Assembly: GCA_964510885.1 (NCBI GenBank) | Contig: CAZEDL010000001.1 | Span: forward strand, 129,310-193,309 | Direction of reading: 5' to 3' | Source: an uncultured Gammaproteobacteria bacterium | GTDB taxonomy: Bacteria > Patescibacteriota > Patescibacteriia > Magasanikbacterales > GWA2-37-8 | Length of the DNA stretch: 64,000 bases | Shown: in pieces, positions 1-64,000 of the stretch | How the letters are laid out: every line of letters starts with the position of its first letter | How positions within the stretch are numbered: position 1 is the first letter of the stretch | Notes under the pieces: generated by a model | Database searches by the model: none | Told to the model about the DNA's origin: nothing | The model's input: the letters and a program-made list of their open reading frames with translations, nothing else | Position numbers and translations under genes: made by a program

Positions 1-135
1 GATGGGACACTGACCATTGGATGCCTGAGTAGTACCATAGCTCAAGAAATAAAATTACAAGAAAGCAGTTTAATTACCGCTATAAATAAGCGTCTTGGAG
101 CTAGCCTGGTAAAAAAACTTCGTTATTTGCAATAA
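1..135 (+). CDS. 3-prime fragment of a gene that starts upstream of the window; the tail resembles DUF721/DciA-like C-termini
   Basis: Open frame running from the window edge to TAA at 133-135. The translation ends in ...GTLTIGCLSSTIAQEIKLQESSLITAINKRLGASLVKKLRYLQ. No start codon lies inside the window. Confidence 0.3.
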   Translation, partial: DGTLTIGCLSSTIAQEIKLQESSLITAINKRLGASLVKKLRYLQ

Positions 136-156
136 TATTTATTATTACCACTTCAT

Positions 157-838
157 ATGCGAGAAAACTCTGGCCTTAATAGACCGCTAGCTTTCGAAGC
201 TACAGATCCATCTAAGCCGCTGAGCTTGCAAGAATTTACTGAGATACTAGCCGAGACAAATGTCGGTAGCGGCGATGATGATAAATACCTGACTGCCGAA
301 GTTATCAGAGACCATGCTAAAATTTTATTTGCCATGAAAAGCTGCCGGAAATTAAACGATATCTGGAAACTCACAGTGATTTTGATAATCTTGATAGTTT
401 TGCAACGTTTCATCTAGCCAATCAATTGGGAGTTGAGCTCATGCTTGATTCAACTTCCGATGAAACCATTGCCAATGCTTATGAAGATTTAAAAGACTTA
501 AGAAAAACAGAAGATGAGCGGCAAGTATACCTGGGACTCAAAAAAAATCCGGCCACATTAAGGTTGTGGACCTGAGCACAGAACCGTCCGGAAAGGTTGA
601 ACCTCATACTCAATTTAGAAGCGCTGATTTATCAGATTAATCAGACGTGGGTAGCGATGATCCAGAAGCAGATTTTAAGCCAGAGGAAACAGATATTACC
701 CCGCTCCATAGTCCAATCTATATTTCTGGTGAAGCAACCAGCGTAAATTTAGGCTTAGATAAAAAATTAACTGATGAACCTCCAAATACTAAAAAGAAAA
801 AATCAACCCTACCTGGACCGTTAGAAATGATGCTCTAA
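157..838 (+). pseudogene. Degenerate gene remnant: ORF fragments in three different frames with an in-frame TGA
   Basis: The 157-417 ORF (frame 1), the 441-575 ORF (frame 0) and the 647-838 ORF (frame 2) abut each other. Frame 0 continues open beyond the TGA at 573-575 for another ~65 codons. The peptide ETIANAYEDLKDLRKTEDERQVYLGLKK is reminiscent of Rpn/YhgA-type (PD-(D/E)xK) transposase-like C-termini, but this is weak. Confidence 0.3.
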
Positions 839-904
839 AACTAGCCTAGTTAGATTGATAAAATAAATATTAAAAAACACCCCTGTATAATGGGTGTTTT
901 TTCG

Positions 905-977
905 TGGGTCGGCTGGGGTTCGAACCCAGGACCTTATCCTTAAAAGGGATCTGCTCTACCAGCTGAGCTACCGACCC
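905..977 (-). tRNA. tRNA-Lys (anticodon TTT)
   Basis: The reverse complement reads GGGTCGGTAGCTCAGCTGGTAGAGCAGATCCCTTTTAAGGATAAGGTCCTGGGTTCGAACCCCAGCCGACCCA. It has a 7-bp acceptor stem, a D-arm GCTC/GAGC, an anticodon loop CTTTTAA and a T-arm CTGGG-TTCGAAC-CCCAG. No CCA is encoded. Confidence 0.85.
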
Positions 978-1118
978 GAATATGACCACAAAATAATAGC
1001 ACAGCACCCCAAAATGATCAAGGCCGCTATTCCACAGAATCCCATTTGTCTAAAAAATAGACTTTTTTCAGCTATTTGCTATACTTTCTCTAACTTTAGC
1101 CTTTTCTAAACCTAGTCT

Positions 1119-1694
1119 ATGCTCAACAAAAAATACTTCCAAACCGTACGCGAGGAACTACTATCCTACGCCGAAAAACGTCGCGAAGTCATTAAATCCT
1201 CCGGTGATGCTCAGCACCAGGCTAAACGGGCTATTTTTGCCCTGCAGCGCGATGACCGCCCAGAAGCTAAGAAATGCCTCGATACCGCCAGCGAGCTGCT
1301 TATGGGCCTAAATAAGCGCTACCACAAGAGTCCAGAGTTATTCGAAGAAGGGTCTTACCGAGCCTCGCTTGAAGAATATGTCGAAGCTTGGCTATTTCAT
1401 GAATACCTCGAGGGTCGTGATATGGGCCCGGTCAACGGCCTCACCGTCGACCCGGATTTATATGTTAGCGGCCTCGCTGATGTTCCCGGAGAAATGCTGC
1501 GCTATGCCATTAAAGCTGCCACCGAACGCGATTTTATGATGGTAAAAAAATGCTACCAAGCTGCCGAAATGATTGTCAGCGAAATGGTAGATATGGACCT
1601 CACTGGTTATAACCGCCAAAAATTTGACCAAGCCAAACAAGCTCTCAACAAACTCCAACAAGTAGTATACGAAGTGAGCCTCAAAACGTCATAA
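1119..1694 (+). CDS. Hypothetical helical protein, possibly translin-family
   Basis: 191-aa ORF with no competing frame. The motif LEEYVEAWLFHEYLEG and its length and helical character are loosely translin-like. Assignment is tentative. Confidence 0.5.
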   Translation: MLNKKYFQTVREELLSYAEKRREVIKSSGDAQHQAKRAIFALQRDDRPEAKKCLDTASELLMGLNKRYHKSPELFEEGSYRASLEEYVEAWLFHEYLEGRDMGPVNGLTVDPDLYVSGLADVPGEMLRYAIKAATERDFMMVKKCYQAAEMIVSEMVDMDLTGYNRQKFDQAKQALNKLQQVVYEVSLKTS

Positions 1695-1710
1695 TACTCG
1701 ATAGAGCGGT

Positions 1711-3027
1711 ATGTCGTTTGTGTCGAGATTTAAAAATTATGGCCACCTGCTAGTCGCAATACTGGCCTATTGGCGCTATGGCCGACCCGCCCGACAGCTG
1801 GTCGTTGTTGGCGTCACGGGCACCAAAGGTAAATCCACCACCAGTCGCCTGATCGCTTCGGTGCTAGAAGCCGGTGGTAAAAAAGTTGGCCTACTTTCAA
1901 CCGTCGAATTCCAGATTGGCTCTGAACGTTTCCCAAACGAACGCAAAATGACGATGCTTGGCCACGGCGAAATTCAAGGTCTGCTCAGGCGTATGGTAAG
2001 TGCTGGCTGCACGCATGTGGTGGTTGAAACCTCATCTCAGGGAATTCTGCAATATCGCCACTATGGTCTGCATTATGATATTGCCGTCTTTACCAATTTA
2101 GCACCCGAACATGTCGAAGCACATGGCGGATTTGACAATTTAAAAAGGGATAAAGGAAAATTATTCGCCGCTCTTAACAATCCCCACAAAGAATTAAACG
2201 GGATAATTATTCCTAAAATAATCGTCGCCAATAGCGACGACGAGCATGCCGACTATTATTTAAATTTTAAAGCCGATCAAAAATACGCCTATACACTAAA
2301 GTCATCGAGCCATCCTACTTCTGCTGTTTCTGTTATCCAAGCGAGCGATATTACGAGCACTGGGCAGGGGAGTACTTTTACCGTATCGGGACAAAAATAT
2401 TCTCTACCGTTATTTGGCATATTCAACGTAAGTAATGCCCTGGCTGCAATTACTGTAGCAAAAGCCGTCGGCATCTCAAGTACCGACATTGCTTCGGGCC
2501 TAGTGAGTGTCAGCCATATTACTGGCCGCCTTGAAGCTATCGACTGCGGCCAACCCTTTAAAGTATTTGTGGATTATGCCCACGATCCGCTCAGCATCAA
2601 AAGCGTCCTTGAAGCGGTGCGACAATTACACCTGGCTGCCGGCCAAAAACTTATTTCTGTAATTGGTTCTGATGGCGGCGGTCGCGATGTCGGCAAACGC
2701 AGAGTTACTGGTGAACTCGCGAAAAAACTATCGGATATCGTTATTGTTACCACCACCGATCCCTATGACGAAGACCCGGCTGCCATTGTTGAGATGGTAG
2801 TTGCCGGGGCTCTTAGATCAGGAGGAGTCATTAATCAATCAGTATTTGAAATTCCTGATCGCAAAATCGCTATCGAAAAGGCTCTGTCGCTCGCTGGCAG
2901 GGGAGATGCCGTGATACTTACCGCCAAAGGCCATGAAACGTGTATGGCAGTAAAAAACGGCCAGAAAATCCCGTGGAGCGACCGCTCTGTTGTAGAGGCT
3001 TACCTAAAAAGTCGGCCACTACCTTAA
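1711..3027 (+). CDS. murE: Mur ligase family protein, MurE-like (UDP-MurNAc-tripeptide synthetase) lacking the usual N-terminal domain
   Basis: P-loop GVTGTKGKSTT near the N-terminus. Central TSSQGILQYR...FTNLAPEHVEAHG matches the MurE central domain. C-terminal DYAHDPLSIK and TAKGHETCMAVKNGQKIPWSD match the MurE DYAHTPDAL and AGKGHE..F.D motifs. Confidence 0.75.
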   Translation: MSFVSRFKNYGHLLVAILAYWRYGRPARQLVVVGVTGTKGKSTTSRLIASVLEAGGKKVGLLSTVEFQIGSERFPNERKMTMLGHGEIQGLLRRMVSAGCTHVVVETSSQGILQYRHYGLHYDIAVFTNLAPEHVEAHGGFDNLKRDKGKLFAALNNPHKELNGIIIPKIIVANSDDEHADYYLNFKADQKYAYTLKSSSHPTSAVSVIQASDITSTGQGSTFTVSGQKYSLPLFGIFNVSNALAAITVAKAVGISSTDIASGLVSVSHITGRLEAIDCGQPFKVFVDYAHDPLSIKSVLEAVRQLHLAAGQKLISVIGSDGGGRDVGKRRVTGELAKKLSDIVIVTTTDPYDEDPAAIVEMVVAGALRSGGVINQSVFEIPDRKIAIEKALSLAGRGDAVILTAKGHETCMAVKNGQKIPWSDRSVVEAYLKSRPLP

Positions 3028-3061
3028 CCTGTGGTATACTACTAAGCACCATACATTACCT

Positions 3062-3469
3062 ATGCCGCAGCGTCCGCGCTGGAATGCTTTTTTTGCTTCA
3101 CAATGGACCACCATTATATTGCTGGCTTTGTTAGTGTTACTCGCAATCGGCTACGGCTCGGCCTATTATCAGCATTACCAAGTACAACAAGAAATAAGAC
3201 GCCTCGAGCGCCAAGCCGAAGACCTCAAAGCCAAAAAATTAAAAACCTTGGAATTGCTCAAATATGTCGAATCCCCAGCCTTTGTAGAAGAGCGGGCTCG
3301 CCTCGAGCTCAATCTCGGCCGCCCTGGTGAGAAAATGATGGTAATTGATTCTGGCGCCGCCGCTCCGCCTAGACAATCCCTAGTGAATATGTTAGAACAA
3401 AACCGGCCGGTATTATCCAACCAAACTAAATGGTGGAATTACTTTTTCTCCCCGGCAGGCGACACATAA
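3062..3469 (+). CDS. ftsB: Septum formation initiator FtsB/DivIC/FtsL-like
   Basis: N-terminal TM segment, then a coiled coil (QQEIRRLERQAEDLKAKKLK), then the conserved PAFVEERARLELNLGRPGEKMMVI motif. Confidence 0.7.
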   Translation: MPQRPRWNAFFASQWTTIILLALLVLLAIGYGSAYYQHYQVQQEIRRLERQAEDLKAKKLKTLELLKYVESPAFVEERARLELNLGRPGEKMMVIDSGAAAPPRQSLVNMLEQNRPVLSNQTKWWNYFFSPAGDT

Positions 3470-3513
3470 GCTAGTACCTATAGTATATTAAATTTTTTTC
3501 ATCATCTCATCCT

Positions 3514-4542
3514 ATGGAAACTACTGATCTAAAACAAATGCCGCGCCTGACTAGTAATCAAAACCTACGCAATTTTATATACGGAATTGCCGGCCTCTTA
3601 ATCGTAGCAATCGTGGCTGTGGTCGGGACCGGAATCTTCCGAGTCTATCGCCAAGGAGCCACCGATCGTTTCAGCCGCACCGTGGCGAGCGCCTTGCATT
3701 TGCCAATTGCTAAAATCAACGGCGAAACCATTCTCTACAGCGATTATGCGCACGACCTTGAAGCTATTAATCTAAAAAGCGCCTACGATAAATCGCACAA
3801 TGGCCCGACCGCAAATCTTAGCAATGTTGAAAAATCAGACCAAGTATTGTGGCGCCTTAGCAACAACGCGCTTATCGAAGCCAGTGCCAAAAAATATAAT
3901 GTCACCGCTTCTCCTGAAGAGATAAAAGAGATCAGAGAAAAAATTCTGACAAAATTCAATGGCGACGCCGCCGCCGCAGACACCCAATTATCGGCTGAAT
4001 TTGGTTGGAATTTAGCCACCTATGAACAGAAGGTCGTTGTCCCTTATATTCTAGGGAGCAAAATCATAGCCATTCTCGAAACAGAGCCGACCACTCGCAA
4101 CGAAAGCCGTGCCTTGGCCCAAAGCATTCTTGATCAACTCAAAAAAGGAGCTGATTTCGCCGATCTGGCCGCCCGCTATGGCGAGGATGGCAGCGCCGAA
4201 GATGGCGGGGATCTTGGTTGGTTTGGACGCGGAGTGATGGTGCCGCAGTTTGAAACACCGGCCTTTAAACTTAAAAAAGGCGAGCTAAGCCCAGAGTTAG
4301 TTGAAACCACGTATGGGTTTCACATCATTAAAGTCGAAGACACTCGCGTAAATAATGAAAAAGATCCTAAGACCAATAAACCTGTCGGCCAAGAAATAAA
4401 AGGCCGTCATATCCTAATTCGCTTCGCTAGCTTAACCCGCTTTCTAAATGAACAAACTCGCACGGCCGATTTGCACTTATACGTAAATATCCATAATCCA
4501 TTCAAAGAGCCGCCGACCACAACTCCAGCTCCTCAATCCTAA
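3514..4542 (+). CDS. Parvulin-type peptidyl-prolyl cis-trans isomerase (PpiC/PrsA/SurA-like), membrane anchored
   Basis: N-terminal TM segment. C-terminal rotamase domain contains GADFADLAARYGEDGSAEDGGDLGWFGRGVMVPQFE...GFHIIKVED. Confidence 0.8.
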   Translation: METTDLKQMPRLTSNQNLRNFIYGIAGLLIVAIVAVVGTGIFRVYRQGATDRFSRTVASALHLPIAKINGETILYSDYAHDLEAINLKSAYDKSHNGPTANLSNVEKSDQVLWRLSNNALIEASAKKYNVTASPEEIKEIREKILTKFNGDAAAADTQLSAEFGWNLATYEQKVVVPYILGSKIIAILETEPTTRNESRALAQSILDQLKKGADFADLAARYGEDGSAEDGGDLGWFGRGVMVPQFETPAFKLKKGELSPELVETTYGFHIIKVEDTRVNNEKDPKTNKPVGQEIKGRHILIRFASLTRFLNEQTRTADLHLYVNIHNPFKEPPTTTPAPQS

Positions 4543-4565
4543 ATTCTGGCCGCCATGCGGCCTCC

Positions 4566-4636
4566 TGCGGGCGTAGTACAATGGTAGTACATTGGCTTCC
4601 CAAGCCAAGGACGTGGGTCCGATTCCCATCGCCCGC
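4566..4636 (+). tRNA. tRNA-Gly (anticodon CCC)
   Basis: GCGGGCGTAGTACAATGGTAGTACATTGGCTTCCCAAGCCAAGGACGTGGGTCCGATTCCCATCGCCCGCT. Cloverleaf with anticodon loop TTCCCAA. Very close to canonical bacterial tRNA-Gly(CCC). Confidence 0.85.
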
Positions 4637-4694
4637 TCAAAAATGAAATAAAATTTGACAACTAAATTAATCTACCGAACTTGATAACTTCCCT

Positions 4695-4818
4695 AATCGG
4701 ACAGGGGGAAGGATTGGGAACCGCCAGGTTCCCACTGCTGCTGGGGAGAGCACACGAGAGGGCGAAAGCCCTTTCGTGAGAGGCACGAAGTGCCGAGTCC
4801 GATTCCCATCGCCCGATC
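4695..4818 (+). ncRNA. Unclassified structured RNA-like element ending in a duplicate of the tRNA-Gly 3-prime end
   Basis: Outer stem ATCGGAC (4695-4701) pairs with GTCCGAT (4796-4802). Inside are three hairpins: GGGAACC-gcca-GGTTCCC, CACGAGAGGGC-GAAA-GCCCTTTCGTG with a GNRA tetraloop, and GGCAC-gaa-GTGCC. The 3-prime 23 nt, GTCCGATTCCCATCGCCCGATCA, repeat tRNA-Gly positions 4616-4638 with one mismatch. A TTGACA hexamer lies upstream at 4655-4660 and a terminator follows immediately. Confidence 0.3.
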
Positions 4819-4822
4819 AAAC

Positions 4823-4858
4823 AAAAAATCTATGCCGTCTGGCATAGATTTTTATTTT
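4823..4858. terminator. Bidirectional intrinsic terminator
   Basis: AAAAAATCTATGCC-gtct-GGCATAGATTTTTATTTT. A perfect 10-bp stem is flanked by an A-run on one side and a T-run on the other. It serves the + strand tRNA/RNA element and the convergent minus-strand gene that ends at 4868. Confidence 0.75.
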
Positions 4859-4867
4859 AAGGTATAT

Positions 4868-5206
4868 TTATCCGTATTGCTGAATCGAGCTTTTACGGGC
4901 CTCGGCCTGAGTACTGAGTTCCGTTTTAATCCGCTCCGCTTCTGCCTCAACCAGCTCCCCATCATATTCACCCGCATGAGCGGTAACACCGGTATAGACC
5001 GTTGCCCGCTGGTCAAGATGCAAATTGAGCTGAGCGGTTTCACCCCGGTCCTCAACATACAAATGAAACCGGGGGTACAAATCATGCCGTACCCGACGCA
5101 CAAAACTTTGCGTACCATGCCGACGATCTTGAAGAACACTATACCCAAGGCGGCGGAGAGTAATGGTCGGATTACCTAATTCTATTTTAGAAATCATTAT
5201 TTTCAT
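4868..5206 (-). CDS. Small protein, possibly a ribosome hibernation factor (HPF/RaiA-like); tentative
   Basis: 112 aa. The stretch LNLHLDQRATVYTGVTAHAGEYDGELVEAEAERIKTEL loosely follows the HPF pattern (LHVNG..A....DMYAAID.L.DKLERQL). The gene ends in the shared terminator. The frame competes with ORF 4852-5148. Confidence 0.3.
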   Translation of the reverse strand: MKIMISKIELGNPTITLRRLGYSVLQDRRHGTQSFVRRVRHDLYPRFHLYVEDRGETAQLNLHLDQRATVYTGVTAHAGEYDGELVEAEAERIKTELSTQAEARKSSIQQYG

Positions 5207-5214
5207 AAATATCT

Positions 5215-5658
5215 ATGTTATCACAGGATACACCGCAACACTTTGCCGATCAAGAGCAAGAAAAATTTGACCAAATCCGCGCATGGGAAAAACTTCTTAC
5301 GGAAGCTGTTTTCCAAACTTTTGTAGTAAAACAACTCTTCCCCGAAGCAGAAAGTGACGAAGCTGCTTTTGGAAAATACATTGGGGAAACCCCGGCTACT
5401 GGCTATAACACTGATTATCGAGCCGCCCTTAAAGAAATTAAAGATAACGACGATTATTCAAAATTAAGGGACGAACTTAAAAGTGTGATTGCTTTATGTC
5501 ATACTGAAAATCCAACCGGGGCTCAAAGTGTAAAAAGTGCCCGCGTGGACACCCTAATTACTAACTTACCAGAAGGCGCCAAAGAAGCAATTGGTCATTT
5601 TACGGCTGGGCTAACTGAAGTAATTCACACTATAAGAGCCAAAAAAAGTAAAAACTAG
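5215..5658 (+). CDS. Hypothetical protein
   Basis: 147-aa ORF, divergent from the 4868-5206 gene. No recognisable motif. Confidence 0.5.
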   Translation: MLSQDTPQHFADQEQEKFDQIRAWEKLLTEAVFQTFVVKQLFPEAESDEAAFGKYIGETPATGYNTDYRAALKEIKDNDDYSKLRDELKSVIALCHTENPTGAQSVKSARVDTLITNLPEGAKEAIGHFTAGLTEVIHTIRAKKSKN

Positions 5659-5661
5659 CAT

Positions 5662-5988
5662 ATGATTGAATCAGACTACGTCCGATTAGTAATTTGCACC
5701 CCAACAACACATGCGGATATCGTACGAAGCGCTCTAGGAGATGCCGGGGCAGGGGAGCAGGGCAACTATAGTCATTGTTCCTCTTCATACCGAAGCACAG
5801 GGCGTTTCATACCGCTAACCGGAGCCGATCCAGCTGTTGGAACCATAGGAGTGCTCGAAACAGTTGCCGAAGAAACAATCGTTACTATTTGTCATAAAGA
5901 CAAGCTAAAAGATGTAATTGCTGCAGTCAAAAAAGTGCACCCTTACGAAGAAGTCCCGATTGACATAATACCTCGTTTTGAGGTATAA
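5662..5988 (+). CDS. Small PII/CutA-like fold protein resembling the inserted domain of NIF3/YqfO-family proteins
   Basis: Motifs AGAGEQGNYSHCSSSYRSTGRFIPLTGADPAVG and HPYEEVPIDIIP. It starts 4 nt after the previous ORF. Confidence 0.5.
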   Translation: MIESDYVRLVICTPTTHADIVRSALGDAGAGEQGNYSHCSSSYRSTGRFIPLTGADPAVGTIGVLETVAEETIVTICHKDKLKDVIAAVKKVHPYEEVPIDIIPRFEV

Positions 5989-6013
5989 CGTGTAAGCCAA
6001 AACGGCCAAATAT

Positions 6014-6086
6014 GCCGCCTTAGCTCAGTTGGTAGAGCGACACATTCGTAACGTGTAGGTCCGGGGTTCGATCCCCCGAGGTGGCT
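6014..6086 (+). tRNA. tRNA-Thr (anticodon CGT)
   Basis: GCCGCCTTAGCTCAGTTGGTAGAGCGACACATTCGTAACGTGTAGGTCCGGGGTTCGATCCCCCGAGGTGGCT. Anticodon loop TTCGTAA. Resembles E. coli tRNA-Thr(CGU). Confidence 0.8.
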
Positions 6087-6100
6087 CGCGTATTATCCAC

Positions 6101-6125
6101 AAACCGACTATAGGTCGGTTTTTTA
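6101..6125 (+). terminator. Intrinsic terminator after tRNA-Thr
   Basis: AACCGAC-tatag-GTCGGTT followed by TTTTT. Confidence 0.7.
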
Positions 6126-6138
6126 ATTATTATTTTAA

Positions 6139-6147
6139 TGCTATAAT
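6139..6147 (+). promoter_or_regulatory. Extended -10 promoter (TGcTATAAT) for ftsEX; near-leaderless
   Basis: TGCTATAAT at 6139-6147. The ftsE ATG lies at 6156, about 9 nt downstream of the -10 element. Confidence 0.4.
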
Positions 6148-6155
6148 GGACATCT

Positions 6156-6836
6156 ATGATAAAGCTGCATGGTGTTTCCAAATTCTATTCTCACAATTCA
6201 GTCGGCCTTCGCGATATTAATCTTGATATCAAAGCCGGAGAATTTGTCTCGGTAGTTGGCCAAAGTGGGGTAGGCAAGACCACTTTCATCAAACTTCTTA
6301 TTGCCGAAGAACGCCCTACCAAGGGTACCATCGAAATCGGCGGCTGGAATATTACCAAAATTAACCGTGATACCATTCCATACCTTCGCCGCCAGATCGG
6401 CGTAATTTTTCAGGATTTTAAATTATTGCCCAAAAAAACCGTGTTTGAAAATGTAGCTTTTGCTCTCGAAGTCGCTGGTGCACCATCCTCGCGAATCAAA
6501 GAAGTTGTCCCAAAAGTTCTTGATATCGTCGGCCTCAGCGGCAAACACCACCGCTTTCCGAACCAGATCTCTGGTGGAGAGCAGCAGCGCGTGGTTATTG
6601 CCCGATCCCTGGTGCATACACCAAAAATTATTGTGGCCGATGAGCCCACTGGCAACCTTGATTCGATTAACACCGAAGAAATTATTTCTATTCTAAAAAA
6701 AATCAACGAATTCGGCACCACGATAGTGCTTGTTACGCATAATCGCGAAGTGGTTAATCACCTACGACGCCGTGTCGTCACCTTGCATGACGGCCAAATT
6801 ATCAATGATAGCCTAGAAGGAAAGTATATCTTATAA
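6156..6836 (+). CDS. ftsE: Cell division ABC ATPase FtsE
   Basis: Walker A GQSGVGKTT, signature ISGGEQQRVVIARSL and Walker B IIVADEPTGNLD. Immediately upstream of the FtsX-like permease. Confidence 0.85.
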   Translation: MIKLHGVSKFYSHNSVGLRDINLDIKAGEFVSVVGQSGVGKTTFIKLLIAEERPTKGTIEIGGWNITKINRDTIPYLRRQIGVIFQDFKLLPKKTVFENVAFALEVAGAPSSRIKEVVPKVLDIVGLSGKHHRFPNQISGGEQQRVVIARSLVHTPKIIVADEPTGNLDSINTEEIISILKKINEFGTTIVLVTHNREVVNHLRRRVVTLHDGQIINDSLEGKYIL

Positions 6837-6904
6837 AAGCTTGTTCTTTGCGTATAATTACTAACAATTTAGCATTGTAACACTTTAACAATTCCGGCAT
6901 ACGT

Positions 6905-7813
6905 ATGGTATCACTACTCCGAATCATAAAATTCGCCTTTCAAGACATCGCTCGCAACCTCGGCCTGTCGCTCATGACGGTGTTTATTTTGGTGCTCATG
7001 CTTGTTTCGGTCAACATGCTCTGGTCCGTGAAGATTCTTACCACCGAAGCCGTCACCTTAGTGAAAGATCAGGTAAATGTCAGCCTCTACCTGAACGGTG
7101 AAGTGACCGACAAGGATGTCACCAGTGTTACCGATTACATCAAATCATTCCCCGAAGTTACGAGCCTCAAAACCCTCACTCGAGCCGAAGTGCTACAGAC
7201 ATTTAAAGATCGTCACCAGGTACGCACAGAAGTATTGCAAGCGCTTGAAGAACTTGGGGGCAACCCATTTGGCCCGACCCTTGTCATCACTGCCCGAGAA
7301 CCTGGGGATTACACCAAAATTATTGATGCCCTGAATGTCCCAGAATATGATCATCTGATCGAGGCTAAAAGCTTCGATGGGCATGAAGCCGCTATTGACC
7401 GTATCCAGATCATTACGAACCGGGTAGAAAAAATCGGGCTTGGCTTATCGCTCGTGTTTGCGATTATTTCGTTCTTGATCATCTTTAATACCATCCGTGT
7501 AGCCATCTATACCCAGCGGGTAGAAATCAGCATCAAACGCCTCGTAGGGGCGAATAACTGGTTCATTCGTGGCCCATACCTCGTGGAATCAGTCATTTTC
7601 ACCTTCATTAGCCTGGTGATCACTGGCGGCCTGATTTACTTTACCCTTAGCCATTTTGACCCCTATTTAAGCGTAGTCTTCCCCAGCTCCTTCTCCTTGA
7701 CAAGTTACTATAAGTTGCATATCTTGTTCTTGTGCTTAATCCAAGGCGGAGCGGTATTATTCCTGACCACCATCTCCAGCAGCCTAGCGATGAGCAAAAA
7801 TCTCAAAGTCTAG
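6905..7813 (+). CDS. ftsX: Cell division permease FtsX
   Basis: N-terminal TM segment, periplasmic domain, and a C-terminal three-TM bundle with the FtsX-type segment (GANNWFIRGPYL). Confidence 0.8.
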   Translation: MVSLLRIIKFAFQDIARNLGLSLMTVFILVLMLVSVNMLWSVKILTTEAVTLVKDQVNVSLYLNGEVTDKDVTSVTDYIKSFPEVTSLKTLTRAEVLQTFKDRHQVRTEVLQALEELGGNPFGPTLVITAREPGDYTKIIDALNVPEYDHLIEAKSFDGHEAAIDRIQIITNRVEKIGLGLSLVFAIISFLIIFNTIRVAIYTQRVEISIKRLVGANNWFIRGPYLVESVIFTFISLVITGGLIYFTLSHFDPYLSVVFPSSFSLTSYYKLHILFLCLIQGGAVLFLTTISSSLAMSKNLKV

Positions 7814-7836
7814 CGGAAATAGGGGAGTACACACCT

Positions 7837-7865
7837 ATCCGTCCGCCACGGCAGACGGATTTTTC
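7837..7865 (+). terminator. Intrinsic terminator after ftsX
   Basis: ATCCGTC-cgccacggca-GACGGAT followed by TTTTT. Confidence 0.6.
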
Positions 7866-7875
7866 AATAGTATAT

Positions 7876-7946
7876 TCGGGGATCGTCTAACGGTAGGACA
7901 GCAGCCTTTGAAGCTGTTTATCTTGGTTCGATTCCAAGTCCCCGAG
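7876..7946 (+). tRNA. tRNA-Gln (anticodon TTG)
   Basis: TCGGGGATCGTCTAACGGTAGGACAGCAGCCTTTGAAGCTGTTTATCTTGGTTCGATTCCAAGTCCCCGAG. 7-bp acceptor stem TCGGGGA/TCCCCGA, anticodon loop CTTTGAA. Confidence 0.8.
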
Positions 7947-7950
7947 CAAG

Positions 7951-7977
7951 AAAGCGCACCCAACATGCGCTTTTTTA
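7951..7977 (+). terminator. Intrinsic terminator after tRNA-Gln
   Basis: AAGCGCA-cccaaca-TGCGCTT followed by TTTTT. Confidence 0.7.
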
Positions 7978-8043
7978 TATATAGATGTTTTGACCCAGCG
8001 CAAAGAACAGGTTACAATATCTGCTCAATAATTTTTCACCTCT

Positions 8044-9342
8044 ATGTCCACTTCCGCCATCCGCTGCCCCCACTGCAAGAACGAAATCGAACTGACCGAA
8101 ACCCTCACCGGGCATATTAAAACCGAGTTGCAAGCCGAATTTGACACCAAGCAGCGCCTCCAGGCCGAACTGGTGGCCAAGAAAGAACAAGCCCTAAAAG
8201 ACGCCCTCGAAAAACTCGATCAGGAGAAAGCCAGTCTAAAAGAAGCGGTGGATGCCAAGGTCAAAACCGAAAAAGAAAAACTCTGGACCGTAGCCCAAGA
8301 AAAAGCCCAGGAAAAGTTTAGCCTCGAACTACAAGATTTAAAACTCCAGAAACAAGAACGCGATCGCCAGCTTGAAGAAGCGCGTAAAAACGAACTCGAG
8401 CTCCGCGCAGCGGCTAGAGAACTAGAGGAAAAAACTAAAAATCTGGATTTAGAATTAGAGCGCAAACTTGATGCTGAACGCAAAAAAGTTGAAGCAAAAT
8501 TGAAAGGTGAACAAACACAGCTTCTCGACGATAAACTCCGTACCATGCAAGAGGAATTCCGCCTGAAAGAGCTAGAAAAAGATAAGCAGATGGAAATTTT
8601 GAAAAAATCCCTTGACGAAGCCCAGCGTAAATCTGCCCAGGCCTCCATGCAAATTCAGGGTGAAGTGCAAGAAGCAGATCTGAAGCGGCTGCTCGAAACC
8701 AATTTCCCGCTAGATATTATCAGCGATGTACCAACTGGTATCAAAGGCGCAGATTTAGTGCAGACTGTAAAAACCCCTTTCGGGCAGGCGTGTGGTATAA
8801 TTCTCTGGGAATCAAAAAATACCAAGCAATGGAGTGCTGACTGGATAAAAAAAATGAAAGGGGATCAAGGCCTCGCTAATGCCGATGTGTGTATTATTGT
8901 GTCCAAAGTCTTACCCGATACCATCTCCACCTTCGGCTGTCTCGACGGTATTTGGGTGCTTGATGCCGCCTATGCCATACCAGTCACAGCAATGCTGCGC
9001 CAACATCTAATGGAATTAAGCCAAGCAAAAAATTCACTAGTCGGTCAGGAAACCAAAAAAGATTACTTATACGAATATATTTCGAGTCCTCAATTCAAGA
9101 ATCGCCTAGAAAATATTATCATGGGCTTTACCAGTCTAAAACAAGATCTCGAAACCGAAAAACGCTCTATGCAACGCATCTGGAGCAAACGGGAAAAAGA
9201 AATCGAACGGGTGATTATGAGTACCAGCGGGCTCTACGGCGATATGCAGGGCATCATCGGGGCCAGCTTACCAAGCGTACCAATCCTTGAGCTAGACGCA
9301 AGTGAACCAGAGCCTGAGGCGGCAAATCTTACTCTTATCTAA
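8044..9342 (+). CDS. DUF2130-like protein: N-terminal CxxC, long coiled coil, C-terminal PD-(D/E)xK-like nuclease domain (RmuC-related)
   Basis: CPHCKNEIEL at the N-terminus. About 170 aa of E/K/L-rich heptads follow. The C-terminal GADLVQTVKTPFGQACGIILWESKNTKQW...VCIIVSKVLP has a D...E-x-K arrangement. Confidence 0.6.
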   Translation: MSTSAIRCPHCKNEIELTETLTGHIKTELQAEFDTKQRLQAELVAKKEQALKDALEKLDQEKASLKEAVDAKVKTEKEKLWTVAQEKAQEKFSLELQDLKLQKQERDRQLEEARKNELELRAAARELEEKTKNLDLELERKLDAERKKVEAKLKGEQTQLLDDKLRTMQEEFRLKELEKDKQMEILKKSLDEAQRKSAQASMQIQGEVQEADLKRLLETNFPLDIISDVPTGIKGADLVQTVKTPFGQACGIILWESKNTKQWSADWIKKMKGDQGLANADVCIIVSKVLPDTISTFGCLDGIWVLDAAYAIPVTAMLRQHLMELSQAKNSLVGQETKKDYLYEYISSPQFKNRLENIIMGFTSLKQDLETEKRSMQRIWSKREKEIERVIMSTSGLYGDMQGIIGASLPSVPILELDASEPEPEAANLTLI

Positions 9343-9358
9343 ATTAACTTTTTGTCAT

Positions 9359-10381
9359 ATGAAAGCGCTGATACTAACAGCACTGACTGCCCTTGGTTTG
9401 GTGACCACACCTGCCAAACCGGTGAAACCAATTACTGAACCGACTAAAACTACTTCACCGACCGCGACTGCCAAGTCAAAAATGCCTGTCAAATCACAGG
9501 TCACAAAAATAAAGCCTGCCACCAAGCCAACGACTGCCAAGAAAACCGTTCCTGGTGTCAAGAAAGCATCTGATTTAAAAGTGCCCGCCTCAAAAATTAT
9601 TGAGATTGCACTTCCACTCCCTAAAAAAAATAAAACCACACCCGCCAAGGACCGCGATATATCCAATCCCGAGCCTTTCACCATGAGTGAAAATGAAATC
9701 TCCAAAAGTCCGCTCACCGTGGCCGGGGTTTTAGCCTTTACTAACGCTGCAAGGCATGATAATGGCGATATTACTGCACTCAAAGGCAATGCTTTATTAA
9801 ATAAAGTAGCAGGCTTACGTCTCAAAGACATGTTTGACAAACAATATTTTGCCCATGTATCGCCAAGCGGTATCGGGCCGTCTGAAATTGCTGGCGATGT
9901 GGGATACGAATATCTAACTCTTGGTGAAAATATTGCCCGCGGCACTTTTGCTGATGATGCAGCTCTTGTAACTGCCTGGATGAACAGCCCGCATCACCGT
10001 GAAAATATCGTTAATCCCAAATATCAAGAACTAGGTATTGCTGTAGGAGAGGGGACATACGAAGGGCACAGCACGTGGCTAGCGGTGCAGGTATTTGGGA
10101 CAGCTGCCAGCGTCTGCCCCGAACCTGACGAAACGCTAAAAACCAGCATCAATGCTGCAAGTGGCGAAGTTAATACTCTAGCTGAATCAGCTGCTAAAAT
10201 TCAAAGTGAATTAGAAAAATTGAGCCCCAAAACATCTCTTGAAATTGAAAACTATAATGTTAAAATTAACGAATACAATGATCTAGCCCAAAAAATCACT
10301 GCTTTAAATGAATCCATAAAACTAAAAATAAAAACCTATAATGGACAGTCAAACAGTTATAATAAATGCATAAACGGTTAA
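9359..10381 (+). CDS. Secreted CAP/SCP/PR-1 domain protein with Pro/Thr/Lys-rich linker and C-terminal coiled region
   Basis: Signal peptide MKALILTALTALGLVTT. CAP motifs AWMNSPHHRENIVNPKYQELGIAVGEG. Start set to the ATG at 9359 rather than the track's 9302, which overlaps the upstream gene. Confidence 0.75.
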   Translation: MKALILTALTALGLVTTPAKPVKPITEPTKTTSPTATAKSKMPVKSQVTKIKPATKPTTAKKTVPGVKKASDLKVPASKIIEIALPLPKKNKTTPAKDRDISNPEPFTMSENEISKSPLTVAGVLAFTNAARHDNGDITALKGNALLNKVAGLRLKDMFDKQYFAHVSPSGIGPSEIAGDVGYEYLTLGENIARGTFADDAALVTAWMNSPHHRENIVNPKYQELGIAVGEGTYEGHSTWLAVQVFGTAASVCPEPDETLKTSINAASGEVNTLAESAAKIQSELEKLSPKTSLEIENYNVKINEYNDLAQKITALNESIKLKIKTYNGQSNSYNKCING

Positions 10382-10394
10382 ATCTGACTCACCT

Positions 10395-11912
10395 ATGAAA
10401 TATATTGATGGTTTGTTGAACAAGATAACAATGTATCGACTGGTATTATATTGTTTAATCGGCTTGTCAATTATCGCCATCATCTTCGGCTTTGTCGGCA
10501 TCATTTCCTACCGCGGAAGTGAATTGTCGATCTCACTGATTTTACTTCTTGCTATCTGCTCGGCTGTAAATTATGCTTTCGCCAAACTGTATAAGGCACC
10601 AGTAAATATCGAGTCAACTTTTATCACGGCGTACATCTTGTTTTTGATCATGTTTCCAGCTGGCAGTGTGCAGGGAGCTCTATACCTTGCTCTGACTGGT
10701 TTTATTGCGGTGGCATCGAAATATGTCATTGCTCTGAATCATAAACATCTTTTCAACCCAGCTGCTTTTGCGCCCGCGCTGCTAGGGTTTACACCTATCG
10801 GTGGCGCAGCTTGGTGGGTTGGCTCTATGTATCTTTTGCCGCTAACGCTCATTGCCGGCTTGCTAATCGTGCGCAAAATTCGCCGCGAAGTCTTATTTTT
10901 TAGCTGTGTAGTGGCCAGCATAATCACCGTCATAGTTCTCGGTGTAGTGCACGACTCTAATTTACTCGACATCATTAAGCAACACTTCTTATCCTGGCCG
11001 ATAATCTTTTTTGCCGCGGTCATGGTCACCGAGCCGCTCACGACGCCCCCTACCAAACGTTTACAAATCATCTACGGCGCACTCGTTGGCACCATCTCGA
11101 GCTGGCCCTTCCATATCGGCACTATTTTTTCTACCCCCGAACTTACTCTAGTAATGGCCAACTTATTTTCATACAGCGTAAGTTTACGACGACGCCTTAC
11201 GCTGGTGCTTAAAAGCAAACAAGAAATTGCTACGGGCACGTACGAGTTTATCTTTGATCCAGGTTGCACCGTAGCATTTAAAGCTGGTCAGTATCTTGAG
11301 TGGACACTACCGCATGCCAAACCAGACGATCGCGGCAATCGGCGCTATTTCACCGTTGCCTCATCTCCGACAGAGCGGAATCTGCACCTTGGCGTGCGCT
11401 ATGGCGACACGTGCAGCTCCTTCAAACGGGCATTAATGAACCTGGAGCCAGGTGGACACCTCACCGCCGGTCAGTTGGCTGGTGACTTTACCCTTCCCGC
11501 CGACACCACACTACCACTAGTTTTTATTGCTGGTGGTATCGGTATCACCCCATTTCGCAGCATGATCAAGTATCTGCTCGATAAAAAAGAATCGCGCGAT
11601 ATAATTCTTTTCTACACCAACCGGACAGCCGCTGATATCGCCTATAATGACCTTTTCGCCGAGGGAGCTAGGGTATTAAAATTAAAAACTGTCTATATTT
11701 TGACCGAACGCGGAGCCGTACCGGGAGATTGGTCTGGCGAGACCGGTTTTATTACCGCCGATATGATAAAAAAGCATGTCCCAAATTTTTCTAGTCGCCA
11801 ATTTTATCTCTCCGGGCCAAATGGCATGGTTGACTCCTACGCCCAGCTACTCAAAACCATGGGAGTAAATCGCCGACAGATACACAGTGATTACTTCCCG
11901 GGCTTTGCTTGA
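10395..11912 (+). CDS. Polytopic membrane protein fused to an FNR-type FAD/NAD(P)-binding reductase domain
   Basis: About 270 aa with multiple TM helices. The C-terminus has RRYFTVASSP (the FNR R-x-Y-S/T FAD motif), GGIGITPFRSM (NAD(P) binding) and FYLSGPNGMV. Confidence 0.7.
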   Translation: MKYIDGLLNKITMYRLVLYCLIGLSIIAIIFGFVGIISYRGSELSISLILLLAICSAVNYAFAKLYKAPVNIESTFITAYILFLIMFPAGSVQGALYLALTGFIAVASKYVIALNHKHLFNPAAFAPALLGFTPIGGAAWWVGSMYLLPLTLIAGLLIVRKIRREVLFFSCVVASIITVIVLGVVHDSNLLDIIKQHFLSWPIIFFAAVMVTEPLTTPPTKRLQIIYGALVGTISSWPFHIGTIFSTPELTLVMANLFSYSVSLRRRLTLVLKSKQEIATGTYEFIFDPGCTVAFKAGQYLEWTLPHAKPDDRGNRRYFTVASSPTERNLHLGVRYGDTCSSFKRALMNLEPGGHLTAGQLAGDFTLPADTTLPLVFIAGGIGITPFRSMIKYLLDKKESRDIILFYTNRTAADIAYNDLFAEGARVLKLKTVYILTERGAVPGDWSGETGFITADMIKKHVPNFSSRQFYLSGPNGMVDSYAQLLKTMGVNRRQIHSDYFPGFA

Positions 11913-11913
11913 T

Positions 11914-12789
11914 ATGGCCCCCCTTATTTTTTCGTATCAAGCACTCGGCACAGAGTGGCGCATCACCGTTTGGCATGAATTAGAACCCGCTGCCTGGACA
12001 AAGCTTCAAGAACAAATTCTGGCCGTATCGACTAAATTTGATCACACCTACTCACGGTTTATTAAAACTTCGTTTGTGTGGTCAGTTGCCAAGCAGCAGG
12101 GGGCAATTGCCGTGCCAGCAGATTTCATGGCCATGCTACGCTGGTATTTTGACCTTTACCGGCCATCCCACCAAAAATTCTCCCCTCTGATCGGGTTTAC
12201 CCTTAGCGATCTTGGTTACGATGCCGATTATTCGCTCACCGAAAAACCATCTATTCGGCCAACACCGGATCTTGAAAAAACCGTAAAAATTATTGACGAT
12301 TCACATATTCAACTGGCAGAACCGGTGTTGTTTGATTTTGGAGCCCTTGGAAAAGGATACCTAGTAGACAAAATAGCCAGACTTCTAAAAGCCAACGCAC
12401 TTGAGTATTTTTTAGTAGACGGGAGCGGTGATATCAACTACCAAGGCCACCCAGATTTCCCGCTGCGCGTCGGACTCGAAGATCCTGGCGATCCCACCAA
12501 AGTGATCGGGGTACTCGAGCTAAAATCAGGGGCTTTATGCGGTTCAGGAACTAACCGCCGCAAATGGGGGAATCATCATCATATCATCGACCCAAGCACC
12601 GGCCGATCCACCGAGGGAATTGTGGCGGCGTGGATTCTATCTGAATCAGCCACCTTGTCTGACGCCTTGGCCACCACTTTATTTTTGGCTGAACCAGAAC
12701 GGTTCTCACATTTAAATTTTGAATACTGTCTACTTAACAAAGACTATAAAATAAAACGCTCCGCCGGTTTTACGGCAGAGCTATTTTAA
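11914..12789 (+). CDS. apbE: FAD:protein FMN transferase (ApbE family)
   Basis: ApbE core FDFGALGKGYLVDKIARLL...DGSGDI. ATG at 11914 is one nt after the upstream stop. The track's 11887 start overlaps the upstream gene. Confidence 0.8.
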   Translation: MAPLIFSYQALGTEWRITVWHELEPAAWTKLQEQILAVSTKFDHTYSRFIKTSFVWSVAKQQGAIAVPADFMAMLRWYFDLYRPSHQKFSPLIGFTLSDLGYDADYSLTEKPSIRPTPDLEKTVKIIDDSHIQLAEPVLFDFGALGKGYLVDKIARLLKANALEYFLVDGSGDINYQGHPDFPLRVGLEDPGDPTKVIGVLELKSGALCGSGTNRRKWGNHHHIIDPSTGRSTEGIVAAWILSESATLSDALATTLFLAEPERFSHLNFEYCLLNKDYKIKRSAGFTAELF

Positions 12790-12808
12790 GAAGTTATTTT
12801 TTCAGTGA

Positions 12809-13378
12809 TTAGGCGGCGGCTTGTGCTTTGATCTTTACCAAGGCATCCATGAAGCCTTTTGATACCAGCGAAGCTCCATTTACCACACTGAGTGACACAC
12901 TGTCAATCGGCTTGCCAACCACTTGCTCTTTAAAGCCTTCGTTAAAACGATCCTGCATTTTTTGACTGATTGGGTTCTGAGAACTACCGCTAAAAGTAGC
13001 GTCAATAATTTCGCCCGCCTTAACAGTTAATCCGATCATGATTTTTTCCTGACCAGCCGGAGAGACATATACTCCTTCAGCAGAATAAGTGCCGTCAGCA
13101 TACGTTTTCTCTTCTTTAGCTGGGGGCGGAGTTGTTGGCTGGGTAGAAGGGAGACTCGTGCTGTTGTCAGGGGTAGTCGCAACCGGTTCGTTGGTCGGTG
13201 TTTCAGAGCCAGTCGGAACCGTAACATCGATTGCAGGTGCCGCAGGCTGTGCACCACGTTTGGTAAAGAGTCCGATCGCACCGGCAACTACAGCCACCGC
13301 GAGTACTGCACCGACAATTTTTGGAGTATTAGACCCTCCTGCTTTAAACGGAGAATTTGATTGCATCTCTGGGCTCAT
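12809..13378 (-). CDS. Membrane-anchored FMN-binding domain protein (FMN_bind), likely flavinylation substrate
   Basis: N-terminal TM anchor followed by a Pro/Thr linker. C-terminal DGTYSAEGVYVSPAGQEKIMIGLTVKAGEII...IDSVSLSVVNGASLVSKGFMDAL matches the FMN_bind domain with a GAS site equivalent to SGAT. Convergent with apbE. Confidence 0.75.
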   Translation of the reverse strand: MSPEMQSNSPFKAGGSNTPKIVGAVLAVAVVAGAIGLFTKRGAQPAAPAIDVTVPTGSETPTNEPVATTPDNSTSLPSTQPTTPPPAKEEKTYADGTYSAEGVYVSPAGQEKIMIGLTVKAGEIIDATFSGSSQNPISQKMQDRFNEGFKEQVVGKPIDSVSLSVVNGASLVSKGFMDALVKIKAQAAA

Positions 13379-13576
13379 ATCAAAAAGATAGATAATAATA
13401 AATTAATTTTATAAGTGTATCATGTATAGGTGGCGTTTTCAAGTATTTTTCCGCTTATACCTAATACACTCACGCCAAAAAATTTATTTCATTTGGTTAC
13501 CACCGCTTAGGAATGATGAAGCCAAAATCTGAGATGATTACTCACGAAGCTAGTTAATGATTAACATGGCCAAATA

Positions 13577-14308
13577 ATGCGCAAGCATGCTATAGTAATT
13601 CCTCCTATGAATAATTGTAAATTCGTAAATAATGGCCAGTCGTTTGACGTTACTATTCGCGACGATGTAGATGAAAGTGTCATGGCTGAAATACTTACCT
13701 GGCACGAATACCGGTCGGCAGATTCGGTCATTCGTTCAGCACCACACCCAATCATTGATCTCGGAGCACACGCCGGATTTTTTACCCTCTACTGCCGTAC
13801 CCTTAACCAAACTGTCCCGATTATTGCAATCGAGCCTGCCCCGTCCAACCTTAAAGCGTTGCACGCACACCTATCTGCCAATAAAATAATAGGCGTAACG
13901 GTTGTCAAAGCGGCGGTGGGGAGCGTGACTAGGCGCGGTACACTCATGCTTACGAGCGATAGTCATAACCATTATTTATCTGATAAAAAAAGAAATAAAA
14001 CTGAACAAGAAATACCGGTTCAGATTTTTTCCTTATCTGATCTGCGGCGAACGTATAACTTAAACCACGTGTCACTGCTTAAAATGGATATCGAAGGTGG
14101 TGAAAAGGCCATTTTTACTTCTTTAGAAACCGACACACTCACTGGTATCGAAGCCATCATCCTCGAATATCACGATACCGAAGAAAAATTATCCCGTCGC
14201 ATCGAACAAATTCTGCGCGAACACGGTTTCAGTGTCGCCACCCATCCGTCGCGATTTGACCGCACCTTTGGCTTTCTATTTGCCCGTAATAAACGGCTAC
14301 TATCTTAA
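13577..14308 (+). CDS. FkbM-family SAM-dependent methyltransferase
   Basis: IIDLGAHAGFFT (SAM motif I) and LLKMDIEGGE, the characteristic FkbM motif. Confidence 0.75.
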   Translation: MRKHAIVIPPMNNCKFVNNGQSFDVTIRDDVDESVMAEILTWHEYRSADSVIRSAPHPIIDLGAHAGFFTLYCRTLNQTVPIIAIEPAPSNLKALHAHLSANKIIGVTVVKAAVGSVTRRGTLMLTSDSHNHYLSDKKRNKTEQEIPVQIFSLSDLRRTYNLNHVSLLKMDIEGGEKAIFTSLETDTLTGIEAIILEYHDTEEKLSRRIEQILREHGFSVATHPSRFDRTFGFLFARNKRLLS

Positions 14309-14316
14309 AAAGGTCT

Positions 14317-15548
14317 ATGCCGCAAAAAACTTGGCTAGTGGCAGTCGATATGGGCTATGGCCATCAGCGCGCCCTATTTCCACTCCGTGATCTGTCTCCG
14401 ACCGGGAAACTTTTGATAGCCAATAACTACGACGGTATATCGGCAGCAGAAAAGAATCTATGGGATGAGGGCCGCGCTATCTACGAACGAATTTCACGCT
14501 TGAATAATGTACCCCTCATTGGACCAACTCTCTTCGGCCTGTTTGATCGATTTCAAGCCGTGCCAACAAGCCCGCCGCGGGGAATTAACGATCACCCGAC
14601 TCTGCAAGTTCGGCAAAATTATTATCTTATCAAACGCGGGTGGGGGAGAGAATTAATTACTATCTTGAATACAAAATCAATTCCGCTTATAACCAGTTTC
14701 TTCACCGTCGCGTTCATGGCTGAAGAACATGGTTTCAACGGCGAGATCTTCCTCTTAATTTGCGACACAGACATCAGCCGCGCCTGGGCTCCACTAGTGC
14801 CCGCAAAGAGCCGAATTAAATACCTGGCGTCGACAGAGCAAGCAGCCGCTCGCCTAGCTTCATACGGAGTTCCGAAGCATAATATTTTTTTAACCGGCTT
14901 CCCGCTACCCACAGAAAATAGTGAAAAAATTAGCGGGGTACAAAAAATATATGAGGCTCGTTTAAAACGCTTAAAACTATTTGAAAAACAGGGCTTTACC
15001 TCCAAAAATCCACTAACACTTATGTTTGCCATTGGCGGCGCAGGCGCCCAACAATGGATTGCTGGTGACCTAATCAATAATCTAAAGACCCTAATTCGTG
15101 AACAAGAAATTAACCTTCATCTGGTGGCCGGACAAGGCCAGATGCTTATCAATATCTCGAATCGCATCTTAGAGAGGCTAAACTTTATGACCAGATAGGT
15201 AAAACAATTCATATTATCTACAAAGCGGACAAAGACAGCTATTTTAAAGAATTCAACGCGGCTCTCCCAAGCACAGACATACTCTGGACCAAGCCAAGCG
15301 AATTAGTATTCTATGCTGGTCTTGGCCTACCTATTATTATCGCGCCGCCAATCGGCTCCCAGGAAAAAGCCAACGAAGCCTGGCTAACCAGAGCCGGAGC
15401 TGGCCGCAAAGAAGATGCCCCAGATATGTGTGTAGACTGGCTCGACTTGTGGCGGCGGGACGCGGCCTTCTCCACAGCAGCTACCGCTGGCTACGGGCTG
15501 TCTGATCACAAAGCCACTGCCACCATTAAAACGGTTGTTTTTGGCTAA
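14317..15548 (+). pseudogene. GT28-type (MGDG synthase/UgtP-like) glycosyltransferase interrupted by a +1/-1 frameshift near 15100-15198
   Basis: Frame 1 (14317-15198) carries an N-terminal domain with VDMGYGHQRA. The C-terminal domain (PSELVFYAGLGLPIIIAPPIGSQEKANEAWL...GAG) continues in another frame from about 15120 to 15548. Both frames are open across the junction. Confidence 0.5.
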
Positions 15549-15636
15549 AATCATCGTAAAAGCCAGTGTAATACAACCTAGATAGTCGCTTGCCAAGCCT
15601 TGGTTTTTTTATTACACTACTAGTCTAATTAGCGCT

Positions 15637-16041
15637 ATGAACCTCAAACGATACCTAACGTTTATGTCGATCGGCACAGTGTTGTGCTGGATCGCCTGGG
15701 GCTCAATCGTCTATAGCCTTGATCCCACCGCCGGCGGAGCCTTTGCTATTATCTTTTTTTATAGCAGCTTATTTTTAGCTGTTCTCGGCACCGTATCGGT
15801 GGCCGGATTTTTTGGGCGCTGGCTGCTTATCAAACATGATGAAGTAGTCTTTCGCCATGTCCGTCGCACGTTTCGGCAAGCAATTATTGCTGCCACCTTG
15901 GTTGACCTTACGTTGATATTGCTTCATGCTGGGTTACTGCGCTGGTGGAATAGCTTACTATTAATTTTGCTTGGATTCCTAGTAGAAGCGGTATTCTTCA
16001 CGAATCGTAAATATCGTAATCATGATTATGTGGCGCCCTAA
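15637..16041 (+). CDS. Hypothetical small membrane protein
   Basis: 134 aa with four predicted TM helices. Overlaps the mreB start by about 20 nt. Confidence 0.5.
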   Translation: MNLKRYLTFMSIGTVLCWIAWGSIVYSLDPTAGGAFAIIFFYSSLFLAVLGTVSVAGFFGRWLLIKHDEVVFRHVRRTFRQAIIAATLVDLTLILLHAGLLRWWNSLLLILLGFLVEAVFFTNRKYRNHDYVAP

Positions 16042-17077
16042 TGTTTTTCAAAAATTTAGCAAAGAGATCGGCATTGATCTTGGCACGGCCAACACGCTAG
16101 TGTATGTCAAAGGCCGCGGTATTATCATTAACGAACCTAGCATTGTCGCCATCAACACTCGCACCGAACAAATTCTGGCCGTCGGCAGCGAAGCCAAAGA
16201 AATGCTTGGCAAAACACCACCTCACATTGTCACCACCCGTCCACTCACGAATGGTATCATTTCTGATTTTGAGGTCGCCGAAAAAATGCTGCGCTATTTT
16301 ATTGATAAAGTGTACGAAGATAGTGGGCTTAGTTTTTTCACCCGCCCCACCGTAGTGGTAGGGGCCCCGGTTGATATTACTGAGGTAGAACGTAAAGCCA
16401 TCGGCGACGCCGTACTGAACGCCGGTGCTCGCTCAGTTTATATCGTAGAAGAACCAATGGCCGCGGCCATCGGGTCGCGCATGCCAGCTCGTGAACCGGT
16501 CGGCAATCTAATTGTAGAAATTGGCGGTGGCACCTGCGAGATAGCCGTTATTTCACTCAGCGGTATTGCTGCCAAAAAATCAATTAAAATTGCTGGAGAT
16601 GAATTAAACCGAAACATTATCCAGTATGCACGTGACGTCTTCAAGCTCCTGCTCGGAGAACGTCAAGCCGAAGAAATAAAAATAAAAGTTGGCTCTGCTA
16701 TCGAGCTACCAGAACCCCTCGAATTCCCCATGCGCGGCCGTGATCTTGTCACGGGTTTGCCGCGTGAGGTGATGATCAATGACGCTGAAGTGCGCGAATC
16801 AATGATCAAATCTCTGCGCACTATCGTCGATAATATAAAACTTACTATCGAAACTACTCCACCTGAATTGGTAGCCGATATTCACGAACGAGGAATCTTA
16901 TTATCTGGCGGCGGCTCGCTCCTGCGCGGTCTGGATCAGCTTATTTCTAAAGCGGTCGAAATCCCAGTTCGCATTGCCGATGACCCGCTAACATCGGTTG
17001 TTCGAGGTGCAGGGGCACTCCTCGATGACCGTGAACTTCTTGATGAAGTAGCTGTTTGGCCGACCAAACAAAAATAG
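16022..17077 (+). CDS. mreB: Rod shape-determining actin homologue MreB
   Basis: GIDLGTANTLVYVKGRGIIINEPSIVA plus the actin-fold phosphate and adenosine motifs. Confidence 0.9.
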   Translation: MIMWRPNVFQKFSKEIGIDLGTANTLVYVKGRGIIINEPSIVAINTRTEQILAVGSEAKEMLGKTPPHIVTTRPLTNGIISDFEVAEKMLRYFIDKVYEDSGLSFFTRPTVVVGAPVDITEVERKAIGDAVLNAGARSVYIVEEPMAAAIGSRMPAREPVGNLIVEIGGGTCEIAVISLSGIAAKKSIKIAGDELNRNIIQYARDVFKLLLGERQAEEIKIKVGSAIELPEPLEFPMRGRDLVTGLPREVMINDAEVRESMIKSLRTIVDNIKLTIETTPPELVADIHERGILLSGGGSLLRGLDQLISKAVEIPVRIADDPLTSVVRGAGALLDDRELLDEVAVWPTKQK

Positions 17078-17098
17078 TCTGATTTTCGCTGTTATCTC

Positions 17099-17902
17099 AT
17101 GCGGACTCTTGCTTCCAAAACAATTTACCTGGCAGCCATGGGAATCGTAACGTTACTGATGCTATTCCATTTCTTAGGCTGGCTCCGTTCCGTAGAAAAT
17201 TGGTTTAGAAATTTGTTGACCCCATTTTTTTCTGGCACCCACAGCTTCAGCATCAAAGTAGGGGACAGTTACGAATTTTTTTCAAATCGACAGAGTGTTA
17301 TTAGCGCGTATCAAGCATGCCGAGATACCTCGGCAAAAAATCAAGTTGATATGGCGACAATTGCTGTTTTGACCGAAGAAAATCAAGAGTTGAAAAAAAT
17401 ATTAGCCTTTAAAGAAAACTCCAGTCGACAATTAGTAGTGGCCAATGTGGTCGGCAACGACCTTAATGATGTAGAAAAAACAATTATTTTAAATCGTGGT
17501 CAGGCCGACGGACTAAAACTCAATCAACCCGTAATTGCAGAGAGCGGGGTGCTAATCGGCAAACTAATCGCCGTCGAAGACCAGCAGGCCATGGCCCGTT
17601 TACTGCCGGATAATCGGAGTAAAATTATTGCCGCCCTGCTGAACCAAGAACGCAGCACCGGTGTAGTTGAAGGCGGGTACGGCCTTAGCTTGCGTCTCAA
17701 GTTTATCCCTCGCAATGAAATCGTGACCGTCGGCCAGCAAGTTATCACTTCTGGTCTTGAAAATGGTATTCCAAGGGGACTATTAATCGGCACTGTGGCA
17801 GTGGTAGAAAACGAAGCCTACCAACCATTTCAACAAGCCTTGATAACTCCAATAGTAGATTACTCTAAACTCACCGTTGTCAGCGTGATTACCAACCAGT
17901 AA
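17099..17902 (+). CDS. mreC: Rod shape-determining protein MreC
   Basis: N-terminal TM segment, coiled coil, and the C-terminal beta-domain motif VITSGLENGIPRGLLIGTV. Follows mreB. Confidence 0.8.
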   Translation: MRTLASKTIYLAAMGIVTLLMLFHFLGWLRSVENWFRNLLTPFFSGTHSFSIKVGDSYEFFSNRQSVISAYQACRDTSAKNQVDMATIAVLTEENQELKKILAFKENSSRQLVVANVVGNDLNDVEKTIILNRGQADGLKLNQPVIAESGVLIGKLIAVEDQQAMARLLPDNRSKIIAALLNQERSTGVVEGGYGLSLRLKFIPRNEIVTVGQQVITSGLENGIPRGLLIGTVAVVENEAYQPFQQALITPIVDYSKLTVVSVITNQ

Positions 17903-17936
17903 TTGGCCTCACTTGTTACCTGCAGTTACCACCGTC

Positions 17937-17986
17937 GACTCATTTCACAATCAATCCATGTCATTCCTGACCAGGATCAGGAATCC
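17937..17986 (+). repeat. GTCATTCC-palindrome repeat unit, copy 1
   Basis: CTCATTTCACAATCAATCCATGTCATTCCTGACCAGGATCAGGAATCCAC is 47/50 identical to the reverse complement of 53461-53510. It has an internal hairpin GTCATTCCTGA/TCAGGAATC. Confidence 0.7.
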
Positions 17987-18161
17987 ACAGTTAAAATTTT
18001 TAATTTTCAATTAAAGAATCACTGGGCGACACCATCATTAAAAATTGTAAATTGTATTTATTGACCGAAGGGAAACTAATTGAAAATCATATCTGATACC
18101 ATGTGGATTGTGGATTCCTCCGACTGAGTTGGGAGGATGAGAGTTTTAACATGACTTTTAT

Positions 18162-18707
18162 ATGAACCGTCTTCTGTCAGTCATATACGCAATAATACTT
18201 ACAGCAGGGCTGACTCTCGGTCAAATTTTAATTCGAGAAGTTGCCCCATTTCCATTTAGCCAAATAAATCTTATATTTGCGAGCATTGCCACGCTTGTCA
18301 TCGCATATGGCAATAATCGACCTTTGGTTATAGCTGCTGTAGCCACGCTTCTCTTAGATGGTTTTTCTTCCGCACCTTTTGGCCTTGGAAGTCTTACTAT
18401 ACTGTCGGGCTTAGCCTGCCACAGCTTACTGCTTAGTAAAATTTTTACCACTCATTCACCTTCGATTGTGGCGCTATCAGGATTTTTAAGCAATCTATTG
18501 TACCGCATACTCTGGCTTATTATTATAATATCACTTAATCTTTCGCAAAATAATACGGGCATACTCAATTTTGACCTGCTCCAAAAATGGTCAGCTGATG
18601 TATTTTTAACCACCGGCACCTTGGTGCTTATGTATATGCTCAGCACTCGTTTTGTTAAGCGGCTCAAACCAAACTATATAAACATCCAACGCCAAACATC
18701 CGTATGA
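18162..18707 (+). CDS. mreD: Multi-TM membrane protein, probably MreD
   Basis: 181 aa with 5-6 TM helices. Positioned between mreC and mrdA as in canonical mreBCD-mrdA operons. Overlaps the mrdA start by 4 nt. Confidence 0.5.
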   Translation: MNRLLSVIYAIILTAGLTLGQILIREVAPFPFSQINLIFASIATLVIAYGNNRPLVIAAVATLLLDGFSSAPFGLGSLTILSGLACHSLLLSKIFTTHSPSIVALSGFLSNLLYRILWLIIIISLNLSQNNTGILNFDLLQKWSADVFLTTGTLVLMYMLSTRFVKRLKPNYINIQRQTSV

Positions 18708-20698
18708 AACGAAAGTCAAGCGACCAATCATTATTTTTAGGACTCACCGAGGCCGATACTGATAACTCTAAAATTCCTAATCGTTACCGATTGTCATGGG
18801 TGGAATCATCTTTTGATTTACCAACCTCTAGCCAGGCGTCTGCCTCATACGAACACGATGCCTTTCTCGGAAAAAGTGTTAACCCCAAAAAAACGCGCTG
18901 GTTTTTTTTAGTCTTGCTTGCTGGGGTATTGCTAATCTTATGTCGAGTGAGTTATCTCCAGATTTGGAAAGGGAGCGAATATCGAGCACAGGCAGAAGGA
19001 AATCGTTTGCGTTTGATCCCGGTATTGGCTGAGCGGGGGATAATCTACGACCGCTTTAATCGCGAATTAGTCCAAAATATTCCAAGCTTTACCCTGTCTA
19101 TTATTCCTCAAGATTTACCACGCGATCAAAACGAGCGAACAACAGTACTGTCGCGGGTATCCGAAATGAGCGGAGTCCCAAGCGAAGATATCAATACCGC
19201 ACTCAAAAAATATCGGACCGCTGGATATCAGTCACTCACTGTAAAAGAAAATCTGGATTACGAAGCTGCGCTCACTCTCTATACCGAAAATGCCGACCTG
19301 CCTGGAGTAGTTATTGAAAGCGCCACCAAACGCTACTACCCAGAAACGACTAACTCAAGCTCAAGCAGCACCCTCTCAATGTCGCATCTGTTTGGATATC
19401 TTGGAAAAATAAATGAACAAGAATTAAGCCGAGTTAAAAAAGGCACGTATCTATTAGCCGACACCATCGGTAAAGCCGGTCTAGAAAAATCATATGAAGC
19501 CGAGCTGCGCGGCACCATGGGCACCAAAAAAATAGAAGTTGATGCCAGGGGTAAAGAACAAGCGGTACTAACGATCGATCCTCCTGTACCTGGAAAAAAT
19601 CTAATTTTGACCCTTGATCTTGACGCCCAACGAACACTAGAGCAAGCAGTCAGGCAAACGCTCGACAAGAATAATAAAACCCGGGCCGCCGCAATTGCCC
19701 TTAATCCCGAAACCGGCGCTATTTTGGCTATGGTCAGCTGGCCAAGCTTTGATAATAATCATTTTTCGGGCGGTATAGCATCAAGCACGTATCGCACTTA
19801 CATAAACGACCCAGATCATCCGCTTTTCAATCGCGCCATTGCCGGCCTTATGCCGCCCGGTTCGACCCTTAAACTATTAGTCGGCCTAGCCGCCTTGGAA
19901 GAAAAAATAATCACTACGCAAACCAGTGTTAACAGCGCCGGTGGAATTATGGTGGGCGGACACTTATTCAGAGACTGGAAAGCTGGTGGCCACGGTATTA
20001 CATCACTCACCAAAGCGTTAGCCTGGTCAGTGAACACCTTCTTTTACTATGTCGGCGGGGGATACCGCGATTTTACGGGCATGGGCGTTGATACGCTACT
20101 TAGCTACCTTAATCATTATAAACTTACCGACACTACGGGTATAGATCTGCCGGGTGAACGAGCTGGCTTTTTACCAAGTAGGGAATGGAAACAAGAGAAA
20201 CGTGGTGAACCTTGGTATGTCGGTGACACATACAATTTATCAATCGGCCAGGGAGATTTAGTGGTCACCCCGTTGCGTGTAGCCTGGTGGACGGCCTTTA
20301 TTGCTACTGGTAAAAATATCAAGCCGCATTTGGCCGATGCGCTCGTCGATTCAATTACCAAAAAACGTACCTCACTAAACTTTAGTGATAATCCTGAAGC
20401 GCTTGCGAATTCGGGCAACGAAGCGGTCATCCGCCGAGGGATGAAAGAATGCGTGGAGTATGGTAGCTGCCGTGCTCTCGCCACTCTACCCTTCACAGTA
20501 GGTGGCAAAACCGGCACCGCTCAGTGGAGTTCAAGTCATGATACCCACGCCTGGTTCACCTCATTTGCTCCAGTCGAGCGCCCCCAAATCGTTGTTACCG
20601 TGCTCGTTGAAGAAGGTGGTGAAGGCTCAGGCGTAGCACTGCCAATTGCTAAACAATTTTTAAGTTGGTGGGGGAAAAAATATTTGACAGGGGGATGA
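18704..20698 (+). CDS. mrdA: Penicillin-binding protein 2 (elongasome transpeptidase)
   Basis: N-terminal TM segment and dimerisation domain. Transpeptidase motifs STLK (PPGSTLK), SVN and KTGTA. Confidence 0.85.
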   Translation: MKRKSSDQSLFLGLTEADTDNSKIPNRYRLSWVESSFDLPTSSQASASYEHDAFLGKSVNPKKTRWFFLVLLAGVLLILCRVSYLQIWKGSEYRAQAEGNRLRLIPVLAERGIIYDRFNRELVQNIPSFTLSIIPQDLPRDQNERTTVLSRVSEMSGVPSEDINTALKKYRTAGYQSLTVKENLDYEAALTLYTENADLPGVVIESATKRYYPETTNSSSSSTLSMSHLFGYLGKINEQELSRVKKGTYLLADTIGKAGLEKSYEAELRGTMGTKKIEVDARGKEQAVLTIDPPVPGKNLILTLDLDAQRTLEQAVRQTLDKNNKTRAAAIALNPETGAILAMVSWPSFDNNHFSGGIASSTYRTYINDPDHPLFNRAIAGLMPPGSTLKLLVGLAALEEKIITTQTSVNSAGGIMVGGHLFRDWKAGGHGITSLTKALAWSVNTFFYYVGGGYRDFTGMGVDTLLSYLNHYKLTDTTGIDLPGERAGFLPSREWKQEKRGEPWYVGDTYNLSIGQGDLVVTPLRVAWWTAFIATGKNIKPHLADALVDSITKKRTSLNFSDNPEALANSGNEAVIRRGMKECVEYGSCRALATLPFTVGGKTGTAQWSSSHDTHAWFTSFAPVERPQIVVTVLVEEGGEGSGVALPIAKQFLSWWGKKYLTGG

Positions 20699-20758
20699 CG
20701 TGTGTTATAGTAACTACATAATTTAAAAATTTTTTCTCTACCTATAATTCCATTGTCT

Positions 20759-21220
20759 ATGGAAGAAACAGTTCACTACGTATCTGCCCAAAGTCTAGCT
20801 GATCTGAAACAAGAATACGAAAATTTAAAAAATGTTACCATTCCGGAAATTGCCAAACGCATTGATGAAGCCAAACAACAAGGCGACCTGTCAGAAAATG
20901 CCGAATATACGCAAGCCCGTGAAGACATGTCGTGGGTGCAGGGCCGCCTGCTCGAGCTGGAACAAATTATCACCAATTCCAAAATTATCACTCATCAAAC
21001 TACCGGAGTCGTTGGTGTCGGGAGCGTGGTGATTGCCACCATAAATGGCAAAGATCGAGACCTCACCATAGTCGGGCCGCAAGAAGTCAATCCGGCTAAA
21101 GGCCTAATTTCCAACGAATCACCGCTCGGTCAGGCACTTATCGGCCATAAAGCTGGCGAGACAGTCGAGGTATCGGCCCCAGCCGGAAAAATAAAATACA
21201 CCATAAAAGCCGTTAAATAA
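20759..21220 (+). CDS. greA: Transcription elongation factor GreA
   Basis: N-terminal coiled coil (LSENAEYTQAREDMSWVQGRLLELEQII) and a C-terminal FKBP-like domain. Start moved to the ATG at 20759; the track starts at a TTG at 20753. TATAAT at 20743-20748 gives a near-leaderless transcript. Confidence 0.85.
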   Translation: MEETVHYVSAQSLADLKQEYENLKNVTIPEIAKRIDEAKQQGDLSENAEYTQAREDMSWVQGRLLELEQIITNSKIITHQTTGVVGVGSVVIATINGKDRDLTIVGPQEVNPAKGLISNESPLGQALIGHKAGETVEVSAPAGKIKYTIKAVK

Positions 21221-21235
21221 GACAAAAAACTCCTC

Positions 21236-21268
21236 AAAAAGTCCCTGATTTACAGGGGCTTTTTTTAT
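21236..21268 (+). terminator. Intrinsic terminator after greA
   Basis: AAGTCCCTG-attta-CAGGGGCTT followed by TTTTTT. Confidence 0.75.
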
Positions 21269-21279
21269 ATCAAAAATCT

Positions 21280-21308
21280 TTGACGAATCGGTTTATTTTC
21301 GCTATATT
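21280..21308 (+). promoter_or_regulatory. Sigma70-type promoter for lysS
   Basis: TTGACG (21280-85), a 17-nt spacer, then TATATT (21303-08). About a 100-nt leader to the ATG at 21415. Confidence 0.5.
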
Positions 21309-21414
21309 ACTACATGTATTTTACTTACAATTCCTAAGCAAGCCACAGCAACTAGCTACCGTTACGCGTGCTTCATAAAAAAGATCTCAAATACTGCTAA
21401 GTACTTAATATATT

Positions 21415-22920
21415 ATGCCGGAACATCAAACTGAAGCCGAGGTGCGGCTTGAACATTTAAATCGCTTGATTAGCGCCGGAGTGAGCCCCTATCCAGCTAC
21501 CACCGGAGCCCATGTATCAATCGATTCACTAACCGACCTTCCCGTCGATACCAGCGTCACCATTGCAGGCCGTATCGTCGCCAAGCGTCTCATGGGAAAA
21601 TTATGTTTTGCCAAACTTTCTGATGCGACAGGACAATTCCAAGTCGCTTTTTCTGAAAAAGAATTAGGTAAAGAAACCTACGATTTTTTCAGCAGCACCA
21701 TTGATCTGGCAGATTTTGTGACTGTCACCGGTCCAATTTTTATCACCCATAAAGGGGAGCGAACAATCTTAGTTAAAAACTACCAACTACTAACCAAGGC
21801 ACTATTGCCACTTCCCGAAAAATGGCACGGGTTGTCTGATGTTGAAACGCGCTATCGTCAACGATACCTTGATCTGTTAGCCAACGAAGAATCAATGCGA
21901 ATTGCCAAGCTGCGCAGCAAACTAGTGCGAGAACTCCGCTCCTATTTTGATACTCGCGGATTTCAGGAAGTGGAAACGCCAATCTTGCAACCACTCTATG
22001 GCGGTGCCAATGCCCGCCCATTTGTTAGCCACCACGAAGCCTTAGACATCACCCTCTATTTGCGCATCGCTCCAGAATTATATTTAAAACGATTAATTGT
22101 CGGGGGTTTTGAAAAAGTCTACGAAATCGCCCGCTGCTTCCGCAACGAAGGCATCGATCATAACCACAATCCGGAATTTACCCAGATAGAATACTACTGG
22201 GCCTATGCCGATTATAATGATTCCATGAATTTGGTAGAAGAAATGTTGCCGTATCTTATTAATGCCATTGGTCTGCCCCTGCAATTTGAAGCCGATGGTA
22301 AACAAGTGGATTTTAGCGGGCCATATCCGCGAATCACCATGCGCGAACTCATCAAGCAGTATGCCAAAATTGATATTGAGGATTATCCGGATCAAGTGAG
22401 CCTCTATAAAAAAGCCACCGAACTTGGCGTAGAAGATCTGTCACCAGCCGATGGGCGCGGTAAACTAATTGATGAAATCTACAAGAAATTTGCCCGTCCG
22501 AATATTGTCGACCCAATTTTTGTCATTGATCACCCTGTAGAATTATCACCGCTCGCGAAACGCAAAGCCAGTGACCCTCGCTATGTAGAGCGTTTTCAAC
22601 TCTTATGCGTTGGGGGCAACGAACTCTGCAACGCCTTCACCGAGCTCAATGACCCGCTCGATCAAGAAGAACGCTTCAAAGAACAAGAACGCCTGCACGC
22701 CGCCGGCGATGCCGAAGGCATGCGCTACGATGCCGATTACATCACCGCCCTAAAGCATGGCATGCCGCCGACCAGTGGTCTTGGCATGGGCATCGATCGC
22801 TTAGTAAAATTACTCGTCAATGCTCAAAACTTAAAAGAAGTAATTCTATTCCCCACACTTCGCCCCGAAGTGTCTGTACCGAATGAAGAGGCGGCACCAC
22901 AAAAAGATAGCTCTAAATAG
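21415..22920 (+). CDS. lysS: Lysyl-tRNA synthetase, class II
   Basis: N-terminal OB anticodon-binding domain. Class II motifs FRNEGIDHNHNPEFT, the motif-2 region, and the motif-3 GMGIDRLVKLL. Confidence 0.9.
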   Translation: MPEHQTEAEVRLEHLNRLISAGVSPYPATTGAHVSIDSLTDLPVDTSVTIAGRIVAKRLMGKLCFAKLSDATGQFQVAFSEKELGKETYDFFSSTIDLADFVTVTGPIFITHKGERTILVKNYQLLTKALLPLPEKWHGLSDVETRYRQRYLDLLANEESMRIAKLRSKLVRELRSYFDTRGFQEVETPILQPLYGGANARPFVSHHEALDITLYLRIAPELYLKRLIVGGFEKVYEIARCFRNEGIDHNHNPEFTQIEYYWAYADYNDSMNLVEEMLPYLINAIGLPLQFEADGKQVDFSGPYPRITMRELIKQYAKIDIEDYPDQVSLYKKATELGVEDLSPADGRGKLIDEIYKKFARPNIVDPIFVIDHPVELSPLAKRKASDPRYVERFQLLCVGGNELCNAFTELNDPLDQEERFKEQERLHAAGDAEGMRYDADYITALKHGMPPTSGLGMGIDRLVKLLVNAQNLKEVILFPTLRPEVSVPNEEAAPQKDSSK

Positions 22921-22924
22921 TACT

Positions 22925-23317
22925 ATGAAAAAAGTACTTGCTTTTGGCACCTTTGACCACTTGCATCCTGGCCATTCATTTTTTTTAGCCGAAGCCAAAA
23001 AACTCGGCGACCACTTAACCGTGGTAGTAGGCCGAGATGTCACCGTTAGCCAAGTAAAACACCACCTGCCAAAACAATCAGAAGTCGAGCGCTTAGCTGC
23101 AGTAGCCAAAGATCCGGCCGTCGATAAAGCTCGGCTCGGGAATACCGGTGAAGATAAATTAAAAGTGATCGAAGAAGAGAAGCCAGATATTATTGCGCTA
23201 GGCTATGATCAAAAAGTATTTGTAGACTTGTTACTTGAGAAATATTCTGGAAAAATTCAAATTTCTTGGATCGAAGCCTTCCAACCGGATATCTACAAAA
23301 GCTCCAAACTAAGGTAA
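22925..23317 (+). CDS. Cytidylyltransferase-like nucleotidyltransferase (RibL/TagD-like)
   Basis: FGTFDHLHPGH (HxGH motif), KPDIIALGYDQ. About 130 aa. Start set to the ATG at 22925. Confidence 0.6.
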   Translation: MKKVLAFGTFDHLHPGHSFFLAEAKKLGDHLTVVVGRDVTVSQVKHHLPKQSEVERLAAVAKDPAVDKARLGNTGEDKLKVIEEEKPDIIALGYDQKVFVDLLLEKYSGKIQISWIEAFQPDIYKSSKLR

Positions 23318-23319
23318 CT

Positions 23320-24372
23320 ATGAAGACGCCTGCCCCGCTCAAAATTTTAATCGCCACTTCGAACCCCGGAAAATTTCAGGAATTTATCTTAGAATTTGCT
23401 GATTTACCTTTTACATTTGTAAATCTCACGGACTGCGGTCTTGGCAACCTTGACGTTGACGAACCCTACGACACCACCGAACAAAACGCCATTCACAAAG
23501 CTAAAATCTATGGACAAAAGAGCGGCCTCTTAACTATTGCCGAAGATAGCGGTTTATTTGTACGAGCACTGCAAGGTGCCCCCGGCGTCCATTCAAAACG
23601 CTACGCACCCACCGCTCCCGAACGAGTCAAAAAACTCTTGGCCGCTCTAACCGGAGTGCCGACCAAACACCGCTCAGCTTCATTTGAAAGTTCAAGCTGC
23701 CTGTATAATCCAACTACTCATTCATACACCGTATTTTCGGGTCAAACCCACGGCCACATCACTGAGCGCACCAGCCGTATTCCTGCCCGCCCCGGGCTCG
23801 AATACGACAGTGTTTTTTACTATGAGGCCGCTAAAAAAATCGGCACCGCAATTTCGCCCGCTGAAAAAAATCTGATTAGTCATCGAGGCCAACTAGCCAT
23901 CCAGCTCAAAATTTACCTAACGCGCCAACTGTCTTTCAAACAGATAATTGTGCCCGCCGCGCTGGTGGTAAAAGATCGTAAATTATTTTGCAACAAACGC
24001 CGCGACCACCGCCCTCACATGAATAATAAGTGGGAATTTCCAGGTGGGGGAATAGATAATGGCGAAGATCCAGTTGAGTGTGTAAAACGAGAAATAAAAG
24101 AAGAGACGGGATATACCGTAGAACCAATCGAAATGATTCCGCACATGCTCTCAACCGTTGCAAAAGGGGCCAGCCAAGAGCCATACCAAGTATTCATCTT
24201 CTGTTATATCTGCAAAATAACGGGGGGCAGTCTCAAAGTCCCTGCCGGAGAATCTAACGGACACGGATGGTTCACTCTTGCAGAAGCTAAAAAGCTGGAT
24301 TTTCTAGCTTTAAACAAGCAACTGTTCCGTCTCAAGCACACTCTCGCTATCATTAAAAAATATATTGATTAA
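23320..24372 (+). CDS. Fusion of RdgB/HAM1 non-canonical purine NTP pyrophosphatase (ITPase) and a NUDIX hydrolase
   Basis: N-terminal ILIATSNPGKFQEF...IAEDSGLFVRALQGAPGVHSKRY...ISHRGQ follows E. coli RdgB throughout. C-terminal Nudix box WEFPGGGIDNGEDPVECVKREIKEETGY. Confidence 0.75.
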   Translation: MKTPAPLKILIATSNPGKFQEFILEFADLPFTFVNLTDCGLGNLDVDEPYDTTEQNAIHKAKIYGQKSGLLTIAEDSGLFVRALQGAPGVHSKRYAPTAPERVKKLLAALTGVPTKHRSASFESSSCLYNPTTHSYTVFSGQTHGHITERTSRIPARPGLEYDSVFYYEAAKKIGTAISPAEKNLISHRGQLAIQLKIYLTRQLSFKQIIVPAALVVKDRKLFCNKRRDHRPHMNNKWEFPGGGIDNGEDPVECVKREIKEETGYTVEPIEMIPHMLSTVAKGASQEPYQVFIFCYICKITGGSLKVPAGESNGHGWFTLAEAKKLDFLALNKQLFRLKHTLAIIKKYID

Positions 24373-24384
24373 ATAAAGAGCCGT

Positions 24385-25623
24385 ATGCTAGATATTAACC
24401 TAATCCGTCAAAACCCTGAACTCATCAAAAAAAATAACGCTACTCGAAACGTTACTGTCGATCTCGATGCTATTTTAATCCTCGATGAAGAAAAAAATAA
24501 ACTTAAGACCGAAGCCGATCGATTGCGTTCAGAGCGCAACAAGCGCTCCAAAGGCAAGCCCTCTGAAGATGAAATCAAGCTGCTGCGGAAGCTCGGCGAA
24601 GAGGTGAGCGGGCTCGAACAAATCGTCGCCGAAAAACAAACTGCTCTTGATGCGCTACTTGGTAAAATTCCAAATATTAATCACGATAGCACGCCAGTTG
24701 GCCCCGATGAGAGCGGTAATGTAGTGGAACGCACTAGCGGTACGAAGCCTCAATTCTCATTTGAACCACTTGAGCACCATCTGGTTCCAAGTGTCAAAAA
24801 TTACATAGATCTTGAACGGGGTGCTAAATTATCTGGTTCGCGTTTTTATTACCTCAAAGGCAAACTCGCCATTTTAGAGCGCGCCCTTATTCAATTCACG
24901 CTCGACACTATTCAAAAACAAGGCTTTGAGCTTATCTTGCCACCACTTCTTGTCACTGAACCAGCCATGTACGGCACTGGATTTTTCCCCGCTGACCGGA
25001 ATGAAGTTTATGCCGTAAACCCGGATGAAGATGATTTATACTTAATCGGCACCTCCGAAGTGCCGTTAGTATTCATGCACAGTAATGAAATTCTTAAGGC
25101 CGGAGACCTACCAAAAAAATATGTCTCGGTGACACCCTGTTTCCGCCGTGAAGCCGGTAGCTACGGCAAAGACACCAAAGGCATCTTCCGCGTCCACCAA
25201 TTCTATAAAGTAGAAATGGTTGTTTTCTGCCGGCCTGAAGACTCATGGAATATTCACGCCGAAATCCTGGCTCATGAAGAAACTATTTTGCAGGCACTAG
25301 GCCTTCATTATCAAGTACTTAATATTTGTAGTGGCGACCTTGGTTTTCCAGCCGCTAAAAAATATGATTGCGAAGGGTGGTTCCCTGGCCAGAGCCGCTT
25401 TCGAGAGCTCACTTCCACCAGCAACACCACCGATTATCAAGCCAGGCGTAGCAACATTCGCTATGAAACACCTGACGGTAAAAAAGAACTCGCCCACACG
25501 CTAAATGGTACGGCCGTAGCCGACCGCACGCTGCTCGCTATTATTGAAAACTACCAGACCGCTGATGGGGGAGTAGTCGTACCAGAAGTGCTACGTAAAT
25601 ATACTGGTTTTGACCAGATCTAA
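24385..25623 (+). CDS. serS: Seryl-tRNA synthetase
   Basis: N-terminal coiled-coil arm. Class II core FRREAGS...GIFRVHQF..VE, then the motif-3 region. Confidence 0.9.
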   Translation: MLDINLIRQNPELIKKNNATRNVTVDLDAILILDEEKNKLKTEADRLRSERNKRSKGKPSEDEIKLLRKLGEEVSGLEQIVAEKQTALDALLGKIPNINHDSTPVGPDESGNVVERTSGTKPQFSFEPLEHHLVPSVKNYIDLERGAKLSGSRFYYLKGKLAILERALIQFTLDTIQKQGFELILPPLLVTEPAMYGTGFFPADRNEVYAVNPDEDDLYLIGTSEVPLVFMHSNEILKAGDLPKKYVSVTPCFRREAGSYGKDTKGIFRVHQFYKVEMVVFCRPEDSWNIHAEILAHEETILQALGLHYQVLNICSGDLGFPAAKKYDCEGWFPGQSRFRELTSTSNTTDYQARRSNIRYETPDGKKELAHTLNGTAVADRTLLAIIENYQTADGGVVVPEVLRKYTGFDQI

Positions 25624-25637
25624 TACTTCGTTAGATC

Positions 25638-26642
25638 ATGACCAACCCCTATTCGTTTAGCAAAAAACTAATTACCAAACGGTTTCTTTTGCATCCTGCT
25701 ACGATTATAACGGCCATACCAACCGCCTTTCTTATTGGTTTTGTAATTATCGGCAATCTTGCTAAAGATAGCAATAGGGAGCTGCTAACAGGAGTCAGTT
25801 GGGGCGCTAGTATACTAGGAATAATTTTTGTGCTCACCCTTACGACAACCTGGTTGCTGGCAAAATGCGGCTTTCCCTATCAAACATATGAGTTACTTGA
25901 GGATAGTATTGAGCTTGAAAACAGGGGATGGATTTTTAAGAGTAAAAAAAGTATTCAATATAGCAAAATTATCCAGATAAGCCTATCAGAAAGTTTAGGC
26001 AACCGCGTATGGAATCTAAAAGATATTGTTCTTAAAGTAATTGATGATGAAAAGCATATAGTCTATGCTAGAACGCTACATGGCTTTGATCAACGCGAAG
26101 CAGAACTCCTAAAAAACGCTTTGGTCAAAAAAATAACTGCAACAGAGCATGCCACGAGCGAATATCACAATCTTAATATTGATTTGCCAAAAACCATTAT
26201 TAATAGTCTGGGCTTTGGATTTCTAGGTGCAGTATTTATAGGGGTCGTTACCGGAGCATCATACAAATATAAATTCTCTATTTCACGATATGGTTATAAT
26301 CCTATAACCAGTATCAATGAGATCATCCTTTTTGAAGCCGTTGCTGCACTCTTATTTTTATACGGAATTTGTAATAAATGGTACGGTTGGAAATTGAGCG
26401 CAACACCAACCGAACTCATAATCAGTCATGGTTTTTTTATCAGGACAGTTGATTACATTTTTTATTCACATCTTCAGACTGGTTTTTTGAGCGGGTTATT
26501 TTTTAAGAGTATAACATTCCACTTACCTTATGACTGTTTGGTAGAATTTCCACCGCTAGTGGGGCGTGAGGGCGAAAAAGTCCTATCAGAAATTAATCAA
26601 AAATTAACCACAACCTATGAAAAACATCCTCAAAGAATTTAA
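25638..26642 (+). CDS. Membrane protein with YdbS/YdbT-like bacterial PH (bPH_2) domains
   Basis: Two TM-hairpin plus bPH-like repeats, including YELLEDSIELENRGWIFKSKKSIQYSKIIQISL. Confidence 0.45.
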   Translation: MTNPYSFSKKLITKRFLLHPATIITAIPTAFLIGFVIIGNLAKDSNRELLTGVSWGASILGIIFVLTLTTTWLLAKCGFPYQTYELLEDSIELENRGWIFKSKKSIQYSKIIQISLSESLGNRVWNLKDIVLKVIDDEKHIVYARTLHGFDQREAELLKNALVKKITATEHATSEYHNLNIDLPKTIINSLGFGFLGAVFIGVVTGASYKYKFSISRYGYNPITSINEIILFEAVAALLFLYGICNKWYGWKLSATPTELIISHGFFIRTVDYIFYSHLQTGFLSGLFFKSITFHLPYDCLVEFPPLVGREGEKVLSEINQKLTTTYEKHPQRI

Positions 26643-27030
26643 AGAATTTGCTGTTAAAGGTAATGTCATCGATCTCGCCGTTGGCGTCGTAATTGGTGGA
26701 GCTTTTGGGAAAATTGTCTCTTCTCTAGTTAGCGACATAATCTCTCCGTTATTAAGCGTTTTAACCAATAGTATCGATCTAAAAAATCTTCATGCAGTAA
26801 TTAAAACCGGCCCACTTGGCCAGCCACCTGTGCTGCTCAATTACGGACTATTTATCGAGAATATTATCGATTTTATCATTATCTCTTTCACTATTTTCCT
26901 CATGGTAAAGGGAATTAATCAAGTACGTAAAAAACAAGCAGCCGAAGAAGCCAAGCCGGTCCTACCACCACGGCAAGAACAACTTCTCGAAGAAATTCGC
27001 GACCTATTAAAAAGTCAGACCAGAAAATAA
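26617..27030 (+). CDS. mscL: Large-conductance mechanosensitive channel MscL
   Basis: MKNILKEFKEFAVKGNVIDLAVGVVIGGAFGKIVSSLVSDII is the canonical MscL N-terminus and TM1. Confidence 0.85.
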   Translation: MKNILKEFKEFAVKGNVIDLAVGVVIGGAFGKIVSSLVSDIISPLLSVLTNSIDLKNLHAVIKTGPLGQPPVLLNYGLFIENIIDFIIISFTIFLMVKGINQVRKKQAAEEAKPVLPPRQEQLLEEIRDLLKSQTRK

Positions 27031-27035
27031 CCGCT

Positions 27036-27066
27036 AAAAAAACCGGCCGTAACGGTCGGTTTTTTC
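27036..27066. terminator. Bidirectional intrinsic terminator between mscL and the convergent gene
   Basis: AAAAAACCGGCCG-taa-CGGTCGGTTTTTT. Confidence 0.7.
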
Positions 27067-27074
27067 TTCAAAAA

Positions 27075-27719
27075 CTATTTTACAATCAGCGTACCTCTCA
27101 TCGCGCCATGCCCGGCTCCACAGAAGACTGAGCAGGAAAAGGTGAACGTCCCACTTTTATCGGCCACAAACTCTGCCACGACTGTCTTCCCAGACTCGAT
27201 ATTAAGCGATAGGTTAAATTCAGGCAAACTGAAGCCATGAACGGTATCAGCGCTAGTTATCAGTAACTTTACTACGTCACCTCTATTCACCGTAATCGTA
27301 CTTGGTTCAAAGGCAAATTGTTTAGCGGTTAAATTGAAGGTTTTGGTTTCAGGCTTCGCTGGCGCTGGTACTGGCTCCGATTTTGGCTCGGGTTTAGATT
27401 CTGGCTGTGACTCTGCTTTTACTTTAACCTCCATGGCCCCATCAACCGATACGGCCGTTTTTTCTTGAGTGTTAGCAGCCTTATCTTCGATTTTAGACGG
27501 CTCTGTTTTTGCGTCTCCTGTCTCAGTCGCAGTTACCTCTGTTTTCTCCATCACTGCTGCATCATTTTCAGCTGGCGGGGGAGTTGTTGCTGTCGTTTCA
27601 ACTCCAGTTGAAGCACTCTCAGGAGGAGCAACCGTTACATTAGCGGTCGAAGAGCATCCTGCTCCGACCGTGACCAGCAAGGCTCCGGCCATAAATAGTC
27701 CGGCAACTTGTTTCTGCAT
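27075..27719 (-). CDS. Lipoprotein with C-terminal cupredoxin-like (copper-binding) domain
   Basis: Lipobox LVTVGAGC, a long acidic/Pro/Thr linker, and the C-terminal HGFSLPEFNLSLNIESGKTVVAEFVADKSGTFTFSCSVFCGAGHGAMRGTLIV. Confidence 0.65.
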   Translation of the reverse strand: MQKQVAGLFMAGALLVTVGAGCSSTANVTVAPPESASTGVETTATTPPPAENDAAVMEKTEVTATETGDAKTEPSKIEDKAANTQEKTAVSVDGAMEVKVKAESQPESKPEPKSEPVPAPAKPETKTFNLTAKQFAFEPSTITVNRGDVVKLLITSADTVHGFSLPEFNLSLNIESGKTVVAEFVADKSGTFTFSCSVFCGAGHGAMRGTLIVK

Positions 27720-27865
27720 ACATTAATATATTAATAATTAGCTACTCGTAGTATAGGGATAAAACACCATTTTTACAAGCCTTTAAAAAAGCTTGGGTAT
27801 CGGGTATACTATATAGAAAGCCATACACTGTGGTGATTTTTGATGCTAGAGAATAAAAGCTTACT

Positions 27866-28981
27866 ATGCTCACTTGGATTGAAGTCAACGCTGCAGCTAT
27901 TCGTCACAACCTTCGCCAATTTAGAAAAAAGATCGGGCCGCATGTTTTACTCATGCCGGTTATAAAACGCAATGCCTATGGGCATGGTTTTCTAGAAGTG
28001 GCGAGCATAGTAGCTGCGGAACCGGTTGTTGACCGAGTTTGCGTAGCCAGCCTTGAAGAAGCTGCCGTATTACTACGCAACGGTTTCAAAAAACCAATAA
28101 TCATTCTGAGTTTCTATGAACTATCTTCAAAAGAGTGCCTACTAGCGATAAAACGAGGTGTAGCCTTTCCAGTCTATTCACTGGAGCAAGCCAAAAAATT
28201 GAACCAGCTAGCAAAAACAGTCCGTACCAAGGCAGTACTGCATCTTAAAATCGATACTGGAACGTCACGACTTGGCGTGCTACCCTCGGAGGCTACGACT
28301 TTAGCTCGCTATATTACAAAACAACGATACCTTACTCTCGAAGGCCTGTGGAGTCATTTTTCTTCGAGCGAGCACAATCACACTGAAACCAAGCGGCAAG
28401 AAAAAATTTTTAATTCTGTTATTTCTGAATTAAGGCAGCAGGGGATAGAGCCACCACTCAAACATATCAGCTGTTCAGCCTCTACCATACTGTACCCAAG
28501 TACTCATTTTAATGCGGTGCGTATTGGCCTTAGCACCTATGGATTATACCCATCCGAGAGTTGCCGTCCAAACATTGCTCTAAAGGCAGCCCTATCCTGG
28601 CACACCAAGCTGATCCAGATAAAAAAGATCCCGACTGGAACAGCTGTTAGCTACGGTATGACCTACAAAGTCACCCGCCCCACAATACTCGGTGTTCTGC
28701 CAATTGGCTATTCAGATGGATACGACCGTTCCCTGTCTTCACGTGCAACTGTTCTCGTGCACGGTCGACGCTGTAGAGTTCTCGGTCGAATCTGCATGAA
28801 TTTAACCATGATCGATCTCACAGATTTGTCCTATATTCCACAGACCGGTGAAAAAGTTACACTGCTCGGTGGCACCGGTCCGAATACCATTACCGCCGAT
28901 GAACTGGCAAGTCTCGCTGGAACTATCAACTACGAAATTATTGACCGCCTTAATCCACTCATTCCACGCCGCGTCACCTAA
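27866..28981 (+). CDS. alr: Alanine racemase
   Basis: PLP-lysine motif PVIKRNAYGHG and the C-terminal beta domain. Confidence 0.85.
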   Translation: MLTWIEVNAAAIRHNLRQFRKKIGPHVLLMPVIKRNAYGHGFLEVASIVAAEPVVDRVCVASLEEAAVLLRNGFKKPIIILSFYELSSKECLLAIKRGVAFPVYSLEQAKKLNQLAKTVRTKAVLHLKIDTGTSRLGVLPSEATTLARYITKQRYLTLEGLWSHFSSSEHNHTETKRQEKIFNSVISELRQQGIEPPLKHISCSASTILYPSTHFNAVRIGLSTYGLYPSESCRPNIALKAALSWHTKLIQIKKIPTGTAVSYGMTYKVTRPTILGVLPIGYSDGYDRSLSSRATVLVHGRRCRVLGRICMNLTMIDLTDLSYIPQTGEKVTLLGGTGPNTITADELASLAGTINYEIIDRLNPLIPRRVT

Positions 28982-28984
28982 CCT

Positions 28985-30061
28985 ATGCGTCGTTATAGCT
29001 CAGCCATGCGTCCGAACTTCAAAAGCCAACGCCCTACCAAACGGCGGTCTATTTTTAGCATCTTTAAACGGCGGAAACATGCCCTTGCTGAGCGGCATAC
29101 GGTGCTGCATCAGGAATATTCAGGTGCTTTTATCCCTAGGCGACAGCGAATGATACAAGCTTCAGGCACCAGACTGAACCTTTGGCCGCTAATCCGAAAG
29201 CTCCTTTTGCCCGCACTCCTGCTAGCCTGGATTGGTTTAATGCTTTTTTTACCCTATTTTCGTATTAATAATGTAAGCTACTACGGCCTCAATATAGTAA
29301 AAAAAGATACGATTGATACCTATGTTAGAGGCAATGTTCTAGCATCTCGCTTCAGTTGGTGGCCGGCCAATAACTATTTTTTACTCGGGAAGAGCCGACT
29401 TGAGTCTAATCTCAAAAAACAGTTTTCTTTTGCCACGGTAACAGTTAAAAAAGTATTTCCGAATCGTATAATTGTTGATGTTACCGAGAAAATCTCAAGC
29501 ATCATCTATGATGATGGCCAAAATTATTACCTGCTTGATCAAAGCGGTCAAATTATAAAATTATTGCGGGCAGTGGGGGAGAGTGAACGCAAAACAGTGC
29601 TGATTTCAGCGCCGATAGTAGCGATTAGCAGCACCACCCCTACATTCACCGCTTCAAGTACAGCTGAAAGCCCTTCCAGTACCACCCGTATCGACCATAC
29701 CCCTAATAGCGCCAGTATCCACCAAGAATTTGGCAAATTCCCTGTTCTGTATGATAAACGTGACGAACCTTTAAATGCGGCTTCTAGCTCGGGAATGGTT
29801 CTATTTAACCCCATTGCAGTAAAAGGTATCCTTGATTGGCAAACCCTAGTGGAAGAACGGGGGATAGGGAGGATTAAATATTTTACGAGCCAACAGACCA
29901 CCCCAGGTATAACTACCGTTATAAACGAACCCTGGACTCTACAATTCGATCCTACCGGCGATCTAGAACAACAAGCCAGAAACATAGAGCTAGTCCTACG
30001 CGAGAATCGGCCAACGCAGTATATTGATGTGCGGTTTGGGGATCGGGTGTATTGGAAGTGA
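28985..30061 (+). CDS. ftsQ: Cell division protein FtsQ/DivIB-like (POTRA domain)
   Basis: Basic cytoplasmic N-terminus, TM segment (LLLPALLLAWIGLMLFL), POTRA segment YFRINNVSYYGLNIVKKDTID, and VFPNRIIVDVTEK. Confidence 0.6.
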   Translation: MRRYSSAMRPNFKSQRPTKRRSIFSIFKRRKHALAERHTVLHQEYSGAFIPRRQRMIQASGTRLNLWPLIRKLLLPALLLAWIGLMLFLPYFRINNVSYYGLNIVKKDTIDTYVRGNVLASRFSWWPANNYFLLGKSRLESNLKKQFSFATVTVKKVFPNRIIVDVTEKISSIIYDDGQNYYLLDQSGQIIKLLRAVGESERKTVLISAPIVAISSTTPTFTASSTAESPSSTTRIDHTPNSASIHQEFGKFPVLYDKRDEPLNAASSSGMVLFNPIAVKGILDWQTLVEERGIGRIKYFTSQQTTPGITTVINEPWTLQFDPTGDLEQQARNIELVLRENRPTQYIDVRFGDRVYWK

Positions 30062-30176
30062 TACGACTCAAAGCGGAGTGGGAAAAACAGAAAAACGAGC
30101 CAAAGGGTTAAAGCATGCTTAACGTCGTATAACATAGATTAAGAGACGTTAGAACCATTCCTATTTCTTAGATTCT

Positions 30177-31148
30177 ATGCAGAAATCAAATACTCCTATA
30201 ATCAAGCACTTCACCCCTTTTCTTGACTACTGCGAGGTAGAGAAAGGTTTGAGTCCTACCACTACGCGCAATTATCACAATTTCCTAAAAGTCTTTGCAG
30301 ACTGGCTCACTGAGCAAAAATTAACCACGCTTAAGCCGCATGACTTAACTCAGGAACATATTTGGAACTATCGACTATTCCTTTCCCGTCACAAAGACAA
30401 GCACACCAATCAGCCAATCAAAAAAACCACCCAAAACTACTACCTAATCGCTCTACGCAACCTACTTAGCTATTTAAGCATCCGCGACATTGCCGCTCTG
30501 CCATCTGATAAAATTCAACTACCAAAATTGACTGACAAAGATAAAGCTATAAAATTTCTCACCTATGATCAGGTAGAAAAGCTGCTATCAATGCCCGATA
30601 TTACTGATGAATCTGGCCTCCGTGACCGGGCCATTCTCGAGCTCCTCTTCTCCACCGGGATGCGTGTCTCGGAACTAACGTCGCTTAATATTAGGCTATT
30701 TGATAAAAATGCTATAATCAGCGGAAAAATAACTGATCTAGAGATAAGTATTAGCGGTAAAGGTGAATCTACGCGCACCGTATACTTCTCAACCCGGGCG
30801 CTCAAATGGCTGGGTGCATACCTCAAAACCCGTCAAAACGACCTCTACCCCCCTCTGTTCATTAATTACGCCAAAACCCAAAAAGATAATACCGAACGCC
30901 GACTCACTCCCCGCTCTATCGAACGCCTAGTGCGTCAATACACCAGCATGGCCGGTCTGCCAGTGGATGCCACCCCCCATACCCTGCGCCACAGCTTTGC
31001 TACCGACCTTTTGGATCAAGGAGCTGACATGCGCTCGGTGCAAGAACTGCTTGGGCACAAAAATATTGTTACCACCCAAATTTATACGCACGTGACCAAC
31101 AAAAAATTGCACGATATTCATACTAAATTCCATCGAGGGAATAAATAA
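30177..31148 (+). CDS. xerC: Tyrosine site-specific recombinase, XerC/XerD-like
   Basis: Catalytic residues in conserved context: RDRAILELLFSTGMRVSEL, HTLRHSFATDLL, LGHKNIVTTQIYTHV. An insertion of about 35 aa (LFDKNAIISGKITDLEISISGKGE) lies between the R box and the H box. Confidence 0.85.
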   Translation: MQKSNTPIIKHFTPFLDYCEVEKGLSPTTTRNYHNFLKVFADWLTEQKLTTLKPHDLTQEHIWNYRLFLSRHKDKHTNQPIKKTTQNYYLIALRNLLSYLSIRDIAALPSDKIQLPKLTDKDKAIKFLTYDQVEKLLSMPDITDESGLRDRAILELLFSTGMRVSELTSLNIRLFDKNAIISGKITDLEISISGKGESTRTVYFSTRALKWLGAYLKTRQNDLYPPLFINYAKTQKDNTERRLTPRSIERLVRQYTSMAGLPVDATPHTLRHSFATDLLDQGADMRSVQELLGHKNIVTTQIYTHVTNKKLHDIHTKFHRGNK

Positions 31149-31153
31149 ATCAT

Positions 31154-31822
31154 ATGCAACTACCCTTTGAAAAATTCGCTGGCGACATGAAGGTAGGGCT
31201 GTCATTACTCGGCATAGCCGAAAAACGATTAGTCGAGCGCTATGTGAGCAAAATCCCCGCCGGCATTGAGACGTACCACCTCACCATGACAACGGTGATC
31301 TGGAGCGGTTTAATCGTGCTCTTTGGATATCTCACCCAATACAATATCCACTGGCTCTGGGGTACCTCTGTCATGATTTTGGCCCAATATATTACCGACC
31401 TCTTTGATGGTGCCGTTGGCCGCTATCGCAATACCGGCCTGATTCGTTGGGGGTATTACATGGATCACTTTCTTGATTACATCTTCCTCTGTTCAATCTT
31501 AGTCGGATATTCCTTTTTATTTAACGATAAATTCAATTCCCTGTTCTTCATCCTCGTGGTATTTGGCGCCTTCATGGTCAATTCCTACCTGGCCTTTGCC
31601 GCTACCAATCAATTTAAAATTGAATATTTAAAAATCGGACCAACTGAGATCCGATTATTATTCATAATCATTAATACGCTTTTAATTTTTCTTCACAAGA
31701 CGTATCTGGTGTCATTTTTGCCAGCGGTGCTGGCATTTGCCATGATTGGCCTGGTGTATGCGGTGTATGATACGCAGAAGAAAATTTGGGAGAAGGATAT
31801 GGAGAATAAAAATAAACTGTAA
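31154..31822 (+). CDS. CDP-alcohol phosphatidyltransferase family protein
   Basis: DLFDGAVGRYRNTGLIRWGYYMDHFLD follows the D-G-x2-(A/G)-R-x8-G-x3-D-x3-D pattern. 6 TM helices. Confidence 0.7.
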   Translation: MQLPFEKFAGDMKVGLSLLGIAEKRLVERYVSKIPAGIETYHLTMTTVIWSGLIVLFGYLTQYNIHWLWGTSVMILAQYITDLFDGAVGRYRNTGLIRWGYYMDHFLDYIFLCSILVGYSFLFNDKFNSLFFILVVFGAFMVNSYLAFAATNQFKIEYLKIGPTEIRLLFIIINTLLIFLHKTYLVSFLPAVLAFAMIGLVYAVYDTQKKIWEKDMENKNKL

Positions 31823-31848
31823 AAACGTCTAATTTATAATAAAAAACC

Positions 31849-32664
31849 TTAAACCAGATCACTCGGATCCCAACATGTCCTCAAATTCTCATTCAATCCA
31901 TCAATCTTCAGTATCTCTTCCGCAGACAATTCGAACCCAAACACTTCGCTATTCTGCTCAATCCGCTCCGGGTTAGTCGATTTTGGTAAAATAATATTCC
32001 CTTTTTGAACATTCCAGCGTAACAAAACCTGAGCGTCAGATACAGCATGCTGAGTTGCGATCGCTCTGATCAGTGGTTCATCTTTACGTGCACCATGTAC
32101 CAATGGGCTATATGCCTCGAGCGCTATCCCCTGCCCAGTGCAATACTCGAGCAATTCTTTTTGATATAAATACGGATGAAATTCTACCTGATTCACCGCC
32201 GGCGTTACCTTGGCATACGTTTTAAGCTCTTCGAGATGGCGTACTGTATAATTGGACACCCCAATCGCCCGGCACACTCCCCTTTCACACAATTCCTCAA
32301 GCGCCCGCCAACTATCTTGGCGCGTACCCGTCTGTGGCCAATGAATCAAATATAAATCAATATAATCAACCGCTAATTTGAGACGCGACAAATCAAAGGC
32401 CCGCTTGGCCGAATCATACCCCTGATCCGCATTCCAGAGTTTGGTAGTAATAAAAATCTGCTCGCGCGGAATACCGCTCTCTCGAATGGCCTCCCCTACC
32501 TCGCGTTCATTGTCGTAAATCATTGCCGTGTCGAAATGGCGATATCCGGCCTCGAGCGCCGAGCGCACCGCCGTTTTTACCTCTGCCCCCTTGGCTTTCC
32601 ACGTACCAAGGCCGACCAATGGAATTTCTACTCCATTATTCAATTTTTTAGCAGGGATAGTCAT
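31849..32664 (-). CDS. Aldo/keto reductase (AKR family, DkgA-like)
   Basis: LGTWKA, YRHFDTAMIYDNE, ITTKLWN, IDLYLIHWP. Confidence 0.85.
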   Translation of the reverse strand: MTIPAKKLNNGVEIPLVGLGTWKAKGAEVKTAVRSALEAGYRHFDTAMIYDNEREVGEAIRESGIPREQIFITTKLWNADQGYDSAKRAFDLSRLKLAVDYIDLYLIHWPQTGTRQDSWRALEELCERGVCRAIGVSNYTVRHLEELKTYAKVTPAVNQVEFHPYLYQKELLEYCTGQGIALEAYSPLVHGARKDEPLIRAIATQHAVSDAQVLLRWNVQKGNIILPKSTNPERIEQNSEVFGFELSAEEILKIDGLNENLRTCWDPSDLV

Positions 32665-32666
32665 AG

Positions 32667-34022
32667 TTATTGCGGATCAAACACTGATCGCTCAAGCACA
32701 CGACGTTTCAAAAATTGCGAGATACGGCGCCCCCCATATACCGATGATAAAATCCCTACCCCATTACAACCAAGGTTATACATAAGTATCGGATTTTTTG
32801 GCTCTGGCCCTACTACTCGAAGACCAGTTGGCGTATAGGCCATCAGCCCATGCCACTCGAACAGGTAATCAATACTTTCATGTGGTGCATACTGGTAACT
32901 ACTGCGAATAAACGCATCCAGCTCGCGTTTGGCAGACTCTGGATATAGATGTCTATCACGGTGATACATCCCTTTGTGCTCCAAATCTTCCTCTGGGCCA
33001 CCTATGCAAATTAAATTTTCTTCACCATGTTCACGGTGAACAAAACGGCGACGAGTAAAATAATAGTATGGCGTGTCCTCGTTTATTCCGGGATTAGAAA
33101 AATAACTAATCGCCACCGGCTTATGGTCAGCGTGTTCCAAGTATGCTGACATATACCCTACCTTGGCATTTACACAGCTATGGAAGGCCGTATCGATATC
33201 CGCTCCGCCCGGGTAATTAAAAATCGTAAAATTCTGGAAGCCATTTGTGCAGAGCACGACCCGACTCGCATCCACTGAATACTCACCAATACACAGCATA
33301 GCCTGGCGTTTACTCAGGTGAATTTCTTTCACTGGGCTATGCTCATATAGCGAAAATCGATCCGGATAAGTGCTTAATAAATATTCGATAATATCTTCAC
33401 AAAACAAGGCACTGTTGAGACAACCTTTACGTGAAGCCAGTGCCCCAATATATCGCGTGTCAGTCGTTTCTATCATCTTTAAAATCTGTTCGTGCGGAAC
33501 GATAGCATAGAGCCCCTCGTATTCAGGAGCAATCCTGCATAATACTTCAGGAATATCGGCTACCAACACTTCTTCCACATTTAATCCAGCTTCACGCTGG
33601 AAAGACAGATTACGCAAGTGCAAATTAATTTGCTCCGTACTTGAACATCCGGCATATCCAGTACACACGCTAAGTGGAGTCGTAATCTTGGTGTCTTTAA
33701 AAATATCTTCAAGCAAATCCCATGCATGATAAATAGATTCCTGGGCCTTGGCTGCTAAATTGAGGCCATATTCATCGACCAAATGAGCAAACGGATGCTC
33801 AAAATAACTCACAATCTGGCCGGCATTATGGCCGGTAGCACCATGTGCCACTTTATACGCCTCAATCAGCGTAACTTTTTTAGCAGTATGCTTGAGCGCA
33901 AAGTAGGCAGTGGTCACCCCGGCAATACCAGCCCCGACAATTGCTAAATCAGTCTTGATATCTTTGTTGAGGACGCCATGGGTGCGTTTAAAAGTGAGTT
34001 GATGAATCCAAGGAGACTGCAT
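32667..34022 (-). CDS. FAD-dependent oxidoreductase, DAO/DadA-like
   Basis: Rossmann motif IVGAGIAGVTTAY. ATGHNAGQIV resembles the DadA SANAGQIS motif. 451 aa. Directly downstream of ddl, with 3-nt spacing. Confidence 0.7.
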   Translation of the reverse strand: MQSPWIHQLTFKRTHGVLNKDIKTDLAIVGAGIAGVTTAYFALKHTAKKVTLIEAYKVAHGATGHNAGQIVSYFEHPFAHLVDEYGLNLAAKAQESIYHAWDLLEDIFKDTKITTPLSVCTGYAGCSSTEQINLHLRNLSFQREAGLNVEEVLVADIPEVLCRIAPEYEGLYAIVPHEQILKMIETTDTRYIGALASRKGCLNSALFCEDIIEYLLSTYPDRFSLYEHSPVKEIHLSKRQAMLCIGEYSVDASRVVLCTNGFQNFTIFNYPGGADIDTAFHSCVNAKVGYMSAYLEHADHKPVAISYFSNPGINEDTPYYYFTRRRFVHREHGEENLICIGGPEEDLEHKGMYHRDRHLYPESAKRELDAFIRSSYQYAPHESIDYLFEWHGLMAYTPTGLRVVGPEPKNPILMYNLGCNGVGILSSVYGGRRISQFLKRRVLERSVFDPQ

Positions 34023-34028
34023 AAAAAA

Positions 34029-35132
34029 TTACTCAGAAACTGAAAATGATGTTTTAAGAGCTTTTTCACGATTATGACGCTCGATAGCCAACTGAATCAA
34101 GCGGTCAATCAGTACAGAATACGGGACCCCACTCACTTCCCATAATTTTGGATACATGCTAATTGGCGTAAAACCAGGCAAGGTATTAACCTCGTTCACT
34201 CGGAGCTCACCATTCTTCATAAGGAACATATCTACTCGCGACAACCCTTCAAGGCAGAGTGCCTTAAAAGTTTTTATGGATAAATCCTGAATATTTTTAA
34301 TGATTGCCGCCTCAAGTTTGGCTGGAATTTCAAAGGTGGCACCGTTTGGATCAATATACTTCGCCTCGTACGAATAAAATTCGTGTGTTGGCACAACTTT
34401 TCCGGGAAGTGATGCCTCGGGATGCTCGTTTCCAAGCACTGCACATTCCACTTCTTCGCCATTAACAGATTCTTCGATTAAAATTTTGCTGTCATACAAA
34501 AAAGCCACTTTAATTGCCTCTTTTAGGGCAGCTTCTGTTTTGGCTTTACTAACCCCGACAGATGAGCCGGCATTAGCTGGTTTTACAAATACCGGCAAAC
34601 CAAGGTGCTCTAAGACACGCTTAGTATCAATGACAGAAGTCGTATCAAAGCACAACCACTTAGCTACCGGGATATCGGCCCCTTTAAGAAGTCGTTTCAT
34701 CACATCTTTATCCATGCCAACCGCCGACCCAAGCACCCCAGCCCCTACAAATGGAACATCAAGCAACTTAAGGAGACCTTGCAAAGTTCCATCTTCGCCA
34801 TAGGTGCCATGCACAATCGGAAAGGCTACATCTATGGGTTTCACCTGGTTATCGGGGCTAAGCGAAATAAGTTGCCGACTATCCTGGCCCGGCACCACGG
34901 CAATTTCTTTAAAAGTAGTTTGATTAAGCTTAATAAGCTTAGGATTATTTTCATTTAGTAAAAAATTAGCGGCCGCAGCTGAGTACCATTTGCCCTCTTT
35001 ATCAATGCCAAGCGCCACGACGTCATACTTCTCTGGATCGAGCGCTGCTATAATATTTTTAGCTGATTGCAGTGACACTTCATGTTCTGCCGACCTCCCC
35101 CCAAATACCACACCCACTCTGATCTTATTCAT
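34029..35132 (-). CDS. ddl: D-alanine--D-alanine ligase
   Basis: VGVVFGGRSAEHEVSLQSA, ATP-grasp fold, and the C-terminal EVNTLPGFT. Confidence 0.9.
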   Translation of the reverse strand: MNKIRVGVVFGGRSAEHEVSLQSAKNIIAALDPEKYDVVALGIDKEGKWYSAAAANFLLNENNPKLIKLNQTTFKEIAVVPGQDSRQLISLSPDNQVKPIDVAFPIVHGTYGEDGTLQGLLKLLDVPFVGAGVLGSAVGMDKDVMKRLLKGADIPVAKWLCFDTTSVIDTKRVLEHLGLPVFVKPANAGSSVGVSKAKTEAALKEAIKVAFLYDSKILIEESVNGEEVECAVLGNEHPEASLPGKVVPTHEFYSYEAKYIDPNGATFEIPAKLEAAIIKNIQDLSIKTFKALCLEGLSRVDMFLMKNGELRVNEVNTLPGFTPISMYPKLWEVSGVPYSVLIDRLIQLAIERHNREKALKTSFSVSE

Positions 35133-35153
35133 AAAAAAGAAGTAAACAAGTAA

Positions 35154-35726
35154 CTATTTCATCTCCGGCATAAATTCACCAAGCGTAGTTTCCTCCTGTA
35201 AGAGCGACGCTGGATCTTTATCATTTATTGTCAACAAAATCGTATTCCGTGACATGTGTGGGTCATGGCAGAGCATGCTAGAACAGGTCATGCACGGCTT
35301 GAGTGTCGTTTCATGGGCATCTTTGTGATTAGGATCAGTATTAGTTTCGCGTGACGCTACGACCACTGCTATAATCGGGATGAGTTCATCGGTCTCCGTA
35401 GTTTGCGCAATAATAGACTCAAGTGTTGCCCGTTCCGCACACTGCTTAGGGATAATTTGCGCTCGCTTATCATTGTGGCCGTAAAAAATTTGTCCGCGCT
35501 CATTCATCATAGCGGCGCCTACATAAAAACCGCGGTACTGGGTTTCATCTTGCTCGGCTTGATTGCGGGCCTCAATTGCGCGCCGGATTAACAATTGTTT
35601 ATTAGCTTCAAATAACTCTCTGGCCTCAAACGGAAATAAATGCTCAGCGACACCGCTTTCCCTCTTAAGATCATCACTGCCAGGCGATATTTGATGACGA
35701 ACTTCGTTCATATCATTATTAATCAC
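35154..35726 (-). CDS. cdd: Cytidine deaminase (tetrameric CDA-type) with N-terminal extension
   Basis: GFYVGAAMMNERGQIFYGHN, the zinc ligand motif CAERATLESII and PCMTCSSML. Confidence 0.75.
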   Translation of the reverse strand: MINNDMNEVRHQISPGSDDLKRESGVAEHLFPFEARELFEANKQLLIRRAIEARNQAEQDETQYRGFYVGAAMMNERGQIFYGHNDKRAQIIPKQCAERATLESIIAQTTETDELIPIIAVVVASRETNTDPNHKDAHETTLKPCMTCSSMLCHDPHMSRNTILLTINDKDPASLLQEETTLGEFMPEMK

Positions 35727-36966
35727 CCAAATAAGACACTGGATTTACCGGTATACCATTAGCCCGGACTTCAAAATGAAGGTGAGGGCCGGTGACAAAT
35801 GGCCCCGCACCTACCGTACCCGGAGTGCCTCCAGAATACCCAATGACATCACCTTTGTTCACAAATTCATCCTCTGCAACGGAAATTTGGCTAAGATGGC
35901 CATAGACCGTGGAAATATTACCAGTGTGGATCAAGAGGACATACGCATAGCACGATGATGTAGCGCACTTACGAGCTCTCCCCACATACCCAGCCGCAGC
36001 TGCCTTCACTGGCGTACCTTGGGATGCGCGAATATCAATGGCACTATGTTCAAATACATTCCGGAACGGATAGGACGGATCGTGGAATTGCGCGGTAATG
36101 TAATGGCTCGGTACGGGCCAACTCATACTCACCTGGCCGGTCGGCTTGATTTTATCTTGCTCTGCTAATTTTTTACTCACCTGTTCTTCATACGAGCGTA
36201 CCTCATTTTCTACCACTTGGTACTGTTGCTTCAAACTCTTTAATAAAGTGGCATACTTAAGCTCCGAAGACCGAGTTTCAACCAGTAAATTTTGTTTTTG
36301 GCCATAGCGCTCACCAAGATCGTCGCGTTTCTGCTGGAGCTGTTCTTGCAGTTGCGCATACTCAGTACGCCGTGTCAGCACCTGCTTCTTGCGCGCATCA
36401 AGATCTTCTTTTGCCAAACGTAAATTTTTTACCGACCACCCGAGATCGCTATACACATTTTCAAGATACCGCACTTGGCTGTAAAAATCAGCAAAACTCT
36501 GATTGGTTGCCATGATCTCGAGATAACTACGCTGATCATCGGCCTGGATATTTTGAATAATTTTGGCGATCAATTGTTTTTGTTTGGTAATTACTTTTTC
36601 TTTTTCTGCAATTGAAATGGAGAGAATATCAATTTCATTCTGAGTTATACTAATTTTTTCTTTGGTCACTTCAATATCGGCCTCAACTACGGCCGTTTGG
36701 TTATCAATAATGCTCAATTGATTTTTGAGTGACACTGCTTCAGTCTGTTTTTGAACAATGTTTTTTTTATATTTCTCAATCGTTTGTTCTAATTCTTTAA
36801 TTTTGTCTTTTTGAGCTGCAATTTTACCGTTCAGCACCTTAATTTCTTGCTCTTTGGAGGTGTCTGCCGACACAAAAAAACCACTTCCGGAAAAAGTGAG
36901 TAAAAACCCAAGTATGAAGACGACTAAAAATAAAGTTCGTTTGGACATGGGGATAGTATAGCACAC
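35719..36966 (-). CDS. M23 family peptidoglycan metalloendopeptidase with N-terminal coiled coil (EnvC-like)
   Basis: Signal/TM segment, about 250 aa of coiled coil, and a C-terminal LytM domain with HTGNISTVYGH and GPHLHFEVR. Confidence 0.8.
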   Translation of the reverse strand: MCYTIPMSKRTLFLVVFILGFLLTFSGSGFFVSADTSKEQEIKVLNGKIAAQKDKIKELEQTIEKYKKNIVQKQTEAVSLKNQLSIIDNQTAVVEADIEVTKEKISITQNEIDILSISIAEKEKVITKQKQLIAKIIQNIQADDQRSYLEIMATNQSFADFYSQVRYLENVYSDLGWSVKNLRLAKEDLDARKKQVLTRRTEYAQLQEQLQQKRDDLGERYGQKQNLLVETRSSELKYATLLKSLKQQYQVVENEVRSYEEQVSKKLAEQDKIKPTGQVSMSWPVPSHYITAQFHDPSYPFRNVFEHSAIDIRASQGTPVKAAAAGYVGRARKCATSSCYAYVLLIHTGNISTVYGHLSQISVAEDEFVNKGDVIGYSGGTPGTVGAGPFVTGPHLHFEVRANGIPVNPVSYLGD

Positions 36967-36984
36967 TCCCCTCCCCCTGAAAAC

Positions 36985-38466
36985 TTAGCCAAGTTTGGTA
37001 ATCGCCACCCTAATTCTACGCAGTGTTTCATCTTTTCCGAGCACTTCCGCGATCTCGAATGGGCCGGGCGAATTCTGCTGCCCCGACAAAGCCACCCGAA
37101 GCGGCCAGAGCACAGTGCCAGCCGAATACCCTTTTGAAGTAAGCCAATCTTTAATCCCGGTTTCAAGCGCCGTCTTCTCCCAATTAAATGACGCCTCAGT
37201 AAAATAATCTAAAATCTCAGTCAAATTACGCTTGGCTTCTTCGGCTGTACTTTTTTTCCAGACAAGCATGGTTCCATCATAATTTGGAAGCTCGAAAATA
37301 AAGGTGATTGCTGCCGGCAATTCTGCCAACGTGGTTACCCGATCTTTCTCTAACGCTACCGCCTTTGTTACCGCCATAGCGTCAGTAGCAGCGATAGTAA
37401 CAGTTTCAAAAAAAGGTTGTGCCAAATGAGCCACTTCTTCAGGCGTCTTTTTCTTCAAATACTCACGGTTGTACCAATCAAGCTTCTCATGATTAAACAC
37501 TGCTCCAGCTTTATGGATCTGTTCCATCTTAAAATCTTTGACTAATTCCGGCAACGAAAATAATTCCCGTTCATCGCCAGGATTCCAACCCAAAAAAGCT
37601 ACAAAGTTAACCAACGCTTCGGGTAAATAGCCTTTAGTTTGATAATCAGATACTGCCACATCGCCCTGACGCTTGCTGAGCTTTGATTTGTCCGGATTTA
37701 ACAAGAGTGACAAATGGGCAAATTGCGGCGCTTCCCAACCAAACATCTTGTACAACGTCAAATGCTTTGGCGTGCTGCTTACCCACTCTTCGCCGCGCAC
37801 CACATGGGTAATCTGCATCAGGTGATCATCCACCACCACCGCAAAATGATAAGTCGGAAAGCCGTCCGATTTAAGAAGCACCTGATCATCAATCAACTCA
37901 TTTTTAAACCTGACTTCGCCTCGAATCAAATCGGTGAATACGATTTCGCCGCTATCCGGCATCTTCATCCGCACTACATGCTTCTCCCCTGCCTGCACCC
38001 GGCCAACCGCTTCTTCACCAGACAGTTTGGCGCACAGGCCATCATACAAAGTTGGCAGTTTAAGTTCTTGTTGGCGCGCACGCATCGCATCTAATCTTTC
38101 GGCCGTACAAAAACAATAGTAGGCATCACCCTTATCAAGAAGTACTTTGATATATTCCTGATAAATTTCGAGGCGCTCTGATTGAATGTATGGGCCGCAG
38201 ACTCCACTTTGCGTCACCGAACTTTCCCCCGGAACTGAGATAGTATCAAGCGTTACCCCTTCATCAGGAAAAATCCCCGCCCAATACAGTGATTTCAAAA
38301 TATTCACCGTACCATCGGCCACGTAGCGCTCGCGATCGGTATCTTCGATACGCAGCAAAAACTGGCCGCCGTTTTGTTTGGCGAGTAAATAAGAATAGAG
38401 GGCCGTGCGCAGACCACCAACATGCAGATAACCAGTCGGACTAGGAGCAAAACGGGTACGAATCAT
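36985..38466 (-). CDS. gltX: Glutamyl-tRNA synthetase
   Basis: RFAPSPTGYLHVGGLRTAL (HIGH-type), KLSKRQG (KMSKS), and a C-terminal anticodon-binding domain. Confidence 0.9.
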   Translation of the reverse strand: MIRTRFAPSPTGYLHVGGLRTALYSYLLAKQNGGQFLLRIEDTDRERYVADGTVNILKSLYWAGIFPDEGVTLDTISVPGESSVTQSGVCGPYIQSERLEIYQEYIKVLLDKGDAYYCFCTAERLDAMRARQQELKLPTLYDGLCAKLSGEEAVGRVQAGEKHVVRMKMPDSGEIVFTDLIRGEVRFKNELIDDQVLLKSDGFPTYHFAVVVDDHLMQITHVVRGEEWVSSTPKHLTLYKMFGWEAPQFAHLSLLLNPDKSKLSKRQGDVAVSDYQTKGYLPEALVNFVAFLGWNPGDERELFSLPELVKDFKMEQIHKAGAVFNHEKLDWYNREYLKKKTPEEVAHLAQPFFETVTIAATDAMAVTKAVALEKDRVTTLAELPAAITFIFELPNYDGTMLVWKKSTAEEAKRNLTEILDYFTEASFNWEKTALETGIKDWLTSKGYSAGTVLWPLRVALSGQQNSPGPFEIAEVLGKDETLRRIRVAITKLG

Positions 38467-38478
38467 AATTAAACAAGA

Positions 38479-39264
38479 TTACTTAGTGAGGTTCAGAAAT
38501 GGCACTGGCCCAGTCATATACTGGGGCAAATGACCATCCCATTTTTTCACCGCTTCAAGCTCTACAAGGCCAGTGCTACCGCGCAACGCCTCTGCCTGAA
38601 TCCTAATCGCTTCTGCTTCGGCTTTTGATTGCACGATGCGCTGTTCGGCTTCGTATTTAACTTGTTCTAATTTATTTTTAGAGGCCAACGCCTGTTGCTC
38701 GGCAGTTACCTTAGCTTCGATTGCTTCATTGAATGATTCAGAAAAATCAAAACTCACGATATTCACTTCTACGACTTGAATAAAATTTTTACTGAGCCGT
38801 TCCGCCAAGTTCAGTTTCATGTCGGTTTTTACTTGTTCGCGTTTGGTAATTAATTCTTCAGCCGTATACTTGGCCGTAGCTGCTTTAATAGATTCTTGCA
38901 GTGCCGGCGAGAGCAAGCGATCTTCATAATCCAGAGCCACTTGCTTGTAAAGCTCATCTACCTTAGATGCTTCCAGCTGAAAATTTAAGGCAATCTTGGC
39001 CGATACTGTCTGTAAATCTTTACTCGCCGCACTCGCTTGCACCTCTACTTTCAAAATCCGGACATCCACATCTTTCACCGATTCAATGAGCGGCATCTTG
39101 AAGTGCAACCCTTCATCCAACACTCGATTTACCGAGCCGAGGCGTATCACAATCCCCCGCGTACCAGGGCTTATAATAGTCCATGAGCCAAAAATTAACA
39201 CCAACACCACGGCACAAATAAATAATACCGAAACGACTGCACCAACCCCTGTTTTTTCAGCCAT
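38479..39264 (-). CDS. SPFH/band-7 (prohibitin/HflC-like) membrane protein
   Basis: N-terminal TM segment, SPFH core (GTRGIVIRLGSVNRVLDEGLHFKMPLIESV), then a coiled coil. Start set to the ATG at 39264, giving an N-terminal TM segment and avoiding overlap with the upstream gene. Confidence 0.7.
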   Translation of the reverse strand: MAEKTGVGAVVSVLFICAVVLVLIFGSWTIISPGTRGIVIRLGSVNRVLDEGLHFKMPLIESVKDVDVRILKVEVQASAASKDLQTVSAKIALNFQLEASKVDELYKQVALDYEDRLLSPALQESIKAATAKYTAEELITKREQVKTDMKLNLAERLSKNFIQVVEVNIVSFDFSESFNEAIEAKVTAEQQALASKNKLEQVKYEAEQRIVQSKAEAEAIRIQAEALRGSTGLVELEAVKKWDGHLPQYMTGPVPFLNLTK

Positions 39265-39274
39265 ATTTCTATAA

Positions 39275-40048
39275 TTAACCCTTAATAAGATAGTATAAAA
39301 AAGTGATTGTAGCATTACCAATCCGGGAAATTCTACTTGGCTCTCGCCACAAACGATATAACCATTCTAATCCAAGCCCACGCATCAGTAAAGGCGCGCG
39401 AGGCACCTGGCCGGAAATAAAATCAAGCGCCCCTCCTACACCCATGCCAATTTTAATCCCAGCTAGATTGGTCCTATTTTCATAGAGCCATTTTTCCTGC
39501 TTCCCCATTCCAAAAGCGACAAACAGGATATCGGCCTTGGCGGCCCTAATTTTATTCAAAAGATTGGCCTGTTCCCCAGGGTCAATTAGCAATCTTTCAT
39601 TGCTAAATCGGTGAATTGTTAAATTGTTAGTAACTAGTCTTTGTTCCTTAATCACCGGCCCCCTATCCACGCCCACAATCCGGAGCTTCGGAAACTGACG
39701 TAATAATTCTGCTTTTGTTTTATCAAGCACTTCATCACTGCCTGACCCAAGCAAAAAAATATTTTTTCCGGTTTCTTCTGCCACTTGGCACAGCTCAATC
39801 ATAAAATCAACTCCGGGTATCCGCTCTAATCGTTCGCGTCCTGCCAGCTGCAACCCTTTCCCATCGCACAGATTCACATCTCCACTATTCAACACTATTC
39901 TAAAATAACTATCTGTCTGCGCTTTCACTACCATTTCGGGATTAGGGGTAAAGAAGAGAGTACATTTTTCTCCATTCAAAAAATTCCGAGCTGCGGCCAG
40001 TGCCTGATCTTTTGTAACCTGATCTACTCTGACACCTAAGATTTCCAT
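39275..40048 (-). CDS. tagA: WecB/TagA/CpsF (GT26) family glycosyltransferase
   Basis: MEILGVRVDQVT at the N-terminus, LLGSGSDEV, and the C-terminal FVAFGMGKQEKW. Start set to the ATG at 40048; the track's upstream extension overlaps thpR. Confidence 0.7.
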   Translation of the reverse strand: MEILGVRVDQVTKDQALAAARNFLNGEKCTLFFTPNPEMVVKAQTDSYFRIVLNSGDVNLCDGKGLQLAGRERLERIPGVDFMIELCQVAEETGKNIFLLGSGSDEVLDKTKAELLRQFPKLRIVGVDRGPVIKEQRLVTNNLTIHRFSNERLLIDPGEQANLLNKIRAAKADILFVAFGMGKQEKWLYENRTNLAGIKIGMGVGGALDFISGQVPRAPLLMRGLGLEWLYRLWREPSRISRIGNATITFLYYLIKG

Positions 40049-40049
40049 A

Positions 40050-40604
40050 TTATTTAAAAGGTATTTCCTGCACCACGGTATAGTGCGCTCCCGCTCGGGC
40101 AAGTTCGCTTCGCAAAATAGCAATCTTGCCCACCTTCCATTCGAGTGGCCTGACGGCATCATTTGGGAACACGAACGGCTCCGGATGCGTGCAAGGCTTA
40201 ACTCGTCCCAGGGTAATATGCGGTTGCCAAGGCAACTCCGGCATCTTAAACCCAAGCGCGGCGAGAGCGTGATTCAAGAGGGCTTCTAATTCCCGGGCAC
40301 GATACTCGACTTCTTCTGCCCGCATGAAGACTGTGCGAGGATCAGCCACGGTTCCAAAAATTCCCAGTTCGCCAAGTTTCATCTCAAATGGCCTGATTTG
40401 GCTTGCTACACTAGCCACTGTCACTTTCAGGGTTTCAAGCTCGGCAGATTCAATCTCACCCAAAAAATGCAGAGTAATATGAAAGTTAGCTCCCGACACC
40501 CAATTAATCGGTACATCAGGATTAGCTAAGGCCGCTTTTTGAGCGACTTCTGACAGATATTGTTGTACCAGTGGAGGTACTGGCAAAGCCGTAAAAATAC
40601 GCAT
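40050..40604 (-). CDS. thpR: RNA 2',3'-cyclic phosphodiesterase ThpR/LigT (2H phosphoesterase)
   Basis: Two H-x-T-x motifs (HITLHFLG and HITLGRV) in a 184-aa protein. Confidence 0.75.
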   Translation of the reverse strand: MRIFTALPVPPLVQQYLSEVAQKAALANPDVPINWVSGANFHITLHFLGEIESAELETLKVTVASVASQIRPFEMKLGELGIFGTVADPRTVFMRAEEVEYRARELEALLNHALAALGFKMPELPWQPHITLGRVKPCTHPEPFVFPNDAVRPLEWKVGKIAILRSELARAGAHYTVVQEIPFK

Positions 40605-40627
40605 AACAAAGCCAGTATATCACCTAT

Positions 40628-40656
40628 TTGACAAATTGTTCAACCCTCGATATACT
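40628..40656 (+). promoter_or_regulatory. Sigma70 promoter of clpB
   Basis: TTGACA (40628-33), a 17-nt spacer, then TATACT (40651-56). Confidence 0.6.
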
Positions 40657-40660
40657 GATT

Positions 40661-40687
40661 TTATCACTCTAATATATAGAGTGATAA
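40661..40687 (+). promoter_or_regulatory. CIRCE-like inverted repeat (HrcA-type operator) overlapping the clpB transcription start
   Basis: TTATCACTC-N9-GAGTGATAA versus the CIRCE consensus TTAGCACTC-N9-GAGTGCTAA. Both arms are 8/9, the 9-nt spacer is exact, and the arms are perfectly complementary to each other. Confidence 0.55.
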
Positions 40688-40700
40688 ATATTCTTACCCT

Positions 40701-43334
40701 ATGAATTTAGAGAAATTTACTACCAAATCAGTGGAAGCGCTTCACGCGGCCGGCAGAATCGCTCGGGAAAATGGCCAGGCTCATATTGACCCACCTCATT
40801 TATTTTTAGCCTTTCTATTAGATCCGGAGAGTATCGTAATTTCGATCTTAGCCAAGGCGAATGTAAATTTGCAGAACGCTATTTACCAAATGAAAGTTTT
40901 AATCAGTCACTTGCCGAAACAAGGCGATATTAATTCGTATCCAAGCGGGCAAATAATCCTTGACTCGCCATTGGTAGCGTTATTGGAACAATCAGTCGCT
41001 GAAGCTAGAGACATGAACAGCGAATATGTAAGTGTAGAGCATATCTTATTGGCTTTTTTTGTTGATAAAAATGATGTCAGTAACGCTTTTAGCGTTGAAA
41101 ATGTTACCTTTGGGGTGATACAAAAAATTCTTGTAGAAATGAAGGGCTCTTCAGAATTCACGGACTCATTTTCGGGTGAAAAAAAATATGCCATGCTTGA
41201 AAAATTCGGCAAAAACCTGACGGAACTCGCGCGCAAAGAAAAAATTGATCCGGTGATTGGCCGCGATGACGAAATCCGACGGGTAATGCAGATTCTGAGC
41301 CGGCGGACCAAAAATAACCCGGTTCTGATCGGCGAACCAGGTACCGGTAAAACGGCTGTAGTGGAAGGGTTGGCCCAGCGTATTGTAAATGGTGACGTCC
41401 CAGAATCGCTTAAGAATAAAGACATTTTCGCGCTTGATATTGGTTCGCTGGTAGCCGGCACTAAATTTCGTGGCGAGTTTGAAGATCGGCTAAAAGGTAT
41501 TTTAAAAGAAATTTATGGAGCCGAAGGTAAAATTATCTTGTTTATCGACGAACTTCATACGATTGTGGGAGCCGGATCAACTGAAGGCTCGGTTGACACT
41601 TCCAATATGTTGAAACCAGCACTCGCCCGCGGTGAGCTCCATACCATTGGTGCCACTACCCTCAAAGAATATCAAAAATATATTGAAAAAGATGCGGCTC
41701 TCGAACGCCGTTTTCAACCAGTTATTATTAACGAACCTACCGAAGATGATACGGTCGCGATCTTGCGCGGTATCAAAGAAAAATATGAAGTCCATCATGG
41801 GGTACGCATTACTGATAATGCCCTGGTTAGTGCAGTAAAACTCTCCGAACGCTATATTACCGATCGCTTTTTACCAGACAAAGCCGTTGACCTCATCGAT
41901 GAAGCCGCCTCGGCCCTACGCCTCCAGATGGATTCGATGCCGGAAGAACTGGACAAGATGAAACGTTCGATCGTGAAACTTGAAATTGAGAAACGCGCCT
42001 TGCATAACGAGACCGATACTGAATCAAAAGAACGCTTAGCCAAAGTAGAAAGAGAACTGGCAGACATTCATGAACGTAGTAACGAATTTGAAGCTAAATG
42101 GAAAAATGAAAAAGAAATTATTACGCGCATTCAGGATTTTAAAAAAGAAATCGACCAACTTCGCCAACAATCTGAAATTGAAGAGCGGCAAGGTAATTTA
42201 CAAAAAGTTGCCGAAATTCGCTATGGCGCTATCCCCACTTTGGAAAAATCTATTCAAAAAGATGAAAAAAAACTGGCCGAACTGCAACAAAGCCGGGGCT
42301 TATTAAAAGAAGAAGTGAGCGAAGAGGATGTCGCCGGGGTCGTCGCGCGCTGGACCGGTATTCCCGTTAAAAAAATGCTTCAAAGCGAGATGGGTAAACT
42401 GGCCCACATGGAAGAAGTCTTAAAACAAAAAGTTATCGGCCAAGACGAAGCTATTAGGGCAGTGGCTAATGCTATCCGCCGCTCACGCGCGGGAATTTCG
42501 GAAAAAAATCGCCCCATTGGATCGTTTATCTTTATGGGTCCCACGGGAGTTGGTAAAACTGAACTGGCTAAGACGCTGGCGGAATTTATGTTTGATACCG
42601 AAGAAGCCTTAGTCCGTTTGGATATGAGCGAATACATGGAAAAACATAGCGTATCTAAAATTATCGGCTCACCACCTGGTTATATCGGCTATGAAGAAGG
42701 CGGCCAACTTACCGAAATCGTGCGTCGCCGTCCGTATGCCGTCATTCTCCTCGATGAAATCGAAAAAGCGCATCCCGATGTATTTAATTTACTACTCCAA
42801 GTACTTGATGATGGCCGGGTAACGGATGCCAAAGGACGCCTGGTTAATTTCAAAAATACCGTTATTATCATGACCAGTAATATTGGCAGTCGCACCATCT
42901 TGGAATTCAAAAAACGAGGCAGTTTTGGGTTTGAACAGGACCACAGTCAAAAGAAAAAAGATGAACGAGAGATTAAAGAAAAAGTTATGGCTGCTCTACA
43001 GGATCATTTTAAGCCCGAATTTTTAAACCGGTTAGATGAAATTATTATTTTCCATTCTCTTGGCGAAGCCAATATTGAACGAATTGTCGACTTACAATTG
43101 GCCGCAGTGCAAACACGATTAAATGAGAAAAAAATAATACTCTCTCTGGACGCTTCTGCTAAAAAATATATTGCTCAAACCGGCTTTAACAGCGATTATG
43201 GCGCTCGCCCAATCAAACGCCTGATCCAACAGGAAATTCTTGACAATCTAGCCATAAAAATCATTGACGGTACTATTACAGAAGGGCAAACCGTGAGCGT
43301 CAGCCTCGAAAAAGATACACTAAAAATAGTCTAA
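40701..43334 (+). CDS. clpB: ATP-dependent disaggregase ClpB
   Basis: Clp-N repeats, AAA-1 (GEPGTGKTA), coiled-coil M-domain, AAA-2 (GPTGVGKTE) and the sensor-2 GARPIKR. Confidence 0.9.
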
Positions 43335-43365
43335 GCATTGCTTAGAACCATCTATCTACTTAGCA

Positions 43366-43395
43366 AAAACCTGGCACCCTCTGTCAGGTTTTTTG
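43366..43395 (+). terminator. Intrinsic terminator after clpB
   Basis: AAACCTGGCA-ccctc-TGTCAGGTTTTTT. Confidence 0.65.
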
Positions 43396-43468
43396 CTTTT
43401 ATTATTACTATATATATGCTATGCTTAGAGCAAGTCATCAGAGGAGATGTTGCTCGTAATTTTGTAGT

Positions 43469-45694
43469 ATGTCTTCATTCCAAAAAATTTTTGCCAGCCT
43501 GCTTCTAGCCAGCCTATTTGTTCCGCTGGCCGCTGGCGCAGTATCTAGTGCCGATTTTAATCCTAATTTTATTATTTCTGATGCTGAGCTGCAGGATTAT
43601 AACAGCTGGACCAAAGGCGATATTCAAGATTTTTTAACCAGCAAAGGCAGTTATTTGCGTCAATATCAGGCAGCAGATGTAAACGGAACTCAAAAAACAG
43701 CGGCCGAAATCATATACGACTCCGCTCAGACCCACCAAATCAACCCCAAATACCTGCTCGTCACCCTCCAAAAAGAACAAAGTTTAATTACTGATGACAC
43801 TCCCACTGCCCGCCAGCTTGACTGGGCAACAGGCTACGCCGTCTGCGACAGCTGCTCCAAAGATGACCCAAAAGTTGCCAAGCATAAAGGGTTTGGCAAA
43901 CAGGTCGATGCCGGCGCCGGCATTATGCGTTGGTACTATGATAATAAAGATACGCATCCAGTGGTGTTAAAAAAAGATGTTCCGATTAAAATTGACAATA
44001 AACCCGTAACCCCCGGCAGTTGGGCCACTGCCTTTCTTTACACCTACACCCCGCACGAACATGGCAACCTAAATTTTTGGCGCATCTGGAACACCTGGTT
44101 CGAACAAGTCTATCCCGATGGCTCACTGCTCAAATCAGCCAGCAGCTCCGAAATCTGGCTAATCAAAGACGGTCTGCGCCGCAAATTCGCGAACCAATCC
44201 GCCCTTATCACCCGCGCCGATCCAAAACTCGTAATCACCGTGCCAGATATTGAGTTGCAAAATTACCAGCTTGGGCGAGATATTAGCCTGCCGAACTACT
44301 CTGTGCTCCGGGCCGCAAATTCAGGCATGTTCTATTTGCTTGACTATGACACAGTCCGCCCTTTTGCATCCGAAGCAGTGGTGCGCAAATTTGGCTATAA
44401 CCCGCAAGAAATTATCGACGTCAGCGACTCTGATCTATCTACCTATTCTATTGGTTCTATCATCAATACCAGTAGCACTGCCCCAGCCGGGATTATTTAC
44501 CAAATAACCGATTTAAATGATGCCTACTACCTCCTAAAAGATAATACTATCTACCCGCTCGTGGATCGCAAAGTAGCCAGCGTGGTCTACAAACATCTAG
44601 CCCTTGAAAAACATACCAAACAAGATATTGCCGCCTATCCGGTAGCCGACCTGCCCATTTCCTTCCCCGATGGCACCTTACTCAAATCAGCTGATAGCAA
44701 CACCATTTACGTCTTAGAAAAAGGCAAAAAACGTCGCCTGGCGGATGATGACACCTTCACCGGTCTTGGCTATAAAAAAGAAAATATCGTGACCGTCAAC
44801 CTGTTATCCCTACTCACTATTCCAAGCGGGCAAGCTCTGTTCCTCAACAGCAGCCTCTTATCGTCTAAAAATAAATTTTTGGGCGACAGCGAATCCGCAA
44901 TTCCAGATTTGTTCAGCACCAAGCTCCCCAGCTACCTTGTAGCCGAATACCCCTCCGGGCGTTTGCTAAGTGGAAAAAATATTGATTCACAGCGTTCAAT
45001 CGCCTCTTTCACCAAACTTATCACAGCCTATGAAGCCCTGCATGGCGAATATAAAAGAGATAAAACTGCCAAATATTCCGCCAAAAAATACAAAGGCTAT
45101 GATAATAAAATCGGCTTCAAAGAGAATGAGCAGCTTAAAAATGTAGATCTCTTAAACACCCTTCTGGTAGGCTCAATCAACAGTACCGCCGGCTTATTGG
45201 CTGAGGCAGCAGGACTCACCGAAGAGGGTCTAGTTCAAAAAATGAACGACCGTCTTAGCGAATGGGGAGCCGACAATACCACACTGTCAGATGTTAGTGG
45301 TCTTGATGCTAATAATAAATCCACGCCACGCGATCTGCTAAAAATCTTTACCAAAGTCCTAGCTGACTCGACCCTGAACCCTATCCTCAAAAAAACTACC
45401 TACACCTTCAGTGGTATCGCCAATAAAAAAGTAATCAAACATGAAGTCAAAAATACAAACCAGCTCTACTTTGCCACCGGCAAAAAACCAGCCTATACTA
45501 TCCTGGCGAGTAAAACTGGCTACACTGAAGAGGCAGGCAGTGTGCTAATGATGCTGATTGAAGGGGATAAAGACAAAAAACGCTATATAGTTATCACCAT
45601 GGGCAACCCTGACTATACCCGGCGGTTTGAAGAACCAGCTCGGTTGGCAGATTTCGTAGTAAGTGATAAATTCATCATAACGAACAATAAGTAA
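43469..45694 (+). CDS. Secreted protein with C-terminal D-Ala-D-Ala carboxypeptidase (S11, low-molecular-weight PBP) domain and a ~470-aa N-terminal extension
   Basis: Signal peptide. The C-terminal domain carries SIASFTKLITAYE (SxxK), GSINSTAG (SxN) and KTGYTEEAG (KTG). Confidence 0.7.
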   Translation: MSSFQKIFASLLLASLFVPLAAGAVSSADFNPNFIISDAELQDYNSWTKGDIQDFLTSKGSYLRQYQAADVNGTQKTAAEIIYDSAQTHQINPKYLLVTLQKEQSLITDDTPTARQLDWATGYAVCDSCSKDDPKVAKHKGFGKQVDAGAGIMRWYYDNKDTHPVVLKKDVPIKIDNKPVTPGSWATAFLYTYTPHEHGNLNFWRIWNTWFEQVYPDGSLLKSASSSEIWLIKDGLRRKFANQSALITRADPKLVITVPDIELQNYQLGRDISLPNYSVLRAANSGMFYLLDYDTVRPFASEAVVRKFGYNPQEIIDVSDSDLSTYSIGSIINTSSTAPAGIIYQITDLNDAYYLLKDNTIYPLVDRKVASVVYKHLALEKHTKQDIAAYPVADLPISFPDGTLLKSADSNTIYVLEKGKKRRLADDDTFTGLGYKKENIVTVNLLSLLTIPSGQALFLNSSLLSSKNKFLGDSESAIPDLFSTKLPSYLVAEYPSGRLLSGKNIDSQRSIASFTKLITAYEALHGEYKRDKTAKYSAKKYKGYDNKIGFKENEQLKNVDLLNTLLVGSINSTAGLLAEAAGLTEEGLVQKMNDRLSEWGADNTTLSDVSGLDANNKSTPRDLLKIFTKVLADSTLNPILKKTTYTFSGIANKKVIKHEVKNTNQLYFATGKKPAYTILASKTGYTEEAGSVLMMLIEGDKDKKRYIVITMGNPDYTRRFEEPARLADFVVSDKFIITNNK

Positions 45695-45706
45695 CCCTTT
45701 CACAAC

Positions 45707-45769
45707 TTACGCGTTATAACTTTTCCCTTTGGTAACCAAACGCATTCAGGGGAAAGTTATAACGCGTAA
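45707..45769. repeat. 21-bp near-perfect inverted repeat with 21-nt spacer
   Basis: TTACGCGTTATAACTTTTCCC ... GGGGAAAGTTATAACGCGTAA gives one G-T equivalent position. The spacer contains TTTGG-TAA-CCAAA. No following U-tract. Confidence 0.7.
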
Positions 45770-45798
45770 TTCTACACTTTATTCATTAAGTTAGCGCT

Positions 45799-46590
45799 AT
45801 GTCGCTTGTCTTTGCGGGCATTACCCCTCACCCGCCACTCTTAATCCCAAGCATAGGCAAAGAAGCTGCTAAAAAAGTGGAAAAAACCAAATTAGCCCTC
45901 GAAAAGCTGGAAGAAGATATCTACTTAGCCCATCCTGATGTAATTATTATTTTCTCCCCGCACAGCAACCTGCTTAAAGAAGCCTTTACGCTCAACTTGT
46001 GCCCTAAATACCACAGTGATTTGCGTGAATTTGGCGACCTCAGCACACAGCTTACCTTTCCTGGTGAAATGCAGGCGCTGTCATCGCTGCGCAAAACTGC
46101 CGAGAATGCCGGCATGGCCTGCCGCCTGATTAGCGAGCCAACCATTGATCATGGTATAGCCGTGCCGCTTTTTTTCCTGACTAGACATCTTAAAAACACC
46201 CCTATCGTCCCGATTGGTTTTTGTGATGCCGAATGGAAAACGCACCTTGAATTTGGCTATCTGATCAAAGAACAAATCATGAACAGCAACAAACGCGTAG
46301 CTGTAATTGCCTCGGGTGATTTATCGCATGCACTCACAACCGATGCTCCGGCCGGATTCAACCAACGCGGCTCAGAATTTGACCGAAAAGTCCAAGATTT
46401 ATTTGCCGTCCAAAATACCACCGGATTATTACAACTTGATCCTTCGCTCGTGTCTGATGCCGCTGAGTGCGGGTTCAAAACCTTTTTAATGTTAAGTGGC
46501 GTGCTCCGGGGAGTTAACTATACCTACCAGTCATATTGTTACGAAAGCCCGTTTGGCGTCGGATATCTCACTGCCCACTTTGCCTTCTAG
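45799..46590 (+). CDS. LigB-type class III extradiol dioxygenase / MEMO1-like (AmmeMemoRadiSam system protein B-like)
   Basis: 263 aa. GITPHPPLLIP, FSPHSNL, HGIAVPLFFL, VIASGDLSH. Histidine spacing typical of the LigB/MEMO fold. Confidence 0.6.
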   Translation: MSLVFAGITPHPPLLIPSIGKEAAKKVEKTKLALEKLEEDIYLAHPDVIIIFSPHSNLLKEAFTLNLCPKYHSDLREFGDLSTQLTFPGEMQALSSLRKTAENAGMACRLISEPTIDHGIAVPLFFLTRHLKNTPIVPIGFCDAEWKTHLEFGYLIKEQIMNSNKRVAVIASGDLSHALTTDAPAGFNQRGSEFDRKVQDLFAVQNTTGLLQLDPSLVSDAAECGFKTFLMLSGVLRGVNYTYQSYCYESPFGVGYLTAHFAF

Positions 46591-46629
46591 CGTCCCCTTA
46601 AAGCGCGGGTACTTCATGTTCTTCTGCCT

Positions 46630-48525
46630 ATGTTTGCCACCGTTGTGTTAGCCCGGCGTACTCCTGCTAAACTTTCCTATCTTACCTATCGAGTCCCGCC
46701 TTCACTTGCAGGTTCAATAGCCCTTCGCCAGCTGGTAGCCGCCCCCTTTGGCAAAAGCCAAGCCTACGGGATAGTTTTCGATTTATCACAGCACGCACCC
46801 ATTCTTCCCAAAAATCAACTGATTAAAGATATTGCAGCTATAATAAACCTAACCCCAGTACTATCCGAAGCACAATCGGATTTTATTAAAGACATCAGCG
46901 ATCTGTATCACACTTCGTTTGGCTGGCTGATTAAAAACACCTTATTTCCACTGCAACCGCGAAAAATAAAACAATTTGCCAGCGTAGCCAATTCAGGTGT
47001 GGTTACCGCAGCAAAAACACCTGCCCCAATCCACTTTTTTTATCACCGCACTCTACCCGAAGCCATCCCCTACCTTGAAAAAAATCTCAACGACGGTGCT
47101 CAAAACTTGCTATTAGTGCCCGAAATAAATCAACTCAAAAAAATTAGCGCCAGCCTGCCGACCTTGCTGTTACGTGAAGCTACAATAATAGATAATCAAA
47201 CTAGCGCTAAAATTTTATATGAAACCTGGTTACGGCTCTGGCGCGGTGAGGCCCTGACAGTAATCGGAACGCGCTCTAGCTTGTTTCTGCCGTGGACCAA
47301 TCTTAGAAACGTCGTCGTACTTGATGAATCAAATCCGAGTTACAAAAGTTTTGAAGCTGCCCCGCGGCTTGAAACTCGTGATGCTGCACGATTTTTAGGG
47401 TGGCACCATGGTGCCACCGTCCATCTACTTAGCCAAGTTCCATCGCTCGAAACCTACCAATTTGCCAGGCAAGGGTTATACCCGAATAATTTATTTACTG
47501 AAAAAGTGCCCGCCGCTACTCCACCGCCCCAGATCGAAATTATCAATCTTAAAGATGAATATTACCGCCGCAATAATACTGCTCTTTCAGAAGCTGCACG
47601 CAAAGCTCTCAGTCAAGTCAAACGTGGCGAGATTGGCCTCTGCTTAGTAAACAAGCGTGGCACCGCTTCATTTATCACCTGTCAGGATTGTGGTTTTGTA
47701 TGGCAGTGCAAAACCTGCCGCCAAAATCTTACCTGGCACGAACAATCTAAAAGCCTGCGCTGTCATTTTTGCAAAACGAACGAACCGCTCCCTGGCAGCT
47801 GCCCCACCTGCCAGGGCACACTCATTAAACTCGGCGGCTCTGGCAGCGAAAAAATTGAACAACTACTCCGCCAAATAACCCGTGAAAATAACGGCACCGT
47901 TGTTCGCATTGATTCTGATTCAAAACATATCGTGCCTACAGTAGACGCGCCGCTCTACTTGGCAGCCACCGCCGCCGCCTGGACCAGCCTCCCCTGGGAA
48001 AAAATTACCACAGTAGTCTTTGTCGACCCCGACACCATGCTACAGATTCCTGAATACCGAATCAGTGAACGCCTCTGGTATTATATTCAAATGGCCCGGC
48101 TTAATATTCCAGCCACCGGGAGATGCTTCGTACAAACCAGACACCCCGAGCAACCTTTTTTCCAGCACCTGAACAATCGAGCCCAATGGTACGCAGAGGA
48201 ACTAAAATCGCGCCGCCGCTTCAAATACCCGCCATACTGGAGCTTATTAAAACTAAGCCTCAGCCGACCGCTTCAAGGCACTATTGCTGGCGAAACAGAG
48301 CGCCTTTACCGACAACTGCGAACATTGACTAGCGGCTCTGAAAACGTTATAGTACTGCCGCCAATTGCCTCTGTAACTAGCGGAAACAGGCCTTCAGCAA
48401 GCCAGATTATAATAATCAAAATCAAACCTGAAGTGTATAAAAAAACCATCAAAAAGCTACTTGCCAGTGTGCCTAATTTTTGGAAAACCGATCTAAACCC
48501 GCACGATCTCCTGAACAGTCTATAA
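46630..48525 (+). CDS. priA: Primosomal protein N' (PriA)-like, with intact Cys-rich zinc module but degenerate Walker A
   Basis: N-terminal 3-prime-DNA-binding domain (LTYRVPPSLAGSIALRQLVAAPFGKSQAYGIV). Motif II-like VVLDESNPSYK. Cys cluster CQDCGFVWQCKTCRQNLTWH...CHFCK...CPTCQG. The usual GxGKT P-loop is replaced by LEKNLNDGAQNLLLVPEI. Confidence 0.7.
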   Translation: MFATVVLARRTPAKLSYLTYRVPPSLAGSIALRQLVAAPFGKSQAYGIVFDLSQHAPILPKNQLIKDIAAIINLTPVLSEAQSDFIKDISDLYHTSFGWLIKNTLFPLQPRKIKQFASVANSGVVTAAKTPAPIHFFYHRTLPEAIPYLEKNLNDGAQNLLLVPEINQLKKISASLPTLLLREATIIDNQTSAKILYETWLRLWRGEALTVIGTRSSLFLPWTNLRNVVVLDESNPSYKSFEAAPRLETRDAARFLGWHHGATVHLLSQVPSLETYQFARQGLYPNNLFTEKVPAATPPPQIEIINLKDEYYRRNNTALSEAARKALSQVKRGEIGLCLVNKRGTASFITCQDCGFVWQCKTCRQNLTWHEQSKSLRCHFCKTNEPLPGSCPTCQGTLIKLGGSGSEKIEQLLRQITRENNGTVVRIDSDSKHIVPTVDAPLYLAATAAAWTSLPWEKITTVVFVDPDTMLQIPEYRISERLWYYIQMARLNIPATGRCFVQTRHPEQPFFQHLNNRAQWYAEELKSRRRFKYPPYWSLLKLSLSRPLQGTIAGETERLYRQLRTLTSGSENVIVLPPIASVTSGNRPSASQIIIIKIKPEVYKKTIKKLLASVPNFWKTDLNPHDLLNSL

Positions 48526-48535
48526 TAAAATTTTT

Positions 48536-49030
48536 ATGGTATACGATATTGTCTACGAACCACACCCTATTTTACATAACCGGGCTAAAGACTTGACCGC
48601 GTCCGAAATTAATACGCCCGAAATGCAAAAATTTATTAAAGACATGGTAGAGACCATGTATGCCAAAGACGGTGTTGGCCTGGCCGCTGTCCAGATTGGA
48701 ACCTCGATCCAGCTGTGCGTGATTGCCAAAGCCTACAACGAATTGAATCCGAACCAGGACTTGTGTCTGATTAACCCAACCTGGACAAAAGCCTCACGCC
48801 ATACCAATTGGGATGAAGAAGGCTGCTTATCAGTCCCTGGTATTTATGGAAAAATAAAACGCTACTCTAATTTGAATGTCACCGCGCTTGATCACAAAGG
48901 CCGACCGCTCACCTTCCGGGCTGAAGACTTTTTTGCCCGCATCATCCAACATGAATGCGACCATTTAAACGGCACGCTATTTATTGAAAAAGCCAAAGAT
49001 TTACACCGGATCAAAAAACCTACACCCTAA
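48536..49030 (+). CDS. def: Peptide deformylase
   Basis: GVGLAAVQIG, EGCLSVPG, HECDHLNG. Confidence 0.9.
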   Translation: MVYDIVYEPHPILHNRAKDLTASEINTPEMQKFIKDMVETMYAKDGVGLAAVQIGTSIQLCVIAKAYNELNPNQDLCLINPTWTKASRHTNWDEEGCLSVPGIYGKIKRYSNLNVTALDHKGRPLTFRAEDFFARIIQHECDHLNGTLFIEKAKDLHRIKKPTP

Positions 49031-49036
49031 GCAGAC

Positions 49037-49417
49037 ATGTTTAAGCGCATCCATCACGTCGCGATAATTTGCCAAGACTACGATCGGTCAAAACATTTTT
49101 ATTGCACTATTTTGGGTGCAAAAATACTTCAAGAAAATTACCGTGCTGACCGCAGATCCTACAAGCTTGATTTAATGTTAGCTGACTGCCAAATCGAACT
49201 ATTCTCTTTTCCAAACCCTCCTAAACGCCTCAACAATCCTGAAGCTGCTGGACTTAGACATTTAGCATTTACCGTTGATTCAGTCACTACTGTCAAACAT
49301 ATCCTTGAAGCGTCAAATATTTCCGTTGAACCAATCAGAACCGACCCATATACGCGCAAAAAATTTACTTTTTTCAAAGATCCGGATGGCTTACCTCTCG
49401 AAATATATGAAAGTTAA
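49037..49417 (+). CDS. VOC/glyoxalase-family protein
   Basis: MFKRIHHVAIICQDYDRSKHFY...LGA plus a C-terminal beta-alpha-beta-beta-beta unit (PDGLPLEIYE). Confidence 0.7.
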   Translation: MFKRIHHVAIICQDYDRSKHFYCTILGAKILQENYRADRRSYKLDLMLADCQIELFSFPNPPKRLNNPEAAGLRHLAFTVDSVTTVKHILEASNISVEPIRTDPYTRKKFTFFKDPDGLPLEIYES

Positions 49418-50348
49418 TGACACAACTATATCTATCACTTTTTTCGGCACCGACCAATTTGCTGCCGACGTTCTTGCCCCGCTTATCGACAGCGGGCTAT
49501 TTACTTTCAAAGCAATCGTGACTCAGCCTGACCGGCCAATCGGTCGCAGCCGCGAAATCGCTCCGGCGCCAGTTAAAGAACTCGGCCGAACCCATAATAT
49601 CCCTGTAATACAGCCGCCTACCTTGAAATCTCCAGAGACAATTGCCAGTATTCCACCGGCAGATTTATTTTTAGTGTTTCATTACGGACTTATTATCCCG
49701 CCAGAATTATTAAGCATTCCTAAGTACGGCACCCTGAATCTTCACCCGTCAAAACTCCCAAGCTTCCGCGGCGCATCACCAATTCGGAGCGCGCTTATCA
49801 ATGGCGACACTGAAACGGCAGTAACAGTGATGCTAATGGATGACAAAATGGACCACGGCCCGATACTAGCCACCGAGATAATTGCGATTGATCCTGATGA
49901 TACCAATGATTCTCTGACTACCAAAATAACTCCGCGCGGCAGCGCACTACTATTAAAAACAATTCCGCGCTGGGTAAATGGCGACATCAGGCCGGAGCCT
50001 CAGAATCACGCCGCCGCTACTTTTTGTACTCTAGTATCCCGTGATGATGGCCAAATACAGTGGCACACTTCGGCAGCCACGATCTACAACCTATTCCGCG
50101 GGCTCAGTCCCTGGCCTGGAATCTGGACAGAACTCCAGGGTAAACGTCTCAAACTATTAATTATCTCTCCGGCTGTAACCACACAATCAGCCGCGCCAGG
50201 TACTATAATAGCTGAAAGTAACCGGCTATATATTGCAACTGGCCAAGGAGTTATTGAAGTAATTAGTCTGCAATTGGAAGGTAAAAAAGCGATGACGGCC
50301 AACCAATTCTTAAATGGGTATAAACACCTTATCGGAACTACCCTGTGA
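49407..50348 (+). CDS. fmt: Methionyl-tRNA formyltransferase
   Basis: ITFFGTDQFA, the SLLP-type motif HPSKLPSFRGASPIRSALINGD, and the C-terminal Fmt domain. Start set to the ATG at 49407, which overlaps the upstream stop by 11 nt. The track's 49275 start overlaps the VOC gene. Confidence 0.85.
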   Translation: MKVNDTTISITFFGTDQFAADVLAPLIDSGLFTFKAIVTQPDRPIGRSREIAPAPVKELGRTHNIPVIQPPTLKSPETIASIPPADLFLVFHYGLIIPPELLSIPKYGTLNLHPSKLPSFRGASPIRSALINGDTETAVTVMLMDDKMDHGPILATEIIAIDPDDTNDSLTTKITPRGSALLLKTIPRWVNGDIRPEPQNHAAATFCTLVSRDDGQIQWHTSAATIYNLFRGLSPWPGIWTELQGKRLKLLIISPAVTTQSAAPGTIIAESNRLYIATGQGVIEVISLQLEGKKAMTANQFLNGYKHLIGTTL

Positions 50349-51805
50349 AACATACCACAAGGCAGATCATCTGGTTTACTGGCGTCTACACCCTACTACG
50401 GGTTATTTCTTTTATTTTTCCTCCGGCTACTCCACTGCACGAAGCTTCGCTTTTTAACAGCATCTTCAGCGGCCTTATTTTAACTATCGTCGCTTACTGG
50501 TTAATTAAAAAAAATCCCGTGGGCTGGTATATTGTTGCTGGCGAACTATTTCTCGGCGGAACTGGAAACTTTTTTAGTTTTTTTGGCCTATCGCTCAGGA
50601 CTGCGCTGCTCCTCGTGTCGCTAGCTATATTTTTTGCTTGGCAATCGCCACCGCGAACCTGGAAAGAACTCATTTTTACTAATCAAACCGCCAGTGTAAT
50701 TATTATAATGGTTGCAACTGTGGCCAGCTTATCGGCAATTCGAGGCTATACCTTCGATCACCCATTGGCACTAATACGCGCCGACAGCATTCCCTATCTA
50801 TTCTTTTTATACTACTTTCCCCTGCGGAGTCTGATTAAAGACAGTGAGTATAAAGCTGAATTTTTATCAGTGTCACAATCGCTTATTATCGCTGCGGTTA
50901 TCGGCAGCGCTCTGTTCATGGGCACAACCTTCGCTCTGTATTCCAGTCACTTCTTAGTGCTGCAAGATACCTACTACCATTGGTTTCGCGATGTTGCGAA
51001 CGGAAAAATCACCGCCCTCCCATTTAATTTTTTCCGCATTGTACTCAATGAGCAACTACTGCTTATCCCTCTTATTCTAGTCGCCACTGATAGCTTAATT
51101 AAGCGACAGGCATTATTTTCGAGCATAACAAAGTGGCGACATTATATTCTTATTGGCGCCTTACTCGGTATCTTAGCTATCAACATCACGCGCATTTATC
51201 TTATCGCCTGGGTTATCGGTTTAGCTTTTCTCATTTCCAAACGGTTTTTTAAGCGCTGGCTGACTATTTCCGCGTTGAGCGGTGTGGCGTTTCTAACCAT
51301 CTTTACTACTATCCATACGATATCTAGCCGAGGCACGAGCCTTGGGCTTGAGCTCTTTGGGCTACGCCTGCAGAGCATTGTTAGCCCAGCGATTGAAGAT
51401 AGTTCGCTCAGCCGCACCCTACTACTGCCCAAAATCATAGCTAAAATAAAATCACATCCGATACTGGGCAATGGGTTAGCTGATACGGTCACAGTCTATA
51501 GCCCGGGAGTAAAACGCGATATCACCACCCCCCAATTTGATTGGGGCTGGCTTGAGATCTGGGCTGAGCTCGGAATCATTGGCCTGCTCGCCTGGGCGCT
51601 ATCGTGTGGGCTCCTGCTGCTACGTATGTTGCAAAGCCAGGCCCCGAGCTGGCAGGCAGCCAGTTTAGTTGCCCTTGGCGCCTGCACCATTACTGCTCCC
51701 GTTATATTTCATGTACTTGGCATTGTCTGGTTAGTCATACTGCTCAGCACCCTTAATCTTTCTTCACCAAACCCGGCTACTGCCAAAAATTCTTTTGACA
51801 GCTGA
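50345..51805 (+). CDS. O-antigen ligase (WaaL)/Wzy_C-family polytopic membrane protein
   Basis: At least 10 TM helices and a large periplasmic loop. The motif SHPILGNGLADTVTVY is typical of the Wzy_C family. Confidence 0.6.
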   Translation: MKHTTRQIIWFTGVYTLLRVISFIFPPATPLHEASLFNSIFSGLILTIVAYWLIKKNPVGWYIVAGELFLGGTGNFFSFFGLSLRTALLLVSLAIFFAWQSPPRTWKELIFTNQTASVIIIMVATVASLSAIRGYTFDHPLALIRADSIPYLFFLYYFPLRSLIKDSEYKAEFLSVSQSLIIAAVIGSALFMGTTFALYSSHFLVLQDTYYHWFRDVANGKITALPFNFFRIVLNEQLLLIPLILVATDSLIKRQALFSSITKWRHYILIGALLGILAINITRIYLIAWVIGLAFLISKRFFKRWLTISALSGVAFLTIFTTIHTISSRGTSLGLELFGLRLQSIVSPAIEDSSLSRTLLLPKIIAKIKSHPILGNGLADTVTVYSPGVKRDITTPQFDWGWLEIWAELGIIGLLAWALSCGLLLLRMLQSQAPSWQAASLVALGACTITAPVIFHVLGIVWLVILLSTLNLSSPNPATAKNSFDS

Positions 51806-52601
51806 TATGACGGGAAAATATAGTCAATTATTTAAGAATTGGTTGCAGCGTTTATTGGCCTACCGCGTCCGGATTATCATCTGGCTAATACGCGATGTCG
51901 CCATGTTTATTATTTTTCCTTTCATCTGGCTCGCCATCTACGGCGACCGGCCCGAGATTGGCAGCTTTTCGAAAGCCAACATAGTCACCTACTACGTGGT
52001 GGTCGCTTTTATCAACACGGTCGTAACCTCACATATCGGCGATGTTATTAAAAAAGATATCGTCCGTGGCGAATTAAACACCCTGCTACTTCGCCCGATG
52101 CCCTATGTATTTTATCATTCAATTCACGAAATAGCCTACCGCGTCTATGGCTTACTTGCAGCCACCCTCACTTCAAGCGTGCTATTGTTCGCTCTGCCCG
52201 GGTGGATTTCTTTCCCCACCCCTCTAAACAGTTTATTTTTTATAATTTCACTCGTGCTTGCCTTTGTAATTTCGCAAACCCTCCAGACTCTGATCGGGCT
52301 GGCGGCTTTTTGGCTCGGCGAAAACAGTTCACTTAATAATACGACAACTCTGTTACAGATGATCTGCGGTGGAGAAATCGCCCCGCTAAGCTTTTTCTCC
52401 CCACTCGTACAACTGATCGCCGCCTGGCTCCCCTTCAAATATCTGATCTATGTACCCGCTCAAATTTACCTGAACCAACTAAGTCCCACTGAAATTGGCC
52501 GACATTTTCTGTTGACGGCTGTTTGGATCATTTTACTCAGCTTGTTTACTCGCTTCTGTTGGCAACGAGGCGTTCGCACATATGATGGCTCTGGTATATG
52601 A
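51795..52601 (+). CDS. ABC-2 family transporter permease
   Basis: 6-TM ABC-2 architecture. Translationally coupled to the next permease with a 4-nt overlap. Confidence 0.6.
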   Translation: MTADMTGKYSQLFKNWLQRLLAYRVRIIIWLIRDVAMFIIFPFIWLAIYGDRPEIGSFSKANIVTYYVVVAFINTVVTSHIGDVIKKDIVRGELNTLLLRPMPYVFYHSIHEIAYRVYGLLAATLTSSVLLFALPGWISFPTPLNSLFFIISLVLAFVISQTLQTLIGLAAFWLGENSSLNNTTTLLQMICGGEIAPLSFFSPLVQLIAAWLPFKYLIYVPAQIYLNQLSPTEIGRHFLLTAVWIILLSLFTRFCWQRGVRTYDGSGI

Positions 52602-53389
52602 TCAAAAAATATTTCACACTCTATCGTCTGTTTTTTAATAACGCCCTGTCGCTCGAAGCACAATACCGCGTTGATACCTGGCTAAAATTGATTACGAATA
52701 TCATTTGGATCATAACGCTATTTGCCATTATTGAAGTAGTCTTCAACCATACCAGTGCATTATTAGGCTGGAGCAAAGCCGAGGTCTATATTCTCACCAT
52801 GCTGTGGGTGCTGCTTGATGAATTATTCATTACGCTGTTTCGAGAAAACTTCTATGATTTTTCTCTTTTGACCGCCGAAGGCCAACTTGATTTTTACCTG
52901 ACTAAGCCAGTAAACACCCTCTTTTTGGTCACCACCAAGCGGATCTTGGCTCGAGCCGGATACCGTTTTATCATGCAGATAGCAGTTCTCCTGTACGTAC
53001 TCTGGAATTTTGACATCACCATCAGGATCTCATTTATCCCCTTATTTATCTTGTTATTAATCATCGGACTTATCATTCAATACAGCTATTCCTTATTTTT
53101 TAATATCTTTAGTTTCTGGTACCTCAGGATTGAAAATATTAACGAACTGATCGGAGCGCTATCTATGTCCGGGCGGTATCCGCTTAGTATTCTGCCGAAA
53201 ACACTAAAAATTATTACCTTTAGTGCTATCCCGATCGCCTTCTCTGCCTATGTGCCCCTGGCCGTATTACTCGGTAAAATGCCCTGGACGGTTACGTTCC
53301 TCGCTCTTGGCGTCGCGCTCAGTTTCTTTGGTCTGAGTGTATCTTTTTGGAACTATGCGGTCCGCCAGTATTCGAGCGCTTCAAGTTAA
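52598..53389 (+). CDS. ABC-2 family transporter permease (second subunit)
   Basis: 6-TM ABC-2 architecture. Paralogous in layout to the preceding ORF. Confidence 0.6.
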   Translation: MIKKYFTLYRLFFNNALSLEAQYRVDTWLKLITNIIWIITLFAIIEVVFNHTSALLGWSKAEVYILTMLWVLLDELFITLFRENFYDFSLLTAEGQLDFYLTKPVNTLFLVTTKRILARAGYRFIMQIAVLLYVLWNFDITIRISFIPLFILLLIIGLIIQYSYSLFFNIFSFWYLRIENINELIGALSMSGRYPLSILPKTLKIITFSAIPIAFSAYVPLAVLLGKMPWTVTFLALGVALSFFGLSVSFWNYAVRQYSSASS

Positions 53390-53402
53390 TTACTATGAGC
53401 AA

Positions 53403-53510
53403 TCTCAAACTTGTCATTCCCGCGCAGCAGCGGGAATGCATTCGCTCATTTTATGAGTAAAGTGTGCATTCCTGATCCTGGTCAGGAATGACACGGATTG
53501 ATTTTGAAAT
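53403..53510. repeat. Composite palindrome of two GTCATTCC...GGAATG(C/A) units
   Basis: Unit B1 is GTCATTCCCGCGCAGCAGCGGGAATGCATTCGCTCATTTT. Unit B2 at 53461-53510 is the reverse complement of the 17937-17986 unit (47/50). The two units face each other across CTCATTTTATGAG. Confidence 0.7.
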
Positions 53511-53558
53511 GAGTTAAATGACACGAATTAATTTTGACAAGAATTCTATACACACATT

Positions 53559-54572
53559 ATGTCTACCCCGATAATCACCCTCACCGACCTCAGCAAGACC
53601 TATGAATACTACAAAAAAGAACCAGGCCTCATGAGCTCTTTAAAAAGCTTGGTGTACCGAAAAAAATTATATGCCGAAGCCGTAAAGAAAATTAATCTGA
53701 ATATTCAACCCGGTGAATTGATCGGATTTCTGGGGCCAAACGGTGCTGGTAAAACGACCACCCTCAAAATGCTCTCGGGGATTATTCATCCTACCAGCGG
53801 GTCTGCCAGCGTGCTCGGGTATACGCCGTGGCAGCGCCAAGCCGACTTTCAAAAGCAATTCGCCTTGGTGATGGGGCAGAAAAATCAGCTGTGGTGGGAT
53901 TTGCCAGCGATGGAAAGTTTTTTATTAAACAAAGCTATCTACGAAATTACCGATTCTGCCTTTAGTGCTACCCTGCAGGAATTAGCAACCATCCTTGATA
54001 TTAACGACATCCTACATATACCGGTCAGGAAATTATCCCTCGGCCAGCGCATGAAATGTGAGCTGACCGGAGCCTTATTACATTCACCGCAAGTATTATT
54101 CCTTGATGAGCCTACCATTGGGCTTGATGTGGTGTCGCAAAAAAATATTCGGGAATTTCTAAAAAAATATAACCGCCAAAAAAATATCACGATTATCCTG
54201 ACGTCACACTACATGGAAGATGTAGAAGCGCTCTGTGAACGAGTCGTGATCATTAATCACGGCAGCCTTATCTATGACGGCGCCCTAGCGAGCCTCCTCA
54301 CAACCTATGCCAACCAAAAAATACTGGAGGTAACATTTACTCTGCCCATTCCTGAAACAGACCTGTCAGCTTTCGGCCGTATTCAAGAATATGCACCGAG
54401 CCGGGTTGTGCTTGAAGTGCCAACTGAAAAAAGTAAAGATGTAGCTATCACCCTCCTACGCGACTTCCCAGTCGATGATATTCTAATCAATGAAATTGCC
54501 GTTGATGAAGTAGTCCGCAATATTTTTCTCGCCCCTCCGGCGGTTGCCCAAGCTACCAGCGGTCTTAAGTAA
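53559..54572 (+). CDS. ABC transporter ATP-binding protein partnered with the ABC-2 permeases
   Basis: Walker A GPNGAGKTT, signature LSLGQRMKC, Walker B LFLDEPTIGLD, H-loop TSHYMED, and a C-terminal extension. Confidence 0.85.
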   Translation: MSTPIITLTDLSKTYEYYKKEPGLMSSLKSLVYRKKLYAEAVKKINLNIQPGELIGFLGPNGAGKTTTLKMLSGIIHPTSGSASVLGYTPWQRQADFQKQFALVMGQKNQLWWDLPAMESFLLNKAIYEITDSAFSATLQELATILDINDILHIPVRKLSLGQRMKCELTGALLHSPQVLFLDEPTIGLDVVSQKNIREFLKKYNRQKNITIILTSHYMEDVEALCERVVIINHGSLIYDGALASLLTTYANQKILEVTFTLPIPETDLSAFGRIQEYAPSRVVLEVPTEKSKDVAITLLRDFPVDDILINEIAVDEVVRNIFLAPPAVAQATSGLK

Positions 54573-55287
54573 TTAACCCATGCTTTTTGAGCACTACCTG
54601 GCGAGCCCGTTCATAATCCGCCACGTGTTTATTCTTTAGCGGCAAAGCATACACAAATGAAGGCAGCCAGTTACTGATATGTAACCCCTTACGACCGGCT
54701 GTTTCTTTGGTAAACAATACTTCTGGCACAAATATGCCGATTTTATCCTCTTCAAACATAGTCAACCACAGATCCCAATCCTGAAACCGTTTTAAAGACT
54801 CATCAAAACCAGAAAAATCCTGACGTCTGATAAGCGAGGTAGTATCAATATAATTATAACGCTGCAAGTCAGCTGCTACAAACGGCTGTGAGCGCATTTT
54901 TTTCCAACCAAATTTAAACTGACTATAGGCATAACTGGCCGCTTGGTTCATCTGGAGGGCTGCATACATCTTCTCAATCATACTTACCTCGGCAATGGTA
55001 TCGGCATCCCAAAAAAGCACATACTGACCCGTAGATTCTGTGAATCCCCGGTTACGAGCTGCCGGCGCACCCTTATTTTCCTGCCTAATAAATAGGGCTT
55101 CTATATCGGCCTGTTGTGCTTTAATTTTTAAAGGCTCTGCCAGTGCTTGAAAATTATCTGTGCTGCCATCATTAACAAAAACAACCTGCAGCGGACGGTA
55201 GGTTTGACCAATCAGTGATTGAACAGAGCGCTCGATGGTAGCCGCATGATTATATACTGGTATTATAACACTAATTAAGGCATTCAT
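54565..55287 (-). CDS. Family 2 glycosyltransferase
   Basis: SVIIPVYNHAATIERSVQSL...VFVNDGSTD, with a DxD region. Confidence 0.8.
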   Translation of the reverse strand: MNALISVIIPVYNHAATIERSVQSLIGQTYRPLQVVFVNDGSTDNFQALAEPLKIKAQQADIEALFIRQENKGAPAARNRGFTESTGQYVLFWDADTIAEVSMIEKMYAALQMNQAASYAYSQFKFGWKKMRSQPFVAADLQRYNYIDTTSLIRRQDFSGFDESLKRFQDWDLWLTMFEEDKIGIFVPEVLFTKETAGRKGLHISNWLPSFVYALPLKNKHVADYERARQVVLKKHGLIT

Positions 55288-55289
55288 AA

Positions 55290-56417
55290 CTAATTATTGG
55301 CCAGCTCAATCTTTTTTAATTGCCTTTCCCAGTTGAATTCAGAGAGCACCCGCTGCTTCCCGGCTGCCCCAAGTTGTTTGGCATACTCTGGGTTGAGTAG
55401 TAGTCCCGTGATCGCCTCAACCACCGCTGGCTTTTGGTTTACATCTACAATGAAACCAGTGACAAGGTGTTCAACCGCCTCAGCCGTGCCGCCAGCCCGA
55501 CCAGCCACACTCGGCAAGCCAAGCGCCGCTGCTTCGAGAAATACCGTACCAAAACCTTCTTCGGTAAATTCATCGGGGTGGGATAACAGGACAAACAGAT
55601 CGGCCAATGAATAATAAACCGGCAGATCATCCGGTGGGACCGCCCCAAGAAACCTCACAACATTTTGCAGTGACCCTTCGGTAATCTGCTTAATGATTTC
55701 GCCTTTCTTCGGCCCATCACCCAAAATCAACCAGACTAAATTAGGTATTTTTTCTAATAAATTCGGCAGGATAGTTATCATATGCGGGAATCCTTTGCCT
55801 TCGGCCAAGCGCCCGACAGTGATAATGACTTTTTTGCCGTTCAAAGCTAATTGCGCCCGGAGCGATGCTTGCCGAGTCTCGGCAACTGGTTTAAAAAACT
55901 GCTCGCCGGGGCACGGGTACGACACCATAATCGGCACTCCGGCCGGAACTAAATCTTTTACTTTGCTCTCTAAAAATAAACTGTTAACCACTATCCGGTC
56001 GGCTTCAGCCAATATCTTTTGAAGGAATGCTCGTTTAAGCTTCGTTCTGGTAGCCAATTGAATATCAGTGCCATGTAAAAAAACCGTATACGGAATGCCA
56101 AGTAATTTTTTAATTAAAAAAGCCACATATCCCACCGGCAAGACATGATGCACCTGCACATGAGTAATTTGCTCTCGTTTAATAAGCAAAAACACCTGCC
56201 AAAACAGACGCACCCAATGTGGCCACCACCAAAAAAAATATGGGTTTTTGCGATATACTTTCCACAGATGGCCATCGTCAACCATTTTAGAATCGGGAGC
56301 TGGCGGCGCATATACCACCACATCATCCGGCAAGAGATGGGCTGCAAAATTCAGCACATACGAGGCAATGCCGCCAGTCTGCGGCGGATATTCTAACGTA
56401 ATAATAAGTAATTTCAT
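55290..56417 (-). CDS. Family 4 (GT-B) glycosyltransferase
   Basis: C-terminal EGFGTVFLEAAALGLPSVAGRAGGTAE follows the GT4 EX7E pattern. Confidence 0.8.
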   Translation of the reverse strand: MKLLIITLEYPPQTGGIASYVLNFAAHLLPDDVVVYAPPAPDSKMVDDGHLWKVYRKNPYFFWWWPHWVRLFWQVFLLIKREQITHVQVHHVLPVGYVAFLIKKLLGIPYTVFLHGTDIQLATRTKLKRAFLQKILAEADRIVVNSLFLESKVKDLVPAGVPIMVSYPCPGEQFFKPVAETRQASLRAQLALNGKKVIITVGRLAEGKGFPHMITILPNLLEKIPNLVWLILGDGPKKGEIIKQITEGSLQNVVRFLGAVPPDDLPVYYSLADLFVLLSHPDEFTEEGFGTVFLEAAALGLPSVAGRAGGTAEAVEHLVTGFIVDVNQKPAVVEAITGLLLNPEYAKQLGAAGKQRVLSEFNWERQLKKIELANN

Positions 56418-57928
56418 AAAAATTTAGCGACCAATTGTTTAATAAATTGCGGCGTCAGGGCTCCGGTGACAAACAATAAGGCAACATATACCGCGCCGCC
56501 AATCGGAATAGTAAATAGAAAATAAATATAGCGAGACAAGACTGCGACTACCACCGCCATGATACCAGCCGGTAAAAGCACCTGTCCAAGATACGTAAGC
56601 AAAACCATGACTCTGATTGAAACTTTGCGCCGCACCATCAGCAACCCGGTAACACAGAGTAATCCATTAGTCACCACCTCCACTCCGGCCGCCCCAATGA
56701 TACCAAACCGCGGAATCAAAATAATATTTAAAATAATATTGCAGCCAAGACTAATTGCCAGCAGAATAGTTTGTGTCACTTGATTGCCCGTAGCATTCAA
56801 CGTGGCACCGGTTACCAGACTCAAAAAGCCAAACCATACGCTGGCTAATAAAATTTGCAGCACCGGAGCTGCGGGCAAAAAATCGGCTCCATAGATCAAC
56901 GTAATAATCGGATGCGCCAATACTCCGATACCGAACACCACCGGGAATAACACTATGAATAAATAGCGCCAAGATTTTTCAAATAACTCTACCACCTTAG
57001 AGCGGTCAGTCATAAACCAGCTACTCATGGCCGGATAAATACTGGCGGTAAGAGCAATCGGAATAAACTGAAAGGCAGTGACAATTTTATTCCCGAGTCC
57101 CCACCAACCAAGATCGTGGGGACTGAGCAATTTTGAAATCAACACCGTGTCTGTGTAGGAGTATAACCGGCCGATAAAACTAGCCAGGGCAAACGGCCAA
57201 GCCAGTAAAAACAACATTTTTAGCACCGGCCGGCTGACACCCGTAAAAAAAGCCAGCGAAAATTTTCGCTTCACCACTAGTGCCGCTAAAATTAAATTGC
57301 AGCCGCTCGGAATAGTGTAGGCCAATACTAACCAAAATAAGGGCCACCCATTGAATAGCGCTATCGTACCAATTAGGAGGGTGAGGCCCTGAGCCACTAT
57401 CACCCCAAGTGCCTCATAAAACAAATTCTTATGGGCTCGCAGAATACTGAAAAAGACAGTCTGTAAGTTATCAAACACCATGGTTATTCCAGACACATAT
57501 ACCAGATGCTGAATTTGGACAGAATAATTGAGTACGTGCGCCATTAGAACCACAAAGCCATAAGTGAGAATGCTGAGGACAACTTTGGTAGACAGCACGG
57601 TCGGGACAAGTTCTTGTTCACGACCTGGGGTACGTGCAATTTCCCGCGTTAATACGGGCCCGAAACCAACATCTGCGAGCACGCTAAAAATCGTGGTAAA
57701 AGTAATGGCGAAAAAATAAGCCCCAGTCTGCTCCACCCCCAAAAAGCGTGCAACCAAAGTAAAGTACACGAACGAAATGATTTTTTGCAAAATCGAAGCC
57801 CCTGTCAAAAACGAAGCATTTTGAGTGACAGAATATGCCATATTATATCTATCAGCATAGCTGATTACAGCTAAAAAAACAACTTTATTTATATAAGAAG
57901 TAATACGCTTGTAATGAACAACCCTCAC
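56414..57928 (-). CDS. wzx: Polysaccharide biosynthesis flippase (Wzx/MOP superfamily)
   Basis: 504 aa with 12-14 TM helices in Wzx-like organisation. GTG start. Overlaps the GT4 gene by 4 nt. Confidence 0.75.
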   Translation of the reverse strand: MRVVHYKRITSYINKVVFLAVISYADRYNMAYSVTQNASFLTGASILQKIISFVYFTLVARFLGVEQTGAYFFAITFTTIFSVLADVGFGPVLTREIARTPGREQELVPTVLSTKVVLSILTYGFVVLMAHVLNYSVQIQHLVYVSGITMVFDNLQTVFFSILRAHKNLFYEALGVIVAQGLTLLIGTIALFNGWPLFWLVLAYTIPSGCNLILAALVVKRKFSLAFFTGVSRPVLKMLFLLAWPFALASFIGRLYSYTDTVLISKLLSPHDLGWWGLGNKIVTAFQFIPIALTASIYPAMSSWFMTDRSKVVELFEKSWRYLFIVLFPVVFGIGVLAHPIITLIYGADFLPAAPVLQILLASVWFGFLSLVTGATLNATGNQVTQTILLAISLGCNIILNIILIPRFGIIGAAGVEVVTNGLLCVTGLLMVRRKVSIRVMVLLTYLGQVLLPAGIMAVVVAVLSRYIYFLFTIPIGGAVYVALLFVTGALTPQFIKQLVAKFL

Positions 57929-58125
57929 CTGTCATTCCGACCGGGCACAGCCACGAGCCTGCCTGCGGAGCGAATAATCTCTGTCGAATTTAGGAACACA
58001 TATCCAGTTACCGCATAATCACCGCTCTGTCATCCTGAGTGAAACGAAGGATCCCTTGGCGATGGTGATGAGTGGAATTCTCCGCTCCGCTCAGAATGAC
58101 AAGTGGGAACATATGAACCAGCTCT
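57929..58125. repeat. Intergenic block with GTCATTCC-family palindromic units
   Basis: CTGTCATTCCGACCGGGCAC at 57930-49. TGTCATCCTGAG (58028-39) pairs with CTCAGAATGACA (58090-101) across a ~50-nt spacer. CTTGTCATTC is shared with unit B1. Confidence 0.55.
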
Positions 58126-58146
58126 AATTATTCATTAAATACTCTT

Positions 58147-58184
58147 AAAAAATAAAACCTCCCTCAGCATCAACCAAGGGAGAT
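58147..58184 (-). terminator. Intrinsic terminator of proS (minus strand)
   Basis: On the minus strand: CTCCCT-12 nt-AGGGAG followed by a U-run, which is the plus-strand A-run at 58147-58157. Confidence 0.6.
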
Positions 58185-58204
58185 TTAATTGTACTAAGCT
58201 TGGA

Positions 58205-59440
58205 TTAAAGGTGACTCAGAATGTCTGCAAAAGACGCCACTTCAGCTTCTGTTTGCGAACGTTTTTTAATTTCTACTCCCTGATTAGCCAGTGTCTTTTT
58301 AGACACCACCAGACGGGTAGGTATCCCAATCAAATCTGCATCTGCAAACTTCGCCCCCGCCGATACCTGAGAACGATCGTCGTATAGCACCTCAATCCCT
58401 TTATCAAGTAGATATGCATACAATTTTTCAGCCGCCGCCAGAACTTCCCCATCTCCCCCCAGCACCACCAGGTGAACTTGGTAAGGGGCGACTGCAGCTG
58501 GCCATCTAATACCCTTCTCATCATTAAACACCTCAACAATCGTACCCATAATCCGGGACGGCCCAATACCATAACAACCCATTTCCACCGGCTGCTTTTT
58601 ACCTTCCTGATCGGCAAACGTAAATTCAAACGCTCCCGAAAACCGCTGGTGCAGTTTGAAAATATTCCCAACTTCAATCCCCCGTCGCTCCTCAAGATCA
58701 ACATTGTTACACTTAGGGCAGTAATTATGTTCATCAATAATTTCACGATTTACACCAATATTACACTTGGTGCAAAGATATACCGTATCTTCACCAATAT
58801 CCGACAGAGTTTGAAATTCATGCGAATAGCGACTGAATACGCCGCCCGAAGCATAGGTTAGTACCGTTTGTTCCCCCAGCCCGAGCCGTTCATAAATTTT
58901 TAAATAAGCCCCCTGAACACGTTCATAATACGCTTCAAGATCTGCTACCGACGTATGAAACGAATACAAATCTTTCATGTTAAATTCCCGCCCACGCAGC
59001 AATCCAGATTTCGCGCGCGGCTCATTGCGGAATTTATTCTGAATTTGGTACACCGCGAGTGGCAAATCATTATAAGAAAAAGCATATTTCTGCACCAAAG
59101 GCGTGACAATCTCTTCATGTGTGGGATTAAGCACCATTTTGGTATCACCTGCTCCAAGGGTATGAAACAGTACATCCATGGTATCGCGGCCAGTTTTAAC
59201 ATAACTCTCTTCTTGGGTCAGAGCCGGCATCAAAATTTCCTGCGCGCCGATCGCATTTAATTCTTCGCGGATAATAGTCTGAATCTTATTAAGGACACGC
59301 AAACCAAGCGGCAGATAATTATACACCCCAGCCATTTGCTTGGTAATAAACCCACCCTGGGTCAACAATTCTGCATTCCGACTTTCGGCATCCGCCGGCA
59401 CCGATTTGCTAGTTTTTCCAAACAGCGCTGAATAACGCAT
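58205..59440 (-). CDS. proS: Prolyl-tRNA synthetase (short form without editing domain)
   Basis: MRYSALFGKTSKSVPADAESRNAELLTQGGFI is the ProRS N-terminus. Class II motifs, a Zn-binding C..C...C..C module, and a C-terminal anticodon-binding domain. Confidence 0.85.
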   Translation of the reverse strand: MRYSALFGKTSKSVPADAESRNAELLTQGGFITKQMAGVYNYLPLGLRVLNKIQTIIREELNAIGAQEILMPALTQEESYVKTGRDTMDVLFHTLGAGDTKMVLNPTHEEIVTPLVQKYAFSYNDLPLAVYQIQNKFRNEPRAKSGLLRGREFNMKDLYSFHTSVADLEAYYERVQGAYLKIYERLGLGEQTVLTYASGGVFSRYSHEFQTLSDIGEDTVYLCTKCNIGVNREIIDEHNYCPKCNNVDLEERRGIEVGNIFKLHQRFSGAFEFTFADQEGKKQPVEMGCYGIGPSRIMGTIVEVFNDEKGIRWPAAVAPYQVHLVVLGGDGEVLAAAEKLYAYLLDKGIEVLYDDRSQVSAGAKFADADLIGIPTRLVVSKKTLANQGVEIKKRSQTEAEVASFADILSHL

Positions 59441-59627
59441 ATAAAACAGAGATAAGTAAACTTTGCTAACTATAGCATATTTTTATGAAATGGCAAATCT
59501 GATCTGAATGATAATTACAAGGAAATATAATTAAAAAATAAAATCTCGTAAATAACCATTTACAATTTTCTTGACTTGACTACTAAAAACTTGCTATGTA
59601 CTTAACTAGACAAGTATGGAGGAGTCC

Positions 59628-60278
59628 ATGGAAAAATCAGAAATTGTTGTTTTTTTCGTAACCGACGCCAGGCAGTGGCACACCGAGCGGCTGCGCAGAA
59701 TCGGAGCCAATATCGGAGTGTACTGCATAGAAAACCATGTTCGGCGCCCAGTCATTTGCACTGCGGCGAATGGCAAACACTCAGTATGGACTTATTTCTG
59801 GGTGATCTGGGGTCTAAAAGGAGGCTTTCGCGGCTTGAGCAGATTCTTGCCATATTTCCGCCGAGAAGCCAACTCAGAAAACAAAGACGGGCGCGAGGAG
59901 ACGAAGCTGCTCTTCGACCATATCTGGGAAGGTCACTTTGCTGGGGAAACCCGCAGGCAAGGTGATCCCAGTCACGCGCACAGTGGATGGGTGACGAGCG
60001 TGCTCGTGGTTGGCCACCATGAGGCATTGAATCGGGTGCTCATCAGGCTCATACGCGAGTATATGGCGCCTGTAAAAGCGGGGCTCGTACCAATCTTGGC
60101 CGAAGCAGGGCTCGACGGTCGCCACCGTCAAAAAAAGCCCCCATTCACTCTCGGCAAAGCCGAGTTAGTAATCATGCGATTTGAACTTGACCCCAGTAAT
60201 AATTATTCGACCACGCTCATATCGATTGAGCATGGTATCGAGCTGAGCGCCACCGACACCCCTCCCACAATCGAATAG
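59628..60278 (+). CDS. Hypothetical protein (orphan); start set to second ATG preceded by GGAGGAG
   Basis: Strong SD GGAGGAG 3 nt upstream of the ATG at 59628. Locally higher GC with many overlapping shadow ORFs. No recognisable family. Confidence 0.4.
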   Translation: MEKSEIVVFFVTDARQWHTERLRRIGANIGVYCIENHVRRPVICTAANGKHSVWTYFWVIWGLKGGFRGLSRFLPYFRREANSENKDGREETKLLFDHIWEGHFAGETRRQGDPSHAHSGWVTSVLVVGHHEALNRVLIRLIREYMAPVKAGLVPILAEAGLDGRHRQKKPPFTLGKAELVIMRFELDPSNNYSTTLISIEHGIELSATDTPPTIE

Positions 60279-60375
60279 CCGCCATCTTCGCCGCTTCCGA
60301 CGACATCCCCCACCCTTTCTATCTATTTAGAGGATAAAAAGGGAGGAGAAAAATACTGATGTCGCCTGAAGTAAT

Positions 60376-60400
60376 AAAACCCTCCACTGGAGGGTTTTAT
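60376..60400. terminator. Bidirectional terminator between convergent genes
   Basis: AAAACCCTCC-actg-GAGGGTTTTATT. Confidence 0.7.
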
Positions 60401-60407
60401 TATTTAT

Positions 60408-60728
60408 TTATTCTTCGCTAGTCTTTTTTAATTCCTTTTCAAGCCCTGTCCAGCGCTTACGCAACTCTCGGACCAGCATATTTTTGACATCAACTGCCAA
60501 CTCGCGTTTGGCAGCATACTCTTCCACTGCCCGCTCAACCAAGGCATCGTACATTTCACGGGTTGGCCCATCGAGTTGGCTAATACTGTCTTTAAGTTCG
60601 GCGTAAAGCGGATCGAGGTGGAGCTTGATTTTGGCGCGAAGCTCTTTGCCTTTCGGAGTGGCGTTGAGCCAGACCAGGGCAGCCCCGAGTAATCCCCCGA
60701 CTACCAACCCTTTATTAAATCTTCCCAT
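60408..60728 (-). CDS. YtxH-like (DUF948) small membrane-associated protein
   Basis: MGRFNKGLVVGGLLGAALVWLNATPKGKELRAKI matches the YtxH N-terminal motif. Start set to the internal ATG at 60728. Confidence 0.5.
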   Translation of the reverse strand: MGRFNKGLVVGGLLGAALVWLNATPKGKELRAKIKLHLDPLYAELKDSISQLDGPTREMYDALVERAVEEYAAKRELAVDVKNMLVRELRKRWTGLEKELKKTSEE

Positions 60729-60753
60729 AGAATAGAGGTTAGTTAAGTAAAGA

Positions 60754-61614
60754 TTATGTGCCACACCCAGGAGTAGCGGATCCTCCGCTACCACTTGAAT
60801 CCGCTGCTGTGCCAAAACCAGGCACAAAAGCTACCGTACTGAGTGTTTGACCGCACTCAGCTGGTGGATTATTGAAAGAAGCACAGACGGCTTGTTTAAT
60901 CGCTTCGGGGCTGCGGGAACTGTCGATAATAGCACCGTTAATCACGAGGGTCGGAGAACCTTGAACACCGTAGCCTTCGCTCGCAGTTTGATCAATGGGG
61001 AAAATCGGGAATTGACCGGAGAGCCACTTGGACTGATCATTATACTGTGCCATCACGCCGAATTGTTTATCTGTTTTATCGGTACAGACTTTTAGTTTGC
61101 CAGTGTTCACTTTGGCGCTCGCAAGGCAGCCATCGGAATTGCCACCGGCGGCAAAACAGGAAAGATAGGCCTGGAAGACTTTTGGTTGTTCTGACTCAAT
61201 GCAGTGCTGGCGGGTATTTTCTTCTACTTCCTTTAGCCCGTGCATGGCATAATGCACAAATTTCAGATCAAAATCGGCTTTTTTGCCGAGTGTCTGCCAG
61301 ACCGGCAAGAAGCCTTTTTCCATCTGGAGTCCATAAGGGCAATAAGACATGACAAATAGTTCTACTTTTGGGCGATCACTCTTTGGAATATTGGCCGGAG
61401 GTGGGGGCAAGGCCTTAGCATTGGCAACATCATCAGCTGTTGCCTTATAGGCATAATTTGATGAGGGTCCGGCCGAACCAAATTGTAGAGTGCCACGAGC
61501 CAACAGACTCAACATGATAATGAAACCGAGAGTACAGAGTACCAAAAGTCCAGACACACAGCCGATGATCAGAGCGGATCTAGGATCTAAATTATCGAAG
61601 AGATTTTTTTGCAT
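60754..61614 (-). CDS. Membrane-anchored thioredoxin-fold (DsbA-like) thiol-disulfide oxidoreductase
   Basis: N-terminal TM segment. CxxC active site VMSYCPYGLQ. Thioredoxin-fold C-terminal part. Start set to the ATG at 61614. Confidence 0.65.
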   Translation of the reverse strand: MQKNLFDNLDPRSALIIGCVSGLLVLCTLGFIIMLSLLARGTLQFGSAGPSSNYAYKATADDVANAKALPPPPANIPKSDRPKVELFVMSYCPYGLQMEKGFLPVWQTLGKKADFDLKFVHYAMHGLKEVEENTRQHCIESEQPKVFQAYLSCFAAGGNSDGCLASAKVNTGKLKVCTDKTDKQFGVMAQYNDQSKWLSGQFPIFPIDQTASEGYGVQGSPTLVINGAIIDSSRSPEAIKQAVCASFNNPPAECGQTLSTVAFVPGFGTAADSSGSGGSATPGCGT

Positions 61615-61705
61615 AAGCGTACAGTGAAAAAATAAATGCATCTTAGGCTTAGTACACATCATTGTACCGTAGACTTGTGAATAGTCAAGCAATACAAGCT
61701 GTTTT

Positions 61706-62530
61706 TTAGTCAGTTTTTTTAGCGATCAAATGAACATTAGGTGATGGAAACCGACAGAGTAGTCGTGATTCGATATTCACGCTTGAATTAACGATATGTT
61801 TGATTATTTTCATGATCACTCCCCCACTCTGGTTATTTGTTTCAGCAAAATAAGCTTCGTTATTTAATTGGGATAGGCCTTTCGCAGTAGCTGCTCGGTG
61901 CATGAGTTTAAAGCTCATCACATTCAGTAGCTGCCCGAGGAGATGTTCTCCATAGCGTACTTCAAGAATTTCAAAACCGGCGGCTTGTACCGTTTGTTTT
62001 AAACTCTGCCGGGAAAAATATTGGATATGGCCGGCATATTTTTTGGTCAGATCATTTTTTAGCTGCAGCTTGTGGAGCCAATGCCATAATGACAGACAAT
62101 CATCTTCACAGGGAACAAAGGCATACAACCGGCCGCCCGGCTTGAGGACACGGTGAGATTCTTTAAGAAGGGAGACCGGATCGGGTACATGCTCGAGAAC
62201 ATCAAAGATCAACACCATATCAAGCTCTTGATCTGCATATGGTAAACGATCTGGGGTGCTGAGCGCATATTCGACTCCATCGCCTAGCGCCTGTGCTTGT
62301 GTAATGGCGGTTTCGCTTATATCTGAGCCATAACACATGAGTTCCGGTCGGGCTTGTTTTATTGCTCGGATAAATTGGCCAAGGCCGCACCCAATTTCCA
62401 TGACTTTGGCACTGGCGGGCAAAATTTTTACCGCTTTGAGCGCTTGAGACAGTCGAAAACTGGTTGGAGATGACCAATTAAGGCGGGCAGTACCTTTGCC
62501 CCACAGTGATTCGTTATAATCAAAAGACAT
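61706..62530 (-). CDS. Class I SAM-dependent methyltransferase
   Basis: VMEIGCGLGQF (motif I), DMVLIFDVLEHV (motif II/III). Confidence 0.8.
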   Translation of the reverse strand: MSFDYNESLWGKGTARLNWSSPTSFRLSQALKAVKILPASAKVMEIGCGLGQFIRAIKQARPELMCYGSDISETAITQAQALGDGVEYALSTPDRLPYADQELDMVLIFDVLEHVPDPVSLLKESHRVLKPGGRLYAFVPCEDDCLSLWHWLHKLQLKNDLTKKYAGHIQYFSRQSLKQTVQAAGFEILEVRYGEHLLGQLLNVMSFKLMHRAATAKGLSQLNNEAYFAETNNQSGGVIMKIIKHIVNSSVNIESRLLCRFPSPNVHLIAKKTD

Positions 62531-62540
62531 GTTTTAAATA

Positions 62541-63713
62541 TCAACTAAGTACTTGTTTATCAGACACACTATAATAAACCTGTTCCAGCTTGGCAATATG
62601 TGCTTCCCACGAAAAATCGATGATCATACGGGTGCGCCCGGCAGAACCAAAGGCAGAGTGTTTATCCGGAGATAACTGCAATATGCTTTTTAGTTTGTCC
62701 GCTAAATCGATCTGATCTCCGGCTTGAAATAGCAAGCCGTCTACACCGTCTCTCACTCTTTCGGCCAAACCAGGAATGCTACTAACGACAACCGGGCAGC
62801 CAGCGGAGAGCGACTCGCTCAGCACCAACGAAAACGATTCACCGCGATCGGCCGGTATTACGGTGCAGGCGGCGGCGTTGTAATACTGATTCAGAACTCT
62901 GGAGTCTTCGAGGCGACCGGCAAATATCACCAGGCCGGCCAAGCCTTCTGTTTCAACGAGGGCGCGATATTCTGCTGCGGCGTACCCGCTGCCAACTACC
63001 AATAAGCGTGCATCCGGTTCGACTTCATGAATCTTAGAGAAGGCTCGGATTAGAAGATCCAGGCGTTTGAAAGGAATTAGATTACCAACAAATAAAATGA
63101 TTTTTTTATCCTTTAGTTCAGGAAATGGAAACTGCTCCCAATTCACTGGTTCTGGTTTAAAAATAGCGGCATCCACCCCATTTGGAATCACGGTCCATTT
63201 TTTTTCTGCAACGTGCGCGCTTATGCTAGTCGATAAAAAATGAGTGCGATCAACCCCAATGACGTGAGCGGCCTGGCTAATGATGACTGCACTCATTAAA
63301 CGATCATATATCTCCTGCACAACCTGTTTTACAAGTCCGGTAGTGGCGGCTTCCATGTGCACCGTTATGACAAGAGGAATCCCCCATACTCGGCTGGCTA
63401 GCGCCGCCCACTCCGCCCCCCCATAAAATGGATAGTGCAGATGAATAACATCGAAGCCGCGCAAGCGCCAGATTAGCTGAGGCACTACTCCAGCGTCACC
63501 AAGCCTAAGGAGCGGGCAAAGAAGTACGATCGATCCATCTGAGCATGATTCTGAAGAAGTATGGTTGTACTTCAGCGTAAAAACAGTTACTTCGTGACCA
63601 CGCTTTCTTAATTCTTGGGATTCATTGTCTGCCACTGACCCCATGCCGCCAAGGCGAGGAGGAAAAGCCGCTACTACCTGAGCAATCTTCATAAAATAGG
63701 AAACATTACTCAC
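62541..63713 (-). CDS. Family 4 glycosyltransferase
   Basis: GT-B fold. C-terminal ESFSLVLSESLSAGCPVVVSSIPG matches the GT4 motif. Confidence 0.8.
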   Translation of the reverse strand: MSNVSYFMKIAQVVAAFPPRLGGMGSVADNESQELRKRGHEVTVFTLKYNHTSSESCSDGSIVLLCPLLRLGDAGVVPQLIWRLRGFDVIHLHYPFYGGAEWAALASRVWGIPLVITVHMEAATTGLVKQVVQEIYDRLMSAVIISQAAHVIGVDRTHFLSTSISAHVAEKKWTVIPNGVDAAIFKPEPVNWEQFPFPELKDKKIILFVGNLIPFKRLDLLIRAFSKIHEVEPDARLLVVGSGYAAAEYRALVETEGLAGLVIFAGRLEDSRVLNQYYNAAACTVIPADRGESFSLVLSESLSAGCPVVVSSIPGLAERVRDGVDGLLFQAGDQIDLADKLKSILQLSPDKHSAFGSAGRTRMIIDFSWEAHIAKLEQVYYSVSDKQVLS

Positions 63714-64000
63714 GCGAAGAAACTGGCAGCTTCACGTCATTAAGGGCTTGTTGGCGCACCAGGCGAGTGAGTTGTTTATTGAGACGGTCGATATGTACGG
63801 TGAGGCGAAAAATAAGAAAAAAAATACCGGCGAGTGAGAGATAGACTACCAAATCAGCGCCGCGACCGATACCAACCGCTTTAGCGAACATGGCAGTTGA
63901 ATTTGGTACCGCCACCACAATCCCGGCCAGCACCCAAAATACACTCCAGAGCGAAGCGGAGCTAAACGAGAGATCGCCCGCACGATATTTGCCCCACACA
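63706..64000 (-). CDS. DUF2304-like small membrane protein; 5-prime end may lie beyond the window
   Basis: Two TM helices then the basic amphipathic tail IDRLNKQLTRLVRQQALNDV, which is typical of DUF2304 proteins that accompany GT operons. ORF reaches the window edge. Confidence 0.4.
   Translation of the reverse strand, partial: VWGKYRAGDLSFSSASLWSVFWVLAGIVVAVPNSTAMFAKAVGIGRGADLVVYLSLAGIFFLIFRLTVHIDRLNKQLTRLVRQQALNDVKLPVSSRE

What the first reader, a model, noticed from the sequence alone, without database searches (positions are those of the whole stretch)
4566..4858. tRNA-Gly followed by a compact structured RNA-like element that re-creates the tRNA 3-prime end
An AT-rich stretch containing a TTGACA hexamer lies 59 nt downstream of tRNA-Gly(CCC). 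A ~108-nt element follows, closed by a 7-bp long-range stem (4695-4701 with 4796-4802). It encloses three tight hairpins, one of them a GAAA tetraloop. It ends with GTCCGATTCCCATCGCCCGATCA, a 23/24 direct repeat of the tRNA-Gly 3-prime T-arm and acceptor (4616-4638). A perfect 10-bp bidirectional terminator follows immediately. Integrative elements typically duplicate a tRNA 3-prime end as attL/attR. Here the intervening cargo is only ~160 nt. I read it as either the scar of an excised or decayed integrative element that used tRNA-Gly as att site, or a small tRNA-associated regulatory RNA. It is not a tRNA with an intron; no 5-prime acceptor partner exists.
Basis: seen in the sequence. Interest (0 to 1): 0.6.

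Follow-up and report, generated by a model that had tools for sequence, protein, structure and literature searches.

The report
Conserved structured RNA behind tRNA-Gly
Just after a glycine tRNA gene in a tiny-genome (Patescibacteria) bacterium lies a roughly 125-base folded RNA of no known family that ends in a second copy of the tRNA's tail; a distant relative keeps it with matching base-pair swaps, so it is probably a working RNA rather than a dead insertion scar, though what it does is unknown.

Summary
tRNA-Gly(CCC) lies at 4567-4638. Its T-loop-to-3'-end (4617-4635) recurs exactly at 4797-4815. Between them are an AT-rich spacer and a four-helix element: P1 (8 bp), H1 (7), H2 (11, GAAA loop) and H3 (5). 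A 13-bp terminator follows.

No Rfam family matches and there is no second tRNA.

One related genome, L003, has synonymous sites close to saturation against the window. It carries the same element at the same locus, abutting the tRNA. All 31 pairs are kept, with 3 compensatory double changes and none broken, while the loops differ. The one T-loop base that differs between the two tRNAs also differs in the distal copy and in its P1 partner.

Pattern scans of three collections, using patterns built from these two sequences, found no further copy. Each genome examined has a single copy.

In other relatives the same PpiC-tRNA-Gly site is followed by different cargo: a restriction-modification island, or a serine-recombinase element.

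My reading is a new, narrowly distributed structured RNA under selection. It is built into an att-like tRNA 3' duplication that an integrative element probably left. Its function is not established. An inert scar is unlikely. The spacer promoter is not supported. All comparative evidence rests on two sequences.

The parts
4567..4638 (+). tRNA-Gly(CCC). The T loop is UCCGAUU (C at position 55). No CCA is encoded; the gene continues ...CGCCCGC-U-CAA.
   Evidence: ARAGORN. Rfam tRNA at 68.5 bits. It is 71/72 identical to the L003 tRNA-Gly.
4617..4649 (+). Proximal (attL-like) copy of the direct repeat. It covers the T loop, T-stem 3' strand, acceptor 3' strand, discriminator, CAA and a few A-rich bases.
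   Evidence: the repeat finder family D1. Exact 19-mer 4617-4635.
4639..4694 (+). AT-rich 56-nt spacer that is present only in the window; in L003 the element abuts the tRNA. It contains TTGACA (4655-4660) and a possible extended -10, TGATAACTT (4682-4690). That -10 would place a transcription start at about 4696, the first bases of P1. The promoter is my inference only.
   Evidence: Alignment of the window against L003. The promoter scan was negative. The extended -10 was read by eye.
4695..4702 (+). P1 5' strand, AAUCGGAC. It is complementary to GUCCGAUU, the T-loop sequence, which occurs both in the distal copy and in the tRNA itself.
   Evidence: L003 has AAUCGAAC paired with GUUCGAUU, a compensatory change.
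4703..4715 (+). J1, a G-rich joining strand (AGGGGGAAGGAUU). It is variable in sequence: L003 has CAGGGAGGGGUA.
4716..4733 (+). H1 hairpin, GGGAACC/GGUUCCC. The stem is invariant. The loop is GCCA in the window and GAAC in L003.
4734..4752 (+). J2, a variable segment that can form a small hairpin of its own. It ends in the conserved GGAGAG motif.
4753..4778 (+). H2 hairpin, 11 bp. The loop is GAAA in the window and AGAA in L003. One A-U to G-C compensatory change is present. A G.U pair is conserved in both genomes and would be an A.C mismatch on the minus strand.
4779..4796 (+). J3 (AGA), then the H3 hairpin (GGCAC GAA GUGCC; L003 has GGCGC CGCA GCGCC, a compensatory change), then J4 (GA). J3 and J4 are invariant.
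4797..4804 (+). P1 3' strand, GUCCGAUU. This is the T-loop part of the distal copy of the repeat.
4805..4820 (+). C-rich 3' tail, CCCAUCGCCCGAUCAA, predicted to be single-stranded. It matches the tRNA's T-stem 3' strand, acceptor 3' strand, discriminator and CAA at 15 of 16 positions, and the L003 tail at 15 of 16.
4819..4858 (.). Bidirectional intrinsic terminator. It has 13 perfect pairs (AAAAATCTATGCC / GGCATAGATTTTT) and a GTCT loop. It serves the tRNA/element transcript on the + strand and the convergent 112-aa gene (4868-5206) on the - strand.
   Evidence: inverted repeat I1. One search flagged it on the - strand; the + strand T run was read directly. The weak Rfam matches here are terminator-like only.

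Best explanation
4695-4820 is a real, selectively maintained structured RNA of a new and very narrowly distributed family. It lies on the + strand in the 3' trailer of tRNA-Gly(CCC).

Architecture. An 8-bp closing helix (P1) encloses a multi-helix junction with three perfect hairpins. A C-rich single-stranded tail follows.

Origin. The P1 3' strand and the tail are a displaced copy of the tRNA's T-loop-to-3'-end. An integrase-type insertion into a tRNA gene leaves exactly this footprint. I therefore read the element as the surviving, domesticated RNA module of an element that once integrated at this hot-spot tRNA. It could also be a minimal form that has no integrase.

Inferred life cycle. In L003 the RNA is made as part of the tRNA transcript, and the tRNA 3'-processing cut, two bases before P1, frees it. 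In the window a 56-nt spacer may supply its own start at P1, and the terminator at 4858 ends it. The product would be about 125-165 nt.

Inferred action. A compact folded body presents an unpaired stretch identical to the tRNA-Gly 3' strand. This would work as a stable trans-acting or protein-binding small RNA, or as a mimic of the tRNA 3' strand.

Shown: the structure, the selection on it, the synteny and the single copy. Inferred: the integrative origin, the transcript ends and the activity.
For: Structure is conserved by compensation:
- All 31 pairs form in both genomes.
- Three pairs changed on both sides: G-C to A-U in P1, and A-U to G-C in H2 and in H3.
- No pair changed on one side only and none is broken. 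Sliding the 3' partners by 1-3 columns drops pairing to 25-48%.
- The chance of breaking no pair with 6 random substitutions in 62 stem bases is 2e-4. Leaving P1 out, it is 3e-3.
- Loops differ at 3 of 4 and 2 of 4 positions, and by an indel.

Constraint: third codon positions of six flanking genes are only 33-47% identical between the genomes. The element is 83-88% identical.

Three-way covariation: the single tRNA difference (T-loop C against U) is mirrored in the distal copy and in P1a.

Same syntenic slot in both genomes, PpiC - tRNA-Gly - element - convergent small gene. L003 leaves only about 5 nt before the next gene's stop codon.

Single copy:
- A covariance model and blastn find no other copy in the window or the held loci.
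- The genome-collection scan found only the L003 contig.

Strand: a G.U pair in H2 is conserved in both genomes and becomes A.C on the minus strand.

Origin:
- The repeat starts at the T loop and is a same-orientation 3' fragment, as in tDNA islands (PMC4383910).
- The site carries other mobile cargo in relatives.
- The L002 tRNA-Gly is only 54/74 identical, while tRNA-Lys is 71-73/74 identical among the three genomes.
Against: Only two independent sequences exist. L054 is identical to the window, so covariation rests on three pairs. The tool's own shuffle control is weak with two rows (57 of 500 shuffles reach the observed values).

No expression data are available. The promoter scan of the spacer is negative. 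L003 has no terminator after the element.

No target for the tail was found in the 64 kb.

No integrase lies between the repeats. The sequence to the left of the distal T loop (CCGAG) does not mirror the T stem, as a symmetric core site would.

Identity of the tail to the tRNA could come from gene conversion rather than selection.

Both strands fold equally well by z-score.

Single-sequence minimum-energy folds prefer other long-range pairings.
Confidence: 0.55

Rival explanations
1. Cis-acting switch on tRNA-Gly maturation. The P1 5' strand (AAUCGRAC) can pair with the tRNA's own T loop, which would unfold the tRNA, or with the distal decoy copy, which would leave the tRNA free. Likewise the tRNA 5' body can pair with either of the two 3' halves. 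The structured core would set the balance and so tune how much functional tRNA-Gly(CCC) is produced.
For: P1a is complementary to both copies in both genomes, and all three sites changed together. In L003, P1a directly follows the tRNA and can form a 9-bp hairpin with its T loop. The whole tRNA 3' strand is conserved in the distal copy, not only the P1 part. Constrained folds of the full transcript put the two arrangements within 3-9 kcal/mol of each other. The unconstrained minimum pairs the tRNA 5' end with the distal 3' strand in both genomes.
Against: The energy models ignore tRNA tertiary structure and co-transcriptional folding, both of which favour the normal cloverleaf. In the window a 56-nt spacer separates P1a from the tRNA. 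No ligand, sensor or regulated output can be identified. Nothing explains why three perfect hairpins are needed. The other tRNAs in these genomes have no such trailer.
Confidence: 0.13
2. Inert scar. An integrative element entered the tRNA-Gly T loop and then lost almost everything. The hairpins are leftovers, or former protein-binding or terminator sequences, with no present function.
For: The footprint is att-like. The locus is an integration hot spot. No gene lies inside. No Rfam family matches. The element is absent from L002 and from all other relatives sampled.
Against: A neutral relic should be unrecognisable between genomes whose synonymous sites are near saturation. Instead identity is 83-88%, every stem substitution is compensated and the loops are free to vary. 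A compact genome keeps the element although only about 5 nt separate it from the next gene in L003.
Confidence: 0.1
3. Still-mobile miniature integrative element, CIME-like. An integrase-less unit bounded by attL and attR would be excised and integrated by a recombinase encoded elsewhere. The hairpins would act at the DNA level, for example in a folded single strand that rebuilds a duplex copy of the T-loop core.
For: Both att-like repeats are intact: 19-33 nt in the window and 25 nt exact in L003. The P1 stem reproduces the att core as a duplex and tracks the host tRNA variant. A tyrosine recombinase gene lies in the window at 30177-31148. By definition CIMEs keep attL and attR without an integrase (PMC6323972).
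Against: There is a single copy per genome at the same syntenic slot in both. No copy was found in viral, phage or plasmid collections. A 125-180-bp circle is an implausible duplex recombination substrate. The recombinase sits in a housekeeping context 25 kb away and looks Xer-like. The conserved G.U pair argues for RNA.
Confidence: 0.08
4. Degenerate tandem tRNA-Gly copy, a pseudogene or an inverted and direct partial duplication of the tRNA, or else a diverged member of an already described RNA family.
For: The 3' 23 nt are tRNA sequence. GGAUUGGGAA (4711-4720) is 9 of 10 complementary to the anticodon loop (repeat I3). H1's GGUUCCCA resembles the anticodon loop.
Against: ARAGORN and the Rfam tRNA model see one tRNA only, even at E up to 10. 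The core does not align to the tRNA, sense or antisense, better than shuffles do (338/2000 and 182/2000 shuffles for antisense, over 1600/2000 for sense). No Rfam family is hit consistently in both genomes.
Confidence: 0.04

Closest known systems
tRNA-gene (tDNA) genomic islands made by tyrosine integrases, T-loop/junction crossover class (Islander, PMC4383910; Williams 2002, as cited there)
   Same: An intact tRNA gene is followed by a displaced 3' fragment of the same tRNA in the same orientation. The fragment begins at the T loop and runs past the 3' end. The site is used by other mobile cargo in related genomes.
   Different: The 'island' is only 125-180 bp and holds no integrase or any other gene. 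Its content is a covarying structured RNA. The left flank of the distal core is not symmetric with the T stem. It is single-copy and syntenic in two diverged genomes, so it was inherited, not recently inserted.
Cis-mobilizable elements (CIMEs): attL/attR kept, integration and transfer genes lost (ICEberg 2.0, PMC6323972)
   Same: It is bounded by intact att-like repeats and has no recombinase of its own.
   Different: CIMEs are kilobase-scale gene-carrying islands with a known cognate ICE. Here no partner element, no mobility and no cargo other than an RNA fold can be shown.
3' external transcribed spacer sRNA of a tRNA operon (3'ETS-leuZ of E. coli; Lalaouna 2015, as summarised in PMC8166272)
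   Same: It is a functional-looking RNA in a tRNA 3' trailer, on the tRNA strand and upstream of the operon terminator. tRNA 3' processing would release it.
   Different: 3'ETS-leuZ is 53 nt, Hfq-dependent and acts as a sponge for known sRNAs. This element is 2-3 times longer, forms a closed multi-helix junction and re-uses tRNA sequence. It has no known partner, and excision has not been shown.
Group I introns in Patescibacteria tRNA genes (PMC13011429)
   Same: Both involve the same phylum and extra structured RNA associated with a tRNA gene.
   Different: Those introns interrupt the anticodon loop (position 35/36 and others), match group I models and splice. This element lies after an intact tRNA, is too small and matches no intron model.

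Membership tests
tRNA (second gene or pseudogene) | A cloverleaf detectable by ARAGORN or by Rfam RF00005 (29-bit threshold) | tested here: not met
   Only 4567-4638 is called. No second tRNA match appears even at E up to 10 on 4540-4880 or in L003. The core does not align to the tRNA above shuffles.
tDNA genomic island (Islander criteria) | An intact tDNA plus a displaced fragment of it in the same orientation | tested here: met
   4617-4635 equals 4797-4815, both on the + strand. L003 has a 25-nt exact repeat.
tDNA genomic island (Islander criteria) | The fragment starts at a recognised crossover subsite: anticodon loop, T loop, or T/acceptor junction | tested here: met
   The repeat begins at the last T-stem base and T loop in both genomes. 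Subsites are as listed in PMC4383910.
tDNA genomic island (Islander criteria) | An integrase gene lies between the tDNA and the fragment | tested here: not met
   The interval is 160 nt in the window and 104 nt in L003, with no ORF. The nearest recombinase gene is at 30177-31148.
CIME (cis-mobilizable element) | attL and attR are retained, and integration and transfer genes are absent | tested here: met
   The definition is from PMC6323972.
CIME (cis-mobilizable element) | Derived from, and mobilised by, an identifiable cognate integrative element; evidence of movement | tested here: inconclusive
   No related element was found in the viral, phage, plasmid, genome or metagenome scans. The copy is single and syntenic. 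Read-level evidence of excision could not be examined.
tRNA 3'ETS-type small RNA | Encoded in the tRNA 3' trailer on the tRNA strand, upstream of the terminator | tested here: met
   The conserved G.U pair supports the + strand.
tRNA 3'ETS-type small RNA | Excised as a stable RNA species that pairs with defined RNA partners | not testable with these tools
   No transcript data are available. A search of the 64 kb for sequences complementary to the tail gave nothing beyond the locus itself.
Any Rfam 15 family (including ribozymes, riboswitches, tmRNA, SRP, 6S, group I introns) | A match at the family's gathering score | tested here: not met
   Only tRNAs pass. The sub-threshold matches differ between the two genomes, or cover only the terminator or the tRNA.
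Intrinsic terminator (4819-4858) | A GC-containing stem-loop followed by a T run | tested here: met
   The stem has 13 pairs. The scan flags it on the - strand. On the + strand the stem is followed by TTTTTATTTT.

The most novel reading that the evidence does not exclude
The RNA could be the working part of a minimal tRNA-targeting element. It would be a folded scaffold carrying two guide-like segments that together match both strands of the tRNA-Gly T-loop att core. P1a is complementary to the sense strand. P1b plus the tail is identical to the sense strand. The RNA could then direct a recombinase or nuclease encoded elsewhere to that site, or hold the two att copies together. That would be RNA-guided site choice at a tRNA gene. 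The three-way covariation with the host tRNA's T loop is what such a guide would require.
Probability: 0.04. Interest if true: 0.9.

Novelty: new variant of a known kind. Interest (0 to 1): 0.45.

Why it matters
If the reading is right, a footprint normally dismissed as an integration scar has become part of a selected RNA fold. The displaced tRNA fragment forms the closing helix and tail of a small RNA and evolves in step with the tRNA it came from.

That would add a new structured-RNA family to Patescibacteria. These organisms have very few known regulators and unusually frequent RNA-level oddities.

It would also give a concrete case of how mobile-element debris at tRNA genes is recruited.

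The locus further offers a testable model for whether a tRNA trailer can compete with, or mimic, the tRNA's own 3' half.

The practical limit is that only two genomes carry the element, so any general importance is unproven.

Tried and rejected
- **Known RNA family.** Rfam at gathering and at E up to 10 on both genomes gave only tRNA and terminator-like noise.
- **Second tRNA, tmRNA or permuted tmRNA.** None found.
- **Core derived from the tRNA, sense or antisense.** Local alignments are no better than shuffles. The 9/10 complementarity of 4711-4720 to the anticodon loop is only 6/7 in L003, and I treat it as chance.
- **More family members by pattern scans.**
  - Viral contigs, six patterns: only a phage tRNA-Gly and chance hits, or nothing.
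  - JGI metagenome contigs with closing stem plus distal junction: two chance hits.
  - GTDB species genomes with the H2/J3 pattern: only the L003 contig.
  - Phage and plasmid BLAST: nothing.
- **More members by synteny.**
  - Homologues of the downstream 112-aa gene (L045-L050, L052, L053) have no tRNA-Gly or element beside them.
  - PpiC relatives L002, L058 and L060 have the tRNA but not the element.
- **Other copies in the window.** blastn and a covariance model with filters off found none.
- **Promoter in the spacer.** Not found by the scan. An extended -10 seen by eye remains speculative.
- **Targets of the C-rich tail in the window.** None found.
- **Hammerhead, HDV-like, hairpin-ribozyme, glycine-riboswitch, integron attC and SRP resemblances.** I considered these from memory. 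None is backed by a model match or by the required core motifs.
- **Pseudoknot between J1 and the tail.** Possible on paper, but imperfect and sterically awkward, so I do not claim it.
- **Thermodynamic comparison of the two global folds.** Not decisive.

Full report
**What is there**

The window carries tRNA-Gly(CCC) at 4567-4638. Its T loop, T-stem 3' strand and acceptor 3' strand (4617-4635) recur exactly at 4797-4815. The similarity extends to 33 nt at 88%. Even with three mismatches allowed there are only these two matches in 64 kb, and no shuffle gives two.

Between the copies lie a 56-nt AT-rich spacer (4639-4694) and a GC-rich element. I segmented the element as follows:
- P1a 4695-4702
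- J1 4703-4715
- H1 4716-4733
- J2 4734-4752
- H2 4753-4778
- J3 4779-4781
- H3 4782-4794
- J4 4795-4796
- P1b 4797-4804
- tail 4805-4820

A 13-bp terminator hairpin follows within 4819-4858. The element folds far better than shuffles do (z about -5.3).

The closing stem is 8 bp and sits one or two bases further along. TTGACA is 17 nt after the tRNA, not 59. The promoter scan does not support a sigma-70 promoter in the spacer.

**Context**

The flanking genes are:
- a Translin-family protein
- a Mur ligase
- DivIC
- a PpiC-type isomerase
- FtsE/FtsX
- MreB/MreC
- a PBP
- aminoacyl-tRNA synthetases

The closest named relatives of the PpiC protein are Candidatus Magasanikbacteria / Patescibacteria. 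This is a housekeeping region of a small-genome bacterium, not an island.

**The key comparison**

A related genome, L003 (contig CAZPCV010000009.1), has the same gene order and the same element. There it follows the tRNA directly with no spacer and ends about 5 nt before the stop codon of the convergent gene.

The two genomes are far apart. Six flanking proteins are 32-78% identical, and third codon positions are only 33-47% identical, close to saturation. The element is nevertheless 83-88% identical.

In a register-corrected alignment all 31 base pairs of P1, H1, H2 and H3 form in both genomes. Three pairs changed on both sides, none changed on one side and none is broken. Sliding the partners by one to three columns drops pairing to 25-48%. 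Six random substitutions in the 62 stem bases would leave every pair intact with probability about 2e-4. Excluding P1, the figure is 3e-3. The hairpin loops differ at 3 of 4 and 2 of 4 positions and by an indel. The short joiners AGA and GA and a GGAGAG motif are invariant.

With only two sequences the tool's own shuffle control is weak (57 of 500). I therefore regard the structure as well supported but not proven.

A G.U pair in H2, kept in both genomes, becomes A.C on the other strand. Together with the tRNA's orientation this points to the + strand, although both strands fold well by z-score.

**The tRNA-derived part evolves with the tRNA**

The two tRNA-Gly genes differ at one base (T-loop C against U, 71/72). 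The distal copy carries the same difference in each genome, and P1a carries the complementary change. The 16-nt tail differs from its own tRNA at one position in the window and at none in L003.

So the distal copy is kept tRNA-like, either by selection or by gene conversion. P1 pairing is kept as well. P1a can equally pair with the tRNA's own T loop.

The other tRNAs in these genomes have neither a duplicated 3' end nor a strong T-loop complement in the trailer.

**Distribution**

I found no third independent example.
- A Logan contig (L054) is identical to the window.
- Pattern scans of viral contigs gave chance hits or nothing.
- The JGI metagenome contigs gave chance hits only.
- The one-genome-per-species collection returned only the L003 contig.
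- Phage and plasmid BLAST found nothing.
- A covariance model built from the two sequences found no other copy in the window or in any held locus.

The element is therefore rare, single-copy and syntenic. This argues for inheritance from a common ancestor rather than for a proliferating mobile element. These scans used exact patterns derived from two sequences, so diverged relatives would be missed.

**Origin**

A regenerated tRNA gene plus a displaced same-orientation 3' fragment is the standard mark of integrase-mediated insertion into a tRNA gene. The T loop is one of the recognised crossover subsites (PMC4383910).

The site is demonstrably a hot spot. In other relatives with the same Translin - Mur - DivIC - PpiC - tRNA-Gly(CCC) order, the tRNA is followed by different things:
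- an HTH gene, a RadC/DNA-methylase gene and a HaeII restriction enzyme in L058
- a large serine recombinase and Prim-Pol in L060
- unrelated genes in L002

The L002 tRNA-Gly is only 54/74 identical to the window's, although tRNA-Lys is 71-73/74 identical among the three genomes. This suggests gene turnover at this tRNA.

Against a simple island reading, there is no integrase or any ORF between the repeats. The sequence to the left of the distal T loop does not mirror the T stem. Cargo of 104-160 nt is far below any known island.

**How it most likely works**

Shown: a compact RNA-type fold under purifying selection, on the tRNA strand, between the tRNA and the end of the transcription unit.

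Inferred:
- In L003 the RNA is transcribed with the tRNA, and the tRNA 3'-end cut, two bases before P1, frees it.
- In the window it is either processed from the longer trailer or started at P1 by a possible extended -10 (TGATAACTT, 4682-4690). I saw that motif by eye and it is not supported by the scan.
- It ends at the terminator.
- The folded body would protect the RNA and present the C-rich tail, which is identical to the tRNA-Gly 3' strand.

I commit to a stable small RNA that acts in trans or binds a protein and is derived from a domesticated integration footprint. Confidence is about 0.55 for the core claim (a selected structured RNA in an att-like duplication) and much lower for the mode of action.

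The main rivals are:
- a cis-acting switch in which P1a alternates between the tRNA's T loop and the decoy copy (0.13; the two global folds are close in energy, but this is not decisive)
- an inert scar (0.10; contradicted by the constraint)
- a still-mobile integrase-less mini-element acting at the DNA level (0.08; contradicted by the single syntenic copy)
- a tRNA pseudogene or a missed known family (0.04)

**Comparison with known systems**

The element resembles four known things and belongs to none:
- It shares the footprint of tDNA islands but fails their integrase criterion.
- It fits the bare definition of a CIME (att sites without an integrase, PMC6323972), but has no cognate element or mobility.
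- It sits where 3'ETS-type sRNAs sit (PMC8166272), but is larger, closed by a long-range helix and built partly from tRNA sequence.
- It is unrelated to the anticodon-loop group I introns of Patescibacteria tRNA genes (PMC13011429).

**Verdict**

The feature is real. It is a new structured-RNA family of very narrow distribution, and it is an unusual variant of two known themes: the tRNA-gene integration footprint and the tRNA-trailer RNA. The displaced tRNA fragment has become part of the fold and co-varies with the tRNA.

Interest is moderate at 0.45. The three-way covariation is a real curiosity, and the hypothesis can be tested. But only two genomes carry the element and no function can be assigned.

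Noticed in passing
window 4548-4562; L003 5017-5033; L058 about 3534-3561; L060 about 3540-3563: A short GC-rich hairpin sits between the PpiC stop codon and tRNA-Gly in all four relatives. Its sequence differs each time (GGCCGC-CAT-GCGGCC in the window, CCCGCC-ATACA-GGCGGG in L003). It is probably the PpiC terminator or a processing hairpin kept by compensation.
   Followed up: partly
window 4617-4623 (tRNA T loop); also L002 5129-5135 and phage contig L001 5306-5312: The tRNA-Gly(CCC) T loop reads UCCGAUU, with C where nearly all tRNAs have U55. L003 has the usual UUCGAUU. The same variant occurs in a viral-contig tRNA-Gly(CCC) that shares the whole 3' half.
   Followed up: partly
L002 5079-5152 against window 4567-4638: The L002 tRNA-Gly(CCC), in the same slot after PpiC, is only 54/74 identical to the window's. 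tRNA-Lys is 71-73/74 identical among the three roughly equidistant genomes. The tRNA-Gly gene seems to have been replaced in one lineage.
   Followed up: partly
L060 3630-6026; L058 3740-6011: In two more distant relatives the same tRNA-Gly is followed by mobile cargo. L060 has a large serine recombinase plus Prim-Pol, with the recombinase gene call overlapping the tRNA 3' end. L058 has an HTH gene, a RadC/DNA-methylase fusion and a HaeII-type restriction enzyme. The far ends were outside the fetched DNA.
   Followed up: partly
L003 6500-7090: L003 has a T5orf172/MUG113-domain gene (nuclease-like, typical of mobile DNA) inserted just after tRNA-Thr. The window has none there: tRNA-Thr at 6014-6087 is followed directly by FtsE at 6156.
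   Followed up: no
window 4669-4680: The window-specific spacer contains AATCTACCGAAC. With four bases removed this equals AATCGAAC, the P1 5' strand of L003 that matches a U55-type T loop. It may be a relic of an older P1 strand, or it may be chance.
   Followed up: no
window 1119-1694: A Translin-family protein gene lies next to tRNA-Lys. It is conserved (84-87% identity) at the same position in all relatives examined. This family is usually discussed for eukaryotes and archaea.
   Followed up: no
window 30177-31148: A tyrosine recombinase gene (Phage_integrase plus an N-terminal SAM-like domain) lies among housekeeping genes. It looks Xer-like and is the only recombinase found in the 31 window ORFs that I scanned against Pfam (31 ORFs scanned against Pfam, none beyond about 32.7 kb).
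   Followed up: partly
L053 423-683: A 260-nt GC-rich intergenic region with long perfect hairpins lies downstream of a homologue of the 112-aa gene in an unrelated context. It has no tRNA, no Rfam match, and no match to the covariance model of this element.
   Followed up: partly
L050 1461-2803: In one contig the homologue of the window's 112-aa hypothetical protein (4868-5206, no Pfam domain, widespread in Patescibacteria) lies 3 nt downstream of a tyrosine recombinase gene, as if in one operon.
   Followed up: no
L051 / L003 (contig CAZPCV010000009.1): The public record is titled 'uncultured Gammaproteobacteria bacterium'. Its gene order and proteins match Patescibacteria (Magasanikbacteria-like) relatives, so the label is probably wrong.
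   Followed up: no

What the first reader, a model, noticed from the sequence alone, without database searches (positions are those of the whole stretch)
8044..9342. Coiled-coil protein with PD-(D/E)xK-like nuclease tail (DUF2130/RmuC-like) beside tRNA-Gln
Its parts are an N-terminal CxxC knuckle, ~170 residues of uninterrupted heptad-rich coiled coil, and a C-terminal GADL...ILWESK segment with a D...ExK arrangement. The gene stands alone directly after tRNA-Gln and its terminator, and before a secreted CAP-domain protein. The family is essentially uncharacterised. A coiled coil plus a nuclease is reminiscent of SMC/RmuC-like DNA-processing or defence proteins.
Basis: partly seen in the sequence, partly recalled or inferred. 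Interest (0 to 1): 0.5.

Follow-up and report, generated by a model that had tools for sequence, protein, structure and literature searches.

The report
Coiled-coil DUF2130 nuclease, function untested
The gene is real and encodes a member of DUF2130, a widespread family that nobody has tested in the lab: a DNA-cutting enzyme on a long helical stalk, here a normal chromosomal gene of a small-genome (Patescibacteria) bacterium, with distant relatives that sit inside anti-phage defence gene clusters.

Summary
ORF 8044-9342 (+, 432 aa) follows tRNA-Gln and a strong terminator hairpin. It matches Pfam DUF2130 (E = 2.9e-61).

The layout matches the one published for RmuC: N-terminal element, coiled coil, nuclease, coiled coil, disordered tail. 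No sequence or profile similarity to RmuC was found, and a CxxC knuckle replaces RmuC's membrane helix.

DUF2130 was already placed in the PD-(D/E)xK superfamily in 2012, so this is a new member of a known but uncharacterised kind.

The neighbourhood survey split in two:
- In Patescibacteria and Bacteroidota the gene stands among housekeeping genes. The only recurrent partner across lineages is a UvrD + PD-(D/E)xK helicase-nuclease immediately downstream.
- In other lineages it is often packed into defence loci: SIR2-HerA, BREX, Gabija, type I restriction-modification.

About 30% of relatives, including this one (NLTLI), end in a Q-x-[ST]-L-[FL] tail. It resembles a β-clamp-binding motif. It tracks the helicase-linked copies and is absent from defence-embedded ones.

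Most likely role here: a recombination/repair-type DNA endonuclease (about 0.5). Rival: a stand-alone defence nuclease (about 0.3).

The parts
7876..7947 (+). tRNA-Gln (anticodon TTG), upstream neighbour
   Evidence: ARAGORN; Rfam tRNA, 62.8 bits
7948..7976 (+). Intrinsic-terminator-like hairpin (11-bp stem, 7-nt loop, T-run) that ends the tRNA-Gln transcript
   Evidence: RNA fold dG -12.4 kcal/mol, z = -6.2, 0 of 200 shuffles as stable; sequence
7990..8018 (+). Promoter-like TTGACC-17-TACAAT, 26 nt upstream of the ATG
   Evidence: Consensus scan, 10 of 12 matches. Consensus match only; 3 sites found in the region against 1.9 expected
8044..9342 (+). DUF2130-family gene (432 aa plus stop codon)
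   Evidence: ORF; Pfam PF09903 at 207 bits against a cut-off of 26.7; an identical protein is in NCBI on a 400.7-kb contig, and more than 2000 homologues were found
8044..8094 (+). N-terminal beta-hairpin knuckle carrying CxxC (C8 at 8065-8067, C11 at 8074-8076). It has only two Cys, so a four-ligand zinc site would need two chains (inference)
   Evidence: AlphaFold2 strands 5-7 and 14-16; C8/C11 kept in 98% of 344 and 100% of 150 relatives
8098..8703 (+). Long helical coiled-coil stalk, residues 19-220 (helices 19-141 and 146-220, break at 141-148). Its length varies across the family
   Evidence: AlphaFold2; more than 50% charged residues, almost no Pro/Gly, heptad signal with register shifts; family lengths 367-692 aa with repeated matches to the stalk
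8656..9048 (+). PD-(D/E)xK nuclease core, residues about 205-335. Predicted catalytic residues: E210 (8671-8673), D224, D237 (8752-8754), E256 (8809-8811), K258 (8815-8817)
8638..8661 (+). Family-specific motif Q-[GA]-S-x-Q-x-Q-G (residues 199-206; QASMQIQG in this protein) at the junction of stalk and nuclease core. Role unknown
   Evidence: 92-99% conserved in 344 relatives
9052..9258 (+). C-terminal helical segment (helices 337-346 and 349-405) with the strongest heptad signal in the protein
   Evidence: AlphaFold2; heptad score up to 0.78 at residues 351-378
9259..9339 (+). Conserved LxxxxxLEL motif (residues 409-417), then a disordered acidic tail ending in N-L-T-L-I (residues 428-432, 9325-9339). 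The ending is a candidate docking motif
   Evidence: pLDDT < 50 for residues 416-432; L415 kept in 94% of relatives; 80 of 274 relatives end in L-[FLIWV] with the logo Q-x-[STA]-L-[FL], against 17 of 905 other ORFs from the same loci
9360..10381 (+). Downstream CAP-domain protein with a signal-peptide-like N terminus, possibly co-transcribed
   Evidence: Pfam CAP, E = 5e-10; ATG at 9360 and no + strand terminator in the 17-nt gap; same gene order in the 77%-identical relative

Best explanation
The gene encodes a soluble DUF2130-family protein.

Shown or strongly supported:
- It has a metal-dependent PD-(D/E)xK endonuclease domain (E210, D224, D237, E256-x-K258).
- This domain sits between a helical stalk of about 200 residues and a second helical segment.
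- The stalk is capped at the N terminus by a two-cysteine knuckle.
- The protein ends in a disordered acidic tail with a short hydrophobic motif (NLTLI).
- The gene is native, single-copy in the 64-kb window and chromosomal, in a Patescibacteria genome close to Magasanikbacteria.

Inferred:
- Two chains pair through the stalk, and the two CxxC knuckles share one zinc ion. This places two nuclease heads side by side to cut DNA.
- The tail docks the enzyme on a partner: either the β sliding clamp or an SF1 (UvrD-type) helicase-nuclease.
- In this lineage the protein therefore works in recombination/repair-type processing of DNA ends or branched DNA. This is the role long proposed for RmuC, whose layout is parallel.
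- In other bacterial lineages the same module has been recruited into anti-phage loci, as the RmuC domain was in Shield.
For: Family and fold:
- Pfam DUF2130, E = 2.9e-61.
- AlphaFold2 core with pLDDT > 90.
- Catalytic residues essentially invariant in 344 and invariant in 150 relatives.
- Already listed as a PD-(D/E)xK family in PMC3424549.

Architecture parallel to RmuC:
- Published RmuC layout: membrane helix, coiled coil 25-200, nuclease 200-360, coiled coil 350-420, disordered tail (PMC1189080).
- This protein: knuckle 1-17, helices 19-220, core 205-335, helices 337-405, disorder 416-432.

Native, conserved gene:
- GC content equals that of its surroundings.
- Neighbours are FtsE/FtsX, tRNA-Gln, a CAP protein, an RnfD-like protein and ApbE.
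- No homologue of any defence-type neighbour occurs in the 64-kb window.
- In one genome pair DUF2130 is 67% identical and ClpB 69%, so DUF2130 evolves about as slowly as ClpB.
- The family tree roughly follows taxonomy, and the window protein lies in a Patescibacteria clade almost free of defence contexts.
- The gene is kept in a 647-kb complete Nealsonbacteria genome (L007).

Link to DNA-end processing:
- A UvrD-helicase + UvrD_C + PDDEXK_1 protein of about 1010 aa lies directly downstream on the same strand in 8 loci.
- In the seven genome loci the gaps range from -35 to +88 nt, and five of them are 9 nt or less.
- These loci fall into at least 3 sequence groups only about 39% identical to each other.
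- An AddB-like protein follows in two more loci.

Tail:
- Logo Q-x-[STA]-L-[FL]-COOH. It ends 29% of DUF2130 proteins but 1.9% of other ORFs from the same loci.
- It resembles the β-clamp motif QL(S/D)LF, which is typically C-terminal (PMC9690074).
- It occurs in 7 of 9 helicase-linked copies, 0 of 27 defence-embedded copies and 0 of 20 Chitinophagaceae copies.
Against: - No experiment exists for any family member.
- Nuclease activity, dimerisation, zinc binding and tail docking are all inferences.
- The window protein's tail (NLTLI) lacks the Q and F of the clamp consensus.
- No helicase-nuclease gene lies within the 64-kb window.
- Tail-motif and context counts are not phylogenetically independent.
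- About a third of the non-Patescibacteria relatives surveyed sit in defence loci, several with overlapping gene junctions.
- The closest characterised protein of similar architecture, ShdA, is a single-gene defence protein (PMC10270631).
- Small-genome bacteria also carry defence genes, so retention there does not prove a housekeeping role.
Confidence: 0.5

Rival explanations
1. It is a stand-alone innate-immunity nuclease, a cytoplasmic counterpart of Shield's ShdA. It would cut invading phage or plasmid DNA on its own. The copies embedded in SIR2-HerA, BREX, Gabija and type I restriction-modification loci would show the family's real job.
For: Defence contexts among relatives:
- In metagenome loci, 23 of 70 relatives have a recurrent defence-type neighbour within +-3 genes, against 5 of 78 in the genome set.
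- SIR2-HerA lies directly downstream on the same strand in 5 loci, with gaps of -4 to +95 nt. The SIR2 matches PDB 8w9l at E = 7e-86 and PADLOC SIR2 models at E down to 1.7e-160. HerA is supported by Pfam.
- The gene lies between BrxC and a PglX-like methylase in 2 loci.
- A Rad50/SMC-like ATPase overlaps it in 2 loci.
- HsdM or HsdR are nearby in several loci.
- On an Aliarcobacter plasmid, DUF2130 precedes full-length GajA/GajB by 1 nt.
- On a Chryseobacterium plasmid it lies next to HsdM/HsdS.

Precedent:
- ShdA (membrane helix + coiled coil + RmuC nuclease) protects on its own (PMC10270631).
Against: - The window gene has no defence or mobile neighbours and no compositional anomaly.
- Its clade in the family tree is nearly free of defence contexts.
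- It evolves as slowly as ClpB and largely follows taxonomy, which is unlike typical defence genes.
- No PADLOC model matches it.
- It is rare on plasmids (46 of 72,556) and phages (7 of 50,697, all Helicobacter heilmannii prophage records).
- The tail motif found in the window protein is absent from all 27 defence-embedded copies.
Confidence: 0.3
2. It is a chromosome or plasmid maintenance factor. The coiled-coil protein would act in segregation, partition or division, and the nuclease fold would serve mainly as a DNA-binding module.
For: - The window gene lies just downstream of ftsE/ftsX.
- On plasmids and prophages it sometimes lies next to ParA or ParB genes: Mesorhizobium pMLa, Aminobacter/Skermanella and a Helicobacter heilmannii prophage.
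- Long coiled coils are typical of segregation proteins (established knowledge).
Against: - Every catalytic residue is essentially invariant in 344 relatives, which argues for catalysis rather than mere binding.
- A terminator and a tRNA gene separate it from ftsEX.
- FtsEX linkage does not recur in other loci.
- ParA/ParB adjacency was seen only in a few plasmid lineages.
Confidence: 0.07
3. It is an RNA-directed or otherwise non-DNA phosphodiesterase. PD-(D/E)xK folds also include tRNA-splicing endonucleases and RNases.
For: - The PD-(D/E)xK superfamily includes RNA enzymes (PMC3424549).
- Weak Foldseek hits to TSEN subunits.
- Its position next to a tRNA gene.
Against: - The best structural matches are DNA nucleases.
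- Recurrent partners are DNA motors: UvrD-type, HerA, HsdR, SNF2, SMC-like.
- tRNA adjacency is not conserved.
Confidence: 0.05

Closest known systems
DUF2130 (Pfam PF09903 / COG4487)
   Same: Full-length match well above the gathering score. It shares all family-invariant residues (CxxC, QGSxQxQG-type motif, E...D...ExK) and has thousands of homologues.
   Different: Nothing. It is a typical member. The family has no characterised representative and no solved structure.
RmuC (Pfam PF02646 / COG1322), the E. coli recombination-limiting protein
   Different: No detectable sequence or profile similarity. A soluble CxxC knuckle replaces RmuC's N-terminal membrane helix. The active-site spelling differs: D...ExK here, D...DAK in E. 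coli RmuC.
ShdA of the Shield anti-phage system (Pseudomonas)
   Same: Coiled coil plus a PD-(D/E)xK-type nuclease acting as a single polypeptide. ShdA-like genes are reported inside type I restriction-modification loci (PMC11090510), as DUF2130 is in several loci here.
   Different: ShdA is membrane-bound, carries a true RmuC domain and is Pseudomonas-specific (PMC10270631). The window gene is soluble, belongs to DUF2130 and is not in a defence island.
Structurally nearest solved nucleases: Can2/Card1 (DUF1887), McrC, Hjc, NucS, Bax1
   Different: Only 5-17% identity across these five, with different accessory domains (CARF, McrB-binding and others). None has the CxxC + stalk + tail arrangement. 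These are fold-level relatives only.
β-clamp-binding proteins carrying a C-terminal QL(S/D)LF motif
   Same: A disordered acidic linker ending in Q-x-[ST]-L-[FL]-COOH in about 29% of the family. This is the same position and chemistry as the consensus in PMC9690074.
   Different: The second position is not Leu, and the window protein has N..LI instead of Q..LF. Binding is untested. The motif could instead dock the neighbouring helicase-nuclease.

Membership tests
DUF2130 (PF09903) | Match to the family HMM above Pfam's gathering score | tested here: met
   207.4 bits against a cut-off of 26.7, E = 2.9e-61, profile positions 3-253 of 255
DUF2130 (PF09903) | Family-invariant residues present (CxxC; E, D, D, ExK; K270, R319, E372) | tested here: met
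   All are present in the window protein. Each is 98-100% conserved in 344 and in 150 relatives
PD-(D/E)xK phosphodiesterase superfamily | alpha-beta-beta-beta-alpha-beta core fold | tested here: met
PD-(D/E)xK phosphodiesterase superfamily | Acidic residue at the start of strand 2 and (D/E)xK in strand 3 | tested here: met
   D237 precedes strand 238-243. E256-S-K258 ends strand 249-258. All are invariant
PD-(D/E)xK phosphodiesterase superfamily | Metal-dependent phosphodiester cleavage | not testable with these tools
   Needs a biochemical assay
RmuC (PF02646) | Match to the RmuC HMM or profile | tested here: not met
   No RmuC hit at E <= 1 in Pfam. hhalign probability was 0.1% against E. 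coli RmuC and 0.3% against a 10-sequence RmuC profile. That profile was shallow (83% identity or more), so a very remote relationship is not excluded
RmuC (PF02646) | N-terminal transmembrane helix | tested here: not met
   Residues 1-30 (MSTSAIRCPHCKNEIELTETLTGHIKTELQ) are polar and form a beta-hairpin followed by a helix. No transmembrane predictor was run; this is read directly from the sequence
RmuC (PF02646) | Layout: coiled coil, nuclease, coiled coil, disordered tail | tested here: met
   One search compared with the description in PMC1189080
Shield (ShdA) | Membrane-bound RmuC-domain protein located in a defence island | tested here: not met
   No RmuC domain. No PADLOC match other than coiled-coil noise to ZorA. 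No defence-type neighbours in the window
SMC / Rad50 / SbcC | ABC-type ATPase head, with a CxxC zinc hook at the apex of an antiparallel coiled coil | tested here: not met
   No ATPase domain in any library. The CxxC is at the extreme N terminus, not mid-stalk
β-clamp-binding proteins | C-terminal QL(S/D)LF-type motif on a flexible tail | tested here: inconclusive
   The family logo is Q-x-[STA]-L-[FL]-COOH and is strongly enriched. The window protein has NLTLI, which keeps only the Leu-hydrophobic end
β-clamp-binding proteins | Physical binding to DnaN | not testable with these tools
Accessory gene of SIR2-HerA, BREX, Gabija or type I restriction-modification loci | Adjacent to, or in an operon with, the core genes of such a system | tested here: not met
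   True for distant relatives. tblastn with all of those neighbour families found nothing in the 64-kb window

The most novel reading that the evidence does not exclude
DUF2130 would be a soluble, zinc-stapled counterpart of RmuC/ShdA with two lives.

1. In Patescibacteria and some other lineages it would be a core DNA-maintenance endonuclease. Its C-terminal Q-x-[ST]-L-[FL] tail would recruit it to the β sliding clamp or to an AddA-like UvrD-nuclease.
2. Elsewhere the same module, without that tail, would be an unnamed third component of several anti-phage systems: DUF2130-SIR2-HerA operons, inserts between BrxC and PglX in BREX, and a position upstream of GajA/GajB.

In the defence setting it could supply or sense the DNA ends on which those ATPase-driven systems act. 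The held literature describes none of this for DUF2130.
Probability: 0.3. Interest if true: 0.7.

Novelty: new member of a known kind. Interest (0 to 1): 0.42.

Why it matters
DUF2130 is large: about 2,100 clusters at 50% identity with E <= 1e-30. It spans many phyla and has no characterised member and no solved structure.

It is kept in some of the smallest known bacterial genomes, which have pared-down DNA-repair toolkits. A conserved nuclease there is a candidate for a missing repair or recombination activity.

The same module recurs inside SIR2-HerA, BREX, Gabija and restriction-modification loci. This would make it a new accessory or effector part of known anti-phage systems. It would also be a second case, after RmuC and Shield, of one coiled-coil nuclease used for both housekeeping and immunity.

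The window gene itself is an ordinary member of the family. The value lies in the leads at family level.

Tried and rejected
- **RmuC homology.** No Pfam hit. hhalign against E. coli RmuC and against a 10-sequence RmuC profile gave probabilities below 1%. The RmuC homologues returned were all at least 83% identical, so the profile was shallow. Only the architecture is comparable.
- **NCBIfam, PADLOC and PHROGs on the protein.** The only hits (TrlF, ZorA, and LmuB for a plasmid homologue) covered the coiled coil. I treat them as compositional noise.
- **PDB by sequence.** Only a non-significant zinc-finger match, E = 0.92.
- **Foldseek on the full-length model against PDB.** Best E = 4e-3 (SPARDA DREN, DdmD, Bax1, MspJI), so no close solved relative.
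- **BFVD viral structures.** Only generic PD-(D/E)xK hits, most with high rmsd.
- **AlphaFold database libraries.** Not available on the machine.
- **Exact-protein contig look-up for the window protein.** Not on record. Cluster look-up gave no names.
- **Literature.** Four papers mention DUF2130. The Anabaena 'cell-surface' case rests on a non-significant match (E = 0.027) to a 91-aa protein. The marine-metagenome paper gives only an ecological correlation. The fourth paper (Granulicatella extracellular vesicles) was not opened. I rejected a surface or vesicle role.
- **Antisense ORF 8220..8648 (142 aa, Ser-rich).** It mirrors the Glu/Lys/Leu-rich coiled-coil codons and is not a gene.
- **Defence island at this locus.** Rejected for the window.
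- **Contig labels.** Several contigs with Patescibacteria-type genes are labelled 'uncultured Gammaproteobacteria' or 'Pseudomonadales'. I did not trust these. ClpB places the window near Magasanikbacteria.
- **One Pfam call failed** on a mistyped coordinate. Clusters c29, c148, c57, c65 and c27 therefore stayed unannotated.
Full report
**1. The observation**

An ATG-initiated ORF lies at 8044-9342 on the + strand and encodes 432 aa. tRNA-Gln(TTG) lies at 7876-7947. A hairpin with an 11-bp stem and a T-run follows at 7948-7976; it folds at -12.4 kcal/mol (z = -6.2). A TTGACC-17-TACAAT promoter-like site sits at 7990-8018, but this is a consensus match only.

The protein begins MSTSAIRCPHCKNEIELTETL. 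This N terminus aligns with those of homologues, which supports the start codon.

Two details need correcting:
- The helical stalk spans about 200 residues, not 170, and it has a break. AlphaFold2 gives helices 19-141 and 146-220 with pLDDT < 50 at 141-148. A simple heptad score is uneven and changes register.
- The CAP-domain gene downstream (Pfam E = 5e-10) probably starts at ATG 9360, where a signal-peptide-like N terminus begins. That is 17 nt after the stop codon, with no terminator in between. The gene may therefore not be a solitary transcription unit.

**2. Family and fold**

The protein matches Pfam DUF2130 at E = 2.9e-61 over residues 174-418. NCBIfam, PADLOC and PHROGs gave only coiled-coil noise. 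No PDB entry is related by sequence.

More than 2,000 homologues were found by word-indexed search. A profile search of 1.84 billion cluster representatives found 2,143 clusters at E <= 1e-30.

AlphaFold2 on a 34-sequence alignment gave this model:

| Element | Residues |
|---|---|
| Beta-hairpin knuckle | 5-16 |
| Two long helices | 19-141, 146-220 |
| Confident alpha-beta-beta-beta-alpha-beta core (pLDDT > 90) | about 210-330 |
| C-terminal helices | 337-405 |
| Disordered tail | 416-432 |

Conservation in a 344-sequence alignment:
- E210, D224, D237, E256 and K258 are 99.7-100% conserved.
- C8 and C11 are 98% conserved.
- A Q-G-S-x-Q-x-Q-G motif (residues 199-206) is 92-99% conserved.

The same residues are invariant in 150 locus-derived proteins from all genomic contexts. 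The protein is therefore almost certainly an active PD-(D/E)xK nuclease.

This assignment is not new. Steczkiewicz et al. 2012 list DUF2130/COG4487 as a superfamily member of unknown function (PMC3424549).

**3. Is it RmuC-like?**

Feder and Bujnicki described RmuC as a membrane helix, coiled coil 25-200, nuclease 200-360, coiled coil about 350-420 and a disordered C terminus, with McrC as its nearest relative (PMC1189080).

The window protein has the same order of parts, and McrC is among its best structural matches. There are two differences. It has a polar CxxC knuckle where RmuC has a membrane helix. It also shows no detectable similarity to RmuC, either by Pfam or by profile comparison, although the RmuC profile I could build was shallow.

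So it resembles RmuC in layout, but it is not a demonstrable member of the RmuC family.

**4. Organism and local context**

ClpB in the window (40701-43334) is 65-69% identical to named Magasanikbacteria and Patescibacteria proteins. The nearest named DUF2130 relatives are also Patescibacteria.

The local gene order is FtsE, FtsX, tRNA-Gln, DUF2130, CAP protein, an RnfD-like/NAD-binding fusion, ApbE. GC content in the gene equals that of its surroundings.

The 77%-identical relative keeps the order DUF2130 -> CAP -> RnfD-like but has different upstream genes. The 67%-identical relative has unrelated neighbours. DUF2130 therefore evolves about as slowly as a chaperone.

**5. Neighbourhood survey**

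I called ORFs in 160 related loci: 80 from species genomes and 80 from metagenomes. Some required genetic code 25. I clustered the neighbours and annotated the recurrent clusters.

*Genome set (mostly Patescibacteria and Bacteroidota).*
- Chitinophagaceae loci share a housekeeping synteny block.
- Most other loci share nothing.
- The only neighbour that recurs across lineages is a protein of about 1010 aa with UvrD-helicase + UvrD_C + PDDEXK_1 domains. It lies directly downstream on the same strand in 7 genome loci, with gaps of -35 to +88 nt and five of them 9 nt or less. One metagenome locus has the same arrangement. An eighth genome locus (L013) has the helicase three genes away on the opposite strand.
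- The DUF2130 proteins of these loci fall into at least three groups only about 39% identical to each other, and their outer flanks differ. An AddB-like protein follows in two further loci.

*Metagenome set (36-51% identity).* DUF2130 is often packed into defence loci:
- SIR2-HerA directly downstream in five loci, with gaps of -4, -1, 3, 46 and 95 nt. The SIR2 matches PDB 8w9l at E = 7e-86.
- A position between BrxC and a PglX-like methylase in two loci.
- A Rad50/SMC-like ATPase overlapping it in two loci.
- HsdM, HsdR, SNF2, OLD-like, AAA_13, Schlafen and RhuM/Fic neighbours.

*Plasmids.* DUF2130 occurs on 46 of 72,556 plasmids.
- On an Aliarcobacter plasmid it precedes a full-length Gabija pair by 1 nt.
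- On a Chryseobacterium plasmid it lies next to HsdM/HsdS.
- Other plasmid copies lie near ParA, ParB or relaxase genes.

*Phages.* Only seven phage records carry it, all Helicobacter heilmannii prophages.

*Counts and tree.* A defence-type neighbour lies within +-3 genes in 23 of 70 metagenome loci but in only 5 of 78 genome loci. These are lower bounds, because only recurrent clusters were annotated. In a neighbour-joining tree the defence-embedded copies concentrate outside the Patescibacteria clade that holds the window protein.

tblastn with every one of these neighbour families found nothing in the 64-kb window.

**6. The C-terminal tail**

After the conserved LxxxxxLEL motif comes a variable acidic linker. 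It ends at the very C terminus in L-[FLIWV] in 80 of 274 relatives. The logo is Q(-5) x [STA](-3) L(-2) [FL](-1). Phe makes up only 0.6% of the tail background.

Only 17 of 905 other ORFs from the same loci end this way. The sequences are related, so the Fisher p-values overstate independence. However, the linker varies while the terminus is kept, which argues for selection on the terminus.

The motif resembles the bacterial clamp-binding consensus QL(S/D)LF, which is typically C-terminal (PMC9690074).

| Context of the DUF2130 copy | Copies with the tail motif |
|---|---|
| Helicase-nuclease-linked (two distant clades) | 7 of 9 |
| Defence-embedded | 0 of 27 |
| Chitinophagaceae | 0 of 20 |
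| No recurrent neighbour | 13 of 85 complete copies |

The window protein ends in NLTLI and falls in the last group. Whether the tail docks the clamp or the neighbouring helicase-nuclease is open.

**7. Interpretation**

*Shown:* family membership, fold, conservation of the active site, a native chromosomal setting, and the two-sided family context.

*Inferred:*
- The protein dimerises through the stalk.
- The two CxxC knuckles share one zinc ion. Each chain has only two cysteine ligands.
- The substrate is DNA.
- The tail docks on a partner.
- The role in this lineage is recombination/repair-type processing.

I put the repair-type reading at about 0.5 and a stand-alone defence role at about 0.3. 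The remainder goes to partition-related or RNA-directed roles.

The situation parallels RmuC and Shield. There, a housekeeping-type coiled-coil nuclease domain was co-opted for phage defence (PMC10270631; PMC11090510).

**8. Novelty and score**

The window gene is an ordinary member of a known, uncharacterised family whose fold class was published in 2012. It is a new member of a known kind.

Three family-level observations are absent from the literature I could search:
- operon-like embedding in SIR2-HerA, BREX and Gabija loci;
- recurrent pairing with a UvrD-type helicase-nuclease;
- a clamp-motif-like tail that tracks that pairing.

These make a reasonable case for experimental follow-up. 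Interest: 0.42.

Noticed in passing
L169:2137-6651; also L133, L135, L166, L170: Three-gene arrangement DUF2130 -> SIR2 -> HerA on one strand, with overlapping or very short junctions. SIR2-HerA is described as a two-gene system (PMC11472057), so DUF2130 may be an undescribed third component in some lineages.
   Followed up: partly
L165:2536-13113 and L167:5142-12371: DUF2130 lies upstream of a PglX-like Eco57I-type methylase in both loci. In L165 it follows a BrxC-like P-loop protein by 6 nt and is followed by an AAA_13 ATPase. It looks like an insert inside a BREX locus.
   Followed up: partly
L084:6001-11207 (Aliarcobacter butzleri plasmid NZ_CP104379.1): DUF2130 ends 1 nt before a full-length GajA (633 bits), followed by GajB (897 bits), a DNA methyltransferase and RhuM. 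This is a Gabija locus with an extra upstream gene.
   Followed up: partly
L008, L009, L011, L014, L031, L049, L075, L120 (gene directly downstream of DUF2130): A UvrD helicase of about 1010 aa fused to a Cas4/AddB-like PD-(D/E)xK domain with a C-terminal Cys cluster follows DUF2130 at gaps of -35 to +88 nt in the seven genome loci. This occurs in several Patescibacteria classes and looks like a conserved two-gene unit.
   Followed up: partly
window 10395-11912 and 11887-12789: A 505-aa protein fuses an RnfD/NqrB-like membrane domain to an FNR-type NAD-binding domain. It overlaps by 26 nt an ApbE (FAD:protein FMN transferase) gene. This is an unusual stand-alone pairing for a small genome and is conserved in the 77%-identical relative (L083).
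   Followed up: no
window 9302-10381: The mechanical ORF for the CAP-domain protein starts at GTG 9302 and overlaps the DUF2130 gene. The likely true start is ATG 9360, which gives a signal-peptide-like MKALILTALTALGLV. A low-complexity region rich in Pro, Thr and Lys follows, ahead of the CAP domain.
   Followed up: partly
window 904-7947: Four tRNA genes (Lys-TTT, Gly-CCC, Thr-CGT, Gln-TTG) are scattered within 7 kb among short unannotated ORFs and ftsEX.
   Followed up: no
window 8220-8648 (- strand): A 142-aa Ser/Phe-rich antisense ORF lies inside the DUF2130 gene. It mirrors the Glu/Lys/Leu-rich coiled-coil codons and is not a gene.
   Followed up: yes
L001, L002, L004, L011, L014, L031 (record titles): Assembled genomes labelled 'uncultured Gammaproteobacteria' or 'Pseudomonadales bacterium' carry DUF2130 proteins and gene neighbourhoods closest to Patescibacteria. 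The labels look unreliable.
   Followed up: no
L012, L017, L020, L022 and about 30 other loci: About 35 of the 160 related loci only give long ORFs under genetic code 25 (UGA = Gly), as expected for Gracilibacteria/Peribacteria. A few of these calls (for example L039, Lamprobacter) may be false positives of my coverage criterion.
   Followed up: partly
H73-H76 (Aminobacter and Skermanella plasmids); L086 (Helicobacter heilmannii prophage): A divergent C-terminal DUF2130 domain (27% identity) lies next to, or overlaps, a ParB/RepB/Spo0J partition gene on four plasmids. In the prophage records the homologue lies next to ParA.
   Followed up: no

What the first reader, a model, noticed from the sequence alone, without database searches (positions are those of the whole stretch)
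10395..13378. Putative flavinylation/extracytoplasmic electron-transfer module in a streamlined genome
Three adjacent genes encode a polytopic membrane protein fused to an FNR-type FAD/NAD(P)H reductase domain, an ApbE-family FMN transferase, and a convergent membrane-anchored FMN_bind-domain protein carrying a GAS flavinylation-type site. ApbE covalently attaches FMN to FMN_bind-type domains in systems such as NQR, RNF and the Listeria EET pathway. This minimal trio has no recognisable quinone-linked partners in the window. It may be a stand-alone NAD(P)H-to-extracytoplasmic-acceptor route.
Basis: partly seen in the sequence, partly recalled or inferred. Interest (0 to 1): 0.55.

Follow-up and report, generated by a model that had tools for sequence, protein, structure and literature searches.

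The report
Known NQR/RNF-like flavin electron-transfer trio
These three genes are a real, conserved module: an NAD(P)H-oxidising membrane protein, a flavin-attaching enzyme and a small membrane-anchored flavin carrier. The type was already described from genome surveys in 2021 as the "NQR/RNF-like" system, so it is a new example rather than a new kind, with one unexplained point, that the flavin-attaching enzyme has no export signal.

Summary

All three gene types occur together in 65 of 80 related loci from Patescibacteria (CPR) and Chloroflexota. This is the "NQR/RNF-like" system defined by Meheust et al. 2021 and modelled by Huang et al. 2024. It has been described bioinformatically but never tested by experiment.

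Three points go beyond the papers:
- This locus belongs to a minority sub-type: acceptor motif N/S-G-S/A-S, a ~290-aa ApbE, and an FMN-binding subunit that gives no match to Pfam PF04205.
- The membrane domain scores just below Pfam's PF03116 cut-off, so Pfam-based censuses undercount the system.
- None of the 185 associated ApbEs examined has a signal peptide, yet the flavin carrier is clearly exported (lipoboxes in 39 of 169 relatives).

The last point is unexplained. Interest is moderate.

The parts
10395..11912 (+). Gene F: RnfD/NqrB-like membrane domain fused to an FNR-type reductase (505 aa)
10395..11189 (+). F residues 1-265: ten-helix RnfD/NqrB-fold domain. It lacks the loop that carries the flavinylated Thr in RnfD. 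Invariant residues include N71, S74, K109, H118, N121-P122, W140-W141, K161 and T212-E213-P214.
11190..11909 (+). F residues 266-505: FNR-type FAD/NAD(P)H module. RRYFTV (FAD) is at 11340-11357 and GGIGITP (NAD(P)H) at 11532-11552.
11887..12789 (+). ApbE-family FAD:protein FMN transferase, leaderless. The longest possible ORF starts at GTG 11887. The 291-aa form held in the database (source NCBI) starts at ATG 11914, 1 nt after the stop codon of F.
   Evidence: PF02424 E 8.7e-42, domain starting at residue 20. Aligned to solved ApbEs with HHIIDP, GKGY and SDALAT conserved. No hydrophobic N-terminal segment in any of 185 relatives.
12809..13378 (-). Gene C: membrane-anchored, divergent FMN_bind-type flavin carrier (189 aa)
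   Evidence: ORF. 34 close homologues. The domain profile finds 3,151 representative proteins at E<=1e-3. hhalign 99.15% to canonical FMN_bind partners.
13265..13318 (-). C residues 21-38: N-terminal membrane anchor (IVGAVLAVAVVAGAIGLF)
   Evidence: Read from the sequence. In 39 of 169 relatives a lipoprotein signal with a lipobox takes its place. Flanking charges across the family favour N-in, C-out.
12812..13105 (-). C residues 92-189: FMN_bind-like domain (three beta strands, then helices)
   Evidence: AF2 pLDDT above 93 for the domain. Foldseek best hits are 3o6u, 8p2a, 8p2b and RnfG 8rb8_G, mixed with IscU-like folds; E is only ~2e-3 and TM-score 0.57-0.60 when normalised by target length.
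12869..12871 (-). Codon of Ser170, the predicted FMN acceptor in N167-G-A-S170
   Evidence: Invariant in 33 of 33 homologues. Aligns with the T of SGAT. Family motifs are NGSS 105, SGSS 38 and NGAS 20. Coordinates.
12758..12781 (-). Terminator-like hairpin followed by a T run, 28 nt downstream of the stop codon of C and inside the 3' end of apbE on the other strand (weak evidence)
   Evidence: Consensus scan: 9 pairs, 7 of them G-C. The number of terminator-like sites in the region is no higher than in shuffled sequence.
10239..10266 (+). Promoter-like site about 130 nt upstream of F, inside the 3' end of the CAP-domain gene (weak evidence)
   Evidence: Consensus scan, 10 of 12 matches with an extended -10 TG.

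Best explanation
The locus encodes a member of the 'NQR/RNF-like' flavin-based transmembrane electron-transfer system.

Inferred mechanism:
1. The C-terminal FNR module of protein F oxidises NAD(P)H in the cytoplasm on FAD.
2. Electrons cross the membrane through the RnfD/NqrB-type domain of F. This domain has lost its own covalent-FMN site and probably holds a non-covalent flavin.
3. Electrons arrive on FMN bound by a phosphoester to Ser170 of the small protein C. The FMN_bind-type domain of C is tethered on the outer face of the membrane.
4. From there they pass to an acceptor that is not encoded nearby. Candidates are O2, Fe(III) or oxidised envelope or extracellular compounds. This would give quinone-less, respiration-less CPR cells an outlet for reducing equivalents.
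5. ApbE attaches the FMN.

Shown here: the identity and fold of the three parts, the conserved acceptor Ser, the conserved gene linkage, and the exported nature of the C family.

Inferred: the cofactors, the direction of electron flow, the acceptor, and where and when flavinylation happens.
For: - Domain identities.
- The flavinylated-Thr loop is lost from the RnfD-like domain. This agrees with PMC11334425.
- The C domain is homologous to canonical FMN_bind partners, with Ser170 aligned to the flavinylated Thr.
- All three gene types are present in 65 of 80 loci, usually in the operon order C-apbE-F. The closest relatives L002 and L081 keep the window's F-apbE order, and L002 also has the convergent C gene.
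- The C family is extracytoplasmic. 39 of 169 members have a lipobox, including L002 and L066, where C sits next to ApbE and F. Net charge is +1 to +2.2 on the N-terminal flank and -1.2 to +0.4 on the C-terminal flank. One member is fused to SLH domains, and others have 3 or 7 repeats of the domain.
- No Rnf/Nqr partner subunits are present in the window.
- The same model is published: PMC8238504 and PMC11334425.
Against: - None of the 185 ApbEs examined has a signal peptide or lipobox (65 linked to F in the loci, 120 database homologues). Characterised extracytoplasmic flavinylation uses an exported ApbE, and a cytosolically expressed ApbE failed to complement in Salmonella (review PMC12052999).
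- The acceptor motif N-G-A-S departs from [S/T]GA[S/T] at its first position, and Pfam FMN_bind does not match this protein.
- The structural match of the C domain to FMN_bind folds is only moderate and is interleaved with IscU-like folds.
- For this particular protein the charges flanking the anchor are balanced (K12, K20 against K40, R41), so its topology rests on the family.
- No acceptor gene lies nearby. The neighbours are FtsEX, DUF2130, a CAP-domain protein, an FkbM methyltransferase and MreBC.
- No experiment exists for any member of the system.
Confidence: 0.6

Rival explanations
1. The system is the same, but the flavin carrier works on the cytoplasmic face. The anchor of C inserts N-out, C-in. 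The leaderless ApbE flavinylates it in the cytoplasm. F+C then acts as a membrane-bound NAD(P)H:acceptor oxidoreductase, possibly coupled to ion movement through the RnfD/NqrB-like domain, rather than as an outward electron conduit.
For: ApbE is leaderless in all 185 sequences examined. Known leaderless ApbEs serve cytoplasmic substrates, for example K. pneumoniae fumarate reductase (review). The charges flanking the anchor of this particular protein are balanced.
Against: 39 of 169 family members carry lipoprotein signal peptides with a lipobox, including L002 and L066, where C sits next to ApbE and F. Family-wide charge bias favours N-in, C-out. One member is fused to SLH domains and others are multi-repeat proteins. 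Pro/Thr/Ser-rich tethers are typical of exported domains. The published multimer model treats this subunit as the extracytosolic, NqrC/RnfG-like one.
Confidence: 0.12
2. ApbE here does not flavinylate C. It has another cytoplasmic target, or acts as an FAD pyrophosphatase or flavin-trafficking protein that supplies FMN to F. C would then bind flavin non-covalently, or not at all.
For: ApbE is leaderless while C is exported. The acceptor motif is non-canonical. From my own knowledge, ApbE/Ftp family members with FAD pyrophosphatase activity are known (Treponema pallidum Ftp).
Against: The Ser at the SGAT-equivalent position is invariant across the family. apbE lies directly between C and F in most loci. 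The two C sub-types each pair with their own ApbE sub-type (~290 aa or ~247 aa), which suggests enzyme and substrate co-evolve. No [S/T]GA[S/T]-like conserved site was found in F beyond ordinary FNR motifs.
Confidence: 0.1
3. The RnfD/NqrB-like domain is mainly an ion- or solute-translocating module, since NqrB is a distant structural relative of Amt/Rh/urea channels. The FNR domain would drive or regulate transport, and the flavin carrier would be accessory.
Confidence: 0.08
4. The three genes are neighbours by chance and have no functional link.
For: In this window C is on the opposite strand and no shared operon is evident.
Against: Linkage is conserved across Patescibacteria and Chloroflexota. 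65 of 80 loci carry all three gene types, and ApbE lies within 200 nt of F in 62.
Confidence: 0.02

Closest known systems
NQR/RNF-like flavinylation-associated system (Meheust et al. 2021, eLife, PMC8238504; Huang et al. 2024, mSystems, PMC11334425)
   Same: An NqrB/RnfD-like membrane domain fused to a PF00175 NAD-binding domain. It is encoded beside apbE and a membrane-anchored NqrC/RnfG-like FMN-binding subunit. The membrane subunit lacks the conserved flavinylated Thr. It is found mainly in CPR, with Actinobacteria and Chloroflexota. No other Nqr or Rnf subunits are present.
   Different: This locus is a minority sub-type (16 of 74 typed loci). Its FMN-binding subunit has N/S-G-S/A-S instead of SGAT and gives no match to PF04205. 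Its ApbE is ~290 aa rather than ~247 aa. The gene order is F-apbE with C convergent, rather than C-apbE-F. Its PF03116 score falls just below the cut-off used to define the class. The leaderless ApbE was not found mentioned in term searches of either paper.
Na+-NQR (NqrA-F) and RNF (RnfABCDGE) complexes
   Same: The membrane domain has the RnfD/NqrB fold. The reductase module resembles the FAD/NADH domain of NqrF. The flavin carrier corresponds to NqrC/RnfG. ApbE is the maturation enzyme.
   Different: There is no NqrA/D/E or RnfA/B/C/E. There is no covalent FMN site in the B/D-type domain and no quinone or ferredoxin module. The NqrF-like and NqrB-like parts are one polypeptide. The proposed electron path is one-way rather than semicircular.
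Listeria-type flavin-based extracellular electron transfer (Ndh2, EetA/B, DmkA/B, FmnB, PplA)
   Same: An ApbE-type enzyme and an exported, membrane-tethered FMN_bind flavoprotein act as the outer electron carrier, with NADH as the ultimate donor.
   Different: Listeria routes electrons through a dedicated quinone and a type-II NADH dehydrogenase, and its ApbE (FmnB) is an exported lipoprotein. Here there is no quinone step, a different membrane module, and a leaderless ApbE.
MsrQ-like / ferric-reductase-type flavinylation clusters (PF01794 + PF00175) and NOX-type NADPH oxidases
   Same: The logic is the same: a cytoplasmic FNR-type NAD(P)H module fused to a membrane electron conduit, beside apbE and an FMN_bind gene.
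   Different: Those conduits are di-haem six-helix domains. Here the conduit is a haem-free RnfD/NqrB fold, with no PF01794 match.
Cytoplasmic ApbE of Klebsiella pneumoniae (ApbE2), which serves soluble fumarate reductase
   Same: An ApbE without a signal peptide.
   Different: Its substrate is a cytoplasmic enzyme. Here the only candidate substrate in the cluster is an exported protein.

Membership tests
NQR/RNF-like system (operational definition in PMC8238504) | [quoted passage not shown] | tested here: met
NQR/RNF-like system | A C-terminal cytosolic NAD-binding domain (PF00175) in the same polypeptide | tested here: met
NQR/RNF-like system | [quoted passage not shown] | tested here: met
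   apbE overlaps or abuts the 3' end of F, and the FMN_bind-type gene is 19 nt further on, convergent.
NQR/RNF-like system | The membrane subunit lacks the flavinylated Thr of NqrB/RnfD (PMC11334425) | tested here: met
   The RsxD segment ~152-222, which contains SQAT187, has no counterpart in F. F goes from W140 directly to W141 at that point.
NQR/RNF-like system | NAD(P)H-driven electron transfer to an extracytosolic flavinylated subunit | not testable with these tools
   No experimental data were found for any member. The leaderless ApbE leaves the site of flavinylation open.
FMN_bind (PF04205) / NqrC-RnfG-type flavin carrier | Match to the Pfam model at the gathering score | tested here: not met
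   No hit for the window protein even at E<=10. 9 of 33 homologues hit weakly, best E 1.6e-4. A direct hhalign of the family profile against E. coli RsxG gave no support (probability 8%).
FMN_bind (PF04205) / NqrC-RnfG-type flavin carrier | Homology and fold of the domain, with a Ser/Thr acceptor in an [S/T]GA[S/T]-like motif near the C terminus | tested here: met
   hhalign 99.15%, E 4e-19 against partners that do match PF04205 at E about 1e-10. Invariant Ser170 falls on the T of SGAT. The best Foldseek hit is 3o6u, but with a modest E of 2e-3.
FMN_bind (PF04205) / NqrC-RnfG-type flavin carrier | Covalently bound FMN | not testable with these tools
   This needs co-expression with ApbE, UV-fluorescent SDS-PAGE or mass spectrometry, and an S170A control.
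ApbE (PF02424) FAD:protein FMN transferase | ApbE domain with the conserved FAD/Mg2+ and catalytic motifs | tested here: met
   PF02424 E 8.7e-42. GKGY, HHIIDP and SDALAT align with solved ApbEs 1vrm and 4xgw.
ApbE (PF02424) FAD:protein FMN transferase | N-terminal lipoprotein signal or signal peptide (typical of characterised ApbEs, not strictly defining) | tested here: not met
   The domain starts at residue ~20 of the longest possible ORF. None of 185 relatives has a hydrophobic N-terminal window.
Canonical Na+-NQR or RNF complex | Presence of the other core subunits (NqrD/E or RnfA/E, RnfB/C or NqrA, RnfG/NqrC) | tested here: not met
   tblastn of E. coli RsxA, B, C, E and G against the whole window found nothing below E about 0.4. 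Only the 64-kb window was examined.
MsrQ-like / ferric-reductase membrane domain (PF01794) | Di-haem ferric-reductase transmembrane domain | tested here: not met
   No PF01794 hit at E<=10 for the N-terminal domain. The fold is RnfD/NqrB.

The most novel reading that the evidence does not exclude
In this widespread CPR/Chloroflexota system the flavin is attached in the cytoplasm by a leaderless ApbE, and the modified, still-unfolded carrier is then exported. Alternatively, ApbE reaches the outer face by an unrecognised route. Either way this would be a route of extracytoplasmic flavoprotein biogenesis that needs no FAD export. The resulting F-C pair would then be a main outlet for NAD(P)H reducing equivalents in organisms that lack quinones and respiratory chains.
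Probability: 0.2. Interest if true: 0.7.

Novelty: new member of a known kind. Interest (0 to 1): 0.4.

Why it matters
CPR/Patescibacteria have tiny genomes without respiratory chains or quinones, and how they dispose of reducing equivalents is poorly understood.

A two-protein NAD(P)H-to-outside flavin wire conserved across many CPR classes is a concrete candidate for this role. The fusion protein has thousands of database homologues. The published flavinylation survey called the CPR 'strikingly underrepresented' in flavinylation. That is partly a detection artefact: this locus fails both Pfam cut-offs on which the survey relied.

The mismatch between a leaderless ApbE and an exported substrate holds for the whole family. 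If it is real, it bears on how covalent flavoproteins are matured outside the cell. Cultivable Ktedonobacteria carry the system, so the question can be tested.

Tried and rejected
- A direct Pfam FMN_bind search of protein C, full length and domain only, found nothing.
- The profile of the C family against PDB sequences gave only spurious SufU and galectin matches, E above 0.5. The FMN_bind link therefore had to come from hhalign against canonical partners and from fold search.
- hhalign of the C domain against E. coli RsxG alone was uninformative, probability 8%.
- An exact look-up of F in the contig index found nothing on record. The cluster look-up gave no names or accessions, so the organism is placed only by its nearest relatives, all Patescibacteria (Parcubacteria, Wolfebacteria and Peribacteria types).
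- My iterated HMM for C became contaminated with ApbE through a frameshifted ORF in L041. I excluded hits that were also ApbE hits.
- Two apparent fusions would have fixed the topology, but both are artefacts. ApbE-F in L015 is bridged by a run of N. FMN_bind-ApbE in L041 is a frameshift through a second FMN_bind paralogue.
- I looked for a cryptic flavinylation site in F. All conserved Ser/Thr residues sit in ordinary FNR motifs or in the TEPLTTPPT motif shared with RnfD.
- No MsrA/MsrB and no second FMN_bind or ApbE gene was found in the window.
- The NQR/RNF-like sheet of the supplementary table in PMC8238504 is truncated in the held copy, so I could not check how those authors scored ApbE signal peptides.
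- Promoter and terminator scans gave only consensus-level matches, no more frequent than in shuffled sequence for terminators.
Full report
**What is there**

Gene F (10395-11912, +, 505 aa) has a C-terminal FNR-type module.
- Pfam NAD_binding_1 matches with E 3.7e-18. NCBIfam models of flavohaemoprotein, Fre, NqrF and related reductases cover residues ~270-501.
- The FAD motif RRYFTV and the nucleotide motif GGIGITP are present.
- Its N-terminal 265 residues score 24-27 bits against Pfam NQR2_RnfD_RnfE, just under the 27.7-bit cut-off.

I therefore tested the RnfD/NqrB assignment independently.
- A profile of 33 family members hits A. vinelandii RnfD (8ahx_D) at E 4.8e-5.
- An AlphaFold2 model built on 61 homologues has mean pLDDT 90.8.
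- No ferric-reductase domain is detectable.

A global profile alignment to E. coli RsxD is collinear except for one RsxD-only insertion of about 70 residues. That insertion contains SQAT187, the position equivalent to the flavinylated Thr187 of Vibrio RnfD (that equivalence is from my own knowledge). In F, W140 is followed directly by W141 at this point. F therefore has the RnfD/NqrB fold but not its covalent-FMN site.

Gene apbE (11887-12789, +; the 291-aa form held in the database starts at ATG 11914) is an intact ApbE. Pfam gives E 8.7e-42. The GKGY, HHIIDP and SDALAT motifs align with solved ApbEs.

Gene C (12809-13378, -, 189 aa) has a hydrophobic anchor (aa 21-38), a Pro/Thr-rich tether and a ~98-residue C-terminal domain.
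- Pfam FMN_bind does not match it at any threshold.
- 9 of 33 close homologues do match weakly.
- The domain model is confident, with pLDDT above 93.
- Its best Foldseek hit is 3o6u, which Huang et al. use as the reference FMN-bind1 structure. Other hits include the FMN domains 8p2a and 8p2b and RnfG. E-values are modest and IscU-like folds are interleaved.
- The decisive test was hhalign against the canonical FMN_bind proteins that sit beside F in other genomes. Those proteins match PF04205 at E about 1e-10. The result was probability 99.15%, E 4e-19, with the invariant Ser170 of N-G-A-S aligned on the T of SGAT.

**Conservation**

- F has more than 7,700 database relatives at E <= 1e-10. The best 120 are full length at 48-61% identity, and the names given are Parcubacteria, Wolfebacteria, Levybacteria, Doudnabacteria and similar.
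The 80 loci kept are Patescibacteria plus Chloroflexia/Ktedonobacteria, including cultivated Ktedonospora formicarum.
- In those 80 loci, 67 carry apbE (62 within 200 nt of F), 73 carry an FMN_bind-type small protein and 65 carry both. The usual order is C-apbE-F.
- Two sub-types exist. The majority has a canonical SGAT carrier and a ~247-aa ApbE. A minority (16 loci, plus the window) has the N/S-G-S/A-S carrier and a ~290-aa ApbE.
- The minority carrier domain is itself large. Its profile finds 3,151 representative proteins at E <= 1e-3, including 3- and 7-repeat proteins and one SLH-anchored protein.
- The nearest relatives keep the window's arrangement. L002 (53% identical F) has F-apbE with C convergent. 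L081 (61% identical F) has F-apbE before its contig ends, and also the upstream DUF2130 and CAP-domain genes.

**Comparison with what is known**

This is the 'NQR/RNF-like' system of Meheust et al. 2021. They defined it operationally as a PF03116 + PF00175 fusion in a flavinylation-associated cluster, and found 127 clusters, mainly in Actinobacteria and the CPR.

Huang et al. 2024 modelled the Ktedonobacter racemifer complex. They noted that the membrane subunit lacks the conserved Thr, and proposed one-way electron transfer from NAD(P)H to an extracytosolic flavin.

I found no experimental work on any member. The locus is a new member of a known but uncharacterised kind. It is not a canonical RNF or NQR: no RsxA/B/C/E/G-like gene is in the window.

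**Mechanism**

Most likely the path is NAD(P)H, then FAD in the FNR module of F (cytoplasm), then a flavin site in the RnfD/NqrB-like domain, then FMN on Ser170 of C (outside), then an unknown acceptor.

The outside location of C is supported by three family-level observations:
- lipoprotein signals with a lipobox in 39 of 169 members, including L002 and L066 within the trio context;
- flanking-charge statistics that favour N-in, C-out;
- an SLH fusion.

The topology of F (N-in, ten segments, C-in) is my inference. It rests on the predicted helices, the RKIRR loop, the attached FNR domain and the RnfD/NqrB match.

The acceptor is not indicated by context. The window neighbours are FtsEX, DUF2130, a CAP-domain protein, an FkbM methyltransferase, a DUF6938 protein and MreBC.

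A weak hint comes from related loci. MsrA and MsrB lie within 6 kb in 8 of 80 loci, directly adjacent in L020 and L052. ECF sigma factors lie nearby in 10 loci. This suggests a link with oxidative or envelope stress.

**The unexplained point**

Every ApbE linked to F begins directly with the mature ApbE domain.
- None of 185 sequences has a hydrophobic window N-terminal to the domain.
- The median N-terminal extension is 0 residues.
- This includes loci whose C protein is a lipoprotein.

According to the review PMC12052999, characterised ApbEs that serve exported substrates are themselves exported. A cytosolic version failed to complement in Salmonella. The known leaderless ApbE of K. pneumoniae serves a cytoplasmic enzyme.

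In term searches of the two NQR/RNF-like papers I found no mention of this point.

Possible resolutions are:
- flavinylation before export;
- an unrecognised export route for ApbE;
- a cytoplasm-facing carrier, which the lipobox evidence argues against;
- a different role for this ApbE.

I could not discriminate between them with the tools available.

**Verdict**

It is a new member of a known kind and of moderate interest. The added value here is:
- the sub-type whose carrier gives no match to Pfam FMN_bind;
- the much wider spread in the CPR than published;
- the family-wide mismatch between a leaderless ApbE and an exported substrate.

Noticed in passing
window 11887-12789; loci L001-L080; proteins P0155-P0274: None of the 185 ApbEs examined that are linked to or closely related to this system has a signal peptide or lipobox, although the flavin carrier they sit beside is exported. 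I found no mention of this in term searches of the two papers that define the system.
   Followed up: yes
window 10395-11189 and 12812-13105: The membrane domain scores 24-27 bits against PF03116 (cut-off 27.7) and the carrier gives no PF04205 hit. Pfam-threshold surveys would therefore see only the ApbE and PF00175 domains at this locus. This probably contributes to the reported scarcity of flavinylation systems in the CPR.
   Followed up: partly
L020 7543-8490; L052 3805-4657; L001, L032, L054, L055, L075, L079: A pair of methionine sulfoxide reductase genes (MsrA, MsrB) lies within 6 kb of the trio in 8 of 80 related loci, directly adjacent in two. ECF sigma factor genes are nearby in 10 loci. 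Neither is present in this window.
   Followed up: partly
window 8044-10381; L081 3699-5988: A DUF2130 gene and a gene for a secreted CAP-domain protein with a long Pro/Thr/Lys-rich tether lie directly upstream of F, with only a 13-nt gap before F. The same order is kept in the nearest relative (61% identical F). Whether the CAP-domain protein is functionally linked is unknown.
   Followed up: partly
P0275 (440 aa), P0276 (1005 aa), P0337 (337 aa): The carrier domain of this sub-type also occurs as 3 and 7 tandem repeats in single proteins, and fused to three SLH cell-wall-anchoring domains. This resembles the published multi-flavinylated proteins, yet the repeat proteins P0275 and P0276 give no Pfam FMN_bind match.
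   Followed up: partly
L014, L029, L051, L057, L041: Several related loci carry two FMN_bind-type carrier genes in tandem. In L041 the second copy is frameshifted and runs into apbE as an artificial 444-aa ORF.
   Followed up: partly
window 12758-12781 (-): A G+C-rich hairpin with a T run lies just downstream of the stop codon of C. It sits inside the part of apbE that encodes the conserved C-terminal peptide KRSAGFTAELF on the other strand. It may be a terminator for C.
   Followed up: no
window 905-977 (-), 4567-4637 (+), 6014-6086 (+), 7876-7946 (+): Four tRNA genes lie in the first 8 kb of the window. No other Rfam family reached its threshold anywhere in the window.
   Followed up: no
window 1-64000: GC skew is negative in every 2-kb bin and the cumulative skew falls monotonically. 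The window therefore lies within one replichore, with no origin or terminus signal. G+C is about 45% throughout.
   Followed up: no
window 6156-7813 and 16022-17902: The cell-division and shape genes ftsE/ftsX and mreB/mreC flank the region, so the trio sits among envelope housekeeping genes rather than in a redox or metal-uptake island.
   Followed up: no
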